Notes: generated by a model not told the origin, from the letters alone. Positions 1 through 48,995 are shown, numbered from the stretch's first letter. The stretch is DNA of 48,995 nt from Thermoplasmata archaeon (GCA_035283405.1 DATEUA010000073.1:1-48995); one strand, 5' to 3'. Translations and numbers: made by a program.

Positions 1-1353
1 GAACTCGAGGTCCTTCCCCACCGCGTCCACGGCGGACCAGAACGCGGGCGTCGTGAGCTCGATGATCGTGTTCCTCACGGGATGTTTGACCTCCCCGTCC
101 TCGACGAGGTACGCCTCACGCCCGGCGTATTTCGCGTTGTACCGCTTGTCGTCGATGTTCCATTCCATGAACGACTTCATGTAGACGCCTAACTTCACGT
201 CCTCGAGCAGTTCCTCGATCGTGTGGTCCTTCGGCTCCACGAACGTGTTCGCCATCCGCACGATCGCCTCCACGTTGTAGTTCACGGCGCGTGCGGCGCC
301 GTTGCTCCGTGTCCCGAGCACGGCAGCGGTCTCGCGGTTGTGGAGGAATTCGTGGACGATCCCGTCCTTGTACAGGTACCGACGTCTCGCGCGGACGCCC
401 TCGTCATCCGTCTCGTAGTACGCGATCGCATGCTCGACGGTCGGATCGTCGACCACGTTCACGAGACCGGACCCGACACGCGTTCCGATCGCCTCGGGCG
501 TAAGGAAGGACTTGCCCGCCTGGCTCGCCTCCCGGCCGAGCACCCGGTCCGCCTCCGTGGGATGGCCGCACGACTCGTGGGATGCGATACCGGAAACCTG
601 GGGACCGACGACGAGGTCCATCTTCCCCTCCGGTGATTTCTTCCCCTCGACGAGGGATCGCTGCATGGAACGAGCCTCCTCGAGGACCTTCTCCTTCCAG
701 TCGAGCGTTCGCACGCCATCCCAGCCGCCGGACCAACCGTAGTTGCGATACGTCTGCTCGATGTCCCCGTCGCGCGCGACCGTCAGGAAGTAGAAGAGAC
801 GAAGCCGCGGACTGTACGAATGGATCTTGGATCCTTCCGAGTTCGCGAAGTACTTCTGGATCCGGTTGTTCGACATCTGGAAGTACCGGGCGGGGACCTT
901 GTACCGGAGGGCCATGACGGCTTTGTCCATCTCGCCGATCTCGCGAATCTTCTCGTCCAATGGGACGTCCGCGAGGCGCTTCCGCTCTGGCACGGACCAT
1001 TCCGTCTCGACCGCGTCCTCCTGGGCAAACGTGATTGGGGTCTTGCGCGCGGAGGCTTTCGCGACCTTGACCGCATCGTCGACCGTCGCCCGGACCTCCG
1101 GTTTCGTGAGGGTGTTCGTCGCGGCGAACCCGAGGCTCCCCTTCACGAGGACCCGCACGCCCACCCCCTGGTCCTCGCCGACGAACACCGCGTCGAGGAC
1201 CCCGTTCTTCAGGATGAACTGCTCCTGCGTCTGATGTTCGTACCGCGCCTCGGCATACGCCACCCGCTTCTGTCGCGCATAATCGACCGCGTAATCGACG
1301 AGATCCGGATCCGGCACGCCGCTCCCCGCGCGGGGCATCACGAGGACGGCCAT
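1..1353 (-). CDS. tldD: TldD-family metallopeptidase; the C-terminal end runs off the window edge
   Basis: Missing from the ORF track because there is no stop in the window. Manual minus-strand translation from the ATG (cat at 1351-1353) gives MAVLVMPRAGSGVPDPDLVDYAVDYARQKRVAYAEARYE... It contains HESCGHPTEADR (HExxxH) and GVYMKSFMEWNIDDKRYN. The R/G/P-rich ORFs listed here are off-frame shadows of it. Confidence 0.8.
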   Translation of the reverse strand, partial: MAVLVMPRAGSGVPDPDLVDYAVDYARQKRVAYAEARYEHQTQEQFILKNGVLDAVFVGEDQGVGVRVLVKGSLGFAATNTLTKPEVRATVDDAVKVAKASARKTPITFAQEDAVETEWSVPERKRLADVPLDEKIREIGEMDKAVMALRYKVPARYFQMSNNRIQKYFANSEGSKIHSYSPRLRLFYFLTVARDGDIEQTYRNYGWSGGWDGVRTLDWKEKVLEEARSMQRSLVEGKKSPEGKMDLVVGPQVSGIASHESCGHPTEADRVLGREASQAGKSFLTPEAIGTRVGSGLVNVVDDPTVEHAIAYYETDDEGVRARRRYLYKDGIVHEFLHNRETAAVLGTRSNGAARAVNYNVEAIVRMANTFVEPKDHTIEELLEDVKLGVYMKSFMEWNIDDKRYNAKYAGREAYLVEDGEVKHPVRNTIIELTTPAFWSAVDAVGKDLEF

Positions 1354-1413
1354 TAAAGTGTCGCGCTCGGCCGGGCGGAAAGTATTTTGGACGGAGGGTG
1401 CCATGGACCGCGC

Positions 1414-1698
1414 GTGCCGAAGGGCGACCGGCCGATCGTCCTCTACCCGGCGTACTTCGACGCGTCCCGGTCGCGCGATCGCGGCCGCCGGGTCGCGAAG
1501 AGAGTCGCGGTCGACGCGCCGACGGTCGACGACATTGCCGAGGCGGCAAAGGCCCTGGGGCTCGAACCGAAGGTGGAGGCGGACAAAGCCTTCCCATCGA
1601 CTCCTTGGAGAAAGGAAGGTCGGGTCCTCGTCCGTGCGGACTACTATAAGACGTCCGTCGTCCGGAAGGTCGCCGAGAAACTGAAGGCGTCGCGCTGA
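1414..1698 (+). CDS. srp19: Signal recognition particle protein SRP19
   Basis: PIVLYPAYFDASRSRDRGRRVAK...LGLEP...FPSTPWRKEGRVLV matches the archaeal SRP19 pattern. The ORF opens at TTG 1387. I prefer GTG 1414, which lies ~27 nt downstream of the AT-rich AAGTATTTT at 1379-1388. Confidence 0.8.
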   Translation: MPKGDRPIVLYPAYFDASRSRDRGRRVAKRVAVDAPTVDDIAEAAKALGLEPKVEADKAFPSTPWRKEGRVLVRADYYKTSVVRKVAEKLKASR

Positions 1699-1699
1699 G

Positions 1700-1993
1700 T
1701 CACGGCCGGTTCGGGGTGACCCGCTGGTCCTCGACGAGGCGCTTCCCGGACGCGACGAGGTCCACGGAGTGGATGACGGCTCCCAGCTCGCGGAGCGTGT
1801 CCTCGACGCTCTCGTAGTTCACGGAACCCCCTTCAATCGTGAGGAGGACGCTTTCCGTGTCTTGGTCGACCTCGTCCAGACGACAGCTCACGCCCTCGAC
1901 GCCCTTCAACCCGCTCAACCGTCTGGACATTTCGATGATGGACGGTTTGTGGGGCTTGAGCACGTCCAAGACGAGGCGCTTGATTTCACTCAC
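1700..1993 (-). CDS. DUF211-family small archaeal protein
   Basis: IKRLVLDVLKPHKPSIIEMSRRLSGLKGVEGVSCRLDEVDQDTESVLLTIEGGSVNYESVEDTLRELGAVIHSVD matches the remembered DUF211 pattern (~95 aa). Start taken at GTG 1993; the ORF extends to 2038. Confidence 0.7.
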   Translation of the reverse strand: MSEIKRLVLDVLKPHKPSIIEMSRRLSGLKGVEGVSCRLDEVDQDTESVLLTIEGGSVNYESVEDTLRELGAVIHSVDLVASGKRLVEDQRVTPNRP

Positions 1994-2079
1994 GGGTGTC
2001 GATGCTCCGAAGGGCTGCGCCCATCGGGAGCGATGCACTTAAACGTTATTGGGATGCGGAAGGACTTCGATATCCCACG

Positions 2080-2967
2080 CTACGCCGTCGTGACCTCCGC
2101 ACCGTCCGCGCGGACGATCACCGTGTGCTCCGTCTGGGACACGATCCCCCCCGCCGTGTCGACGAGGGCCGGATACGTCATTGCGGCGCGGAGCCGCACG
2201 AGCCGGTTCAGCATCTCCGGCGCCCTTCGATCCAGGCGGTACGCCCAACGCTCTGCGAAGGGGAGCGTCTTGAACGTCGTCGACAGGAGGGAAAGGAATT
2301 CCTCCAAGGTGTCGTCGCGAAGTGCCTTCGACTTGAGGAGGCGGTAGATGTTTCCGGTCCGGCGACCGTCCACCTGGCCCGACCCCGAAGTCGAGAAAGG
2401 CTCGATGGCGACAACATCTCCTTCCTGCAGGGCATCGTGGCCGTGGGGAACGTTCGGGACGCTTTTGCCTGCATGAAGGAGGTAGCGCTCGATCGTATGG
2501 CCGGTCAAGTTACGAATCGGCTTGTATCCATGAGATTCAATCGCCCGCTGGATCCCAGAACCTAGGTGGCTCGTCGGGACGCCCGGTCGGACGGCCTCGA
2601 TCGCCGTCTGCAGCGCGAGCTCGGACGCGCGAATCAGCCCGGACCAGTTCCGCGTCCCCACCTCGACCGTGACCGCAGTGTCCGCAATCCACCCGTCGAC
2701 ATGGGCGCCGAGATCCAGCTTCACGACGCTCCCTCGGCGGATCCGCGTCGCATCGTCGTGGATCGGCGAGTAGTGCGCGGCGATGTCGTCGAGGGAGATG
2801 CATGTCGGGAAGGCGGGCTGGGCACCCCGCGTTCGCATCAGGTCCTCGACGGTCTCCGCCACATCCAAGAGGAGCGCCCCCTCGACGGTCGCCTCGATCG
2901 CGCGATCCCGCGCTTCCCGAGACACACGGCCCGCGGCCCGGAGTTTCTCGAGCACGTCGGCGTCCAT
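2080..2967 (-). CDS. map: Methionine aminopeptidase, type 2 (archaeal)
   Basis: 295 aa. AHYSP, KLDLGAHVDGWIADTA, HTIERY..HAGKSVPN, VVAIEPF and TEHTVIV are typical of M24 MetAP2. Confidence 0.9.
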   Translation of the reverse strand: MDADVLEKLRAAGRVSREARDRAIEATVEGALLLDVAETVEDLMRTRGAQPAFPTCISLDDIAAHYSPIHDDATRIRRGSVVKLDLGAHVDGWIADTAVTVEVGTRNWSGLIRASELALQTAIEAVRPGVPTSHLGSGIQRAIESHGYKPIRNLTGHTIERYLLHAGKSVPNVPHGHDALQEGDVVAIEPFSTSGSGQVDGRRTGNIYRLLKSKALRDDTLEEFLSLLSTTFKTLPFAERWAYRLDRRAPEMLNRLVRLRAAMTYPALVDTAGGIVSQTEHTVIVRADGAEVTTA

Positions 2968-2972
2968 TCGCG

Positions 2973-3593
2973 CTACGACTCCTTCGGAACGGACCCGGAC
3001 CTAAGGACGTTTGCCCGGGGCCCGGTGAGGTCCACGACGGTGGATTCGACCCCGAGGGTCGCCGGGCCTCCATCGACGTAGACGTCCACGGCGTCTCCGA
3101 GCTGAGCCCGCGCCTCGTCGCACGTGACGGTAGGAGACTTTCCGTGCAGATTCGCGCTGGTCGACGTGATCGGCCCGACCCGCTTCGCGAGAAGCCGGGG
3201 GATCGGGTGGGCGGGCACCCGGAACCCCAGGCGACCATCCTTCGAAAGCACCGCGGTCGGCGCTTCCGCCCTCGCGCGGAGGACGACCGTGTAGGGTCCT
3301 GGTAGGTTCTTCGCACAGAACGCCTCCGCCAGAGGCGTCCGCTCGCCGAATCGGAAGATGTCGCTCACGTCGGCGACGCAGACGGACACGGAAAGGTCCC
3401 TGGGACGCTGCTTCGCCGCGTACACCCGGGCGATGGCAGCCTCCTGGAACGGATCCGCCGCGAGGCCGTACACGGTGTCCGTCGGATGGACCACGAGGCC
3501 TCCCGCCCGCAGGGTGTCGACGCACGTCCGGACGGCGTCCGCGTCGAGGACGAACTTGGACCCGATCGACGTCGCGGCCAGCATGACGGCCAT
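2973..3593 (-). CDS. tsaC: L-threonylcarbamoyladenylate synthase (YrdC/Sua5/TsaC family, YrdC domain only)
   Basis: VVHPTDTVYGLAADP, VYAAKQRP, LPGPYTVVL, ITSTSANLHGKSP and STVVDLTG are the YrdC signature blocks. Confidence 0.85.
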   Translation of the reverse strand: MAVMLAATSIGSKFVLDADAVRTCVDTLRAGGLVVHPTDTVYGLAADPFQEAAIARVYAAKQRPRDLSVSVCVADVSDIFRFGERTPLAEAFCAKNLPGPYTVVLRARAEAPTAVLSKDGRLGFRVPAHPIPRLLAKRVGPITSTSANLHGKSPTVTCDEARAQLGDAVDVYVDGGPATLGVESTVVDLTGPRANVLRSGSVPKES

Positions 3594-3615
3594 GGGCGCG
3601 TCAAGGGACGCCGGG

Positions 3616-4119
3616 CTAATGGACTTTCCCGGGCGCCGAGTACAAGAGGTAGCTCCGAGCGTCGAGCCGGCCGTCCGGGGGACGGTACGCGTCGAGCCGG
3701 AGCCCCCCGCCCGTCCGGGCGGCCACGAGGATCGCCTTCGTGAACGGCGCCGCGTCGTCGGCCGTCACGAGCTCGCGGAGGGACACGAAGGCGACGTCGC
3801 TCACCTCGACCCGGTCGGGCCGCGGCTCGCCGGACACGTACTCCATCGTGAAGACGAGGAACGTGTCGTTCGCCTCCGGGCCCACCATGTGCCGGACGGC
3901 GACGAGGGACTCCGCCCGGCCCCGGATGCCCGTTTCCTCGACGAGCTCCCGCTCGATCGTCTCGACGACGGACTCGTGCGGCTCGACGTAGCCCGACGGG
4001 ATCGCCCACAGCCCGCGCCATGGGCCGTACGTCTTGCGGACGACGAGGAGCGCCTCTTCGCGGACGAGGAACCCGCCCACGCCGACGGTGATACCGTGCG
4101 AACCGGGGTCCGATGACAT
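3616..4119 (-). CDS. NUDIX hydrolase
   Basis: NUDIX box PSGYVEPHESVVETIERELVEETGI. First ATG at 4119; the ORF opens at TTG 4137. Confidence 0.8.
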   Translation of the reverse strand: MSSDPGSHGITVGVGGFLVREEALLVVRKTYGPWRGLWAIPSGYVEPHESVVETIERELVEETGIRGRAESLVAVRHMVGPEANDTFLVFTMEYVSGEPRPDRVEVSDVAFVSLRELVTADDAAPFTKAILVAARTGGGLRLDAYRPPDGRLDARSYLLYSAPGKVH

Positions 4120-4147
4120 GGGGCGTCCAACGCGCAAGGACGCATGG

Positions 4148-4155
4148 CTTTTATC
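4148..4155. promoter_or_regulatory. TATA-like element shared by two divergent genes
   Basis: CTTTTATC lies 29-36 nt from the minus-strand ATG at 4119 and 33-40 nt from the plus-strand ATG at 4188. It is the only AT-rich patch in the 68-bp intergenic region. Confidence 0.45.
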
Positions 4156-4187
4156 CCACGCCCCGCTCGGCCCTGGTGGGAAGCTCC

Positions 4188-6038
4188 ATGCCGGGCACCG
4201 TGCGATTCACGCCGCGACGGTACGTCACGAAGATCTGGGACTTCGGCAATTTCGACATCTCGCCGGATGGACGGCTCCTGGCCTACTCCGCAAACCGAGA
4301 GGCGCACTGGAGCATCTACGTGAGGAGCCTGAGATCGGGCCGCGAATGGGCCCTCGTGAAGTCCGACAAACCCATGCGCAACCCAGAGTTTTCCCCGGAC
4401 GGCCGCTGGATCGCGATGCAGGCGGACCTCGACGGAGACGAGAACTTCGACCTCTACGTCGCGCCTTCCAAGGGGGGCGAGCCTCGCAACCTGACGGGCC
4501 ACAGGATGGATGACGCGTCCCCGCGCTGGTCACCCGACGGCTCGAAAATCGCGTTCATCTCGAACCGGGACCGGGACCGCGAGAACGTCTTCGTGATGAG
4601 CGCGTCGGGCGGCGACGCTCAGCAACTCACCGTAATCGACGAGATCGTGAGCGAGATCGCGTGGCGTCCGGACGGATCGGGCATCGCGTTCTCCGCCGGC
4701 GTGGGCCAGCTCGACTGGATCGGCCTCGTCGACCTCCAGGGACGCGTCGAACGCGTCGTGTCCTTCCCGGACGCGGAGGCGCATCTCGGGGGGGACTACG
4801 GCCACCCGTTCCCCTGGTCCCCGGATGGCCGCCGCCTCGCCTTCGCCTCGAATCTCCACGGCTGGAACGACATCGGCGTCCTCGATCTCGCGACGCGCGA
4901 GCTCCGCTGGGTGGTCCGGAACCGCCGGGAGAAGCTACGTCCGGTATGGTCCCCGGACGGATCCCGACTGGCGTACCTCGAGAACCGCGATGGAAACGTC
5001 CAGGTCAAGTCGGCCTCGGCGTCCGGCCGCGGCATTCAGGCCGTCTCCCCGGCGGAGGGCGTGGCGCAACGCGCCCGGTGGCATCCGGATGGCGGACTCG
5101 TCTACCTTCACTCGAGTCAGACGCAGCCGGCCAGGCTCATCGCCCAGCGAGGCAGCCGGCGCCGCGTCCTCGTCGACGGCGCGCGCGTGGCGGTTCCGCG
5201 GGGGGAACTCGCGCGGCCGCGGCTCGTTCGGTACACGACCTTCGATGGTCGCAAGATCCCCGCGTGGCTCTTCACGCCTCCGAAGGCCCGCTTCCGCAAC
5301 GCAGCGGTCGTCATCCCCCATGGCGGCCCGGAGAGCCAGACGACGAACGCCTGGGAGGACGGCGACTTCGCGGGCCAGTACTTGGTCGCCCAGGGATTCG
5401 CAGTCCTCTTCCCGAACTACCGCGGCGGGACGGGATATGGACGTGCCTGGCGCAAGATCAGCGACCGAGACCTCGGCGGCGCGGACATGGAGGACATCCT
5501 CGCCGGCGGCCGCTGGCTCCTGGAACAGGGCGTCTGTCCGCCCGGCCGCCTGGGAATTCTCGGGACGAGCTACGGAGGCTACGCGGTCGCCCATTGCCTC
5601 GAAAAAGCCCCCGACCTGTGGGCCGTCGGGGTGAGCATCGTCGGGTTCTTCGACTGGCTCACGGCCTCGAAGGAGGAGCGAGGGAACCTCGCCGTGTACG
5701 ACCGGCAGAAGATGGGCAACTATGCAACGGAGCCGGACCATTTCCGGAAGTACTCCCCCTACCTCTACCTCGAGAAGATCCGTTCCCCCGTCCTGTTCAC
5801 GGGCGGCGCGAACGATCCGCGGTGTCCGGTGAACGACGTGCGACAGATGGTCGCCGGGATGCGCCGGGCGGGCAAGACAATCGAGTACCTCGAGTTTCCG
5901 GACGAGGGGCACTGGCCACGGAAGAAGCGGAACGAGATCGTCCTGTATGAGCGGGCGATCGAATGGCTGGGCCGCCACCTGCCCGAGGAAACCGGCGCTA
6001 GAGGCAAGCACGCAAGGCGCCGAGGAACTCGCCGATGA
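4188..6038 (+). CDS. S9 prolyl oligopeptidase-family serine peptidase with an N-terminal beta-propeller
   Basis: Repeated SPDG/WSPDG propeller motifs. Catalytic GTSYGGY (GxSxGG), GGANDPRCP (Asp) and FPDEGHW (His). Start moved to ATG 4188, downstream of the TATA; the ORF opens at 4113. Confidence 0.85.
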   Translation: MPGTVRFTPRRYVTKIWDFGNFDISPDGRLLAYSANREAHWSIYVRSLRSGREWALVKSDKPMRNPEFSPDGRWIAMQADLDGDENFDLYVAPSKGGEPRNLTGHRMDDASPRWSPDGSKIAFISNRDRDRENVFVMSASGGDAQQLTVIDEIVSEIAWRPDGSGIAFSAGVGQLDWIGLVDLQGRVERVVSFPDAEAHLGGDYGHPFPWSPDGRRLAFASNLHGWNDIGVLDLATRELRWVVRNRREKLRPVWSPDGSRLAYLENRDGNVQVKSASASGRGIQAVSPAEGVAQRARWHPDGGLVYLHSSQTQPARLIAQRGSRRRVLVDGARVAVPRGELARPRLVRYTTFDGRKIPAWLFTPPKARFRNAAVVIPHGGPESQTTNAWEDGDFAGQYLVAQGFAVLFPNYRGGTGYGRAWRKISDRDLGGADMEDILAGGRWLLEQGVCPPGRLGILGTSYGGYAVAHCLEKAPDLWAVGVSIVGFFDWLTASKEERGNLAVYDRQKMGNYATEPDHFRKYSPYLYLEKIRSPVLFTGGANDPRCPVNDVRQMVAGMRRAGKTIEYLEFPDEGHWPRKKRNEIVLYERAIEWLGRHLPEETGARGKHARRRGTRR

Positions 6039-7083
6039 CCTCGGGATCGGCCTGGGTCCCCATCGTCCCGATGCGAAGGATCTTCCCGTGGAGCGGCCCG
6101 AGGCCGCCCGCGACGTAGACGTTGTGCTCCTCGCGCAGACGGGCGATGACCGCCTCCGCGTCGACGCCGTCCGGCGGGGCCACGCAGGTGACCGTGTTCG
6201 ACAGGAGGAGATCCGGTGCGATTGGCCGGAAGCCGGTCTCCGCGAGTCCGCCCCGGAGCAAGCGGGCCATCGCCGCGTGCCGCGCGATCCTCTCGTCGAG
6301 GCCTTCCGCCTTGACGAGCTGGAGGGACCTCCGGACCGCGTGGAAGAGGTTCGAGGAGATCGTCGTCGGGGAGGGGTGCCAGTCGCCCCAGTCGTGCTCG
6401 TAGCGGTCCCAGGTGTGGAGGTTGAAGTACCAGCCTTCGGCCTCGTTCGGGTCGGAAGACTCCCAGAGTGAGGGAGCGACCGCAATCGGGGCGATCCCCG
6501 CGGGGGCGGCGAGGCACTTCTGGGACGCGCTGAACGCGCCGTCGAGGCCGAGATCGTCGAAGGGCAAGGAGAGGCCGCCGAGGGACGACACCGCATCGAC
6601 GAGGACGAGCGCATCCTTCTCATGGGCGAGCTCAGCGCTTTCTTCGAGGGGATTCGTCACGCCCGTCGACGTCTCGTTGTGGACGACCACGACCGCCTTT
6701 GCGGGCTTCCGGAGCGCCGTCCGCAGTCCCTGGAGGTCGAGTCCCTGGCCCCAGGGGGAGCTCACGAGATCGACCTCGATGTGATGGGACCGGACCACTT
6801 CGCGGAGGCGAGCGCCGAAGAACCCGTTGTCGAGGACCACGACTCGGTCCGCGCGTCGGAAGAACGTGTGGATGAGGGCCTCGATTCCGGCATGACCGGG
6901 TCCGAGGAACGGGAACACGCGGGCCTTCGGCGCGGACCACACGTATCGTAAGAGCCCGAGGACCTCCTTGTACGCCTTCACCCAAGCGGGCCCGTAGTGG
7001 GGCAACGCGGGCTTCGCCATCTCCTCCAGGACACTGGGGTGGATCGGGACGGGCCCGGGGATGAACAGAAGGGGCGGGCGCAT
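5998..7083 (-). CDS. Class V aminotransferase (serine-pyruvate / alanine-glyoxylate type)
   Basis: LFIPGPVPI..., VVVVHNETSTGV, LVLVDAVSSLGG and FSASQKCL (PLP lysine). Its 3' end overlaps the convergent peptidase by 41 nt. Confidence 0.8.
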   Translation of the reverse strand: MRPPLLFIPGPVPIHPSVLEEMAKPALPHYGPAWVKAYKEVLGLLRYVWSAPKARVFPFLGPGHAGIEALIHTFFRRADRVVVLDNGFFGARLREVVRSHHIEVDLVSSPWGQGLDLQGLRTALRKPAKAVVVVHNETSTGVTNPLEESAELAHEKDALVLVDAVSSLGGLSLPFDDLGLDGAFSASQKCLAAPAGIAPIAVAPSLWESSDPNEAEGWYFNLHTWDRYEHDWGDWHPSPTTISSNLFHAVRRSLQLVKAEGLDERIARHAAMARLLRGGLAETGFRPIAPDLLLSNTVTCVAPPDGVDAEAVIARLREEHNVYVAGGLGPLHGKILRIGTMGTQADPEVIGEFLGALRACL

Positions 7084-7156
7084 CCGGTTTGTCTCGAATC
7101 GCGAATGGGGACCCCGGATACTTCAAGCTGTCCCGACAATTCTTGCCACGCGAAAC

Positions 7157-8134
7157 CTAGTCGCGGATGCCTTCCTCCATGATGCTGAAGACAGCTTCCG
7201 CCTCCGGGAGGTTCGGGGAGTCGATGAGCCGGGCGATGCGCTTGCCCCCCTTCGACTTCCGCATGTACACGCGGAACGTCGCGCTGTGGCCGACGATGTG
7301 ACCGCCGATCGGCCTCGTTGGATCCCCGAAGAACGCGTCGGGCTTCGCTTGCACTTGGTTCGTGACGTAGATGACCGCGTTGTGGAGATCTCCGAACCGC
7401 ATCAGTTCGTGGATGTGCTTGTTGAGCAACTGCTGCCGCTCTGCGAGCACGCCTCGGCCGATGTACTCCGCCCGGAAATGCGCGGTGAGGGAATCGATCA
7501 CGATGAGGCGGACCGGGAAATCCTTCGAGAGGTCATGCGCCTTCTCCACGAGAAGCATCTGATGGTGGCTGTTGAAGGCTCGCGCCACGTGGATCTTTTT
7601 AAGGACCTCATCCACATCGAGTTCGAGGGCCTCGGCCATGTGCCGGATCCGCTCCGGCCGAAACGTCTGCTCCGTGTCGATCCACACACTCTCGGCGTCG
7701 AGTCCTCCCTCGTCCTCCGGTCTTGTGACGTTCACGGAAAGCTGATGGGCAAGAGCTGTCTTCCCGCTGCCAAATTCGCCGTAGCACTCCGTGATCGCCT
7801 GGGACTCCAGGCCTCCGCCCAGGAGTTCGTCGAGGGCCTTCGCGCCGGTGGTGAGTTTCGCGACAGACTTGCGGCGCTCGAGGATGATGTCCCCCGTCTC
7901 GAACCCGCCGACGTCGGCGGCTTCCCGGGCCGCAATGATGATTTTCTGCGCGACGTTGGACCCGATTTCGGCAGCGTCCGCGACCATCTGGGGCGATGCC
8001 ACGGCAAGGGCCATCAAGTCCGAATACCCGGCCTCCTTCAGCTTCTCCGCGGTCGCGGGGCCCACGCCCGGTAGCTCTTCGATGGCCTTCGCGCTGACAG
8101 CCACCCTTTCACCTTTCCGTTCATCCCGGGCCAT
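7157..8134 (-). CDS. radA: DNA repair and recombination protein RadA
   Basis: N-terminal HhH ([20 protein letters not shown]), Walker [24 protein letters not shown] and IYVTNQV. Confidence 0.95.
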
Positions 8135-8249
8135 GCCTAAAAGGGTAAGACGGGGGGGTGTGTGAAACTATCGGAATCCGCCTCCGAGGCGCGATGAAAC
8201 TACCGCCACGGAACACGTTTTTCCTTCCGGACGCGATACCGGTTCCGAG

Positions 8250-9002
8250 ATGCCGTCCCGGCTGCCGTTCGACCGCGTCGCGACGATCTACGACGAGACG
8301 CGGAGTCACGCACCCCGGGTCCTTGCTCGGGTCCTCGGTATCCTGGTCGAAGAACTCCACGGCAAACGGGTCCTAGAAGTCGGCGTTGGCACAGGGCGAT
8401 ACGCGATCCCTCTCCAGAAGAGCGGCGTCCGGCTCGTGGGGGTTGACATCTCGAGGAAGATGGTCGAATTGGGGCTAGCGAAGGGCCTGAGGAACGTCCT
8501 GTTCGGGGACGGGGCCCACCTCCCGTTCCGTCCGGGGTCCTTCGACGTCGCGACGACGAACCACATGCTGCATCTCGTCCCCGATTGGCGGGAGGTGCTC
8601 CTCGAAATCGCCCGGGTCACCCGGGACAGCTACGTGAGCATCATCGAGGACGGGGACCGCTGGCCGATCAAGAAGGAGTACGACCAGCTGGTGCGCGACG
8701 GGGGGTTCGTCTGGACGGCCCCCGGTCTCCACGAACGGACCCTGTCCGAGACCCTCCGGCCGGACGTCGTCATGCCCGCGGGCCCCTTCTACGAGGCGAT
8801 GAGCGCCGACGCGATCCTGGCGGAGCTCGACCGACGAGACTACTCCTCTCAGTGGGACGTGCCGGAGGTCCTCCATCGAGACGTGGTGCGGCGGTTGCGC
8901 GACACGTGGGGCGGCCGCGATCTGTCCCGGACGTACTCCATGGACGTCTCCTTCTGGCGGATCCCGCGGCTCGCGGCGTTTGCCCGGAAGCAACGGCCGT
9001 AG
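8250..9002 (+). CDS. Class I SAM-dependent methyltransferase
   Basis: VLEVGVGTGRYAIPL motif I, VGVDIS, and FDVATTNHMLHLVPD. Confidence 0.75.
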   Translation: MPSRLPFDRVATIYDETRSHAPRVLARVLGILVEELHGKRVLEVGVGTGRYAIPLQKSGVRLVGVDISRKMVELGLAKGLRNVLFGDGAHLPFRPGSFDVATTNHMLHLVPDWREVLLEIARVTRDSYVSIIEDGDRWPIKKEYDQLVRDGGFVWTAPGLHERTLSETLRPDVVMPAGPFYEAMSADAILAELDRRDYSSQWDVPEVLHRDVVRRLRDTWGGRDLSRTYSMDVSFWRIPRLAAFARKQRP

Positions 9003-9004
9003 GC

Positions 9005-9775
9005 CTAGGGCGTCCGGGCGAAGACGGCGAGGGCTTCCCGCTCCAGGAAGTGCAAGTCGCCGGGGACGACGATGCAGTGGAGGGGCGGCCCGAGGTCCGT
9101 CCGGAGCAAGGTCTCCGCCGGCCCTGCGACGGCGCGCACGTCCGGCGCTCCGGCGCGGCTCACGACGCATGCGAGTGTTCGAGGACCGAAGAGTTCCGTC
9201 CCGACCTTCTCCGCCGCCCGAAGGAGCAGACGGACGCCTTCCTTCGGATCGAGGAACTGGCCGCCCTCCTGGAGGTCCAGGAGGACGAGGGTATGCAGCC
9301 CGGCCTTCCGATTCGCGACGACCGCCTCCAGGGGGCTGGCCGGCTCGAACCCGGGCGCAGGCATCGGCACGGTCGTCGTCCGGCCGAACTTGTATGCTTG
9401 GAGTCCAAGTACGCCGGCCGCCGCGCTCAGGATCGACGCGCCGTGCACGATCCGCGTCGCGATCGACGCGGCGGCCGCGCGGAGGCGGAGGTCCACGTGC
9501 GTCGTCGCCGACATCGGGTCGCCCGCGACGAGGAAGCCGACTCGACGGTCCTTCGCGGCATCGAGCACCGCCCGCCCGTCCTCGACCTCCCCGCGCGACA
9601 GGACACGGATCGGCCTTCCGAGGAGGCTCTCGAGAGTCTCACGCCGGGTCCCGACCAAGGCCGAGGTGTAAAACTCCGCAAACAGCTCGTCGCAGGCCCG
9701 GGCCTCTTCCAGACCGCGTAGGGTGATCCCCCGCTCGTCGTGCAGCCCGAGGCCGATGAACACGAGCTCCCCCAT
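9005..9775 (-). CDS. dph5: Diphthine synthase
   Basis: MGELVFIGLGLHDERGITLRGLEEA..., FLVAGDPMSATTH, and the tetrapyrrole-methylase fold pattern. Start at ATG 9775; the ORF opens at 9817. Confidence 0.9.
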   Translation of the reverse strand: MGELVFIGLGLHDERGITLRGLEEARACDELFAEFYTSALVGTRRETLESLLGRPIRVLSRGEVEDGRAVLDAAKDRRVGFLVAGDPMSATTHVDLRLRAAAASIATRIVHGASILSAAAGVLGLQAYKFGRTTTVPMPAPGFEPASPLEAVVANRKAGLHTLVLLDLQEGGQFLDPKEGVRLLLRAAEKVGTELFGPRTLACVVSRAGAPDVRAVAGPAETLLRTDLGPPLHCIVVPGDLHFLEREALAVFARTP

Positions 9776-9858
9776 GCATTCGACGAACGGCCGCGGGGGC
9801 CATGAACTTTGGTGCACCGAGAAGCTTCTTGAGCGTGGGCCCTTATCGCCGCGTGGAT

Positions 9859-10869
9859 ATGCGCGCCTGGTGCGTCGTCGTGCCGCGGAACCGAGGGGAG
9901 GAGATGCGGCGGTCCCTCCGGGATCGAGGCGAGCTTGTGGAGCATTTGAAGATCCGTGAGGAGCGCGGCTCTCTGCTCCTGCCCACGATCGGCCGCCTGG
10001 AGATCGGCCTCCCGGTGCGCCAGGCGGACTTCGAACCGGGCTACGCCCCCGTGCGAAGCTACCGGGAACTCGTCCGGGTACCGGAGGACCTCCGGGTCTC
10101 CCTGCCGAGGGCCTTCGACGCGATCGGAGACATTGCGGTCCTGAAGATCCCGGAGGAGCTCGAGGCCCACCGGGAGGAGATCGGCCGCGCCATCCTCGCG
10201 TGGGACCGGAAGCTCCGCGTCGTCGCCCAGGACCGCGGGGTCGCGGGCGTCCGTCGGATCCGCCGAATCGAGATCATCGCGGGCGAGGACCGCACGACGA
10301 CGGTCCACGTGGAATTCGGATTGCGGTACCGCGTCGACGTGGCTCGCGCGTACTTCAGTCCGCGGCTGGGCACGGAACGGAAGCGCGTCGCGGACCTCGT
10401 GACGTCCGGGGAGACGGTCCTGGATCCCTTCGCGGGGGTCGGACCCTACGCGATCCTCGTTGCGATAAGGAGTCCTGCGGCGCGGGTTCTGGCGGCGGAT
10501 GCGAACCCCGACGCGGTGGCCCTCCTCCGGGCGAACGTGGCGGCGAACCGGGCGAGCCGCGTGGAGGTGCGCGAGGGGGACGCCCGGGAGGTCCTGCGGA
10601 CGGTCGGACCCGTGGACCGCGTGATCCTCGACCTGCCGCATGCCGCGATGGACTTCGTCCCGGATGCCCTACGGGCCCTTCGGCCTCGAGGCACGCTCCA
10701 CGTCTACGGGATCGTCGAAGAGGCGGAGCGGGAGGATCGGGTCCAAGAGATCCGATCCCTCGGAGCGCGGGAGGAGTGGAGGGCAACGACGATCCGCGTG
10801 CACGACGTGCGGGCGTACTCGCCGACGCAGCACCATGTGGCGTTCGACGTCACGGTGGGTCCAGCGTGA
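9859..10869 (+). CDS. trm5: tRNA (guanine37-N1)-methyltransferase Trm5 family
   Basis: FDAIGDIAVLKIPEEL, FGLRYRVDVARAYFSPRLGTER, VLDPFAGVGPYAI and ILDLPH are typical of Trm5/Taw22. Start at ATG 9859. Confidence 0.85.
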   Translation: MRAWCVVVPRNRGEEMRRSLRDRGELVEHLKIREERGSLLLPTIGRLEIGLPVRQADFEPGYAPVRSYRELVRVPEDLRVSLPRAFDAIGDIAVLKIPEELEAHREEIGRAILAWDRKLRVVAQDRGVAGVRRIRRIEIIAGEDRTTTVHVEFGLRYRVDVARAYFSPRLGTERKRVADLVTSGETVLDPFAGVGPYAILVAIRSPAARVLAADANPDAVALLRANVAANRASRVEVREGDAREVLRTVGPVDRVILDLPHAAMDFVPDALRALRPRGTLHVYGIVEEAEREDRVQEIRSLGAREEWRATTIRVHDVRAYSPTQHHVAFDVTVGPA

Positions 10870-11332
10870 CGCCCCGCTGCCCCTGGTAGGTCCCGGAGCG
10901 ACGCTCGTACGTCTCCGACGCCGGCGAGTCCAGAGTGAGGAACACGACCTGGGCGAACCGATCCCCGATTGGGAGCCCCAGGGCGTCCGCGGATGCGTTC
11001 AGGGAGCCGAACGTCAGGGTGCCGTCGAAGCCCGCATCAATCATCCCGAAGGACGCGACCACGCCCCGACGGGCCCATGTCGTCCGGATCCAGATCTGTC
11101 CCGCGACGTGAGGCCCGAGCCGGATCACCTCGCGGGTGCTCACCGCGAACCGGGCCCCTGCCGGGATCCGCGCGACCCCCTCTGCGACCCGCTGGCCCTC
11201 CGCGGGCAGCGCGATCTCCGCGACCGACACGTCGTAGCCGTTCGGGGTGAGCTGTCGCTCGTCGAACGGTTCGATCCGGATCTCCCCCTTCGCGATGTAC
11301 CGCAGGATGTCCGAATCCGAGAGAACGCCCAC
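10850..11332 (-). CDS. dcd: dCTP deaminase / dUTPase-superfamily protein
   Basis: LSDSDILRYI..G.I.IEPF, LTPNGYDVS, GMIDAGFDGTLT and RSGTYQGQRG. Overlaps the convergent trm5 by 20 nt. Confidence 0.8.
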   Translation of the reverse strand: MGVLSDSDILRYIAKGEIRIEPFDERQLTPNGYDVSVAEIALPAEGQRVAEGVARIPAGARFAVSTREVIRLGPHVAGQIWIRTTWARRGVVASFGMIDAGFDGTLTFGSLNASADALGLPIGDRFAQVVFLTLDSPASETYERRSGTYQGQRGVTLDPP

Positions 11333-11450
11333 CGGCGTTCGTATCGGGACATTCGGGATAATCCTTCCGAGGCGCCCGGGCGGCGATGGTGTGTCGGCGG
11401 CTCCGAAGGTTTAAGGGAAAATCGAACTTAGGCGGCCGCGAGGGATTCGG

Positions 11451-12614
11451 ATGGACTTTCGCCTCACGGACGAACAGAAGCTTGTCCAGGAGACTGCGCG
11501 GGACTTCGTGGACAGGGAACTGGTGCCTCACGTCCGGGAGTGGGAGTCGAAGGGCGAGGTCCCGCGCTCCTTCTACGACAAGATGGCAACGCTCGGGTTC
11601 CTCGGCGCGCCCGTGCCAGAGAAGTACGGGGGCGCGGGCATGGACTATGTGTCCTTCGCGCTCCTCGTCGAGGAGATTAGCCGAGGCTCGTCGAGCGTGC
11701 GCACGACGGTGTCCGTGCAGACGTCCCTCAGCGAGACGACCCTGATGCTCTTCGGATCGGACGCGCAGAAGGAATCGTGGCTCGTGCCCCTCGCCCGCGG
11801 CGCGAAGTTCGGTGCGTGGGCCCTCACGGAGCCGGACGCGGGGAGCGACGCGGCGAACCTGGCGACGACCGCCCGCGCGGATGGAGACTCGTGGATCCTG
11901 AACGGCCAGAAGCGCTTCATCTCGAACGGCGGGCTCGCGGACTTCGTGTTCGTGTACGCGCGCGAACCGGGCTCGAAGCGCCACGAGGGCTTGTCGTGTT
12001 TCATGGTGCCGAAGGGCGCGCCCGGATTCACGGTCACGAAGGTCGAGACGACGACGAAACTCGGACTCAGGGCGAGCCCCACGGCGGATCTCGCGTTCGA
12101 GGACTGCCGGATTCCGAAGGACCATCTGGTCGGGGAGAAGGGGAACGGCTGGGACCAGGTGATGCGCACCCTGAACAGCGGCCGCCTCGGCATCGCGGCG
12201 GGTGCCGTCGGGGTGGCGAGAGCCGCGCTCGAAGCGTCCATCCGGTACGTTCGGCAGCGGAGGGCCTTCGGCCGGCCCATCGGAGACTTCCAGCTCATTC
12301 GGGAGATGGTCTCCGAATCTGCGGTCGAAATCGACGCGGCCCGTCTGCTGACCCTGCGTGCGGCGCACCTGCGCGACCTGGGACTCGACAACACGAAGGA
12401 GGTCTCGATGGCGAAGCTGTTCGGGGCCCAGATGGCGATGCGCGTCACGGACCGCGCAATCCAGATCCACGGGGGCTACGGGTTCAGCGGGGACTTCGAT
12501 GTGGAGCGGTACTTCCGCGACGCGCGGGTCCTCGGCCTGTACGAGGGCACGAACGAAATCCAGAAACTCATCATCGCGGAACAGATCCTCGGCCCGACCT
12601 CGAAGAAGGGGTGA
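11451..12614 (+). CDS. Acyl-CoA dehydrogenase
   Basis: 387 aa. ALTEPDAGSDA, KRFISNGG, the QRRAFGRPIGDFQ region, IHGGYGF and YEGTNEIQ. Confidence 0.9.
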   Translation: MDFRLTDEQKLVQETARDFVDRELVPHVREWESKGEVPRSFYDKMATLGFLGAPVPEKYGGAGMDYVSFALLVEEISRGSSSVRTTVSVQTSLSETTLMLFGSDAQKESWLVPLARGAKFGAWALTEPDAGSDAANLATTARADGDSWILNGQKRFISNGGLADFVFVYAREPGSKRHEGLSCFMVPKGAPGFTVTKVETTTKLGLRASPTADLAFEDCRIPKDHLVGEKGNGWDQVMRTLNSGRLGIAAGAVGVARAALEASIRYVRQRRAFGRPIGDFQLIREMVSESAVEIDAARLLTLRAAHLRDLGLDNTKEVSMAKLFGAQMAMRVTDRAIQIHGGYGFSGDFDVERYFRDARVLGLYEGTNEIQKLIIAEQILGPTSKKG

Positions 12615-12760
12615 GGATTCCCGGCCCTAAGGTCAGGCCTCCATGGTCCATCGAAAGGATCACCGGGGACCCCTGGCCTTCGCGCGGGCAATGCGAGGGC
12701 TTCTCTCGCCCACGGCCCCGCGTAACCGTCGGAATTTTGAAGGGCCGCGGGTGAATTCCT

Positions 12761-13222
12761 ATGACAATGTCCGCGCCAGGTCGGTCCGACTGCATCTTCT
12801 GCAAGATCATCCGGCGGGAGGCTCCTGCGAGCATCGTCCGGGAGGACGACGCGACCCTCGCGTTCATGGACATCCGGCCCATGGTCCCCGGACACGTCCT
12901 CGTCATCCCGAAGGCGCATTGCGTTCTCTTGGAAGAACTGCCTGCGGGCGGAGCCGGGCTGCTCCTCGAAGCGGCGAGAGAGGTCTCCGCCGCCCTGCGG
13001 AAAAGCGGTCTTCCCTGCGAGGCGACCTCCCTGTACGTGGCGAACGGCCGAGAGGCGGGTCAGGAGGTGCCCCACCTTCACATCCACGTCCTCCCCCGCT
13101 CCCGGAACGACGGGTTCGGCCTTCGACCGCCTCCCGGCTACGGGGCGACGCCAGGCCGCGCGGACCTGGAATCGACCGCTGCGCGAATCCGCGAACGCCT
13201 CGGACCGTCACGCGCGGGATAG
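12761..13222 (+). CDS. HIT-family (histidine triad) protein
   Basis: CIFCKII, PGHVLVIPKAH, and the histidine triad HLHIHVLPR. Confidence 0.85.
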   Translation: MTMSAPGRSDCIFCKIIRREAPASIVREDDATLAFMDIRPMVPGHVLVIPKAHCVLLEELPAGGAGLLLEAAREVSAALRKSGLPCEATSLYVANGREAGQEVPHLHIHVLPRSRNDGFGLRPPPGYGATPGRADLESTAARIRERLGPSRAG

Positions 13223-13720
13223 CCCGTCCCGGATCCGGGACAGCTCCTCCGGGGACAGCGCTTCGCGGGCGGCCGGGAAAAGGCTCGCCTTTTCCTTTCG
13301 GAAGTGGTCCCAGAGGAACTGGATTGTGAACAGCCCGTGGCGGTTGAGTTCCTGGATTGAGGGCCACGGATCCGGGGACCGGAAGAGGGTGTCCCGGGCC
13401 TCCGCGAACTTCGCGACTTCCCGGCGTACCTCGTCATGTTCGTACGCCACGACGTTCACGAGGGAGCCGTACCGGCCGAGGGTCGGCTCCAGGACGGGAA
13501 GGACGACCCGCTCCTCCAGGAGGAAGTGGGAAAAGAGCTCCTCCCGGAAGAACCGAAGGGCTTCGTCCACGAGCTCGCGGTTCTCCTCCCTCGCCTCCCG
13601 CCTCACGACCATCTCGTCAAGGACGGCCTCCAATTCGGAGAGCTTCTCGACGAAGTCCGCGTGCTCCGTGAGGAGTCGGGCGAACGGATCCGCGGAGGGG
13701 CCCGCATCCATCGTCGGCAC
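13208..13720 (-). CDS. Hemerythrin-like (HHE cation-binding) domain protein
   Basis: Spaced H/E ligand motifs EHADF, HFLLEE, YEHDEV and DHFRKE in an all-helical 170-aa protein. Confidence 0.6.
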   Translation of the reverse strand: MPTMDAGPSADPFARLLTEHADFVEKLSELEAVLDEMVVRREAREENRELVDEALRFFREELFSHFLLEERVVLPVLEPTLGRYGSLVNVVAYEHDEVRREVAKFAEARDTLFRSPDPWPSIQELNRHGLFTIQFLWDHFRKEKASLFPAAREALSPEELSRIRDGLSRA

Positions 13721-13743
13721 GGACGCCTCGCGGGCCTAAAAGG

Positions 13744-15048
13744 CTACGGGGCGAACCGTGCGGGGGTCCGGGGGAACGGTACGCCATCCCGGATGTGCGG
13801 TAGCTTGCAAATCCACTGGATGAGGCGCTCCATCCCCATGCCGAATCCCGCGTGCTGGACGGACCCGTAGCGCCTCGAGTCGAGGTACCAGTCGTACGCC
13901 TTCGGCTCCTCGCCCTGCTCGACAAGGGACTTCTTGATCGTCTCGAGGTCTGTCTCGCGTTCGCTGCCGCCGACGATCTCTCCCACGTCGTCGCCGGCGA
14001 TCACGTCGAAGGCGAGCACGAGGTCGGGTCGCGTCGGGTCTCGGGCCTTGTAGAATGCCTGAGTGATCTTGGGGTAGTGGGTCACGAAGATCGGTTTCAC
14101 CTTGCCTTCCGTGAGCGCCCGCTCCTCGAGAGTCCGGAGATCCTTCCCCCATTCGACGTCCGTGCCCTTCGCCTTGAGGACCTTGAGCGCGTCCTCGTAC
14201 GTGATCCGGTCGAAGGGCGGCTTCACCGCCCGAAGAAATTCCGGGGTCCGGCCGAGCGCGACGACCTCGTTGGGCCGCTCCTCCGCGACCCGCTGGCACG
14301 CGTGGGAGATCACGCCTTCCGCGTGCTTCATGATGTCCTCCATGCCCGCCCAGGCCTGCTCCATCTCGGCGTGCCAGTATTCCGTGAGGTGTCGCGTCGT
14401 CCGGGACTTCTCGGCGCGGAACGAGGGGCCGACGTAGTAGACCTTCTCCATGGAGAGGGCGAGGGCCTCCGCATAGAGCTGCCACGACTGCGTGAGGTGT
14501 GCCTTGCGGCCGAAGTACTCGACCTCGAAGAGGGTGGCGCCGCCCTCGCTTCCCGCGGGCGTGATCATGGGCGGGTGCACCTCCCAGAATCCCTCGCCCC
14601 GGAAGTACTCGTGGACCGCGCCGAAGACCGTGTGGCGGACACGAAAGATCGCCGTCATGCGCTGCGAGCGAATCCAGAGGTGCCTCACGTCGAGGAGGAA
14701 CTCCTCGCTCAGGTCCTCTTGAATCGGAAATTTCTCGGCATGGTGGACGACCCGGACGGACGAGGCACGTATCTCGTATCCGCCGGGGGCACGTTTGTCC
14801 TCCACCACCTCGCCTCGGACGACGACCGCAGACTCGATCAGGGCTCTCTCAATCGATGCGAATTCGGCCTCCGGCAAAGATCCCTTCGAGACGGTCGCCT
14901 GGACGATCCCCGTGGCGTCTCGCACGACGACGAACACCTTGCCCCCGACCGACCGGATCCGGTAGATCCAGCCTTTCAGCTCGACCTCCTTGCCGACGTG
15001 GCGACCCTGCAGGATGTCCACGATGGCGGCCATGAACTCGCGGGCCAT
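13744..15048 (-). CDS. asnS: Asparagine--tRNA ligase (class IIb)
   Basis: FRAEKSRTTRHLTEYWHAEME (motif 2), GSERE, and GFGMGMERLIQW..IRD..PFPRTP (motif 3). Real start at ATG 15048 (MAREFMAAIVDI). The 61-codon upstream extension is low-complexity and overlaps the neighbouring gene. Confidence 0.8.
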   Translation of the reverse strand: MAREFMAAIVDILQGRHVGKEVELKGWIYRIRSVGGKVFVVVRDATGIVQATVSKGSLPEAEFASIERALIESAVVVRGEVVEDKRAPGGYEIRASSVRVVHHAEKFPIQEDLSEEFLLDVRHLWIRSQRMTAIFRVRHTVFGAVHEYFRGEGFWEVHPPMITPAGSEGGATLFEVEYFGRKAHLTQSWQLYAEALALSMEKVYYVGPSFRAEKSRTTRHLTEYWHAEMEQAWAGMEDIMKHAEGVISHACQRVAEERPNEVVALGRTPEFLRAVKPPFDRITYEDALKVLKAKGTDVEWGKDLRTLEERALTEGKVKPIFVTHYPKITQAFYKARDPTRPDLVLAFDVIAGDDVGEIVGGSERETDLETIKKSLVEQGEEPKAYDWYLDSRRYGSVQHAGFGMGMERLIQWICKLPHIRDGVPFPRTPARFAP

Positions 15049-15062
15049 CCCGGTGGGTCTAG

Positions 15063-15599
15063 ATGACCCTTTCGCGGGACGAAAGAGAGAAGACGTTTGG
15101 GCGCGGTCCCGTCCCGTTGCTCCGTCTCGCAGATCTCGGGGACCTTCGCGAACTTGCCCGCATCGAGGACGAGTGCTTCCGAGAAGGTCGATTCCAGCGG
15201 GGCCATCTGCGCTGGATTCTCCGGAACCCAAAGGCGGTCACGCTCGTCGAGGATTCCGGGCCGTCCCTCTCGGGTGCCGTGATGCTCCTTTTCGAGTCTC
15301 GAGCGTGCCGGGTGCTCTCCGTCGCCGTCCGTCCTGCAGGCCGAAGGAAAGGGCTCGGGTCGGGTCTCATGCGCGCGGCCGAGGGGATCGCCCACGCGCG
15401 AGCCTCGGCGACGATGCGATTGGAGGTCAGCACGCGGAACCTCGCGGCGATCGAGCTGTATCGGCGACTCGGGTACAACGTCGACGGCCTCCTCCCCCGC
15501 TATTACTCCTGGGGCGACGACGCGTATTCGATGAGCAAGCCACTCGACGGGATCTCCGGAGCTCCACCGGAGTCCGCAGCCGCCAGGAATCCGCCATAA
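15063..15599 (+). CDS. GNAT-family N-acetyltransferase (RimI-like)
   Basis: VAVRPAGRRKGLGSGLM (acetyl-CoA motif A) and LEVSTRNLAAIELYRRLGY. The start is uncertain; an in-frame TTG at 15117 is an alternative. Confidence 0.75.
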   Translation: MTLSRDEREKTFGRGPVPLLRLADLGDLRELARIEDECFREGRFQRGHLRWILRNPKAVTLVEDSGPSLSGAVMLLFESRACRVLSVAVRPAGRRKGLGSGLMRAAEGIAHARASATMRLEVSTRNLAAIELYRRLGYNVDGLLPRYYSWGDDAYSMSKPLDGISGAPPESAAARNPP

Positions 15600-15653
15600 T
15601 ATATTTAATTCAATGAATTTAAACCGCGAGCGCTCCGCTGCAAACAATTAAGA
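15596..15653 (+). promoter_or_regulatory. AT-rich intergenic block with TATA-like boxes upstream of pdaD
   Basis: ATAATATATTTAATTCAATGAATTTAAACC ... AATTAAGA is the strongest AT-rich patch in the window. The AATTAAGA box lies ~34 nt upstream of the ATG at 15687. Confidence 0.5.
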
Positions 15654-15686
15654 CGCGAGGAACGTTCCCTCGAACCCGCAGAGCCC

Positions 15687-16154
15687 ATGTTGCCGATTCC
15701 CACGAAATTCTTCGTGACGTCCGGAAAAGCGGTCTCCAAGGTCTCCGACCTGAACGCGTTTGATGAGGCGCTGCAGAACGCCGGATTGTCGGAGCAGAAT
15801 CTCGTCGCGGTGTCGTCCGTCCTCCCCGTTGGAATCAAGGAGTCGCGACGGCGGGACCTCCCGATGGGCGCGATCACGCACTGCGTCCTCGCGCAACAGC
15901 GGGGCGGAGAGGGGGAGACGATCTCCGCGGGAATCGTGTACGGATTCCGGGACGACGGCCACGGAGGCTATGTCGCAGAGGGCCACATGTACGGAACGAA
16001 GAAGTCCCTCCAGGAGATCCTCGAATGGAAGATGGGAGAGATGGCAAAGCTCCGGGGGATCAAGTTCCGACGGATGGAGTACGCCATCGAGGAGCTCAGC
16101 ATCCCCATGGACCACTATGGAACGTGCCTCGCGGCCCTCGTGTTCCTCGCCTAG
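15687..16154 (+). CDS. pdaD: Pyruvoyl-dependent arginine decarboxylase
   Basis: IPTKFFVTSG and the self-cleavage site NLVAVSS-VLP. At 155 aa it fits the PdaD family. Confidence 0.85.
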   Translation: MLPIPTKFFVTSGKAVSKVSDLNAFDEALQNAGLSEQNLVAVSSVLPVGIKESRRRDLPMGAITHCVLAQQRGGEGETISAGIVYGFRDDGHGGYVAEGHMYGTKKSLQEILEWKMGEMAKLRGIKFRRMEYAIEELSIPMDHYGTCLAALVFLA

Positions 16155-16157
16155 TCC

Positions 16158-16634
16158 ATGTACGGCGTGGTCGTCTGCCCGAGCTGCCGCCGCGCGAAGG
16201 GCGTCGATCTGGCCCAGAGGACGACGACGTGCGTCTGCCGATTCGTCATCCGCATCACCCCTTCGAAGGCTCACGCTCGGACGGAGGACGCGCGCCAACT
16301 CGCCTCCCTCGTTGGCCGCGTGAACGCGGAGCTGCGCGGAGGGATCGAGGAGTACGAGAAGGCGACGAGCCCGCGTCCAAGGAGACGATCGACAGAGGCC
16401 CACGCACGAGTCGTGGCCGCGTCCGTGGGCGCGGGGGACCGCGTCCATCGGATCCGTGTCGCCGCGGTCGAGTTGACGCGGGAACTCGAGGTCTTCTCCC
16501 TCGCGGACTGGAAAAGGGTCCTAGAACGGCTGGGGATCGCCGAGCCGGAGCGGGCCCTCGAGACCTTGATCCGCGAACGCATGGTCTTCGAGCCAAAGAC
16601 GGGGTTCTACCGGGCGGTCTCCTTCACTCTTTGA
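16158..16634 (+). CDS. Hypothetical protein with an N-terminal Cys-knuckle Zn ribbon (DUF1922-like from memory) and a helical C-terminal half
   Basis: MYGVVVCPSCRR...TTCVCRF, then an ARTEDARQLASLV helix. The C-terminus (LADWKRVLERLGI...LIRERMV) looks winged-helix-like. It starts 3 nt after the pdaD stop. Confidence 0.5.
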   Translation: MYGVVVCPSCRRAKGVDLAQRTTTCVCRFVIRITPSKAHARTEDARQLASLVGRVNAELRGGIEEYEKATSPRPRRRSTEAHARVVAASVGAGDRVHRIRVAAVELTRELEVFSLADWKRVLERLGIAEPERALETLIRERMVFEPKTGFYRAVSFTL

Positions 16635-17370
16635 CTGGGAGGGCCTGCCGCCGCTCCCGCCGCATCTGTCGACGCACGTCCTCCGGGAGAGTTGCCGGGA
16701 GAACCTCGTCGTAGGCGTAGCGATAGACGATCGTGGCGAAGCCAAGGGCCGTGAGGATCGACACGAGGCCCCAGACGTATTCGATGCTGGGCACCAGCTG
16801 GGAAGGCAGGAGAAACGCTGCGTGGGCGTAGCGGACGCCGACGGCTCGCGCCACGGGCCGCAACATTTGCCCGCGCGACGCGCCGAGGCCGATGAACGAG
16901 CCGGTCGTCGCGTTAACAAGGCTGAGGCCCAAAGAGATCAGCGCGAGCGGGACGATCACACCCGGAAGGAGAAAATCCTGGCCCCCCCAGACGGCGGAGG
17001 CCACGACCGCGGTGGACGCGGCCCCGACACCCAGGGGCACTCCATAGAACGTCGTATCGAAGCGCCCTTGGTAGCTTCGCCGATTCAGATACACGAGTTT
17101 GAAGAGTTCCTCAAAGAGGAGCACCACGGCGAGCACGAGGAGGGACCCGGCGAGATTGCTCCGCGGCAGGAGGACGTTCAGGGCGCTTGCGAAAACGCCG
17201 AAGACCATCCCGACCGCGAGGGAACTAAAGACGCGTCGGTCGTCGAAGAGGCTCTTCGAGACGTGCGGGCGGTCGAATCGGCGCAAGGACACCCAGAGGA
17301 CCGCCAGGGCCGGGCCGATGCCCAGCAGGAGCGCGCCGAAATAGTCGATCTGGGACACTCCATCCGCCAT
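16624..17370 (-). CDS. Polytopic membrane protein, PrsW/CPBP-like intramembrane protease candidate
   Basis: About 7 hydrophobic helices. There is an EExxK motif (LLFEELFKLVY) inside a TM helix and a later conserved His (RYAHAAF). Confidence 0.5.
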   Translation of the reverse strand: MADGVSQIDYFGALLLGIGPALAVLWVSLRRFDRPHVSKSLFDDRRVFSSLAVGMVFGVFASALNVLLPRSNLAGSLLVLAVVLLFEELFKLVYLNRRSYQGRFDTTFYGVPLGVGAASTAVVASAVWGGQDFLLPGVIVPLALISLGLSLVNATTGSFIGLGASRGQMLRPVARAVGVRYAHAAFLLPSQLVPSIEYVWGLVSILTALGFATIVYRYAYDEVLPATLPEDVRRQMRRERRQALPVKE

Positions 17371-17445
17371 GTTACCGTTGGTACGCCCCCCGCTTACTTA
17401 AGGGCCCCGCGCACAGGGTATCGACCCTGACAACGACGCCGGCGC

Positions 17446-17453
17446 CTTTATGG
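17446..17453 (+). promoter_or_regulatory. TATA-like box upstream of the Zn-ribbon/TPR gene
   Basis: CTTTATGG ends 25 nt before the TTG start at 17478. Confidence 0.35.
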
Positions 17454-17477
17454 AGACCCCACGGGGATGGGACGCCG

Positions 17478-19334
17478 TTGAAGCCCGGGAAACAGGCCCG
17501 GGCCCTCTGTCCCGTCTGTCAGGCTCCGATGCCCCCGGACGAGACGGAGTGCCGGAACTGCGGGGCCTTCGTGGTAGACGAGGCGCTTGTGCGCCTGTGC
17601 CGAGCCTTCGGCATCGACCGGCACAAGGCGCTCCAACTCATCGACGCGGGGTTCCGTCACCCGCTGCAACTCAAAGGCCGCGACGTGGACGCGGTCCTCG
17701 AAGGCCACGAGAGCGGACTCCTGTTCCTCTGCACGAACTGCGGGAGCTTCGTTGCGGGTCCGGACCCGGCCTGCGCGAGGTGCGGCGCGGAGTTCGAGGC
17801 CGGGCCGAGGGAACCCCTCGTGACACCCGAGGACGACATCCTTGATCTCTTCATCTGTTCAAACTGCGGGGCCGACAACGAGCCGGAAGCCCGTGAGTGC
17901 GACATCTGTGGCCACGCAATGCCCGACGGCGGGCGAGCGCCCAGAACCCGGGAAGGCCTTCTCGTCTCCGCCGCGGTGACCGCGGAGCCGGGCCTCGAGG
18001 ACGAGGAGACGCTCGCGGAGTTCGATGCCTTGGCGGCGGAGCTGGAGGCGTTCGAGACGGAGACCCGCGAGAACGAGTCCATCACAGCGCGCGAGGGAAG
18101 GACGCGAGACCCTCATGAAGCCACGACGCCTCGTCAGGGGAGTCGGACCGAAGCGGCCGTCTCGACGACACCGTCGAAGGGCCCCGCCGTGCGGAGCCCG
18201 CCCCTGCGATCCGCGGACATCGAGTTCCGCCGAGTCGAGCGGGCCCGGCCCTTGAGGCGGGCGACATGGTTCCGTGCGTTGCCGCGCGATCTCCTCGGTT
18301 GCGGGATCACCGCCACCGCAGTCGGTGCGGTCGCGTCCGCCGCGCTCGCACAGCGCCCCATCCTCTGGGTCCTCGCGGGGATCCTTGGATGCCTGGCCGC
18401 CTACGCGCTCACGGAAGCGTTTCCGTTCACGCGGTTCCGACGGAAACCCCTCGAGGGAGCGGCGGTCTTCGGAGGATCGGCTCTCGCGGTCGCGGCGCCC
18501 CTCGCCGGGATGATAGGGTTCGCCGAGTCGGCCACCATGGTCGTCTCGATCGCATCCGTCGCACCCTTAGGATGGACCCTCCACCGCCTGTGGCGCGGCC
18601 GGTATCGGGCGACGGTGGCTGCCGTCGGGAGTGCGACGATGGGCGCTCTTGCGGTCGCCGCCGCTCAGGGAACCCCCTTCGCCGGCTCGAGCGCGTGGAG
18701 CGTTGGATTCCTCCTCGCCGCCGTCTGGCCGGCCGCGATCGCCCTGGATGAACTTCGCCGGCGCTGGTCCTCCGGCGCGATCCAGGACGAGGTCCGCCGT
18801 GCGGAACGTCACTACATCCGGCGGGAGCTCGACCGGTCCATCGAGGACTTCGACCGCGCGATCCGACTTTCCGCGAAGGCGGCGCCACGGTACGATCTGC
18901 CGTGGTACGGCAAGGGGGCCGCCTTGACGATCGCCGGCAAGTACGAGGAGGCCCTCCGGGCGATCGACCACGCATTGGATCTGAACCCGATGAACGAGGT
19001 CGCCTGGGTGAACAAGGGGAACGCACTGACCCGGATGGGGCGGCTCGTCGACGCCCTTCGGTCGTTCAACGCGGCGATCAAGGTGAACCCGGGGTATGAG
19101 GTCGCGTGGAACAACAAGGGGAACGCCGTGGCCCGACTCGGCCAGTTCGAGGAGGCCCTCCGCTGCTACGAAAAGGCCCTGGAGCTCGACCCGACGTACC
19201 AGGGAGCCTGGGTCAACAAGGGCTACGTCCTCACGAAACTCGGACGGTTCGACGAGGCTGCGGCCTGTGCGGACCGGGCCCTCGAACTTTCGGGCCCCGC
19301 GGCGAGCCTGGATGCGTCCGCGTCAGGTGCCTGA
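17478..19334 (+). CDS. Multidomain membrane protein with three N-terminal Zn ribbons, an acidic linker, about 6 TM helices and C-terminal TPR repeats
   Basis: Zn ribbons at CPVC..CRNC (aa 11-29), CTNC..CARC (85-103) and CSNC..CDIC (127-146). There is an HhH-like segment (GIDRHKALQLIDAGF), then hydrophobic helices over aa ~265-430. At least 5 TPR units follow (WYGKGAAL.., AWVNKGNAL.., AWNNKGNAV.., AWVNKGYVL..). A TTG start is needed to keep the first ribbon. Confidence 0.7.
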   Translation: MKPGKQARALCPVCQAPMPPDETECRNCGAFVVDEALVRLCRAFGIDRHKALQLIDAGFRHPLQLKGRDVDAVLEGHESGLLFLCTNCGSFVAGPDPACARCGAEFEAGPREPLVTPEDDILDLFICSNCGADNEPEARECDICGHAMPDGGRAPRTREGLLVSAAVTAEPGLEDEETLAEFDALAAELEAFETETRENESITAREGRTRDPHEATTPRQGSRTEAAVSTTPSKGPAVRSPPLRSADIEFRRVERARPLRRATWFRALPRDLLGCGITATAVGAVASAALAQRPILWVLAGILGCLAAYALTEAFPFTRFRRKPLEGAAVFGGSALAVAAPLAGMIGFAESATMVVSIASVAPLGWTLHRLWRGRYRATVAAVGSATMGALAVAAAQGTPFAGSSAWSVGFLLAAVWPAAIALDELRRRWSSGAIQDEVRRAERHYIRRELDRSIEDFDRAIRLSAKAAPRYDLPWYGKGAALTIAGKYEEALRAIDHALDLNPMNEVAWVNKGNALTRMGRLVDALRSFNAAIKVNPGYEVAWNNKGNAVARLGQFEEALRCYEKALELDPTYQGAWVNKGYVLTKLGRFDEAAACADRALELSGPAASLDASASGA

Positions 19335-19745
19335 CCCCGCGTCCTTGGGCTGTTTCAGATCGAACTCGTTCCCGTCGGGATCCGCGAAGTCGCACAGCCA
19401 TTCCCCCCAATCCATCTCTTTCGGAAACGAGAGGAACCGAACCCCGTGGGACCGGAGCCGTTCATGCTCCGTCCGAATGTCGTCCGTGAGGAATGTGATC
19501 CCCGTCGGTCCAGGCTCCGTCTTCCCTCCCATCTCGCACAGGTGGACCCGGGTCCTCGGCCGGCCCGGGCCTAGCTCGACCCAATGCCCCGGGTCGTCCG
19601 GGCTTCCCTGGACGGAGGGATCCGCGTCCGCGGCGTTCGGCCCGATGTACGCGACGTCGAGGCCGAGCACGTCGCGGTACCATGCGATCGCCTTCCGACC
19701 GTCCGAGACGACGACGGCCACCGTGTCGATCCCGAGGATCGCCAT
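19323..19745 (-). CDS. VOC-family (glyoxalase/bleomycin-resistance/dioxygenase) protein
   Basis: ILGIDTVAVVVSDGRKAIAWYRDVLGL, GITFLTDDI and FADPDGNEFDL. Confidence 0.8.
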   Translation of the reverse strand: MAILGIDTVAVVVSDGRKAIAWYRDVLGLDVAYIGPNAADADPSVQGSPDDPGHWVELGPGRPRTRVHLCEMGGKTEPGPTGITFLTDDIRTEHERLRSHGVRFLSFPKEMDWGEWLCDFADPDGNEFDLKQPKDAGSGT

Positions 19746-19787
19746 CGGCCGTCCATGCTCTTCGAACGAGATGAAGGCTCGCGCGCC

Positions 19788-22700
19788 TCACTCCTCGGCG
19801 GCCTTGCGGCCGTACATCTTCGCGTACCAGTCCATGACCTCTTGGTCCGAGATCCGGTCCACGTGCTCCCCCACGTCAATCTCATTCTCCTGCTCCCAGC
19901 CGTCGACGATGCGACGTGCCGAGGCGTCCCCCTGGAACTCCGTGATCACGAACTCCGTCTTTCGGCGCTTCGCCTTGAACGCCGCGACCATCCGGGGCCC
20001 GTCGAACACGACGTAGCAGGACCCCATGTGAAACGTCTTCGCGACCTGTTCGCGAACGTACAGGAAGAGGTTGTCCTGCGGGGTGAGGACGAACGCGCGA
20101 TGGAAGGAGACCGTATCCAGGGATTCGAGTGCCTCCTTCATCGCCCAAAGGACGGTGCGTTCCCCCCGAGCGAGGAACCCTTTCGCGAGCCACCCCTCCG
20201 CCTCGAACGACCGCAGGAGCTGACGGATCTCCGCCATGCTGTACTCGAAGAGGGTCGCGTGGGCGAGGGCCTCCGCGGACGCCACCCCGAGACTCCGGAC
20301 GATCCGGCGGAGGACCTCCCGCCGGGCGTCGTCGCGACCGATCTTCGCGTCGGACACCGCGCGGTACCGGTTGTCCGCGTCCCGCGTCACGTAGGACCCC
20401 TCGTAGAGTTTGCGGAGGGCGGCCGCCGCGCCGGTCTGGCCCAGGTCGGACAGGGCGAGGAGCCGCGGCCGGGAGATCGGCCCGTCCTCCTGGATCCTCG
20501 AGAAGAGCGACTTCATGTCTTTCGTGAGTTTCGTCGCCTTCGCGGCCCGAAAGAGGCGCAGGTCCTCCTCGGAGGCGTACGACCAGTACCTGGGGATCCC
20601 GAGGCCCTTCGCAAGGAGGCCCCGTCGGTGGAGCCGGTCCAAGGGCACGAAATCCCTCACCCGGAGGCGGGCCGCAAAATCGGAGCGGAGCCCCCCGAGG
20701 GCGAGGGAGGCCGCCACGGCGTCGGGGAACCTCGACTCAAGCGCGATCCCCTGCCGGTGCAGCACGACCGCGAGGAGGGCCTCGGGGTCGAAGTCACGCG
20801 GGACGATCGGTCCGTGCGCGAGGAAGTCCCCCAGCCGGACGAATCCGGCGCGGGTCCATGGTCCGATGTCCTCGATCTCGGGAATCGGCTTGCCTAGGAC
20901 CCGAGTGACACGGAGCACATCGAGGCCCCGGAGCGCGTAGAACTCCATCATCCGGGCGAGGGCCCCGATCGCATCGTCGAGGAGGTCCGGGGCCGTCAGA
21001 TCGAGCTCCCGGACCTCGACGCAACCGCTCATCTCCCAGATCTCCGCGACCCCGGCGAGCTCCCCGTCCTTCACGAGGGGATAGAACCAACCCTCCCCGT
21101 ACCGGCTCGCAATCTGGGCCCAAAGGGGCTGGGTCCACGGGTCCAGGAGGGAGAGCACCCGGGTCCGGTCGCGTCCGGCCTCTGGAGAGGATTGGCGCAG
21201 CTTCGGGAGATCCTTGTGCAGGACGTACATCTCCCCTTCCGACTTCCCTGTCACGAGGACCCGGACGACGACGCCCCGTTCCTCGAGGGATTCTAGGAGG
21301 GTCTGCAGGGTCTCCCACTCGAACCGCGCCCACTCCCGAATCCCTGCGAAGGTCACGGGGCCGTGCGCGGCGAGGAACCGCAGGACCAGGGTCTCGACCG
21401 CATCAGGCGGCGCCTCCGGCGGGTCATACACGAGGTACCGGTTCCGCGAGGTCCAGCCGTCCCCCTGGTACTTCCGGATCACGTAGACGTCGTCGTCGAG
21501 GGTCTCGAGAGCCTCCTTGACGCGCTCCCGCTCGTCCCGGACCTTCGCCGCGATCGCGTACAGGTCCATCCCGTCCCCCGCCCGGATCGCGCCGAGGACG
21601 GCCCCTTCGAACTCGGACAGCTTCCGCCGGGGGAACGCGGCGAGGAACAGGGGCGCGTCGTTCGCGCGCACGTACCGGACGCGGCCATTCAAGAAGCGGC
21701 CCTCGAGGATGTCTCCGGAGGCGCGACGTCGGATCCAGTCCTCGTAATCGAAGGCGGACGTGTGATTCCAGAGGTCGAACCCCCATCCGGTCTCGAGGAA
21801 TCGGTCGAAGTAATCGTCGATCGTGCGGATCTCGCGGAACTGTTTGGCGAGGAGGAAAGCCTTCACCTGGGCCTCTTCGAAGACTTCGCGGGTCTCGTCG
21901 CGGCGCTGGAGCCTCTTCAGGTCGCGCGACAGGATGTACTGGAACTCCTCGCCCACGAGGAAGTGGCCCGAGGAGACGGTGCCTTCCGCCTCGAGGTCCC
22001 GCAGGGCCTCCTCGACGAGTTCCACCTCGAGGTCCATCGCGACGGCGAGCTCCTGCGCCGTCTGCGGGCCGTCCGCCTCCAGGCGCTTCGCGAGGAGGAC
22101 ATCGAGCGCCTCCTCGAAGTTGCCGCGCGCCGGATCCCGCGCGAAGTACGTCGTCTCGAGGACGCCGCACCGCCCTACGAGGTACGCCCGCTCGAGCTTC
22201 CGGAGGGCCTCGTTCAGGCCGCCTTTCTCCAACTTCGAGGCGCGGACGAGCTCCTTGTGGGTCCGGGGCTTTCCTCGAACGAGGTCGAGGACCTTCTCCT
22301 CCGGGGGCCGAAGACGAGACTTCTGCGCGTACACCGCGACGTACTGAGGAACCCGGTCTCGGAGGGCCCAGTGGATCCCCTTCGGGGTCCAGACGCTCTC
22401 CACGAGGCCTTCGTCCATCAGTTCCCCGGACCACGCGCGAATCTCCGCGAACGACGCGGACGTGACCTCGAACGGGCTGCGTCCCTTCTGTTGCAGCAGG
22501 TTCGCATCGCCCACCCGATCGAGGTACGCGAGGAGATCCGCCTTCCGTGCGACCTTCGGAATCTTCTTGCGGAAGTACTCCCGGATGTCGTCCTCCTGGA
22601 ACTGGATCTTGGAGATCTGGTCCTCGGGCATCACGCGCTTGAGGACTTGCCGATGCAGCTCCCGGAGCAGGGCGGAGCGGTCCTCCATGAGGACGAGGTC

Positions 22701-25196
22701 CGAAACTCCCTGGAGAACGACGTTGTGGGCGAAGGGGGACGGCAGGCTGCTAAAATCGCTCGTCTTGACGAGGATCGCACCCGACTCGATCATCTCCAGG
22801 ACCTCACGGGCGTGCCGGAGGTCCATCACCTGGTGGAGGATCTCCTGATACGTCTCCTTGACGACCGGGAAGTCCTCGATCTGGTGGACCCAGTCGAGGA
22901 CCCGCTGGGACCTCAGCTGCTGTCGCCCGATCGAGACCTCACGGCCCTTGTAGTTCCGAAGGATCATGAAGGAGCGGGTCGCGCAATGCCGGAACCGCTG
23001 CTTGAACAGCTCCGTGCCGCGCACCGCACGTCGCAGGAGGTCCTCGAGTCGATCGCTCGAGACGAGTCGGACGAGGCCGTCGACGTCAATCCGCTTCGGG
23101 ATCGTGAGCATGAAGTTGTCGTCCGTCACGCTCACGCGGACATTCGTGTGGTGTTTCTCCGTGACCGCAAACGCGTATGCACGGCTCAGGGCGTCGTTCA
23201 CCCGCCGGCCGAAGGGGAAGTGGAAAATCACGTTCCGGCTCCCCTTCACGTCGATGTACCCTTCGATCAGGACCGCGCGGTCCGTCGGGAGGTCCGGAAT
23301 CACGGCGCGCTGCTCCTGGACGTACGACACGAGGGACTGGGCGGACCCCGTGTCCACCCGGTAGTCCGACATGAGCCACGCCCGGACCGCCGTCTCCCCG
23401 TCCCGGTCGATCCGGGAGGCGAGCTCGCGACGGAACACCCCGACCGCCACGGACAGGTCGAACGAGCGGGGGAGCATTTCGCCGGTCCACGACGGCACGG
23501 TGGGCCTCCGTCCGGAGGCGTCCTTCACGTAGACCGTCGTGCCGCGCACGCGAACGAACTGGTACGTCCGGCCGCCGAGTACGAAGACATCGTTTGGGCT
23601 CAGGTACTCCACGAACTTCTCGCTCAGCTCGCCCAGGGGCGAACCCCGCTCCGAGTAGACGTGGTACGTGCCCTCCTCCGGGATTGTCCCCACGTTCGTG
23701 AAGTAGATCATCCGGGTTCCCTTCTTCTTCCCGAAGCGGCTCTCCTCCTCGTCGAACCAGATCTTCGCGAAGACTTTGATGTCCGGGTTCCTCGAAGACA
23801 GGTAATCGAGGACGCTCCGGAAGTCCTTCTTCGTGAGGTCGTGAAACGAATACGATCGACGCACGAGGTTGTACGCCTCGTCGACCTCCCACCGTTTCTC
23901 GAGGGACATCCCGACGAGGGCTTGGGCGAGGACGTCCAAGGTGTTCGTCGGAATGTCCACGCGGTCGATGCGGGCATCGTACGCCGCCTTCGCGAGCGTG
24001 GAGCACTCCACGAGGTCCCAGGGTTCGAAGACGATCATGCGACCCTTCGCCGTCTCCCCGTACGCGTGGCCGGCTCGCCCGATCCGCTGGAGCCCCTTCG
24101 CGACGGATTTCGGGGAACCGATCTGGACGACGAGGTCAATGTACCCGATGTCGATGCCCAGCTCGAGGGAGGTCGATGAGACGGCCGCCTTGAGGCGTCC
24201 GCTCTTCAGCTTCTCCTCGACATCGAGACGGGTGGCCTTCGAGAGGGACCCATGGTGGGCCTCCAGGTCCTCCACGCCCCGTTCCTTCAGCTTGAACGAG
24301 ACCTGCTCCGTCCCGCTTCGGGTGTTCGTGAAGATGAGCGTCGTCCGGTGCGTGTCGATCAGGTCGCTCAGGAGGTCGTACATCTTTGCGTTCGCGACCT
24401 CCATCGGCACGGCGGTCATGTCCCGGACGGGGCTCAGGACGGCCAGGTCCAGCGATTTCCGCGTGTCGACCTCGACGATGTACATGTCGCGGACCTTGCC
24501 GTTCTCGAAGCCGCCGAGGAACTTCGCCTCCTCCTCGATCGGCGCGATGGTGGCGCTCAGGCCGATCCGGACGAACTCGCGCGACACCTGCTCCCGGAGC
24601 CGCTCGAGGCTCACGCTCAACAGCGCGCCTCGCTTCGAGGAACAAACCTCGTGAATCTCGTCCACGATGACCCAGTCGACGTCCGCAAAGTGTTCGCGGA
24701 ACTTCGGGGTGCTGAGGATGATCGCGAGGCTCTCCGGGGTGGTGATCAGGATGTGAGGGGGCCGGCGCGCCTGTCTCTGGCGTTCCTGCGCGGACGTGTC
24801 GCCGGATCGGACGCCCACCCGGATCAAGGGAGGCGGCTTGCCCTCCCTCGTGGCGAGTTCCGTCATCTCGCGGAGGGGCTCCTCGAGATTTCGATTGATG
24901 TCGTTCGCGAGGGCCTTCAGCGGCGACACATAGACACAGTAGATGCGTTCCTCGAGTTCCCCCCGGAGCTGGGTCGCGTACAGTTCGTTGATGATCGACA
25001 GGAAAGCGGTGAGGGTCTTGCCACTCCCCGTGGGGGACGACACGAGCACGTTTTTCCGTGCGTGGATGAGAGGCACCGCATAGGCCTGCGGCTCCGTAAG
25101 GCCCTGAAACTTCCCTCCGAACCAATCCCGGACGAGGGGCTCCATGAGGCCGAGGACTTCGTCCTTCGTTGCGGCGTGGCGGACTTTACGTAGCAT
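19788..25196 (-). CDS. lhr: Lhr-family ATP-dependent helicase, unusually long (1802 aa) with a C-terminal winged-helix/AlkZ-like extension
   Basis: SF2 motifs SSPTGSGKT (I), VIVDEIHE (II), LSAT (III) and QRIGRAGH (VI). The Lhr-core WH and domain-4 region runs to about aa 860. A further ~940 uninterrupted residues follow. Confidence 0.9.
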   Translation of the reverse strand: MLRKVRHAATKDEVLGLMEPLVRDWFGGKFQGLTEPQAYAVPLIHARKNVLVSSPTGSGKTLTAFLSIINELYATQLRGELEERIYCVYVSPLKALANDINRNLEEPLREMTELATREGKPPPLIRVGVRSGDTSAQERQRQARRPPHILITTPESLAIILSTPKFREHFADVDWVIVDEIHEVCSSKRGALLSVSLERLREQVSREFVRIGLSATIAPIEEEAKFLGGFENGKVRDMYIVEVDTRKSLDLAVLSPVRDMTAVPMEVANAKMYDLLSDLIDTHRTTLIFTNTRSGTEQVSFKLKERGVEDLEAHHGSLSKATRLDVEEKLKSGRLKAAVSSTSLELGIDIGYIDLVVQIGSPKSVAKGLQRIGRAGHAYGETAKGRMIVFEPWDLVECSTLAKAAYDARIDRVDIPTNTLDVLAQALVGMSLEKRWEVDEAYNLVRRSYSFHDLTKKDFRSVLDYLSSRNPDIKVFAKIWFDEEESRFGKKKGTRMIYFTNVGTIPEEGTYHVYSERGSPLGELSEKFVEYLSPNDVFVLGGRTYQFVRVRGTTVYVKDASGRRPTVPSWTGEMLPRSFDLSVAVGVFRRELASRIDRDGETAVRAWLMSDYRVDTGSAQSLVSYVQEQRAVIPDLPTDRAVLIEGYIDVKGSRNVIFHFPFGRRVNDALSRAYAFAVTEKHHTNVRVSVTDDNFMLTIPKRIDVDGLVRLVSSDRLEDLLRRAVRGTELFKQRFRHCATRSFMILRNYKGREVSIGRQQLRSQRVLDWVHQIEDFPVVKETYQEILHQVMDLRHAREVLEMIESGAILVKTSDFSSLPSPFAHNVVLQGVSDLVLMEDRSALLRELHRQVLKRVMPEDQISKIQFQEDDIREYFRKKIPKVARKADLLAYLDRVGDANLLQQKGRSPFEVTSASFAEIRAWSGELMDEGLVESVWTPKGIHWALRDRVPQYVAVYAQKSRLRPPEEKVLDLVRGKPRTHKELVRASKLEKGGLNEALRKLERAYLVGRCGVLETTYFARDPARGNFEEALDVLLAKRLEADGPQTAQELAVAMDLEVELVEEALRDLEAEGTVSSGHFLVGEEFQYILSRDLKRLQRRDETREVFEEAQVKAFLLAKQFREIRTIDDYFDRFLETGWGFDLWNHTSAFDYEDWIRRRASGDILEGRFLNGRVRYVRANDAPLFLAAFPRRKLSEFEGAVLGAIRAGDGMDLYAIAAKVRDERERVKEALETLDDDVYVIRKYQGDGWTSRNRYLVYDPPEAPPDAVETLVLRFLAAHGPVTFAGIREWARFEWETLQTLLESLEERGVVVRVLVTGKSEGEMYVLHKDLPKLRQSSPEAGRDRTRVLSLLDPWTQPLWAQIASRYGEGWFYPLVKDGELAGVAEIWEMSGCVEVRELDLTAPDLLDDAIGALARMMEFYALRGLDVLRVTRVLGKPIPEIEDIGPWTRAGFVRLGDFLAHGPIVPRDFDPEALLAVVLHRQGIALESRFPDAVAASLALGGLRSDFAARLRVRDFVPLDRLHRRGLLAKGLGIPRYWSYASEEDLRLFRAAKATKLTKDMKSLFSRIQEDGPISRPRLLALSDLGQTGAAAALRKLYEGSYVTRDADNRYRAVSDAKIGRDDARREVLRRIVRSLGVASAEALAHATLFEYSMAEIRQLLRSFEAEGWLAKGFLARGERTVLWAMKEALESLDTVSFHRAFVLTPQDNLFLYVREQVAKTFHMGSCYVVFDGPRMVAAFKAKRRKTEFVITEFQGDASARRIVDGWEQENEIDVGEHVDRISDQEVMDWYAKMYGRKAAEE

Positions 25197-25302
25197 GTAG
25201 CGTCCTCGCGAGAGAGTCGGAAATAGACGCGTATAACGACACGCCTAAAAGAGCTTGTGGACGTGCATCAAGAACCGGACGTCGAGTCTCTGCCGAACCG
25301 GA

Positions 25303-25938
25303 TCAGCAGAGGGCATACGTGGTCAGAAAGGGTACCTGCGTGGCTCCGGAGCGCACGACCGCCGTGGCCGCGTAGGAGACCGAATCGCAGAAGTCGTCGA
25401 ACTCGATCCGCAGGTCCAGGGAAGCCTCCAAGGTGTCCCCCGAAGGGACGAGTTCGACCGTCGCGTTCGCGGTCCCGTTCGACGCGGAGGAGGTCCGCGT
25501 GAGGGTCCGGTTGAACGGTGCGTCGACGACCGAGACGCGGACGTCGAACGCCACATCGCCTCCGGCTAGAAGTTCCACGAGGGGCACCCCGTCGACCTGG
25601 ACGATCCGGATGGTCGAATTGCCGCTCGCGCGATTGAGCGCGGCATGCAGGCGGACGTCCACGGGTGCCGGGAGCAGCAGACGGACGGGTTCCGTGCCGT
25701 TCAGATCGACGGCCACCCGGTAGGCGAAGATCCGGCTATGGACCTGGTCCGTGTCCAAGGTGATCGCCAACGCGACGCTTCCCGCCCCCAGGAGGAACGC
25801 GAGGAACGCGCCGGTCAAGACGGACCGGGAGGCGTCCGCGCGGCGCCCCGTCATTCCGAGGACCCAGCGATGGAGGGCGACGAACCCTAGGAAGATCACG
25901 ACCGTCCCGGTAAGATAGAACGGCCACGCGGCGACCAT
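25303..25938 (-). CDS. Hypothetical membrane protein (2 TM helices plus a beta-rich ectodomain)
   Basis: N-terminal TM helices PFYLTGTVVIFLGFVAL and LTGAFLAFLLGAGSVALAI. There are 5 N-x-S/T sequons (NGT, NST, NRT, NGT, NAT) in ~130 residues. No family recognised. Confidence 0.55.
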   Translation of the reverse strand: MVAAWPFYLTGTVVIFLGFVALHRWVLGMTGRRADASRSVLTGAFLAFLLGAGSVALAITLDTDQVHSRIFAYRVAVDLNGTEPVRLLLPAPVDVRLHAALNRASGNSTIRIVQVDGVPLVELLAGGDVAFDVRVSVVDAPFNRTLTRTSSASNGTANATVELVPSGDTLEASLDLRIEFDDFCDSVSYAATAVVRSGATQVPFLTTYALC

Positions 25939-25989
25939 CGAAGGCCCCGTTCGAGGAAGGATTGCCCGGACTTGAACCTGCGGGCGCGG

Positions 25990-27147
25990 CTAGAGGCGTT
26001 CGACGGCCATCGCCATCGCGTTCCCGCCTCCGAGGCAAAGGGTCGCGAGTCCCCGTCGGGCGCCCCGGTCCCGCATCGCAAACAGGAGCGTCGTCAGGAT
26101 TCGGGCCCCCGAGCAGCCGAGAGGGTGGCCGAGGGCGACGGCGCCTCCGTGGACGTTGAGCTTCTCGTGGGGGATGCCGAGCTCCCGCATCACCGCGACG
26201 CTCGCCGCGGCGTACGCCTCGTTGTGCTCCACGAGATCGAAGTCGTCGATCGAGAGGCCCGTCCTCTTGAGCAGCTTCCGGACCGCGGGGATGGGGGCCT
26301 CCATGACCCATTCCGGCTTCGTGCCCGCGGTCACCGCGTCGATGATCCGCGCGAGGGGCGTCACCCCATGACGATCCGCGGCTGCTTCGGAGAGGACGAC
26401 CATCGCGCTCGCTCCGTCACTGAGCTGGGACGCGTTCCCCGCGGTGACGAGACCCCCTTCGCGGAACACGGGAGGCAAATTCGCGAGCTTCTCCATGGAG
26501 GTGTCGAGGCGGATTCCCTCGTCGGCTTCGACGCGTTCCGCTCCGGGCGACTCGACGGGCACGAGCTCGGCCTTGAATTTGCCTTCGGACGAGGCCCGCG
26601 CCGCGCGGCGATGACTCTCCAATGCGAACGCGTCCTGGTCCGCGCGGCTCACCGTGAACCGCTCCGAGACGATCTCGCCCGTCACGCCCATGTGGAACCG
26701 GTTGTACGCGTCCGTGAGCCCGTCCTGGACCATCGCGTCGACGAACTGCACGTGGTTGTACCCGATCCCCCAGCGGGCCTCCTTCACGAGGAACGGCGCG
26801 CGGCTCATCGACTCCATGCCGCCCGCCACGACGACGTCCGCGGATCCGACCCGGACGGCGTCCGCCGCGATCGCGACGCTCTTCATCCCGGACGCACACA
26901 CCTTGTTCACGGTGACTGCGCCCACGCGGTCCGGGAGGCCTCCGAGCAGGGCCGCCTGGCGGGCCGGGTTCTGGCCCAGGCCTGCCTGGATCACATTTCC
27001 GAGGATGACCTCCTCGATGTCCGCCGGGACCAGGCCTGCCCGGTTCACGGCCTCCGCGACGACCGTGCTCCCGAGCCGGATCGCTTCGACGTTCCGGAAG
27101 GCGCGGCCGTACTTCCCAATCGGTGTGCGGCACGCTCCGGCGATCAC
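25990..27147 (-). CDS. Acetyl-CoA C-acetyltransferase (thiolase II, bacterial type)
   Basis: VIAGACRTPIGKYG, VNKVCASGMKS (active Cys), NEAYAA, and GCSGARIL..GLATLCLGGGNAMAMAVE. The ORF runs to 27333, but an in-frame TATA at 27194-27201 argues for a downstream start. GTG 27147 is the only canonical candidate, so the start is uncertain. Confidence 0.85.
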   Translation of the reverse strand: MIAGACRTPIGKYGRAFRNVEAIRLGSTVVAEAVNRAGLVPADIEEVILGNVIQAGLGQNPARQAALLGGLPDRVGAVTVNKVCASGMKSVAIAADAVRVGSADVVVAGGMESMSRAPFLVKEARWGIGYNHVQFVDAMVQDGLTDAYNRFHMGVTGEIVSERFTVSRADQDAFALESHRRAARASSEGKFKAELVPVESPGAERVEADEGIRLDTSMEKLANLPPVFREGGLVTAGNASQLSDGASAMVVLSEAAADRHGVTPLARIIDAVTAGTKPEWVMEAPIPAVRKLLKRTGLSIDDFDLVEHNEAYAAASVAVMRELGIPHEKLNVHGGAVALGHPLGCSGARILTTLLFAMRDRGARRGLATLCLGGGNAMAMAVERL

Positions 27148-27193
27148 GACGTCCGCCAGGTTCGCACCTCGGGAACGAATCTCGGTCGCGTCG

Positions 27194-27201
27194 TATATAA
27201 A
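27194..27201 (-). promoter_or_regulatory. TATA box (TTTATATA on the minus strand) upstream of the thiolase gene
   Basis: Consensus-like archaeal TATA, 47 nt upstream of the GTG at 27147. Confidence 0.55.
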
Positions 27202-27324
27202 GTGTCGCCGTGGAGAGTAACGAATCCCCGGAGACTTACATGCACGATGCCTGTAGGCGGCCTTCTTATCCCTGAAAAGAGACGGTCGTCCGGCCGCGCG
27301 CCCCGAGGGCGCGTGGTGAACAAC

Positions 27325-28125
27325 ATGAGACATGGGACGAAGTGGGGGCTGCGGACGACGATCCTCGTTGCGATCGTCCTCGCGGCCGGAGCGGTGGGCA
27401 TCCTCACGCCCATCGTGAGCAACACCGTGGAGAAGGATGTGCGGGTGGAGGGCTATGCCCTCACGCTGACCGTGGACGGCGTGCCGACGAGCGTCGCGCC
27501 GGGTGACACGTTCCGCGTCGTCGCGACGTTGGCGAACAACGCGAACCGACCGATTCCGGCGGTCCTCCGGATGGAAGTGCGCAACCCGAACAGCACGACG
27601 CCCGACGAGCTGACCGTGTACGCCGGCTGCGGAGCCGAGGAGGTCGTCAGTTCTCGGACCCTCCTATACTACATCGGATGGAACGGGCCCCTGCTCGCCC
27701 CCAGAGGGGTGTCGTTTGCGGCGGGAACGAGCGTCGGAACACTTGACGCGGCGATCGGGTCCGCGGACTACTGGGGCATGACCCTCGAGGAGATCGCGGA
27801 GCGCGACCAACAAGGGTACGCATCCTTGATCGCCCCGGGAGTGAACATGTCCGCGGGAGTGAGGGCCTCCGGCTCGACCCTCCTGAAAGTATTGAACTAT
27901 TACGGGATGGTCCAGGCATCGTCGGAGCTGAGCCCGCTCCTATCGGACTGGACCCTCACGATGCCGTTCGCGGATGCGATCGTGTCGAACGGGGGTCCGT
28001 CTCAGGACGGATTCACGATCGAGATCCATCCTCAGACCCGCGGCACGCTGGAGTTCAAGTTCTGGGCGGAGCGACCGGACGGACTCGGAATCCCCAACCA
28101 CCCCTACACCTGCGGGCCGCTCTAG
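27325..28125 (+). CDS. Hypothetical secreted or membrane-anchored protein
   Basis: Signal-anchor MRHGTKWGLRTTILVAIVLAAGAVGIL, then a beta-rich domain. This is only the last 266 codons of the 717-aa track ORF; the rest of that ORF is antisense to the thiolase. Confidence 0.6.
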   Translation: MRHGTKWGLRTTILVAIVLAAGAVGILTPIVSNTVEKDVRVEGYALTLTVDGVPTSVAPGDTFRVVATLANNANRPIPAVLRMEVRNPNSTTPDELTVYAGCGAEEVVSSRTLLYYIGWNGPLLAPRGVSFAAGTSVGTLDAAIGSADYWGMTLEEIAERDQQGYASLIAPGVNMSAGVRASGSTLLKVLNYYGMVQASSELSPLLSDWTLTMPFADAIVSNGGPSQDGFTIEIHPQTRGTLEFKFWAERPDGLGIPNHPYTCGPL

Positions 28126-28140
28126 GGACGGCCCGCCCGT

Positions 28141-28148
28141 TCTTTTTT
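28141..28148 (+). terminator. Oligo-T archaeal terminator
   Basis: TCTTTTTT sits 16 nt after the stop at 28123-28125. Confidence 0.5.
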
Positions 28149-28175
28149 CGCGCGGAGCCCTGGATCGCGAAGTGC

Positions 28176-28538
28176 TCAAAGAATCCCGGACTTCGGCACC
28201 TGCGCGACGATGCGAGACGCCCAGCGGGCGATGCGACAAAGGGCGCAACCGGGATGGAACGATCCTTCGAGCTGGCCGATGCGGAAGCGCTCGAACGCTT
28301 CCGGGCGATACGGGTTCCGGCCGATCCGGACGTTCACCGCGTCATGGAGTCCGGACATCCACGTGGACAAAGACGTTCGACAGCGGCGGCAGGGCCACCG
28401 GTCGGATATTCCGTGCAACAGGGGCCACGACTTTCGGCCAAGGATCTTCAAGAAGGCGAGACGGGGAGGATATCCGGTGCGCGCCTCCTGGACCGCGATC
28501 CCGTTTCCCGGCTCGCCCGCCGGCCCGGCCCGCACCAT
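28176..28538 (-). CDS. Hypothetical small protein with Erv1/ALR-like motif order and two CxxC pairs
   Basis: GRKSWPLLH ... PCRRC ... TWMSGLHDAVNVRIGRNP ... GCALC. The third codon position is high in GC, consistent with coding. First ATG at 28538. Confidence 0.4.
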   Translation of the reverse strand: MVRAGPAGEPGNGIAVQEARTGYPPRLAFLKILGRKSWPLLHGISDRWPCRRCRTSLSTWMSGLHDAVNVRIGRNPYRPEAFERFRIGQLEGSFHPGCALCRIARWASRIVAQVPKSGIL

Positions 28539-28665
28539 GTGGGGGGAACGCAGCAATCCGGAAAAAGGCTTCTTCGCACCGCGGAAAACCTCGAGGTCGC
28601 GGAGGGTGGCGCATCACCGAGCCGGGGTCGAGGAGACCGCTCAGGCAAGGTGGTCTCGCAGATCA

Positions 28666-28738
28666 CGGGCACGTGGGGATTTGAACCCCAGTCGGAGGCT
28701 CCGAAGGCCTCTAGCCTAGTCCACTAGCCTACGTGCCC
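28666..28738 (-). tRNA. tRNA-Arg (anticodon UCG), 73 nt, no intron, CCA not encoded
   Basis: Manual cloverleaf. Acceptor GGGCACG/CGUGCCC (7 bp); D arm GGCU-AGUGGACUA-GGCU (G-U, G-C, C-G, U-G); anticodon arm GAGGC-CUUCGGA-GCCUC. Variable loop CGAC; T arm UGGGG-UUCAAAU-CCCCA; discriminator G. Confidence 0.85.
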
Positions 28739-28760
28739 GGCGGCCGAACCGCCCGCCGTG

Positions 28761-28768
28761 ATAAAAGG
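28761..28768 (-). promoter_or_regulatory. TATA box upstream of tRNA-Arg
   Basis: Minus strand reads CCTTTTAT, 23-30 nt upstream of the mature tRNA 5' end. Confidence 0.55.
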
Positions 28769-28840
28769 GTTCTCCGAACGAGTCACGTCGAACACCAAGC
28801 CTTTTCACCGGCGTCGCGGTTCCGAAGCCGGTCTGTTTCA

Positions 28841-29305
28841 ATGAAGTGGGTTACGAGGGAACGAGCGAAGGTGGACCGGATCGCGTGCCCGTGGCTCATC
28901 ACGAAGTTCGTCGATCCCCAGGCGGAGTTCCTCTTCGTGCCCCCCGAAAAGGTGCTCGAGGTCGCGGCGCGAGACGGGGCAGTTCCCTTCGACGCGCCAG
29001 GGGTCGACCTGACGCACTACCAGGAAGAGGACGAGGAGCGGGTCAGCTTCGACGCGATCATCCGCAAGTACGGTCTGAGCGATCCCGCGCTGCTGGACCT
29101 CGCAGAGATCGTCCGCACGGCGGATGCCAAGGAAGGGCCCCACCCGAGGCCGGAAGGTGCCGGTTTGGCGGCCGCGGCCCTCGGCTTCCGGGAGATTGCC
29201 CGCGACGACCGGGAGAACATGCGCCTCCAGTTCCCACTGTACGACGCGCTCTACGCGTACTGCGGGGGGAAGGTGGGTCGCCGCGACGTGCACCGGAGCG
29301 GATGA
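28841..29305 (+). CDS. ChrB C-terminal-domain-like (chromate resistance domain) protein
   Basis: MKWVTRERAKVDRIACPWLITKFVDPQAEFLFVP matches the remembered signature of the Chrome_Resist domain. Start at ATG 28841. Confidence 0.65.
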   Translation: MKWVTRERAKVDRIACPWLITKFVDPQAEFLFVPPEKVLEVAARDGAVPFDAPGVDLTHYQEEDEERVSFDAIIRKYGLSDPALLDLAEIVRTADAKEGPHPRPEGAGLAAAALGFREIARDDRENMRLQFPLYDALYAYCGGKVGRRDVHRSG

Positions 29306-29341
29306 GGGGTCGCCCTGGTCTCCGCACTCACCCTTCTCATC

Positions 29342-30505
29342 GTGAACCGGGCCGTGCGTACGTTCGGGTACGGATTCACGGGCGTGCTCCTAGGCATCTA
29401 CTTATTCTTTCTCGGCGGCGGCCCCGAAGCCGTCGTGGCCTCTCTCGGAATCTCGCTCGCCACGGGCGCGGGCCTCAACGTGCTCGTGGGCCTGTACGCG
29501 GACCGGTTCGGCCGCCGGCGGGCGATGGTCCTCTTCGGGCTCCTGATGGCCGCCGCGGGGCTCTTCCTTGGGCTCGCACCGAACTTCCCCATGGCTGTGG
29601 GGGCGCTTGCCCTCGGCGCGACGAGCCCGACCGGGACGGAGGTAAGTCCATTCCTATCCGTGGAACAGTCGATCGTCGCGGAGGTCGCCCGTTCGGGCCG
29701 TCGTACCCGGGCGTTCGCACTGTACAACCTCCTGGGATCTCTCGGCGCGGCGGCAGGCGCGCTGGCAAGCGGCGTCCCCACGTTGCTCCTTGGAACCGTA
29801 CCGACAACCCCGGATCCGCTGCGTCCGATGTTTTTCCTGTATTCGGTCCTCGGATTCTTGGCGGCGGGGATCGCGACGCAGCTCCCGGCCGATGTCGAAA
29901 TCGGTCTGGCGCAGGACCGAGTTCCCCTCTCCCAGGCTTCGCGCACCCGTGTCGCTAGGATTTCGGGCCTCTTCGCGGTGGACAGTTTCGCGGGGGGCTT
30001 CGTGATCCAGAGTTTCGTTTCCTTCTGGTTCTTCACGACCTATCCGGAGTCGCGGGAAGTCCTCGGCGTCGTCTTCTTCGCTGCGGGCATTCTCACCGCA
30101 TTCTCATTCCTTGTCGCGGCGCGGCTCGGGGAGCGCTTCGGTCTTCTCGAGACGATGGTCTTCACCCATGTCCCGTCGAACGTGCTTCTCATCCTCGTGC
30201 CATTCGCGCCCGGCTTCGTCCCGGCCCTCGCACTGTACCTCGGACGGATGGCACTCTCCCAGATGGACGTGCCCACCCGTCAGGCGTTTCTTGCGGGAAT
30301 CGTCGACCGAGAGGAGCGAACCGCTGCGAACGCGGCGACGAACACCGCGAGGAATATCTCACAGGCCGCGGGACCGTTCTCCTCGGGCGCGGTCGTCTCA
30401 GCCCTGGGTCTCGCCGCTCCGTTCTTCATCGGCGGAGGTCTGAAGATTCTGTACGACGTCTCCATCTATGCGGCCTTCCGCCGTGTCGAGCCGACGGACG
30501 TGTGA
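29342..30505 (+). CDS. MFS transporter
   Basis: About 12 hydrophobic helices and the MFS loop motif ADRFGRRRAM between TM2 and TM3. GTG start. Confidence 0.8.
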   Translation: MNRAVRTFGYGFTGVLLGIYLFFLGGGPEAVVASLGISLATGAGLNVLVGLYADRFGRRRAMVLFGLLMAAAGLFLGLAPNFPMAVGALALGATSPTGTEVSPFLSVEQSIVAEVARSGRRTRAFALYNLLGSLGAAAGALASGVPTLLLGTVPTTPDPLRPMFFLYSVLGFLAAGIATQLPADVEIGLAQDRVPLSQASRTRVARISGLFAVDSFAGGFVIQSFVSFWFFTTYPESREVLGVVFFAAGILTAFSFLVAARLGERFGLLETMVFTHVPSNVLLILVPFAPGFVPALALYLGRMALSQMDVPTRQAFLAGIVDREERTAANAATNTARNISQAAGPFSSGAVVSALGLAAPFFIGGGLKILYDVSIYAAFRRVEPTDV

Positions 30506-30910
30506 TCAATCGCCGATGTGCCTTCGGTACTCCGCCGCGCCCATCAGCCTCGGCGCATCAGATGCATCCTGCATCTCAAGGATGACCATCCAACCCCCGC
30601 CGTACGGATCCTTGTTCACGGTTTCCGGGTGATCCTCGAGGGATCCGTTCGTCTCGATTACCGTTCCCGCGACGGGTGCGAGAATCTCGCTGACCGCCTT
30701 CACCGACTCCACGACGCCGAGCGGGTCGCCCGCCTTCACGACCTTTCCTGCCTGCGGCAACTCGACGTACACGACGTCCGTCAGCTCGGCCTGCGCGTGA
30801 TCCGTGATTCCGACGCGCGCCCGGCTCCCTTCGACCTTCGCCCACTCGTGGTCCGTCGTGTAGCGAAGCCCTTCGGGAACGTTCGACAAGGTCCGCCTGG
30901 GCGCCACCAT
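30506..30910 (-). CDS. gcvH: Glycine cleavage system H protein (lipoyl carrier)
   Basis: YTTDHEWAKV, VGITDHAQAELTDVVYVELP, VESVKAVSEILAPV (lipoyl-Lys) and DPYGGGWM. ATG at 30910. The in-frame TTG at 30889 gives MSNVPEGLRYTTDHEW, which matches the E. coli GcvH N-terminus MSNVPAELKY. Confidence 0.9.
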   Translation of the reverse strand: MVAPRRTLSNVPEGLRYTTDHEWAKVEGSRARVGITDHAQAELTDVVYVELPQAGKVVKAGDPLGVVESVKAVSEILAPVAGTVIETNGSLEDHPETVNKDPYGGGWMVILEMQDASDAPRLMGAAEYRRHIGD

Positions 30911-30917
30911 ACGGACG

Positions 30918-30925
30918 TATAAATA
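30918..30925 (-). promoter_or_regulatory. TATA box (TATTTATA on the minus strand) upstream of gcvH
   Basis: Only 8 nt from the ATG at 30910 but 29 nt from the TTG at 30889. Confidence 0.5.
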
Positions 30926-30938
30926 AGAGGGTTTCGTG

Positions 30939-31109
30939 TCAGCGACCCTTCCAATTCGCGCCCCAAGCCTGGTGGACGAAAATCTCCTCGCTCCGTATCT
31001 TGTGGATGCGCCGCACGACAAGCAAGATGATCATCAAGGAGGCGCCGCCGACGGCCAGGATCAGGTAGACCGGGTTCTCCGTCAGGAGGGCCACGAGTTC
31101 GTTGATCAT
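30939..31109 (-). CDS. Small single-pass membrane protein (56 aa)
   Basis: MINELVALLTENPVYLILAVGGASLMIILLVVRRIHKIR... Its ATG overlaps the stop of the upstream methyltransferase as ATGA (31106-31109). Confidence 0.45.
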   Translation of the reverse strand: MINELVALLTENPVYLILAVGGASLMIILLVVRRIHKIRSEEIFVHQAWGANWKGR

Positions 31110-31810
31110 GAGATGCCTCGACGTTCGCGACGGGCGATTGCGAAGTGGTTTCCGGGACCCCGGAAAAAGCTTTCCCCCCGAAGGCCGGACTCGATAATTA
31201 TTCGACGCAACTCTGCCTCGTCGAATAGATGATAATACCGTTGCACGACGGTCCCGTCCGGCAGGGTCCACGGGACCTCGACGTCTCCGCGACGCGTGGG
31301 AGGCATATGTGCGTGCTCTTTTCGGATACACGAGAACCTTGGTTGATCCAGGGCCCAAACGCTGATGAGAGCCACGCCGTCGGGGGACAGGACCCTCCGG
31401 ATTTCCCGGAGCGCTCGTATACGATCCGCGGTTGTTGGCATGTGATGGAGGACCGCCACACACGTGCATGCGTCGAAGCGCTCGGCCCGAAGGGGCAAAT
31501 CCGTCGCGTCGCCCTCGACCCAATGCGCCCGCAACGTCCGCGGCGCGAGGCGAAGCGCCTCCGCCCCAAGATGTAGCATTCGTCGAGAGAGGTCGACGCC
31601 GACGACAGAGTGTCCGGCGGACGCGAGGGGGAAGACGTGCCGCCCGCTCCCGCACCCCACGTCGAGTACGCGAGAGGCAGGAGGCAGCCCCTCCGCGAAG
31701 TCGACGACCTCGGGCCACGGTTCGCGCCGGGCCTGAGCGAACGATTCGGCGATCGCCTCATACGTCGCGCGCACGCGACCCCTCGATGGCACGAGGACGT
31801 CCGGCGTCAT
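31106..31810 (-). CDS. Trm9-like class I SAM-dependent methyltransferase
   Basis: TYEAIAESFAQARREPWPEV, VLDVGCGSGRH, FDACTCVAVLHHMPTTADRIRALREIRRVLSPDGVALISVWALDQ, DVEVPW and RYYHLFDEAEL parallel yeast Trm9 blocks as I recall them. Confidence 0.7.
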   Translation of the reverse strand: MTPDVLVPSRGRVRATYEAIAESFAQARREPWPEVVDFAEGLPPASRVLDVGCGSGRHVFPLASAGHSVVGVDLSRRMLHLGAEALRLAPRTLRAHWVEGDATDLPLRAERFDACTCVAVLHHMPTTADRIRALREIRRVLSPDGVALISVWALDQPRFSCIRKEHAHMPPTRRGDVEVPWTLPDGTVVQRYYHLFDEAELRRIIIESGLRGESFFRGPGNHFAIARRERRGIS

Positions 31811-33003
31811 GCGAAGAGGGAGACGCGCTCGAGCTCCGCGAGCAGGCGGGACCGGGCCGTCGCGGCGCTCGGGACCTCAGCGACGATACGCCCGCAATCC
31901 AGGTACTGTTCGTAGGCCCGACCCATCTTGCCACCGCACACGGGGCAGCTCCTCGACCCGACCTCGTACGTTCCGTCCTTCGGACATCGCAGGAGTTCCT
32001 TGCGGCCGCCAAACTTGCCACGCTTTGCGACGGGCTTCCCCCGTAGCTCCACGATGTCCAGGGCGAAGTCAATCGTCGGAGCATTGCTCAGGGAGGTGCC
32101 GACGCCGAAGCCGTCGACCCCCGCCTCGATGAGCCCGGGGATGGTTGCCTCGTCGATGGAACCGGATACGTGAATCTTCGCATCCTTGAAGCCGCGGAGG
32201 TTCAGTTCCCAACGGACTTCGCGCACGATGGCCGCGAAGTTGCCCCGCCGGGAGGCGGGCGTGTCGAGGCGGACCCCCGCGAGATCGGGGATCGCCTCCG
32301 CGGCCATGATCGCTTCCGTCTTCTCATCGTAGTACGTGTCGACGAGGGCGATTCGGGGGACCTTTTTCTCGAGGTGCTTGTGGAGCGCGAGGAACGCCTC
32401 CCGGGGACCGCCCATGACGATCGTCAGAGCGTGCGGCATCGTCCCCATGGCCGGGACGCGGAGCATCTCAGCCCCGAGGGGCGTCGTGATCGCATCGAGA
32501 CCGCCCACGAACACAGAGCGCTCGATGAGCGGTGCGATGCCGGGATGCATCCGCCGCACGCCGAACGAGGAGACCTGCTTTCCGGCCGCGACCTTCCGGA
32601 TCCGCGCGGCCTTCGTGGCGATGCCGCTCGCTTGGCACAGCATTCCCAGGAGAGGCGTCTCGAACAGGCCCCAGTCTCCGTAGGGCCCGTCCAGGGCGAG
32701 GACGGGGACCGGAATGCCCTCCGGCGTGCGCGGCGGGAAGATCGAGCCCTCCGGCAAGGCCCAGAGGCTCGCATTCTTGCCACGGAGGAGGTTCACGACC
32801 TCCTCGACCCCGCAGAGGACGCCCCACGGCCATCCGTTCGGCAGGCCCCCCGTGGTTGCCTCCGCGACGACAGGTTCGCGATCCCGCCCCGCCTTCCGGA
32901 GCACGTCCAGGGTCCGATGGAAATATACGTCCGACGTCTTCCCAGCTCGGATTTCCTCAGACGTCGCGACGAAGAAGTCCCGGTTCCTCGGCTCTTCGCC
33001 CAT
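31807..33003 (-). CDS. pncB: Nicotinate phosphoribosyltransferase, archaeal type with a C-terminal Zn ribbon
   Basis: TSDVYFHRT, a type II PRTase barrel pattern (GTMPHA, LVDTY, RLDTP), and a C-terminal CPKDG...CPVCGG. ATGA overlap with the downstream gene at 31807-31810. Confidence 0.8.
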   Translation of the reverse strand: MGEEPRNRDFFVATSEEIRAGKTSDVYFHRTLDVLRKAGRDREPVVAEATTGGLPNGWPWGVLCGVEEVVNLLRGKNASLWALPEGSIFPPRTPEGIPVPVLALDGPYGDWGLFETPLLGMLCQASGIATKAARIRKVAAGKQVSSFGVRRMHPGIAPLIERSVFVGGLDAITTPLGAEMLRVPAMGTMPHALTIVMGGPREAFLALHKHLEKKVPRIALVDTYYDEKTEAIMAAEAIPDLAGVRLDTPASRRGNFAAIVREVRWELNLRGFKDAKIHVSGSIDEATIPGLIEAGVDGFGVGTSLSNAPTIDFALDIVELRGKPVAKRGKFGGRKELLRCPKDGTYEVGSRSCPVCGGKMGRAYEQYLDCGRIVAEVPSAATARSRLLAELERVSLFA

Positions 33004-33031
33004 GGAGAACGCGGCGCGCTACCGCGTCGGG

Positions 33032-33039
33032 ATATATAG
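33032..33039 (-). promoter_or_regulatory. TATA box upstream of pncB
   Basis: ATATATAG lies 29-36 nt upstream of the ATG at 33003. It is bracketed by a perfect 8-bp inverted repeat (33004-33011 and 33041-33048). Confidence 0.5.
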
Positions 33040-33102
33040 ACGTTCTCCGGTCCGAATCGAAGGCGCTGGGAAGGTTCATGGGATCCGCAACGTTGAACCG
33101 AC

Positions 33103-34173
33103 GTGGACTTCCCCATCTTCGAACACCTGCACCTCTACGAGGGTCTGAGGGAGCTCGTGAACATCTCCTACTCGAATGTCGCGCCGTTCAGGCTCGGTGG
33201 CTTCGAGCGAGATCTCCCCCCGGATCTCGAGCTGGAATGGACAGACCCCGACGGCATGCCCGACCTGCGGCGGGCGATCGCCCGCCGGCATGGGGTCCCA
33301 CCGGATCGCGTGCTCGTCACCTCCGGCGCGACGGAAGCGAACTTCCTCGTGAACGCGGCCCTCGTTCGACCGGGAGACCGCGTCGTCGTCGACGCCCCGA
33401 CGTATTCACCCCTTCGGGACTGTCCGCGAGGTTTCGGAGCCTCGGTCCTCCCGGTCCTTCGCGACTGTGGAACCTGGTCCCTCGACCTCGATCGATGGAA
33501 TCGGGCCACGAAACCGAAGACGCGCCTCCTGGTCTTCGCGAACCTGAACAATCCTACGTCCGCGCCCCTCTCTCGCGGGGATCTAAGGGCTCTCGGGGAA
33601 CTCGCGGAGGAGCGCGAATCGCACGTCCTTGTGGACGAGACGTTCCGCGAGCTGGCCTTTGCCGGAACCCCGCCCAGCGCCGCCACGCTTGGCCCCCGGA
33701 TGATTTCCATCTCCACGGTCACGAAGCTGTACGGCCTCGGCGCCCTCCGGGTCGGCTGGATCGTCGCCGCCCCCGAGATCCTTCGCCGGATCCGACGCAT
33801 CAAGGACTACACGACCGTCGGTGGATCGTCCCCTGGGCAGATCCTCGCGACGTGGGCCCTCCAACGCCATCGTCGGTTCGCACAGCGGGCTCGCGCGATT
33901 CTGGACCGGAACCGCACGATCGTCCGCGAGCGGTTCGACGCGATCCCGTCGGTCGAGGGCGGCGTGCCTTCCGCGGGCACCGTGCTCTTCCCGCACTGCT
34001 CCCGATCCGTCGACAGACTGGCGTCCCGACTCGTGAGGAAATACCGGACGGTCATCGCCCCGGGGCGGTTTTTTGGCGTCAAGGACCACTTCCGACTTGG
34101 GCTGGGGGGCGACTCGGCGGAACTGGCGCAAGGGCTGGCGAACCTGGAGCGGGCCCTCAAGGACGTTCGCTAG
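33103..34173 (+). CDS. Class I/II PLP-dependent aminotransferase
   Basis: VTSGATEAN, the NLNNPT region, and STVTKLYGLGALRVGW (SxxK PLP lysine). GTG start. Confidence 0.8.
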   Translation: MDFPIFEHLHLYEGLRELVNISYSNVAPFRLGGFERDLPPDLELEWTDPDGMPDLRRAIARRHGVPPDRVLVTSGATEANFLVNAALVRPGDRVVVDAPTYSPLRDCPRGFGASVLPVLRDCGTWSLDLDRWNRATKPKTRLLVFANLNNPTSAPLSRGDLRALGELAEERESHVLVDETFRELAFAGTPPSAATLGPRMISISTVTKLYGLGALRVGWIVAAPEILRRIRRIKDYTTVGGSSPGQILATWALQRHRRFAQRARAILDRNRTIVRERFDAIPSVEGGVPSAGTVLFPHCSRSVDRLASRLVRKYRTVIAPGRFFGVKDHFRLGLGGDSAELAQGLANLERALKDVR

Positions 34174-35227
34174 ACGCGAGCGCTTCCGCGAAGGCCGCGT
34201 CGAGCTCGGCCGCGCGGACGGTCTCCTCAAGAGACACCCGTTCGTCCGGAACATGGATTCGGTCCGGCTCGCCCGGGCCGAACACGACGCAACGTGGGTT
34301 GTACTCCGCGTAGTAGGCCATCTCCGTCCCGTACGTCACCCCGACGGCATCCTCGCCCGTGAGCTCTCGGAGCCGTCGCACGTGAGGCGCCTCCGGGGAA
34401 ACGTCGGCAGGAGGGATCTCGTGGAACAGCTCCAAGGAAACCGGCTCGCGGGATGCCGAGATCGCGCGACGGAGCAGCGCTTCGACGTCCTCCTTCGTCG
34501 AGCCCGGAGGATGGCGGCAGTCGAGGTCGACCGCGCACGTGTCCGCCACGAGATTCGGCTTCGTGCCGCCGCGGATCGCGCCGAGGCTCACGGTGATATC
34601 CGTGAGGACGTTCGTCGGTCGCCCCAACGATTCGAGGTGCGGAAGGAGTCGAGACATCCGGTACACCGCGTTGTCTCCGAGATGCGGCGTGCTCCCGTGC
34701 GCGCTCCGGCCCTGGACCGACGCGTGGTACCAGAGGACTCCCTTCTCGCTCGTGACGGGTCGCAACCGGGTCGGCTCCGCGACGACGACGGCGGCCGCGT
34801 CTCGCACGAGAGGGGTCGTGGCAACCTTCCGGGCCCCGTCCATCGTGGTCTCCTCGTCGGTCGTGAAAAGGAGGGAGAAGGGCACGCCCGAATCGAGCAG
34901 GACGCGAGCCGCCGCGAGCTCGGCGACGCAACCCGCCTTCATGTCGGCCGTTCCCCGCCCGTAGAGAATGTCACCCTCCCACACGGCCTGCCCTTTCGTC
35001 CACCCCGTCGCGACAGGGACCGTGTCCAGATGGCCGTTGAACAGCACGCCGCCTCGGCCGGACGTCGCGAGGACGGCCTTCACGTGCTCTTCGACACGCG
35101 GTCGCAGCCCGAGGTCCTCAATCGTTGCGACCGCGAGTCGTAGGATCCCTGACATGTCTGTGTCCGGAGTCGAAGGGGTCCTCACGAAGTCCTCGAGCGT
35201 CTTCCGGACGTAGTTCTTCCGGTTCAT
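34157..35227 (-). CDS. M20-family metallopeptidase (ArgE/DapE-like deacylase)
   Basis: GHLDTVPV, GRGTADMKAG, TTDEET and the SAHGSTPHLG region. Confidence 0.8.
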   Translation of the reverse strand: MNRKNYVRKTLEDFVRTPSTPDTDMSGILRLAVATIEDLGLRPRVEEHVKAVLATSGRGGVLFNGHLDTVPVATGWTKGQAVWEGDILYGRGTADMKAGCVAELAAARVLLDSGVPFSLLFTTDEETTMDGARKVATTPLVRDAAAVVVAEPTRLRPVTSEKGVLWYHASVQGRSAHGSTPHLGDNAVYRMSRLLPHLESLGRPTNVLTDITVSLGAIRGGTKPNLVADTCAVDLDCRHPPGSTKEDVEALLRRAISASREPVSLELFHEIPPADVSPEAPHVRRLRELTGEDAVGVTYGTEMAYYAEYNPRCVVFGPGEPDRIHVPDERVSLEETVRAAELDAAFAEALASSERP

Positions 35228-35805
35228 GAGAGCCTCCGGTCCAGCTCGTTGTGCAGGAGTGTGATCGCGTGGTCCGTGTGGATCGCGCGGGGTCCCAGGC
35301 CGATCGTCAGGGCGACGCGATCTGCGAGGACGCGTTCCTCGGAGGCGTCCAGATCCGTGTTGTCCGAGAGCACGAAGGTCGCGTCGGCGGGAACATCGGC
35401 GAGACGGATATCCCTGCCGCCCTCTCGCAGATACACGAACGCGGGGCCGAGTCGATCGAGAGCCTCCGCGAACGTGGCACGGGATGCGATCACCCCGGGC
35501 GACGTCTCCCGCTCGATCCGAGAGGCGTGCTCAAGCGCGCGACGAAGGAGGGCCGCGTTGCTCCGGATGTCCGGCTGGAAGGACCGAAGGCGATCCCCGA
35601 GGAGCCGCACGAGCCGGGGGGGATCCGGAGGACCCAAGAGAAGGAGCCCGGCCTCGACATCGGCGCGCATTCCGTGGGCGAGGAGGAGGGCAGCGTTCGC
35701 GGCGTTCAGGAGGATGTCCATGCGCCCCGCACCGCCCGCGAGATCGTCAAGGGGGAATCCCGGTGACGTGGACGCTCGGTGCCCGACGACGAGAAACCGT
35801 CGCAC
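35224..35805 (-). CDS. trmY: tRNA (pseudouridine54-N1)-methyltransferase TrmY (SPOUT, DUF358)
   Basis: MRRFLVVGHRASTS..F.LDDLAGGAGRMDILLN and FVLSDNTDL. The size and pattern fit TrmY. ATGA overlap with the M20 gene. Confidence 0.75.
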   Translation of the reverse strand: MRRFLVVGHRASTSPGFPLDDLAGGAGRMDILLNAANAALLLAHGMRADVEAGLLLLGPPDPPRLVRLLGDRLRSFQPDIRSNAALLRRALEHASRIERETSPGVIASRATFAEALDRLGPAFVYLREGGRDIRLADVPADATFVLSDNTDLDASEERVLADRVALTIGLGPRAIHTDHAITLLHNELDRRLS

Positions 35806-35829
35806 GGAAGCGCGGAATCACGCACGCCC

Positions 35830-36276
35830 TTAAGCCTTCGCCGCCGCGGATGGGATCGGGAATCCCATCGAGGCCATGCGGGAGAGAACCTCTCGGAGTT
35901 TGTCGGAACAGTACTCGTCGTCCGTAATCTTCTCGAAGACCCCCGCGCTCAGGAACATGATTTCGGAACGGTCGAACAGTTCCATGTACGGGACCATGAC
36001 GAGCCGGAGGACGCCCTGGCCGCCCGATGCGTAGATCTGGGCCTCCGCCCCGACGCGCTTGCCCGCCTTCATCAAGGACCCGAAGGGCACGAACTTGCTC
36101 ACCGCGTAGGCCTTCGCCTTGCTGCCGAGGACGGCCTTGTGCACGAAGGCTGTGCCGGTCCACTCGCGCTTCCGTATGTCGAACCCCGACTCGACGAGGG
36201 CTTTCTCATAGGCTCCAAGGATGTCTTGGGGTGTGCGGCCTGGGAAGACGAGTTGGGCGGTTGCGCCGGACGTCAT
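35830..36276 (-). CDS. Hypothetical protein (148 aa), no family recognised
   Basis: MTSGATAQLVFPGRTPQDILGAYEKALVESGFDI... Its ATG overlaps the mutY stop as ATGA (36273-36276). The third codon position is GC-rich. Confidence 0.55.
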   Translation of the reverse strand: MTSGATAQLVFPGRTPQDILGAYEKALVESGFDIRKREWTGTAFVHKAVLGSKAKAYAVSKFVPFGSLMKAGKRVGAEAQIYASGGQGVLRLVMVPYMELFDRSEIMFLSAGVFEKITDDEYCSDKLREVLSRMASMGFPIPSAAAKA

Positions 36277-37430
36277 ACGAATCGACCACGAACCGATCCG
36301 TGCCGGGATGAAAGATCGCCTCCCAGAATCGCGGATGATACGTTCGTTCGGCCCGGCCCACCAGGGGATCCGAGAGCGTCGAGGACCTTCCGTTGGAATG
36401 GAACGAGCGGGAGGACGCGGATTTCTTCGGCGCGGAACCATGTGGCGCCCGCGGTCGGATCGGCGCCACCCCGCGGGATGCATTTGTAGATGGCGCCCGA
36501 CCATTTCCGGTGGGAGAACGCGTGGACGATACGCGTCCCCGTGTCCTCCACGTCCACGTCCAGCCCCGTCTGATCGCGAATGAGGAGTCGAATCGCGTCC
36601 CGGGGGCTCGCGTCCGTCCCGATCTCACCTCCGGGGAGAGACCACAGACCTCCCAGAAGTCCGCTGCGGGCCCGCCTGACGAGGAGGACGCGCCCTCTGT
36701 CGGCGAGGACGCCGAAGGCGACGGGCACCGTCCGGACGTTTCGGGGACGAGGACGTCGAGGGAGGGAGGTTTGGATCCCGGCCTTCCGGGCGAGACACAG
36801 TTGAGAGAGGGGGCAGACGCCGCACGAGGGGGACGTGGGCGTGCACACGGTCGCGCCGAGTTCCATGAGCGCCTGGTTGAAAACGCCGGGGCTCGAGCGC
36901 GGCACGAGGCTCGACGCGGCCTTCCATAGCCGTTCGCGACCTCCTCTCTTCGCGACGGGTTCTTCGATACGGTACAGCCGTGAGAGCACGCGGGTGACGT
37001 TCCCGTCGATAGCCGGGACACGACGTCCGAATGCGATGCTCGCGACGGCCCCGGAGGTGTACGGCCCGACCCCGGGAAGACCACGGAGGCTTTCGGCCGT
37101 CGTCGGAATGTGGCCTCCATGATGCGCCACGATAGCCCGAGCCGCCGCGTACAGGTTCCGTGCGCGTCCGTAGAACCCGAGACCCTCCCAGGCCCGCAGG
37201 ACTTGGTCTTCGGACGCATTCGCCAGCGCTTCAAGATCAGGGAATTGCTCGATGAATCGCTCATAGTATGGGATACCGGAGGCCACGCGGGTCCTTTGGA
37301 GCAGGTACTCGGAGACGAGAATCCGATAGGGATTGCGGGTGCGGCGCCAGGGGAGATCCCGGCGCCTCGCGTCGAACCAGCGGAGAAGGTTCCGGCGGAC
37401 CTCGCGCGGCGCTGGCGGTCCCACACGCAT
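36273..37430 (-). CDS. mutY: A/G-specific adenine DNA glycosylase MutY (HhH-GPD, 4Fe-4S and NUDIX-like C-terminal domain)
   Basis: LLRWFDARRRDLPWR, PYRILVSEYLLQRT, LPGVGPYTSGAV, IDGNVTRV and the cluster loop CTPTSPSCGVCPLSQLC. The C-terminal GLWSLPGGE is the NUDIX-like domain. Start at ATG 37430. Confidence 0.9.
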   Translation of the reverse strand: MRVGPPAPREVRRNLLRWFDARRRDLPWRRTRNPYRILVSEYLLQRTRVASGIPYYERFIEQFPDLEALANASEDQVLRAWEGLGFYGRARNLYAAARAIVAHHGGHIPTTAESLRGLPGVGPYTSGAVASIAFGRRVPAIDGNVTRVLSRLYRIEEPVAKRGGRERLWKAASSLVPRSSPGVFNQALMELGATVCTPTSPSCGVCPLSQLCLARKAGIQTSLPRRPRPRNVRTVPVAFGVLADRGRVLLVRRARSGLLGGLWSLPGGEIGTDASPRDAIRLLIRDQTGLDVDVEDTGTRIVHAFSHRKWSGAIYKCIPRGGADPTAGATWFRAEEIRVLPLVPFQRKVLDALGSPGGPGRTNVSSAILGGDLSSRHGSVRGRFV

Positions 37431-37494
37431 CGAAAGCGGACCTGCATACTTAACGCCCCGCAACGTTATCCACCGGCCACGCCCTCCCACGCGT

Positions 37495-37947
37495 GTGCTC
37501 GGCCCCGTCGTCGTCGCCGTAGGGATTCTCACCTCGGGCCTCCGGGTTCTCGTGGTCCGCCGACCCGATGACGGCCCTGTTCCCGAGCAGTGGGAGTTTC
37601 CGGGAGGGAAGGTCGAGTTCGGCGAACACCCCTGGAACGCCCTCCGTCGCGAACTCTGGGAGGAACTGTCCCTGCGAGTCGCCCGAGGCACCCTCTACGG
37701 AGTCTATTCCCACATGTACGACATCCGAGGGGGACGCGCGCATTACGTGCTCGTGGCCTACCGGATGCAGGTCGCGCGCCACCGTGTGCCGGAAACGGAC
37801 CGCGTCCGGTGGGTCCGGTTGGCGGACCTACCGCGTTGGTCGCTGATTCCCGGATCGAGGCCGATCGTCGCGGACCTCGCGCGTCGCCGCTCCGCCGGAT
37901 CACTTGAAGATCTCGCCGGTCTCCCGGCTCCAGAAGAGAAGGTCTAG
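37495..37947 (+). CDS. MutT-like NUDIX hydrolase ((deoxy)nucleoside triphosphate pyrophosphohydrolase)
   Basis: WEFPGGKVEFGEHPWNALRRELWEELSL is the NUDIX box in the MutT arrangement. GTG start at 37495; the ORF opens at 37333. Confidence 0.75.
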   Translation: MLGPVVVAVGILTSGLRVLVVRRPDDGPVPEQWEFPGGKVEFGEHPWNALRRELWEELSLRVARGTLYGVYSHMYDIRGGRAHYVLVAYRMQVARHRVPETDRVRWVRLADLPRWSLIPGSRPIVADLARRRSAGSLEDLAGLPAPEEKV

Positions 37948-38562
37948 GGCTCCCAACGGAATTCCGACCGTCGCGGCAAACGCTCGCATCCGAGTCTCGA
38001 TGGCGAGGTATCGACGCGGCGTGAGGGAGGTCGGCAAGCGCCGGATGACCCCGTGCCGCACAAGGTTCCGGAGCACGTGTCGATCCAGGATCGCGAGGTC
38101 CTCGCCACGTCCGATGTTTCGGAGGAAGTGGCTCGCCTCCTTGAACCCGAATCCGTCGATCTCCGAGACCAGCCAGGCGCGTGCGTCCTGCGAGGAGGGG
38201 GACCGATTGAGGGCCGCACGGAGCTTCGGCGTTCCGTCCGGGAAGAAGCGGCGGCGCGCCCGCACGATGTACCCCGCCTTGTGATTGTGAAAGCGCACCC
38301 GGTGCCTCAGGTGGCGGGCGAGGGTTCGTTCGTCCCCCGTCCACAGGTCGCCTCCGGCAACGATGCCCCGCAGCGCCGCATCGCTCGCGCGAGCCTTCGT
38401 CTGAATCGCCAGGAGGCAGAAACACAGCTCCTCGAAGAGTGCGGCGTCCGGCATCCGGCCGATTCGTCGGAAATGGGCGAGGCGCACCCTGATTCGGTCC
38501 TTCTTTCGCCGGAACTCCCGGCGCAGGCCCTCGAGATCTCGATAGCGGGGTGGGGCGGTCAT
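37900..38562 (-). CDS. ogg: 8-oxoguanine DNA glycosylase/AP lyase, archaeal Ogg2 type
   Basis: LCFCLLAIQT, HNHKAGYIV and GFGFKEASHFLRNIGRGEDLAILDRHVL (HhH with catalytic Lys and Asp). Start ATG 38562 overlaps the pepA stop as ATGA. Confidence 0.85.
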   Translation of the reverse strand: MTAPPRYRDLEGLRREFRRKKDRIRVRLAHFRRIGRMPDAALFEELCFCLLAIQTKARASDAALRGIVAGGDLWTGDERTLARHLRHRVRFHNHKAGYIVRARRRFFPDGTPKLRAALNRSPSSQDARAWLVSEIDGFGFKEASHFLRNIGRGEDLAILDRHVLRNLVRHGVIRRLPTSLTPRRYLAIETRMRAFAATVGIPLGALDLLFWSRETGEIFK

Positions 38563-40088
38563 CCCGAGCGCTTCCAGTCCCTCATCAGACGGACGAGGAG
38601 CCTCACGCCGAAGGCGGAAGCGCCCTTGGGCAGGTACTCCCGCTTCGGCGAATCGGGTGCGGCCTCGATCCAAGCGGGTCCGGCGATGTCGAGATGGGCC
38701 CACGGGTGGTCCCCCACAAATCGCTGGAGGAATTTCGCGGCGGTGATCGCTCCCGCGGAGCGGCCGCCGGTATTCTTCACGTCCGCGAAGTCGCTCCGGA
38801 TCTGCTCGTTGTAATCGTCCCAGAGAGGAAGCTCCCAGACACGCTCCGCCGTCGCCTCCGATGCGCGCGCGATGCGATCTCGAAGGGTCCCGTCGTTGCA
38901 GAACAACGCGCAGCCCATCCGACCGAGGGCGACCTTCGCCGCACCCGTAAGGGTCGCGACGTCTACCACCGCGGAGGGCTTCAGGGTCTTCGCGTATCCG
39001 AGGGCGTCCGCGAGGACGAGGCGCCCTTCCGCGTCCGGGTTGAGGACCTCGACGGTCTGTCCGCCGAACGTTCGCACGATGTCCCCGGGCTTCTGGGCGC
39101 GTCCGCTCGGCATGTTTTCTGTCAGTGGCGCGAGGGCCACCACGTTCACCGGAAGCTTCAGCCGAGCGGCCGCCAACACGGCGCTCAGGGCCACCGCGGC
39201 GCCGGACATGTCGTAGCGCATGATCCACATCGGATCCGTGCCGGGAGCCTCGAGAGGCTTCAGAGCGATGCCCCCGGAGTCGAATGTGATCCCCTTGCCA
39301 GCGAGGACGATGGGCTTCGCTTTCCCGCCGCCCGCATGTTCCAGCACGAGGAAGCGGGGCGGCTCCTCGCTTCCCCTCGCCACGCCCAGGAGGGCTCCGA
39401 AACCCATCCGCTCAAGCTGCTTCTCGTCGTACACGGTCAGCTTCAGGCCGGCTTCCCTCGCCGCGGTGCGAACCTTCTCGGTGAAGAGGACCGGCGTCTT
39501 CGCATTGCTCGGGGCGTTGATCAAATCGCGGGCAAAGTTCACGCTCGTCGAGACGACGGAGCCCCGCTGAACGGCATCCCGGATCGTACTCGCTCGCGCC
39601 TTCTCAAGGGTGACGATCGTCATCGCATCGATGCGATTCGCTGCGGGTTCCGTCTTGTGTTCAACGTATCGGTAGACCCCGAGGAGGACGCCCTCTACGA
39701 GGGCTTCCGCGGTGTCTTCCAGCTCGAGGCGCCCGACGCCTGCCCCGTGCACGATGGTCGAGAACGTCTTGAGACCCCTCTCCCGAACACGGATCGCCGC
39801 GCAGGCGGACACCTCCCGGACCCGGTCGAGGGAGAAGTCCTCACGCCTCCCCAGGCCGACGACCATCACGCGGTTCGCGGGGATGTGGTCGAACGTCGGA
39901 AACACGGTGACGTCTTTGAACCCGCCCGAGACGTCGCCCGTTTCGATCATCGCGGTGATCTGACGACCCATGGCCGCGTCGACGGCGCCCGTCGCGCCGC
40001 CCGGGTGGGCGACCCCTTCGAACAGATTCACGACGATGACTTCGTCCTCCCACCGAGCGATGTCGCCGACCTCCACGCTAATCCGCAT
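38559..40088 (-). CDS. pepA: Leucyl aminopeptidase (M17)
   Basis: GKGITFDSGG, MRYDMSGAA, NPDAEGRLVLADAL and ATLTGA. Start at ATG 40088. Confidence 0.9.
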   Translation of the reverse strand: MRISVEVGDIARWEDEVIVVNLFEGVAHPGGATGAVDAAMGRQITAMIETGDVSGGFKDVTVFPTFDHIPANRVMVVGLGRREDFSLDRVREVSACAAIRVRERGLKTFSTIVHGAGVGRLELEDTAEALVEGVLLGVYRYVEHKTEPAANRIDAMTIVTLEKARASTIRDAVQRGSVVSTSVNFARDLINAPSNAKTPVLFTEKVRTAAREAGLKLTVYDEKQLERMGFGALLGVARGSEEPPRFLVLEHAGGGKAKPIVLAGKGITFDSGGIALKPLEAPGTDPMWIMRYDMSGAAVALSAVLAAARLKLPVNVVALAPLTENMPSGRAQKPGDIVRTFGGQTVEVLNPDAEGRLVLADALGYAKTLKPSAVVDVATLTGAAKVALGRMGCALFCNDGTLRDRIARASEATAERVWELPLWDDYNEQIRSDFADVKNTGGRSAGAITAAKFLQRFVGDHPWAHLDIAGPAWIEAAPDSPKREYLPKGASAFGVRLLVRLMRDWKRSG

Positions 40089-40139
40089 TCGAATCCCGAA
40101 CGCGAGTTGCGCGGCTTCGCATAAGCCATTCGATGGGCG

Positions 40140-40160
40140 TCGAGTCCGAACCGGACTCGA
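40140..40160. promoter_or_regulatory. Perfect 9-bp inverted repeat upstream of the sodN TATA (candidate operator)
   Basis: TCGAGTCCG-aac-CGGACTCGA, 23 nt upstream of the TATA at 40183. Confidence 0.35.
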
Positions 40161-40182
40161 GCAGATCGCGCCCGGCCACACG

Positions 40183-40190
40183 TTTAAATA
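40183..40190 (+). promoter_or_regulatory. TATA box upstream of sodN
   Basis: TTTAAATA ends 23 nt before the ATG at 40214, spacing typical of a leaderless mRNA. Confidence 0.6.
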
Positions 40191-40213
40191 CGCTCAGGGT
40201 TGTGGCCGCATCC

Positions 40214-40735
40214 ATGTCGCTACTCCATGCACTGCTCCGGGCTTCCGACCGCATGGTCCCTGCACGCATCGCATACGCCCACTGCGACATTCCGTGCGGG
40301 ATCTACGACCCGCACCACGCGCAGATGGCGGCGCACACCGTCATCCGAATGAACATGCTGATCAAGGAACTCCAGAAGCCTTCGGCGGGCGATTCACGCG
40401 AGAAGCATGAGGAATATCACCACAAGCTCGACCGGTACGCCCTGGTGAAGGAGCAGCACGCGGAACTCGCGAAACACGAGGTGCGCATCCTGTGGGGCGA
40501 CTACTTCAAGCCGGAGCACGCCCAGAAGTATCCGGAGCTCCACGACCTCGTCTGGAGAGCCCTGAAGGCCGGCTCGAAGGCGCGGCAGGAAATCAACCTG
40601 CAGGCCGCGGAGGACCTCCTGAAGACAACGAACGAAATCGCCCGGATCTTCTGGGACACGAAGGGTCTGCCGACGCTCAAGGTGAAGGCGCCCTACCCGA
40701 CGGACCGGGAACTCGTCGTCCCGAAGCTCGGCTGA
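40214..40735 (+). CDS. sodN: Nickel-containing superoxide dismutase precursor
   Basis: A 22-aa leader is followed by the Ni-hook HCDIPCGIYDP. KEQHAELAKHEVRILWGDYFKPEHAQKYPELHDLV closely parallels the Streptomyces SodN block. IFWDTK is near the C-terminus. Confidence 0.9.
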   Translation: MSLLHALLRASDRMVPARIAYAHCDIPCGIYDPHHAQMAAHTVIRMNMLIKELQKPSAGDSREKHEEYHHKLDRYALVKEQHAELAKHEVRILWGDYFKPEHAQKYPELHDLVWRALKAGSKARQEINLQAAEDLLKTTNEIARIFWDTKGLPTLKVKAPYPTDRELVVPKLG

Positions 40736-40741
40736 TTCGCC

Positions 40742-41053
40742 GTGGGATTCCTCCCAATCTCCCGGTTCCGCATCGAAGACGACTCGATGCGACCCGCGCT
40801 TGAACCCGGTGCTTACGTCCTCGTGAACACGTGGGCGTACGCGTTCGGCGGGCCGGCGCCGGGAGACCTTGTCGTCGTGCGGAGCCCCGAGGACCGAGCG
40901 CGGTTCCTCGTGAAGCGCGTGGCGTCCGTGATGGCGTCGGGCGATGTCCTCGTAATGGGCGATAACGCGGAGCGGAGTCGGGACAGCCGGCATTTCGGGC
41001 TTGTGCCGCGACGACTTGTCGTTGGACGGGTCTTCGCGCGGCCGAAGCCGTGA
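40742..41053 (+). CDS. sodX: S26-family peptidase, NiSOD maturation protease SodX type
   Basis: DDSMRPAL (nucleophile Ser), LVKRV (general-base Lys) and GDNAERSRDSRHFG. It is 103 aa and lies 6 nt after sodN. Confidence 0.8.
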   Translation: MGFLPISRFRIEDDSMRPALEPGAYVLVNTWAYAFGGPAPGDLVVVRSPEDRARFLVKRVASVMASGDVLVMGDNAERSRDSRHFGLVPRRLVVGRVFARPKP

Positions 41054-41065
41054 TGCCTCGCGACC

Positions 41066-41860
41066 TCAGTCCCATTTCTCGAACCGTACGTGACTGAAGC
41101 CGAGATTCTGGCAGAGGGCCTTGACCTGCTCGACCATGTCGTGCAGACCGCAGATGTAGACCTGCTTCGAGGCATGGTCGTGAATCTCCTCTTGCAGGAT
41201 CTTCTGCACGTAGCCCACGCGGCCCTTCCACTCCGGGGTCTCAGGCCGCGAAATTGTCGGGTAGAAGTGGAAGTTCGGGTGCTGCTTCGCCCACCCCTCG
41301 AAGATGTCACGGTAAATCAGGTCGTACACGTACCGGACGCCGAAGACGACGTAGAAGTCGAGGCCGTCGTCCAGGTTGTTCTTCCAGACGTGGTCAAGCA
41401 TGGAGACGAAGGGCGCAACCCCCGTGCCCGTGGCCACGAATACGGTGTCGCAGCGGATGGGTTCGGGGACGACGAAACGGCCGAGAGGGCCGATCGAGGG
41501 CAGCTTGGTCCCGGGGGTGACGTGGTGGAGATAGTTTGACATGAATCCGCCCTCCACGACCTTGATGCAAAGCTCGAGGTGCTCCTTGGTGTCGGGCGAG
41601 GAGGCGATCGAGTACGGCCTCGAGATCCGCTTGCCGTCCTTCTCCGCAAAGATCGAGATGAACTGTCCAGGTTCGAAGTCGAAGACGGGTTCGTTCTCGA
41701 ACGCGAACCGGATCAGGTATGTCTCGGGATATTTCGGGGTGATGTCAAAGACTTCCTTCACGACCGCCGTGTGTCTCCCCGAGCGAAACTTGACGGGCGG
41801 CTCCTGTAACGCGGCCTTCTGCGCCGAAGGACCCTTCGCAGGAACCGACTCCCGCATCAT
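41066..41860 (-). CDS. FNR-family FAD/NAD(P)-binding oxidoreductase
   Basis: RPYSIASSP (RxYS FAD motif), GPLGRF and VFVATGTGVAPF (NAD(P) motif). No Fe-S domain is present. Confidence 0.8.
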   Translation of the reverse strand: MMRESVPAKGPSAQKAALQEPPVKFRSGRHTAVVKEVFDITPKYPETYLIRFAFENEPVFDFEPGQFISIFAEKDGKRISRPYSIASSPDTKEHLELCIKVVEGGFMSNYLHHVTPGTKLPSIGPLGRFVVPEPIRCDTVFVATGTGVAPFVSMLDHVWKNNLDDGLDFYVVFGVRYVYDLIYRDIFEGWAKQHPNFHFYPTISRPETPEWKGRVGYVQKILQEEIHDHASKQVYICGLHDMVEQVKALCQNLGFSHVRFEKWD

Positions 41861-41947
41861 GCGCGGTTCGGCACCATGGGCTTCGATTTAAACGTTTCTT
41901 CAAGGTTATGCGTACGCCCTCATTCACGGGTTCGAGAACGATCTCAC

Positions 41948-42628
41948 TTACGGTTTCGCGGAGGGCTCGAGGAGCACCCGGCCGTACACGAGTCCCGCAA
42001 TCAGGCCGCCCGCGAGAGGGCCGATCCAGTAGACGAACCAATTGTCGAAAAGCCCCGCGACGACCCCGGGTCCGAACCACCGCGCCGGATTCATGGCGGC
42101 TCCGGTGAGAGGGCCTCCCATCATGATGTCGAGGGCGACCGTGAACCCGATGGCGAGGCCTCCGACCGCGCGGAACGCGCCCTTCGGATCGATTGCGGTC
42201 CCGTACACGACGAAGACGAGGAAGAACGTGAGCACCGCTTCGACCAGGATCGCCGGGCCGATCCCCACGCCGGGCGAGACCTGCGGCGTCCCGAGGGACG
42301 TGGACCGCCATTCCCCGGACGGGAACACCCCGAGCAGGGCCGATGCCGCTACGAGACCTCCGAGGAGCTGCGCGATCCAGTATACGACGGAAAGACGCAA
42401 ACTGATCTGCCGGCCCACGAGCGCACCGAACGTCACGGCCGGATTGAAGTGTCCACCTGAGATGTGCGCGGTCGCCGAGGCCATCACGCCGATCGTGAGG
42501 CCGTGCGCAAGGGCGACGAGCAACAGATCCGGACGGTCCCGCGTCGATATGATCGCGCCCGCGCCGACGAAGACGAGGGCGAACGCACCGACGAATTCGG
42601 CGATCGCCTTCCGGAGCGTGTCCGCCAT
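41948..42628 (-). CDS. MIP-family channel (aquaporin/aquaglyceroporin)
   Basis: Two NPA boxes, HFNPAVTFG and AMNPARWFGP, in a 6-TM layout. Confidence 0.9.
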   Translation of the reverse strand: MADTLRKAIAEFVGAFALVFVGAGAIISTRDRPDLLLVALAHGLTIGVMASATAHISGGHFNPAVTFGALVGRQISLRLSVVYWIAQLLGGLVAASALLGVFPSGEWRSTSLGTPQVSPGVGIGPAILVEAVLTFFLVFVVYGTAIDPKGAFRAVGGLAIGFTVALDIMMGGPLTGAAMNPARWFGPGVVAGLFDNWFVYWIGPLAGGLIAGLVYGRVLLEPSAKP

Positions 42629-42701
42629 GGCCTCGTCTCCCCCAGGACGTCTGAGGGGGAGGTCGATATTAGTGCTTTCGTTTCGCGGCGAGACGTTCTC
42701 A

Positions 42702-43196
42702 TCACGCGAAATAGGATGCGGACCCGCGGTCGAATCCTTGGACGATTTCGAGGCTCAGCTCTCGAGGCTGCCATGCCGCCTCCGGGAACACGAGGTTCGG
42801 GAAGAATCGGTTGAAGTCCTCCGAGATCTGGGTGACGAGGTGGCTCGGCCCGAACAGCGTCTGGGCGATGCGGTGCGCCTGCCCTCGGCACGCGAGCTCG
42901 TCGACGAATCCGACGGAATGCAGGTACTCGTGAAGCAGCACGTAGAACGCGTAGTGCCGGTACAATTCGGGGTTCGTCTCCTCGATCCGGATGAGGGGCA
43001 CCTTGTTCATCACGATCACGTTGCTCGCGATCGGGTAGAACGCCCCGAGGAATCCCTGAGGGTGGTTACCCAGATCGGCGAGGGCGAGCATGAGGCCCGC
43101 CCGGCTCCGGCCCAGAACGGTTTCGACGGCCCGCTTCACGAGCTCGAAGACGTCCGCGAGGCCGCGTGCCATGTCCAGTTTGCGCAGGAAGTCCAC
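42702..43196 (-). CDS. Hypothetical protein with an HExxH motif (putative small metallopeptidase-like)
   Basis: YVLLHEYLHSVG. No family recognised beyond the motif. Confidence 0.5.
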   Translation of the reverse strand: MDFLRKLDMARGLADVFELVKRAVETVLGRSRAGLMLALADLGNHPQGFLGAFYPIASNVIVMNKVPLIRIEETNPELYRHYAFYVLLHEYLHSVGFVDELACRGQAHRIAQTLFGPSHLVTQISEDFNRFFPNLVFPEAAWQPRELSLEIVQGFDRGSASYFA

Positions 43197-43242
43197 GTGG
43201 AATCGACGGCGTCCGTCGGACTTAAGGGATTGCCCGTGGCTC

Positions 43243-43929
43243 TCACGTGCCGGGCGCGAGGAGGTTGATCCCCTCGAAGCCCAGGAACAGGAGGGTCGCG
43301 TAGGCGATGCTGAGGGACGCGACCGTGAGATTCACGACGCGGCGCACCCGGGCGGATCCCCAGCGAAGGATCGGATACGTCATCCCGACGCCGAAGACGA
43401 CCATCCCGAACACGACGCCGAGGCTGAACAGTCCGACCCCGCCCAAGAGGCCCGGCAGGGACGTGACGCTGAGGGACGCTACAAAGAGGACGAGCAGTTC
43501 ATCGTTGCTCGCGAGACCGTGTACGATTCCGATTCCGAACATGGTTCGGTGCTCGTTGGACCGCCCCACATGGACGTGCGCGTGCGCGTGCTCCTCCGCC
43601 TCGTGCCGGTGCGCGTGGCTGTGGAGGAACCCCAGCTCGTACAGGATTCCCAGCACTCCGATTGCCGCGAGCATGACCGCAACGGCAAGCTCGAAGTGCG
43701 CAAGGAACTGCGCGAGGAAGACGTCCCGGAAGACGAATAGCAGGATCGTGACGACCGTCGCCGTGATCATATGGCCTGCGGCCCAGCTCAGACTCATGAG
43801 GGACGTCTTGCGAAGGCTCCCGCTCCGCATCAGGAGGTTCGACACGGCGACGAGATGATCTGCGTCGTAGCTGTGCTTGAAGCCGAGCGCCAGGGAGAGC
43901 CCGACGAATAGGAACGGATCGAGTGCCAC
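43243..43929 (-). CDS. NicO/NiCoT-family nickel/cobalt transporter (6-TM short form)
   Basis: The GFKHSYDADHLVAVSN (HxxxDADH) signature, AAGHM, and the His-rich loop HSHAHRHEAEEHAHAHVHV. Start set at GTG 43929, preceded by GGAGG 7 nt upstream. The longer ORF to 44136 would overlap nikR. Confidence 0.75.
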   Translation of the reverse strand: MALDPFLFVGLSLALGFKHSYDADHLVAVSNLLMRSGSLRKTSLMSLSWAAGHMITATVVTILLFVFRDVFLAQFLAHFELAVAVMLAAIGVLGILYELGFLHSHAHRHEAEEHAHAHVHVGRSNEHRTMFGIGIVHGLASNDELLVLFVASLSVTSLPGLLGGVGLFSLGVVFGMVVFGVGMTYPILRWGSARVRRVVNLTVASLSIAYATLLFLGFEGINLLAPGT

Positions 43930-43961
43930 GGAATTCCTCCGCCCGAATGGGGCGCTGAGAA

Positions 43962-43989
43962 GTAACACGAACGCAGCAGGCGTAACACG
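43962..43989. repeat. Direct repeat GTAACACG x2 (20-bp register) in the nicO-nikR divergent intergenic region
   Basis: Copies at 43962-43969 and 43982-43989, between the transporter start (43929) and an AT patch (TTAAAC, ~43992). Candidate operator. Confidence 0.3.
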
Positions 43990-44051
43990 GCTTAAACATT
44001 CGGGGCCCCTTTGAAGACCCCGGTAGCACTTCCCTTCGACAGGGATAGCAC

Positions 44052-44459
44052 GTGACCGTCGAGAGGATTGGCGTTTCCCTGGAAGGACCGCTGTTGAAGG
44101 AGTTCGACCGACTCGTGAAGGAGGATGGTTATGCAAGCCGGTCGGAGGCTCTACGGGCTCTCGTCCGGCGCGCGCTCGCGCGCCGCCGCTTCGAGGCGGA
44201 CGGAGATGTCGTCGGGACCGTGACGATCGTGTACCGCCACGACGTCGGGATGGTCACGCACCGGGTCCTCCATCAACAGCACGATTTCCTCGGGACCATT
44301 CGAGCGACGGCGCACACGCACCTGAACGAGGAAACGTGCCTCGAGGTCCTGATTGTCGAGGGGAACGGACCAAGAATCCGGGATCTTGCAGACCGCTTGC
44401 GGAGCGTGAGAGGCGTTCTGTTCGCGGACCTCGTCGTCGCGGCGGCCGATCTCCCGTAG
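44052..44459 (+). CDS. nikR: Nickel-responsive regulator NikR (ribbon-helix-helix plus ACT-like metal-binding domain)
   Basis: RIGVSLEGPLLKEFDRLVKEDGYASRSEALRALVR (RHH). The C-terminal domain carries H..H ligands (VYRHD, HQQHD, AHTHL) and C (ETCLEV). Confidence 0.85.
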   Translation: MTVERIGVSLEGPLLKEFDRLVKEDGYASRSEALRALVRRALARRRFEADGDVVGTVTIVYRHDVGMVTHRVLHQQHDFLGTIRATAHTHLNEETCLEVLIVEGNGPRIRDLADRLRSVRGVLFADLVVAAADLP

Positions 44460-44499
44460 ACGACGACGTCAGTCTCGATTCTTGAAAAGAGGCTGAAAC

Positions 44500-44507
44500 G
44501 TTTATGT
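44500..44507 (+). promoter_or_regulatory. TATA-like box
   Basis: GTTTATGT ends 33 nt before the GTG at 44541. Confidence 0.35.
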
Positions 44508-44540
44508 GCGCGGACCTCGTCGTCCCGGGATAGAATCGTC

Positions 44541-44966
44541 GTGACGAGGCAGCCCGTGACCTACGCCGCTCCCCGTCGGACGACCTCGGGCTGGCTCGCG
44601 AACAGCGCGGCCGTCCTTCTCATCGCGGCGGGCCTCCTCACGGTCGGGATTATCCTGACGTTGCTCGCTGCGCTCTCGTTTTTCATGTCGATGATCAACT
44701 TCGGTTTGAGCGGCGGCAACTTCGGGATTCTCGGGAGCTCCCTCACGACGGTAATCGTCGTCGGGGGCATCGGGGTCGCCCTGTCCTCGGCGGGCGGATT
44801 CTTGCTCCGCTTCTGGTGGATTTTCCTGCTCGTGGACGTCGCGCGGGGCTCGATCGGCGTCGACCGCAGCGCGCCGCCCGTCGAAGTGAAGGTCCGCTGC
44901 CGCAGCTGCGGGCGAATGAATCAGCCGGACGCGACCTACTGCATCACGTGCGGCCGTGCGATTTGA
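44541..44966 (+). CDS. Hypothetical membrane protein (3 TM helices) with a C-terminal Zn ribbon
   Basis: Hydrophobic helices, then CRSCGRMNQPDATYCITCG. GTG start. Confidence 0.55.
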   Translation: MTRQPVTYAAPRRTTSGWLANSAAVLLIAAGLLTVGIILTLLAALSFFMSMINFGLSGGNFGILGSSLTTVIVVGGIGVALSSAGGFLLRFWWIFLLVDVARGSIGVDRSAPPVEVKVRCRSCGRMNQPDATYCITCGRAI

Positions 44967-45011
44967 CGCAGTTCGGAACGTATTTGAGCGGGCCATGGGC
45001 ATCCGCCGCAC

Positions 45012-45851
45012 GTGGGACTCCTGATTCGATTCGCGCGACGATGGGTCGCAGGGGTGGAGATGAGCGACGCGCTGCGCGCGGCCCGAGCGGCGAACGCGCG
45101 CGGGATTCATGCCGTGGTGAACCATCTCGGCGAGCACCATCGCGAGAAATCCGCGGTCGAGGCATCCCTCCGCGAATATCTGGCCCTCCTCGGAGCGGTG
45201 CGGGCGGAGGGCATCCGGGGATGCGTGAGCGTCAAGCCGACACAACTCGGGATCCTCGTAGACCGCGAGTACGCCCTCTCGCGCTTCCTCGTCCTACTCG
45301 ATGCGGTGAGGGCCTCCGGCCAGAGACTCTGGCTGGACATGGAGGCCGCGTCGACCACGGACGACACCCTCTGGGTCTACGAGAACCTCCTCGAGAGATA
45401 CGACAACGTGGGCGTCTGCCTCCAAGCGAATCTGCGACGAACGGACAGGGACCTTGAGCGACTCGTGGCCCTCGGCGGGAAAATCCGGCTCACGAAAGGG
45501 GCCTATCCCGAGGGCCCAGACATCGCGTACCGCCGTCGCGACGACGTGGACCGCCGGTATCTCCGGTTTCTCGAGGCCCTTTTCAGATCGAGGGCGGATT
45601 TCGCCGTCGCAACCCACGACGGCCGGATGGTCGAACGGACCCTTGCACTCGCGGAGTCCTCCGATGCAAAGTTCGAATTCCAGATGCTCATGGGTGTGCG
45701 GGACGCCTTGATGACCGAGCTCGTGCGAAAGGGATTCCGGGTGTTGGAGTACATCCCGTACGGGCCGACATGGCTGCCGTACTTCCTCCGCCGACTCCGG
45801 GAGCGCCCCCGCAATGTGGTCACGCTGATGCGATCCCTCGTCGGCGGATAA
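45012..45851 (+). CDS. Proline dehydrogenase (monofunctional PRODH family)
   Basis: ARRWVAGVEMSDALRAARAANARGIHAVVNHLGE, SVKPTQLG, IRLTKGAY, FAVATHD and EFQMLMGV. GTG start with a short N-terminus. Confidence 0.8.
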   Translation: MGLLIRFARRWVAGVEMSDALRAARAANARGIHAVVNHLGEHHREKSAVEASLREYLALLGAVRAEGIRGCVSVKPTQLGILVDREYALSRFLVLLDAVRASGQRLWLDMEAASTTDDTLWVYENLLERYDNVGVCLQANLRRTDRDLERLVALGGKIRLTKGAYPEGPDIAYRRRDDVDRRYLRFLEALFRSRADFAVATHDGRMVERTLALAESSDAKFEFQMLMGVRDALMTELVRKGFRVLEYIPYGPTWLPYFLRRLRERPRNVVTLMRSLVGG

Positions 45852-45860
45852 GCGGGAAGC

Positions 45861-45866
45861 TTTTTT
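45861..45866 (+). terminator. Oligo-T terminator after the PRODH gene
   Basis: TTTTTT lies 10 nt after the stop at 45849-45851. Confidence 0.45.
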
Positions 45867-45890
45867 CCGAGACCCCGTCTTGGACCCGTA

Positions 45891-46589
45891 GTGGATCGGC
45901 GCGCGTTCCGTCGATGCATGCACATCCTCGAGTCGCGTCACGAACCGGAAGACTGGTCCCGGGGCCTTACGCCGTTCGAAATCCTCGTGTCCACGGTCTT
46001 GTCGCAAAGCACCAACGTCGCGAACGAGCGACGGGGAATGGAGGGGCTGAGGACCGCGTTCGGTCGGATCACGCCCCAGGGGCTCGCAAGCCAGAAGACG
46101 AACGATCTTGCCCGCGCCATCTGGCACGCAGGCCTGTCGAACCGAAAAGCGTCTCGCATCCGCGCACTCGCGGGTCGCATCGCCGCGAGATCGGACGACC
46201 GCCTCCGCGATATTCTGCGACGGCCCACGAAAGAAGCGCGGGACCTCCTCCTGACGTTGCCTGGCGTCGGACTCAAGACGGCGGATGTCTTGCTCGCCAT
46301 GGCGGCGGACCGTCCCGTGTTTCCCGTGGACACCCATGTCGCCCGGATCGCGCGGCGTTGGGGCATCGTCCGCCCGGCCGACGGATATGAGGCGACCCGC
46401 GCGGGTCTCGAGAGGTGGACCCCCTTCGAGAAACGAGAGGCATGGCATCTCGGTCTGATCGCCCATGGGCGCACCCTGTGCAAGGCGGCGAACCCCGCAT
46501 GCGAACGTTGCGCCGTCTCCCGAGATTGCGACTGGTTCCAGGGCCGCGCGGCAAGGGCCGCCAAAAGGTTAAAGCGGTCGAACCGCTAG
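45891..46589 (+). CDS. nth: Endonuclease III (HhH-GPD with a 4Fe-4S loop)
   Basis: FEILVSTVLSQSTN, LPGVGLKTADVLL, PVDTHVARI and CKAANPACERCAVSRDC. Start is GTG 45891 or ATG 45918. Confidence 0.85.
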   Translation: MDRRAFRRCMHILESRHEPEDWSRGLTPFEILVSTVLSQSTNVANERRGMEGLRTAFGRITPQGLASQKTNDLARAIWHAGLSNRKASRIRALAGRIAARSDDRLRDILRRPTKEARDLLLTLPGVGLKTADVLLAMAADRPVFPVDTHVARIARRWGIVRPADGYEATRAGLERWTPFEKREAWHLGLIAHGRTLCKAANPACERCAVSRDCDWFQGRAARAAKRLKRSNR

Positions 46590-46608
46590 GACGCGAAGAG
46601 TCGATCCG

Positions 46609-47481
46609 TTGGCCCTTTCTGACTACGTTCAGCTGATGAAGCTCCGCATCGCGGCGCTCCTGCTACTGGTCGCCGCCTCCGGATACATCGTGACGAGCGG
46701 CCTTCGAATCGAGGCCGTTCCGTTCGGGCTACTCATGGGGACCGGGCTCCTCGCGGCGGGAGGCGCGAGCGCGCTGAACCACTATGTGGACCGGGATCTC
46801 GACGCGGTCATGCGACGGACGCACGGAAGGCCGCTGCCGCAACGCCGCATCGAGCCGCCGACGAGGGCCCTCGCGTTCGGTGCAACCCTGTCGGCCCTTG
46901 CCCTATCGATCTCCGCCGTTGCGATCAATCCCCTGACATCCGCGATGATCGGCCTCGGGCTCCTCGTCTACGTCGGGGTCTATACGCTCGGTTTGAAGCG
47001 GACCCACGTGAGCAACATCGTGATCGGGGGTTTCGCCGGATCGTGCCCGGCCCTCGCGGGATCCGCGGCCGCGTCGAACGCGATCGGGCTTCCGGCGGCG
47101 CTCATCGCGGCCCTGGTCTTCCTCTGGACCCCAGGCCACTTCTGGGCCCTCGCGTATCGATCTCGAGAGGACTATCGCCTCGCGGGGCTGCCGATGCTCC
47201 CCGCGGTCCGCGACGAGAGGACGACCGTCCGGGCGATCGGGGTGTCGACGTTCCTCGTCCCCGCGTCCACGTTCTCGTTCCTGATCGTCCCGTCCTTCGG
47301 ACACGTCCTTTACCTCGCCGTGGCCGTCGGGGCGGGTGCGATCCTCATCGCGCTCACCCTTCGGTTCATGCGCCATCCGAGCCCCGAGACGGCATGGGCG
47401 GGCTACCGTTTCTCGGGGACGTACCTCGCGGCGATCCTCCTCGCGCTGATCGGGACCGCGATCCTCGCGGGTCCGCTGTGA
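46609..47481 (+). CDS. ctaB: Protoheme IX farnesyltransferase (heme O synthase, UbiA family)
   Basis: DYVQLMKLRIAALLL, NHYVDRDLDAVMRRTHGRPLP and a polytopic layout. TTG start at 46609. Confidence 0.85.
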   Translation: MALSDYVQLMKLRIAALLLLVAASGYIVTSGLRIEAVPFGLLMGTGLLAAGGASALNHYVDRDLDAVMRRTHGRPLPQRRIEPPTRALAFGATLSALALSISAVAINPLTSAMIGLGLLVYVGVYTLGLKRTHVSNIVIGGFAGSCPALAGSAAASNAIGLPAALIAALVFLWTPGHFWALAYRSREDYRLAGLPMLPAVRDERTTVRAIGVSTFLVPASTFSFLIVPSFGHVLYLAVAVGAGAILIALTLRFMRHPSPETAWAGYRFSGTYLAAILLALIGTAILAGPL

Positions 47482-47520
47482 CCGCACTCGTCGCTTCGTT
47501 TCGCACGTCGGCACCTCTAC

Positions 47521-47528
47521 TTTTAATA
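47521..47528 (+). promoter_or_regulatory. TATA box upstream of citrate synthase
   Basis: TTTTAATA ends 30 nt before the ATG at 47559. Confidence 0.55.
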
Positions 47529-47558
47529 GCCCTCGGTCCTTTGAGCGAGGTTACCGAG

Positions 47559-48722
47559 ATGGACGACGCGGTGAGACCGTCGCTGGACGTCCCTCGCATC
47601 GACAAGGGCTTGGATGACATCTACGTAAAAGAGACGTCCATCTGTCTTGTCGACGGGCAGCGGGGGCGGCTCCTCTACCGCGGGTACGACATTCGCGATC
47701 TCGCGGACCGATCGACGTTCGAGGAGACTGCGTTCCTGCTCCTTCAGGGTCGCCTGCCGAGCCGCCCAGAGCTCGAACGGGTGAAGGCCGAGATCGGCAA
47801 CGCCCGGGCCCTCACCCCGGAGATCCGTCGGGTCCTCCGGGGCATGCCGAAGGACGGATCGCCAATCGACGTCCTTCGGACCGCCGTGTCGATCATGAGC
47901 GCGAACGATCCGGAAGGCAGCGCTCGCACGCGGGAGGCGAACGTCCGGAGGGCCGTGCGGCTGATCGGAGGTATCGCCGGGGTCGTCGCGTCCTACGAGC
48001 GAGTCCGGAGCGGACGAAGGGTGATCCGCCCCGACCCGGCGAAGGGGCATGCGGAGGACTTCCTTCACATGGTCACGGGGAAGCGGCCGAACCCCCGACA
48101 CCGTCGAATCATGGACGCGGCGATGGTCCTCTACGCAGACCACAGCATGAACGCGTCCACGTTTGCGGCGACGGTCGCCGCATCCACGCTCGCGGACCTG
48201 CACAGCACGATCGTCGCGGCCATCGCGACCCTGAAAGGGCCTCTCCATGGCGGCGCGATCGAGGCCGCGTTCGAGACGATTCAATCGATCGGGCGTGCGG
48301 AGGATGCGGAGGCGCGCGTGCTGAGCATCTTGCGCGACGGCGGGAAGGTGTTCGGGTTCGGGCACCGCGTCTACAAGACGTACGACCCGAGGGCCCTCAT
48401 CCTCCGGGAATACGCGAATGGGCTCGCAAGCGCCTCCACGGAGCCACACCTCTTCCAAGTCGCGGAGGCGGTCCAGGAGACGGTCGTCCGGGAGCTAAGG
48501 GCGAAACACATCTATCCGAACGTGGACTTCTATTCCGGGCTCGTCTATCACTACCTGGGTCTTCCGTCGGACCTGGGCACCGCGATCTTCGCGATGGCCC
48601 GAGCCGCGGGCTGGGCGGCCCACGTCCTCGAGTACTGGGAGGACAATCGGATCGTGAGGCCTCTGGATCACTATGTCGGGCCGACGAACGCGACATATGT
48701 CCCGCTCGACGAACGGACCTGA
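47559..48722 (+). CDS. gltA: Citrate synthase
   Basis: LLYRGYDI, LYADHSMNASTF, LKGPLHGGA, GFGHRVYKTYDPRA and NVDFYSG. Real start at ATG 47559 inside a longer track ORF. Confidence 0.9.
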   Translation: MDDAVRPSLDVPRIDKGLDDIYVKETSICLVDGQRGRLLYRGYDIRDLADRSTFEETAFLLLQGRLPSRPELERVKAEIGNARALTPEIRRVLRGMPKDGSPIDVLRTAVSIMSANDPEGSARTREANVRRAVRLIGGIAGVVASYERVRSGRRVIRPDPAKGHAEDFLHMVTGKRPNPRHRRIMDAAMVLYADHSMNASTFAATVAASTLADLHSTIVAAIATLKGPLHGGAIEAAFETIQSIGRAEDAEARVLSILRDGGKVFGFGHRVYKTYDPRALILREYANGLASASTEPHLFQVAEAVQETVVRELRAKHIYPNVDFYSGLVYHYLGLPSDLGTAIFAMARAAGWAAHVLEYWEDNRIVRPLDHYVGPTNATYVPLDERT

Positions 48723-48776
48723 CGCAGGCCCGCCAATCTTAAGCGGGACCTCACCGATGCGGAGGCGAACCTCCCG

Positions 48777-48995
48777 TGCCCACCGAACGCGTCCGGCTCG
48801 TCCCGCCACCGGAAGGCCATCGAATCCACATCACGGAGAGGGGATTGAAGGTCCCGGACGACCCGATCATTCCGATCATCGAAGGAGATGGGATCGGCCC
48901 GGAGGTCACCCGCGCGGCCCGCCTCACGATTGACGCGGCCGTCCGGTCCACGTACCATGGCCGACGCCGAATCGCTTGGTTCGAGGTCCCGGCGG
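48777..48995 (+). CDS. icd: Isocitrate dehydrogenase (NADP), N-terminal fragment running off the window
   Basis: Manual translation from GTG 48777 gives MPTERVRLVPPPEGHRIHITERGLKVPDDPIIPIIEGDGIGPEVTRAARLTIDAAV... This parallels E. coli Icd (VPENPIIPYIEGDGIG). GGAGG lies 10 nt upstream. Confidence 0.8.

Follow-up and report, generated by a model that had tools for sequence, protein, structure and literature searches.

A nickel superoxide dismutase gene pair near a UreH/SodT-type permease and NikR in a Thermoplasmata archaeon

The sodN-sodX pair and its neighbours

The window analysed here is a stretch of 48,995 nucleotides from a Thermoplasmata archaeon (GCA_035283405.1, DATEUA010000073.1:1-48995), in which a sodN-sodX pair for a Ni-dependent superoxide dismutase (NiSOD) lies near a divergent permease-nikR pair, just where an earlier note, made from the sequence alone, had placed them. 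The genes around the locus include RadA, Trm5/TYW2, a diphthine-synthase-like methylase, a pyruvoyl arginine decarboxylase and an archaeal Ogg, in agreement with the archaeal surroundings described in that note. A chimeric or mis-binned contig, which the note had named as a finding that would overturn its reading, is ruled out, as the same gene order was found in three independent ENA assemblies with 99-100% identity and the synteny is common to more than 20 further species.

Families were assigned using Pfam and NCBIfam profiles with curated cut-offs, including NCBIfam equivalog models for sodN and sodX; motifs, synteny, co-divergence and the sequence conservation of promoter and operators were computed directly. 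The sodN gene (40214..40735, plus strand) encodes a NiSOD precursor of 173 aa, in which a 22-aa leader (MSLLHALLRASDRMVPARIAYA) is followed by the Ni-hook HCDIPCGIYDP. Profile-HMM searches, a check that the earlier note had suggested, gave significant matches to the NiSOD family (TIGR02753, 162.9 bits against a cut-off of 90; PF09055, E=4e-43 and 147.4 bits against a cut-off of 25). Alignment with mature S. coelicolor NiSOD (1T6U/1T6I, E ~1e-25) paired SodN residue 23 with His1, and residues 23-31 (HCDIPCGIY) with positions 1-9 of 1T6U. This alignment confirmed the hook behind its leader and, through conserved central helices, the Streptomyces-like central block that had been claimed. The Ni-hook is kept in 77 of 82 relatives.

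Six nucleotides past the sodN stop begins sodX (40742..41053, plus strand), which encodes a soluble S26 Ser/Lys peptidase of 103 aa. The SodX-type peptidase expected at this place was recovered with 70.7 bits against TIGR02754 (cut-off 63.25) and with E=2.8e-22 against PF10502. The translation shows the Ser (DDSMRP), Lys (VKRV) and GDN boxes, the gene adjoins sodN in 60 of 80 related loci, and its homologues carry the database name NiSOD maturation protease. Cleavage of the SodN leader by SodX is predicted to follow AYA.

An archaeal BRE/TATA promoter (ACGTTTAAATA; 40180..40190, plus strand) ends approximately 24 nt 5' of the sodN ATG. More than 20 orthologous loci keep CACGTTTAAATA at this constant distance (24 nt) to the ATG, and the exact promoter 10-mer occurs only twice within the window. 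Given the position of the promoter so close to the start codon, the sodN mRNA is probably leaderless or near-leaderless. An operator-motif search of the window found no NikR box upstream of sodN.

Three genes on the minus strand separate sodX from the permease. Convergent with sodX is a gene for an FNR-like FAD/NAD(P) oxidoreductase of 264 aa (41066..41860; PF00970 and PF00175), which has its own ACGTTTAAAT promoter, with the 10-mer at 41886-41895, and is syntenic in most clade members. It is followed by a MIP/aquaporin channel of 226 aa (41948..42628; PF00230, E=1e-60), a conserved neighbour by synteny, and by U164 (42702..43196), a conserved HExxH protein of 164 aa encoded directly downstream of the permease. 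U164 shares 78-82% identity among relatives and has no match in Pfam or NCBIfam profiles; its AF2 model (pLDDT 92) gave no significant fold match in the PDB, and matches to Zincin_1 were weak.

The permease, NikR and candidate operators

The permease gene (43243..43929, minus strand; 228 aa) lies within 2.2 kb of sodX and was classified by profile comparison, invariant motifs and hydropathy. The permease alignment shows invariant motifs in TM1 (KHSYDADH, H-X4-DH) and TM4 (HGLASNDE), residues 99-128 hold nine His in the His-rich loop that joins helices 3 and 4, and the hydropathy plot contains six hydrophobic segments. A longer, TTG-started ORF reaching to 44136 was rejected because it overlaps nikR and its start is unused in relatives.

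The earlier note had described a NicO/NiCoT permease with KHSYDADH and a His-rich loop. Both the motif and the loop are present, but membership of the eight-helix NicO/NiCoT family did not hold: the protein has six segments, not eight, and its score against Pfam NicO (PF03824) was 17.5-18.9 bits, below the gathering score of 27.7, with the N-terminal half alone being covered. The label is therefore true at the superfamily level only. The search of NCBIfam returned no match. Using hhalign, the permease was found to match the gene following ureABCEFGD on a Bacillus plasmid over its full length (99.7%, E=4e-25, 212 columns), as well as a gene of a Runella hyp cluster (98.8%). Its six helices, the place of its His-rich loop, its homology to ureH-position genes over the full length and the Ni-enzyme gene nearby assign the permease to the UreH/SodT type, with the gene after ureABCEFGD as the positional reference. 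It is predicted to import Ni(II). UreH-type Ni permeases were once thought to be absent from archaea (PMC2667541).

Divergent from the permease, nikR (44052..44459, plus strand; GTG start) encodes a protein of 135 aa with a ribbon-helix-helix and a C-terminal Ni-binding domain. It scored 133 bits against NF003381 (cut-off 105) and matched PF08753 with E=1.6e-23. The best PDB match was Pyrococcus horikoshii NikR (2BJ1, E=5e-30), with which the high-affinity Ni ligands QH, HxH (HTH) and C are aligned. The divergent pairing of a NikR with the permease was thus read correctly from the outset, as was the presence of a Ni permease and NikR some 2-3 kb from a NiSOD pair in an archaeal genome.

Three of the four GTARCAC heptamers in the whole 49 kb sit inside the 122-bp spacer between the permease and nikR. 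Predicted NikR operator 1 (43962..43988, minus strand), GTGTTAC-N13-GTGTTAC as read on the permease strand, is the sole match in the window and lies upstream of the permease start, 2 nt downstream of a TATA-like TTTAAG (43991-43996). The half-site and spacing of this predicted site match the published NikR consensus GTGTTAC-[N13/14]-GTAACAC (PMC545781), whereas its orientation differs, being tandem. In the related loci L006, L010, L088 and L089 the boxes are preserved while the spacers diverge; the half-sites are tandem and not inverted in the window and four related loci, and in L018 the boxes form the canonical inverted repeat. Tandem half-sites depart from the geometry classically associated with a symmetric NikR tetramer.

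Predicted operator 2 (44023..44051, plus strand), GTAGCAC-N15-ATAGCAC, abuts the nikR GTG start, and GTARCAC-N14/15-GTARCAC directly 5' of the nikR start codon is also seen in L006, L010, L018, L027, L088 and L089, suggesting that nikR is likely autoregulated. Since the four boxes flank one shared TATA-like element, the permease and nikR arms would shut together if these sites are indeed bound.

Inheritance, linkage and transport direction

Among the GTDB loci nearest to SodN, 73 of 80 are archaeal, and in a neighbour-joining tree (approximately 150 columns, without bootstrap support) the window sequence falls inside a monophyletic Thermoplasmata clade with the same gene neighbourhood. The conserved block, Ogg-[M17]-sodN-sodX><FNR-MIP-U164-[permease<>NikR]-ZnR-ProDH-EndoIII, was found in approximately 26 Thermoplasmata species representatives, and the same site and flanks recur in a second, deeper Thermoplasmata subclade. 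SodN distances correlated with those of Ogg, ProDH, U164 and SodX (r=0.86-0.89) and with those of FNR and EndoIII (r=0.72-0.73), the observed r being reached in 0 of 2000 Mantel permutations for each of the six genes. The GC3 at the locus is within 0.6 SD of background and its tetranucleotide distance has z=1.8, so that the composition is native and within the window's normal range.

Clade membership and synteny, co-divergence, native composition and an archaeal promoter together indicate that sodN-sodX is vertically inherited within this Thermoplasmata clade and not recently acquired, while the clade's ancestor may have received the genes by an ancient transfer. The earlier note had considered the locus probably horizontally acquired, which fails at the recent scale; a gene that is common and vertically inherited in the lineage is what the note itself had named beforehand as refuting its view. 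Rarity in archaea does not hold either, as archaeal NiSOD was already published in 2021 and close homologues are named 'superoxide dismutase, Ni' and 'nickel-type superoxide dismutase maturation protease' by NCBI and JGI. It is highly improbable that sodN-sodX, the permease and NikR form a bacterial island of recent origin: deep interdomain transfers do occur in NiSOD phylogenies (bioRxiv 10.1101/2021.01.12.426412), a few bacterial sequences (Dehalococcoidia, CPR, one Gammaproteobacterium and one Acidoferrum) are scattered among the nearest relatives and GC dips slightly at 40-45 kb (0.60-0.64 versus ~0.66), but the identical insertion site across species representatives and the deeper subclade, the co-divergence of SodN with its flanks, the normal composition and the conserved TATA promoter all speak against it.

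The permease-NikR pair is a variable insert: many relatives that keep sodN-sodX lack it, have it only in part or carry something else in its place. In L090 the pair is present with sodN not nearby, and in L018 and L027 NikR is paired at the same site with a different NicO-like permease, which supports a role of the site in Ni homeostasis. The pair is an accessory insert in a conserved block, loosely tied to sodN and part of neither one operon nor one regulon with it. The earlier term 'self-sufficient module' was overstated in view of this variability, the one case without sodN and the absence of a NikR site before sodN. Because the pair is often absent beside sodN-sodX, and because of L090, the permease may serve other Ni enzymes. 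An adjacency of gene order only, with the permease supplying such enzymes, is possible, if unlikely; it would fit the three unrelated genes in between, the opposite strands, the separate promoters and the lack of a NikR box at sodN, and since synteny extends over the entire block, Ogg, ProDH and EndoIII included, the neighbourhood by itself carries little functional weight. Against this, the permease subfamily lies within ~3-5 kb of sodN in nine of the ten distinct non-window loci that were found to have it (L090 being the exception), marine cyanobacteria have a gene of this family, sodT, in linkage with sodN-sodX (PMC4284471), and no further Ni enzyme was found among the annotated genes of the 49-kb window.

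The direction of transport, which the earlier note had left unresolved, would most likely be uptake, a provisional answer based on the NikR half-sites just downstream of the permease TATA-like element, where binding would repress. The NicO superfamily also includes the exporter RcnA, which likewise has a His-rich loop, and this loop, the weak NicO/DsbD_2 matches and the JGI name 'RcnA' on a few homologues could point to an RcnA-like Ni/Co exporter, making the locus a Ni-resistance determinant and not a supply line. We regard this as improbable, given that in profile comparison the permease best matches, over its full length, ureH-position genes from clusters for urease and for hydrogenase maturation/TonB uptake, and that H-X4-DH in TM1 is the NiCoT/UreH uptake signature. 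In addition, the known and predicted NikR targets in the cited literature are uptake systems (PMC545781), the boxes are placed to repress the promoter, and shutting off an exporter at high Ni would be counter-productive.

Taken together, our results favour, with a probability of roughly 0.8, an ordinary, long-resident NiSOD gene pair with a nearby NikR-controlled Ni importer. In the mechanism that we infer for this resident Ni-dependent superoxide defence of a high-GC Thermoplasmata archaeon, a strong archaeal BRE/TATA promoter of its own would drive sodN and sodX together, probably as a leaderless mRNA. Soluble SodX would cut the 173-aa SodN precursor after Ala22 (AYA|HCD), freeing His1 and allowing the hook HCDIPCGIY to bind Ni and yield active NiSOD. 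Ni would most likely enter via the neighbouring six-helix permease, whose promoter Ni-loaded NikR would close by binding the GTGTTAC half-sites, with their 13-nt spacing, just past the TATA-like element, and the box pair at the nikR start suggests autoregulation. A more specific proposal, that in this Thermoplasmata clade NikR works on head-to-tail GTGTTAC half-sites, a geometry not described for NikR, and that UreH-type permeases are the dedicated Ni supply of archaeal NiSOD, is tentative and somewhat doubtful.

Comparison with known systems

Every gene of the locus is of a kind previously described or automatically annotated, and archaeal NiSOD itself is published; mildly new are the predicted NikR control of an archaeal UreH-type permease and the half-sites in tandem. 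The archaeal pair resembles the NiSOD-SodX of Streptomyces coelicolor/seoulensis (1T6U, 1Q0D) in the hook from His1 (HCDxPCGxY), in the shared central helices (KEQxAELAKHxVxxLWxDYFKPxHxxKYPELHxLV) as well as in a leader whose cleavage, predicted in the archaeon, follows a small residue, and in an S26 Ser/Lys protease encoded next to sodN. The Streptomyces leader has 14 aa, compared to 22 aa in the archaeal SodN, which also carries a ~13-aa insertion after helix 1 and a ~23-aa C-terminal extension. The promoter of the Thermoplasmata gene is archaeal, unlike that of Streptomyces sodN, and Nur/Fur-type control, as known for NiSOD in Streptomyces (PMC3919588), is not evident at this locus.

[quoted passage not shown] The Thermoplasmata locus matches this description: its permease, near sodN-sodX, is likewise of the UreH type, with six helices and a His-rich loop. 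In contrast to the cyanobacterial cluster, 2.2 kb with three unrelated genes lie between the gene pair and this permease, which is encoded on the opposite strand, has NikR as its partner and can be missing, as many relatives show. With the NikR regulons of Rodionov et al. 2004 (PMC545781), the locus shares the heptamer half-site, the 13-14 nt spacing and a position in the promoter of a predicted Ni-uptake gene beside nikR. It differs in the orientation of the half-sites, which in the window and four related loci is tandem instead of convergent or divergent, and in having four boxes around a single TATA-like element that both arms of a divergent archaeal promoter share.

NiSOD in archaea was reported by Sutherland et al. 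2021 (bioRxiv 10.1101/2021.01.12.426412) and is listed for Lutacidiplasmatales (PMC9287336). The passages on archaeal NiSOD in these reports agree with our findings in placing sodN in archaea including Thermoplasmatota, with identical annotation of homologues; they stress interdomain transfer, whereas the local history of the Thermoplasmata locus is vertical. SodX, transporters and NikR find no mention in those passages, and what our analysis adds to the earlier reports is a description of the Ni-supply neighbourhood.

The sodN-sodX pair and its genomic setting

G+C content is 66% across the window, and genes were picked by their GC3 > GC1 > GC2 signature together with the gene calls on near-identical public contigs. 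The product of sodN (40214-40735, +) scored 162.9 bits against the NCBIfam equivalog TIGR02753 (cut-off 90) and matched PF09055 with E=4e-43. When aligned with solved structures (E about 1e-25), its residue 23 pairs with His1 of mature Streptomyces NiSOD, and the precursor therefore has a leader of 22 residues that ends in AYA and is followed by HCDIPCGIYDP. Starting 6 nt past the sodN stop, sodX (40742-41053, +) encodes a protein with the Ser, Lys and GDN boxes of S26 peptidases (TIGR02754, 70.7 bits vs 63.25). At the gene level, the family matches and the His1 alignment thus bear out the earlier note, which had claimed a NiSOD system with SodX in an archaeal genome. In three ENA contigs (L001-L003) no gene is called at the sodX position; by tblastn, sodX is intact there at 10529-10840 and 99% identical. 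Public metagenome annotation tends to miss this small gene with its GTG start.

The element CACGTTTAAATA lies at a fixed distance from the sodN ATG, ending 24 nt 5' of it, in more than 20 orthologous loci, and is the predicted BRE/TATA promoter of sodN. Its placement makes ATG 40214, and not the upstream ATG 40133, the sodN start, and suggests a leaderless sodN transcript. The exact 10-mer ACGTTTAAAT has only two copies in the 49 kb, one at sodN and one at 41886-41895, 27 nt 5' of the gene for an FNR-like flavoprotein (FNR; 41066-41860, -) that converges on sodX. In E. coli, the ferredoxin-NADP reductase Fpr is part of the superoxide (SoxRS) response, and by analogy it is conceivable that the FNR-like flavoprotein is co-expressed with the SOD.

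Archaeal genes in the window include those for RadA (Rad51 and HHH_5), Trm5/TYW2 and a diphthine-synthase-like methylase, and a pyruvoyl arginine decarboxylase and an archaeal Ogg glycosylase are also encoded. Directly before sodN lies an M17 aminopeptidase gene (38559-40088, -). Genes related to oxidative damage around sodN encode a MutY-like HhH-GPD+NUDIX_4 protein, the archaeal Ogg, endonuclease III (EndoIII; 45891-46589, +), a NUDIX hydrolase and a hemerythrin (together 36206-38562, -; 45891-46589, +; 3616-4137, -; 13208-13720, -), and in the relatives L018 and L027 a catalase-peroxidase gene, katG, is inserted between the FNR gene and that of a MIP/aquaporin channel (MIP; 41948-42628, - in the window). 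These surroundings may amount to a loosely assembled oxidative-stress neighbourhood, or simply reflect synteny. Elsewhere, a gene at 19788-25196 (-) joins an Lhr-type helicase (DEAD, Helicase_C, WH_Lhr, DEAD_assoc) and an AlkZ-like DNA glycosylase domain in one protein of 1802 aa, in a region with the window's most deviant tetranucleotide composition (z up to 2.6), and a ChrB C-terminal domain protein of the chromate-resistance regulator family (28733-29305, +) adjoins tRNA-Arg(TCG) (28665-28739).

Distribution and inheritance of archaeal sodN

A protein search with SodN returned 4446 homologues; of the best 120, those that carry a name are annotated 'superoxide dismutase, Ni' and come from Thermoplasmata, Thermoplasmatota, Euryarchaeota RBG_16_68_13, Aenigmarchaeota, Thaumarchaeota and Micrarchaeota. 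Among GTDB species representatives, at least 577 stretches encode a SodN relative, and 73 of the best 80 are archaeal. Archaeal NiSOD had moreover been reported before, from 26 archaeal genomes and with several interdomain transfers according to Sutherland et al. 2021 (bioRxiv 10.1101/2021.01.12.426412), and it is listed for Lutacidiplasmatales (PMC9287336), so the rarity that had been assumed for it is not supported. One soil MAG, EA_17, carries two sodN loci on different contigs (L007 and L014).

The same note had considered the system probably horizontally acquired and had named a chimeric or mis-binned contig as a reading that would undo its claim. In a neighbour-joining tree, the window SodN sits among about 26 Thermoplasmata sequences that form a monophyletic clade, with DPANN next and a few bacterial sequences interspersed. 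Using tblastn of the window proteins against related loci, we found the block Ogg-[M17]-sodN-sodX><FNR-MIP-U164-...-ProDH-EndoIII (U164, a 164-aa HExxH protein; ProDH, proline dehydrogenase) throughout this clade, and a reduced block in a deeper Thermoplasmata subclade with a SodN identity of 56%. Pairwise SodN distances correlate closely with the Ogg, ProDH, U164 and SodX distances (r=0.86-0.89) and more loosely with the FNR and EndoIII distances (r=0.72-0.73); in Mantel tests, 0/2000 permutations reached the observed r for each of the six genes. The suggested comparison of composition across 40.2-44.5 kb gave values within the normal range: GC3 of the seven locus genes is at most 0.6 SD from that of the window genes, and the tetranucleotide distance of 40089-44459 (z=1.8) is lower than that of the Lhr helicase region, both unremarkable and giving no signal of a recent horizontal transfer. 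The gene arrangement is identical in three independent assemblies. Synteny, co-divergence, composition and the three assemblies therefore exclude a chimera and a recent transfer, and show that sodN descended vertically within the Thermoplasmata clade.

The neighbouring permease, U164 and NikR

In the 228-aa permease (43243-43929, -), both the KHSYDADH motif and the His-rich loop, with 9 His residues, are present as had been described. Its placement in the NicO/NiCoT family was not upheld, since the Pfam NicO match is sub-threshold and extends over just half the model. In an alignment of 25 homologues (A1), ALGFKHxxDADHxxAVSN in helix 1 and HGxASNDE in helix 4 are invariant, with SWAxGHM in helix 2 and the His-rich loop also present. 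Hydropathy indicates six helices with this loop between helices 3 and 4, the architecture given for UreH/SodT nickel permeases (PMC4284471). The best annotated relatives in a tblastn search of plasmids were a Bacillus gene directly 3' of ureABCEFGD, i.e. in the ureH position, and a Runella 'urease accessory protein' gene lying in a hyp cluster, with a TonB receptor on one side and ExbB on the other. By hhalign, A1 matched the former at 99.7% (E=4e-25, 212 columns), the latter at 98.8% and the NicO-like permease of L018 at 96.4%. Because of this profile comparison and the six-helix architecture, we file the protein as a predicted UreH-type permease, a distant relative of the NicO superfamily. 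A PDB sequence search with the permease turned up nothing but SLC30A1, matched by chance through His-rich sequence (E=0.12).

U164 (42702-43196, -) has an invariant HEYxH motif and is always encoded between the permease gene (or that of a small membrane zinc-ribbon protein, 44541-44966, + in the window) and the MIP gene. Its identity across species, 78-82%, is higher than that of SodN, and it has 349 representatives at 50% clustering and matches no family in Pfam or NCBIfam. AF2 gave a pLDDT of 50 for a single-sequence model and 92 for an alignment-based model; with the latter, Foldseek found no significant fold in the PDB (best E=0.06), with weak hints toward minimal zincins (selecase, TTHA0227/Zincin_1, YbeY).

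The product of nikR (44052-44459, +), which precedes the zinc-ribbon gene and proline dehydrogenase (45012-45851, +), passed the NF003381 cut-off (133 bits vs 105) and can be aligned from end to end with NikR of Pyrococcus horikoshii (2BJ1, E=5e-30), keeping the His, HxH and Cys nickel ligands and confirming the original assignment. The 122-bp permease-nikR spacer holds 3/4 of the whole window's GTARCAC heptamers and, on the permease strand, reads from the nikR start GTGCTAT-N15-GTGCTAC-N34 (TTTAAG within)-GTGTTAC-N13-GTGTTAC-N31-GTG (permease start), with predicted operators at 43962-43988 and 44023-44051. Archaeal repressors usually have their boxes immediately 3' of the TATA element. As the predicted boxes lie just downstream of this element, we infer that Ni-loaded NikR would repress both permease and nikR. 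Boxes and spacings are kept in L006, L010, L088 and L089, where the spacer sequences are divergent; L090 has GTGTTAC-N14-GTAATAC. The arrangement in L018, GTGTTAC-N13-GTAACAC, is that of the published consensus GTGTTAC-[N13/14]-GTAACAC, whose half-site orientation is able to flip (PMC545781), whereas the window boxes are tandem. A possible reason why the tandem arrangement is tolerated is that the heptamer's outer GT...AC is a palindrome in its own right.

Two adjacent units and their relation to known systems

The permease-NikR pair proved to be an indel within the conserved sodN block. Permease, NikR and sodN occur together in the window, L006, L010, L088 and L089; the permease only in L016, L022, L040 and L087; and neither permease nor NikR in L009, L011, L013, L014 and L021. 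L090 has permease and NikR with no sodN nearby; there, a TnpB/Cas12f-like gene (3323-4558) lies beside the NikR locus and sodN-sodX is missing from its usual place. In L018 (17054-17806, -) and L027 (about 16363-17100, -), which also carry KatG and CrcB inserts, NikR is accompanied by a different, NicO-like permease (250 aa, GLRHGVDWDHISAI motif) at the nikR-adjacent site; judged by gene content, it has taken the place of the UreH-type transporter, and NikR and its predicted boxes have been retained. An operon of permease, U164, MIP and FNR under NikR is improbable, given that there is a separate TATA-like element for each of U164, MIP and FNR, one in every gap, and that U164-MIP-FNR is kept where the permease is absent. 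No NikR box precedes sodN, and no other site within 3 mismatches occurs elsewhere in the window. With a variable permease-NikR pair and separate TATA-like elements, sodN-sodX and permease-NikR are thus two adjacent units, neither one operon nor one regulon: the module described in the earlier note stands as a set of neighbouring genes and not as a single operon or regulon. By analogy with cyanobacterial sodT, it is plausible that the permease supplies nickel to NiSOD.

Taken together, NiSOD and its protease occur widely in Thermoplasmata of soils and aquifers and in DPANN lineages, and are inherited stably there. This settles no open question and will not surprise a specialist; two views are now out of date, namely that archaea use only Fe/Mn SOD or superoxide reductase, and that they lack SodN and UreH, as was stated in 2009 (PMC2667541). 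The locus offers a compact, experiment-ready case of archaeal nickel homeostasis, with NikR, a predicted operator and a predicted UreH-type importer. Set against known systems, three features may be new: an archaeal UreH-type permease under predicted NikR control, a predicted operator whose tandem boxes lie on either side of one shared TATA-like element, and, beside the permease, the highly conserved HExxH protein U164.
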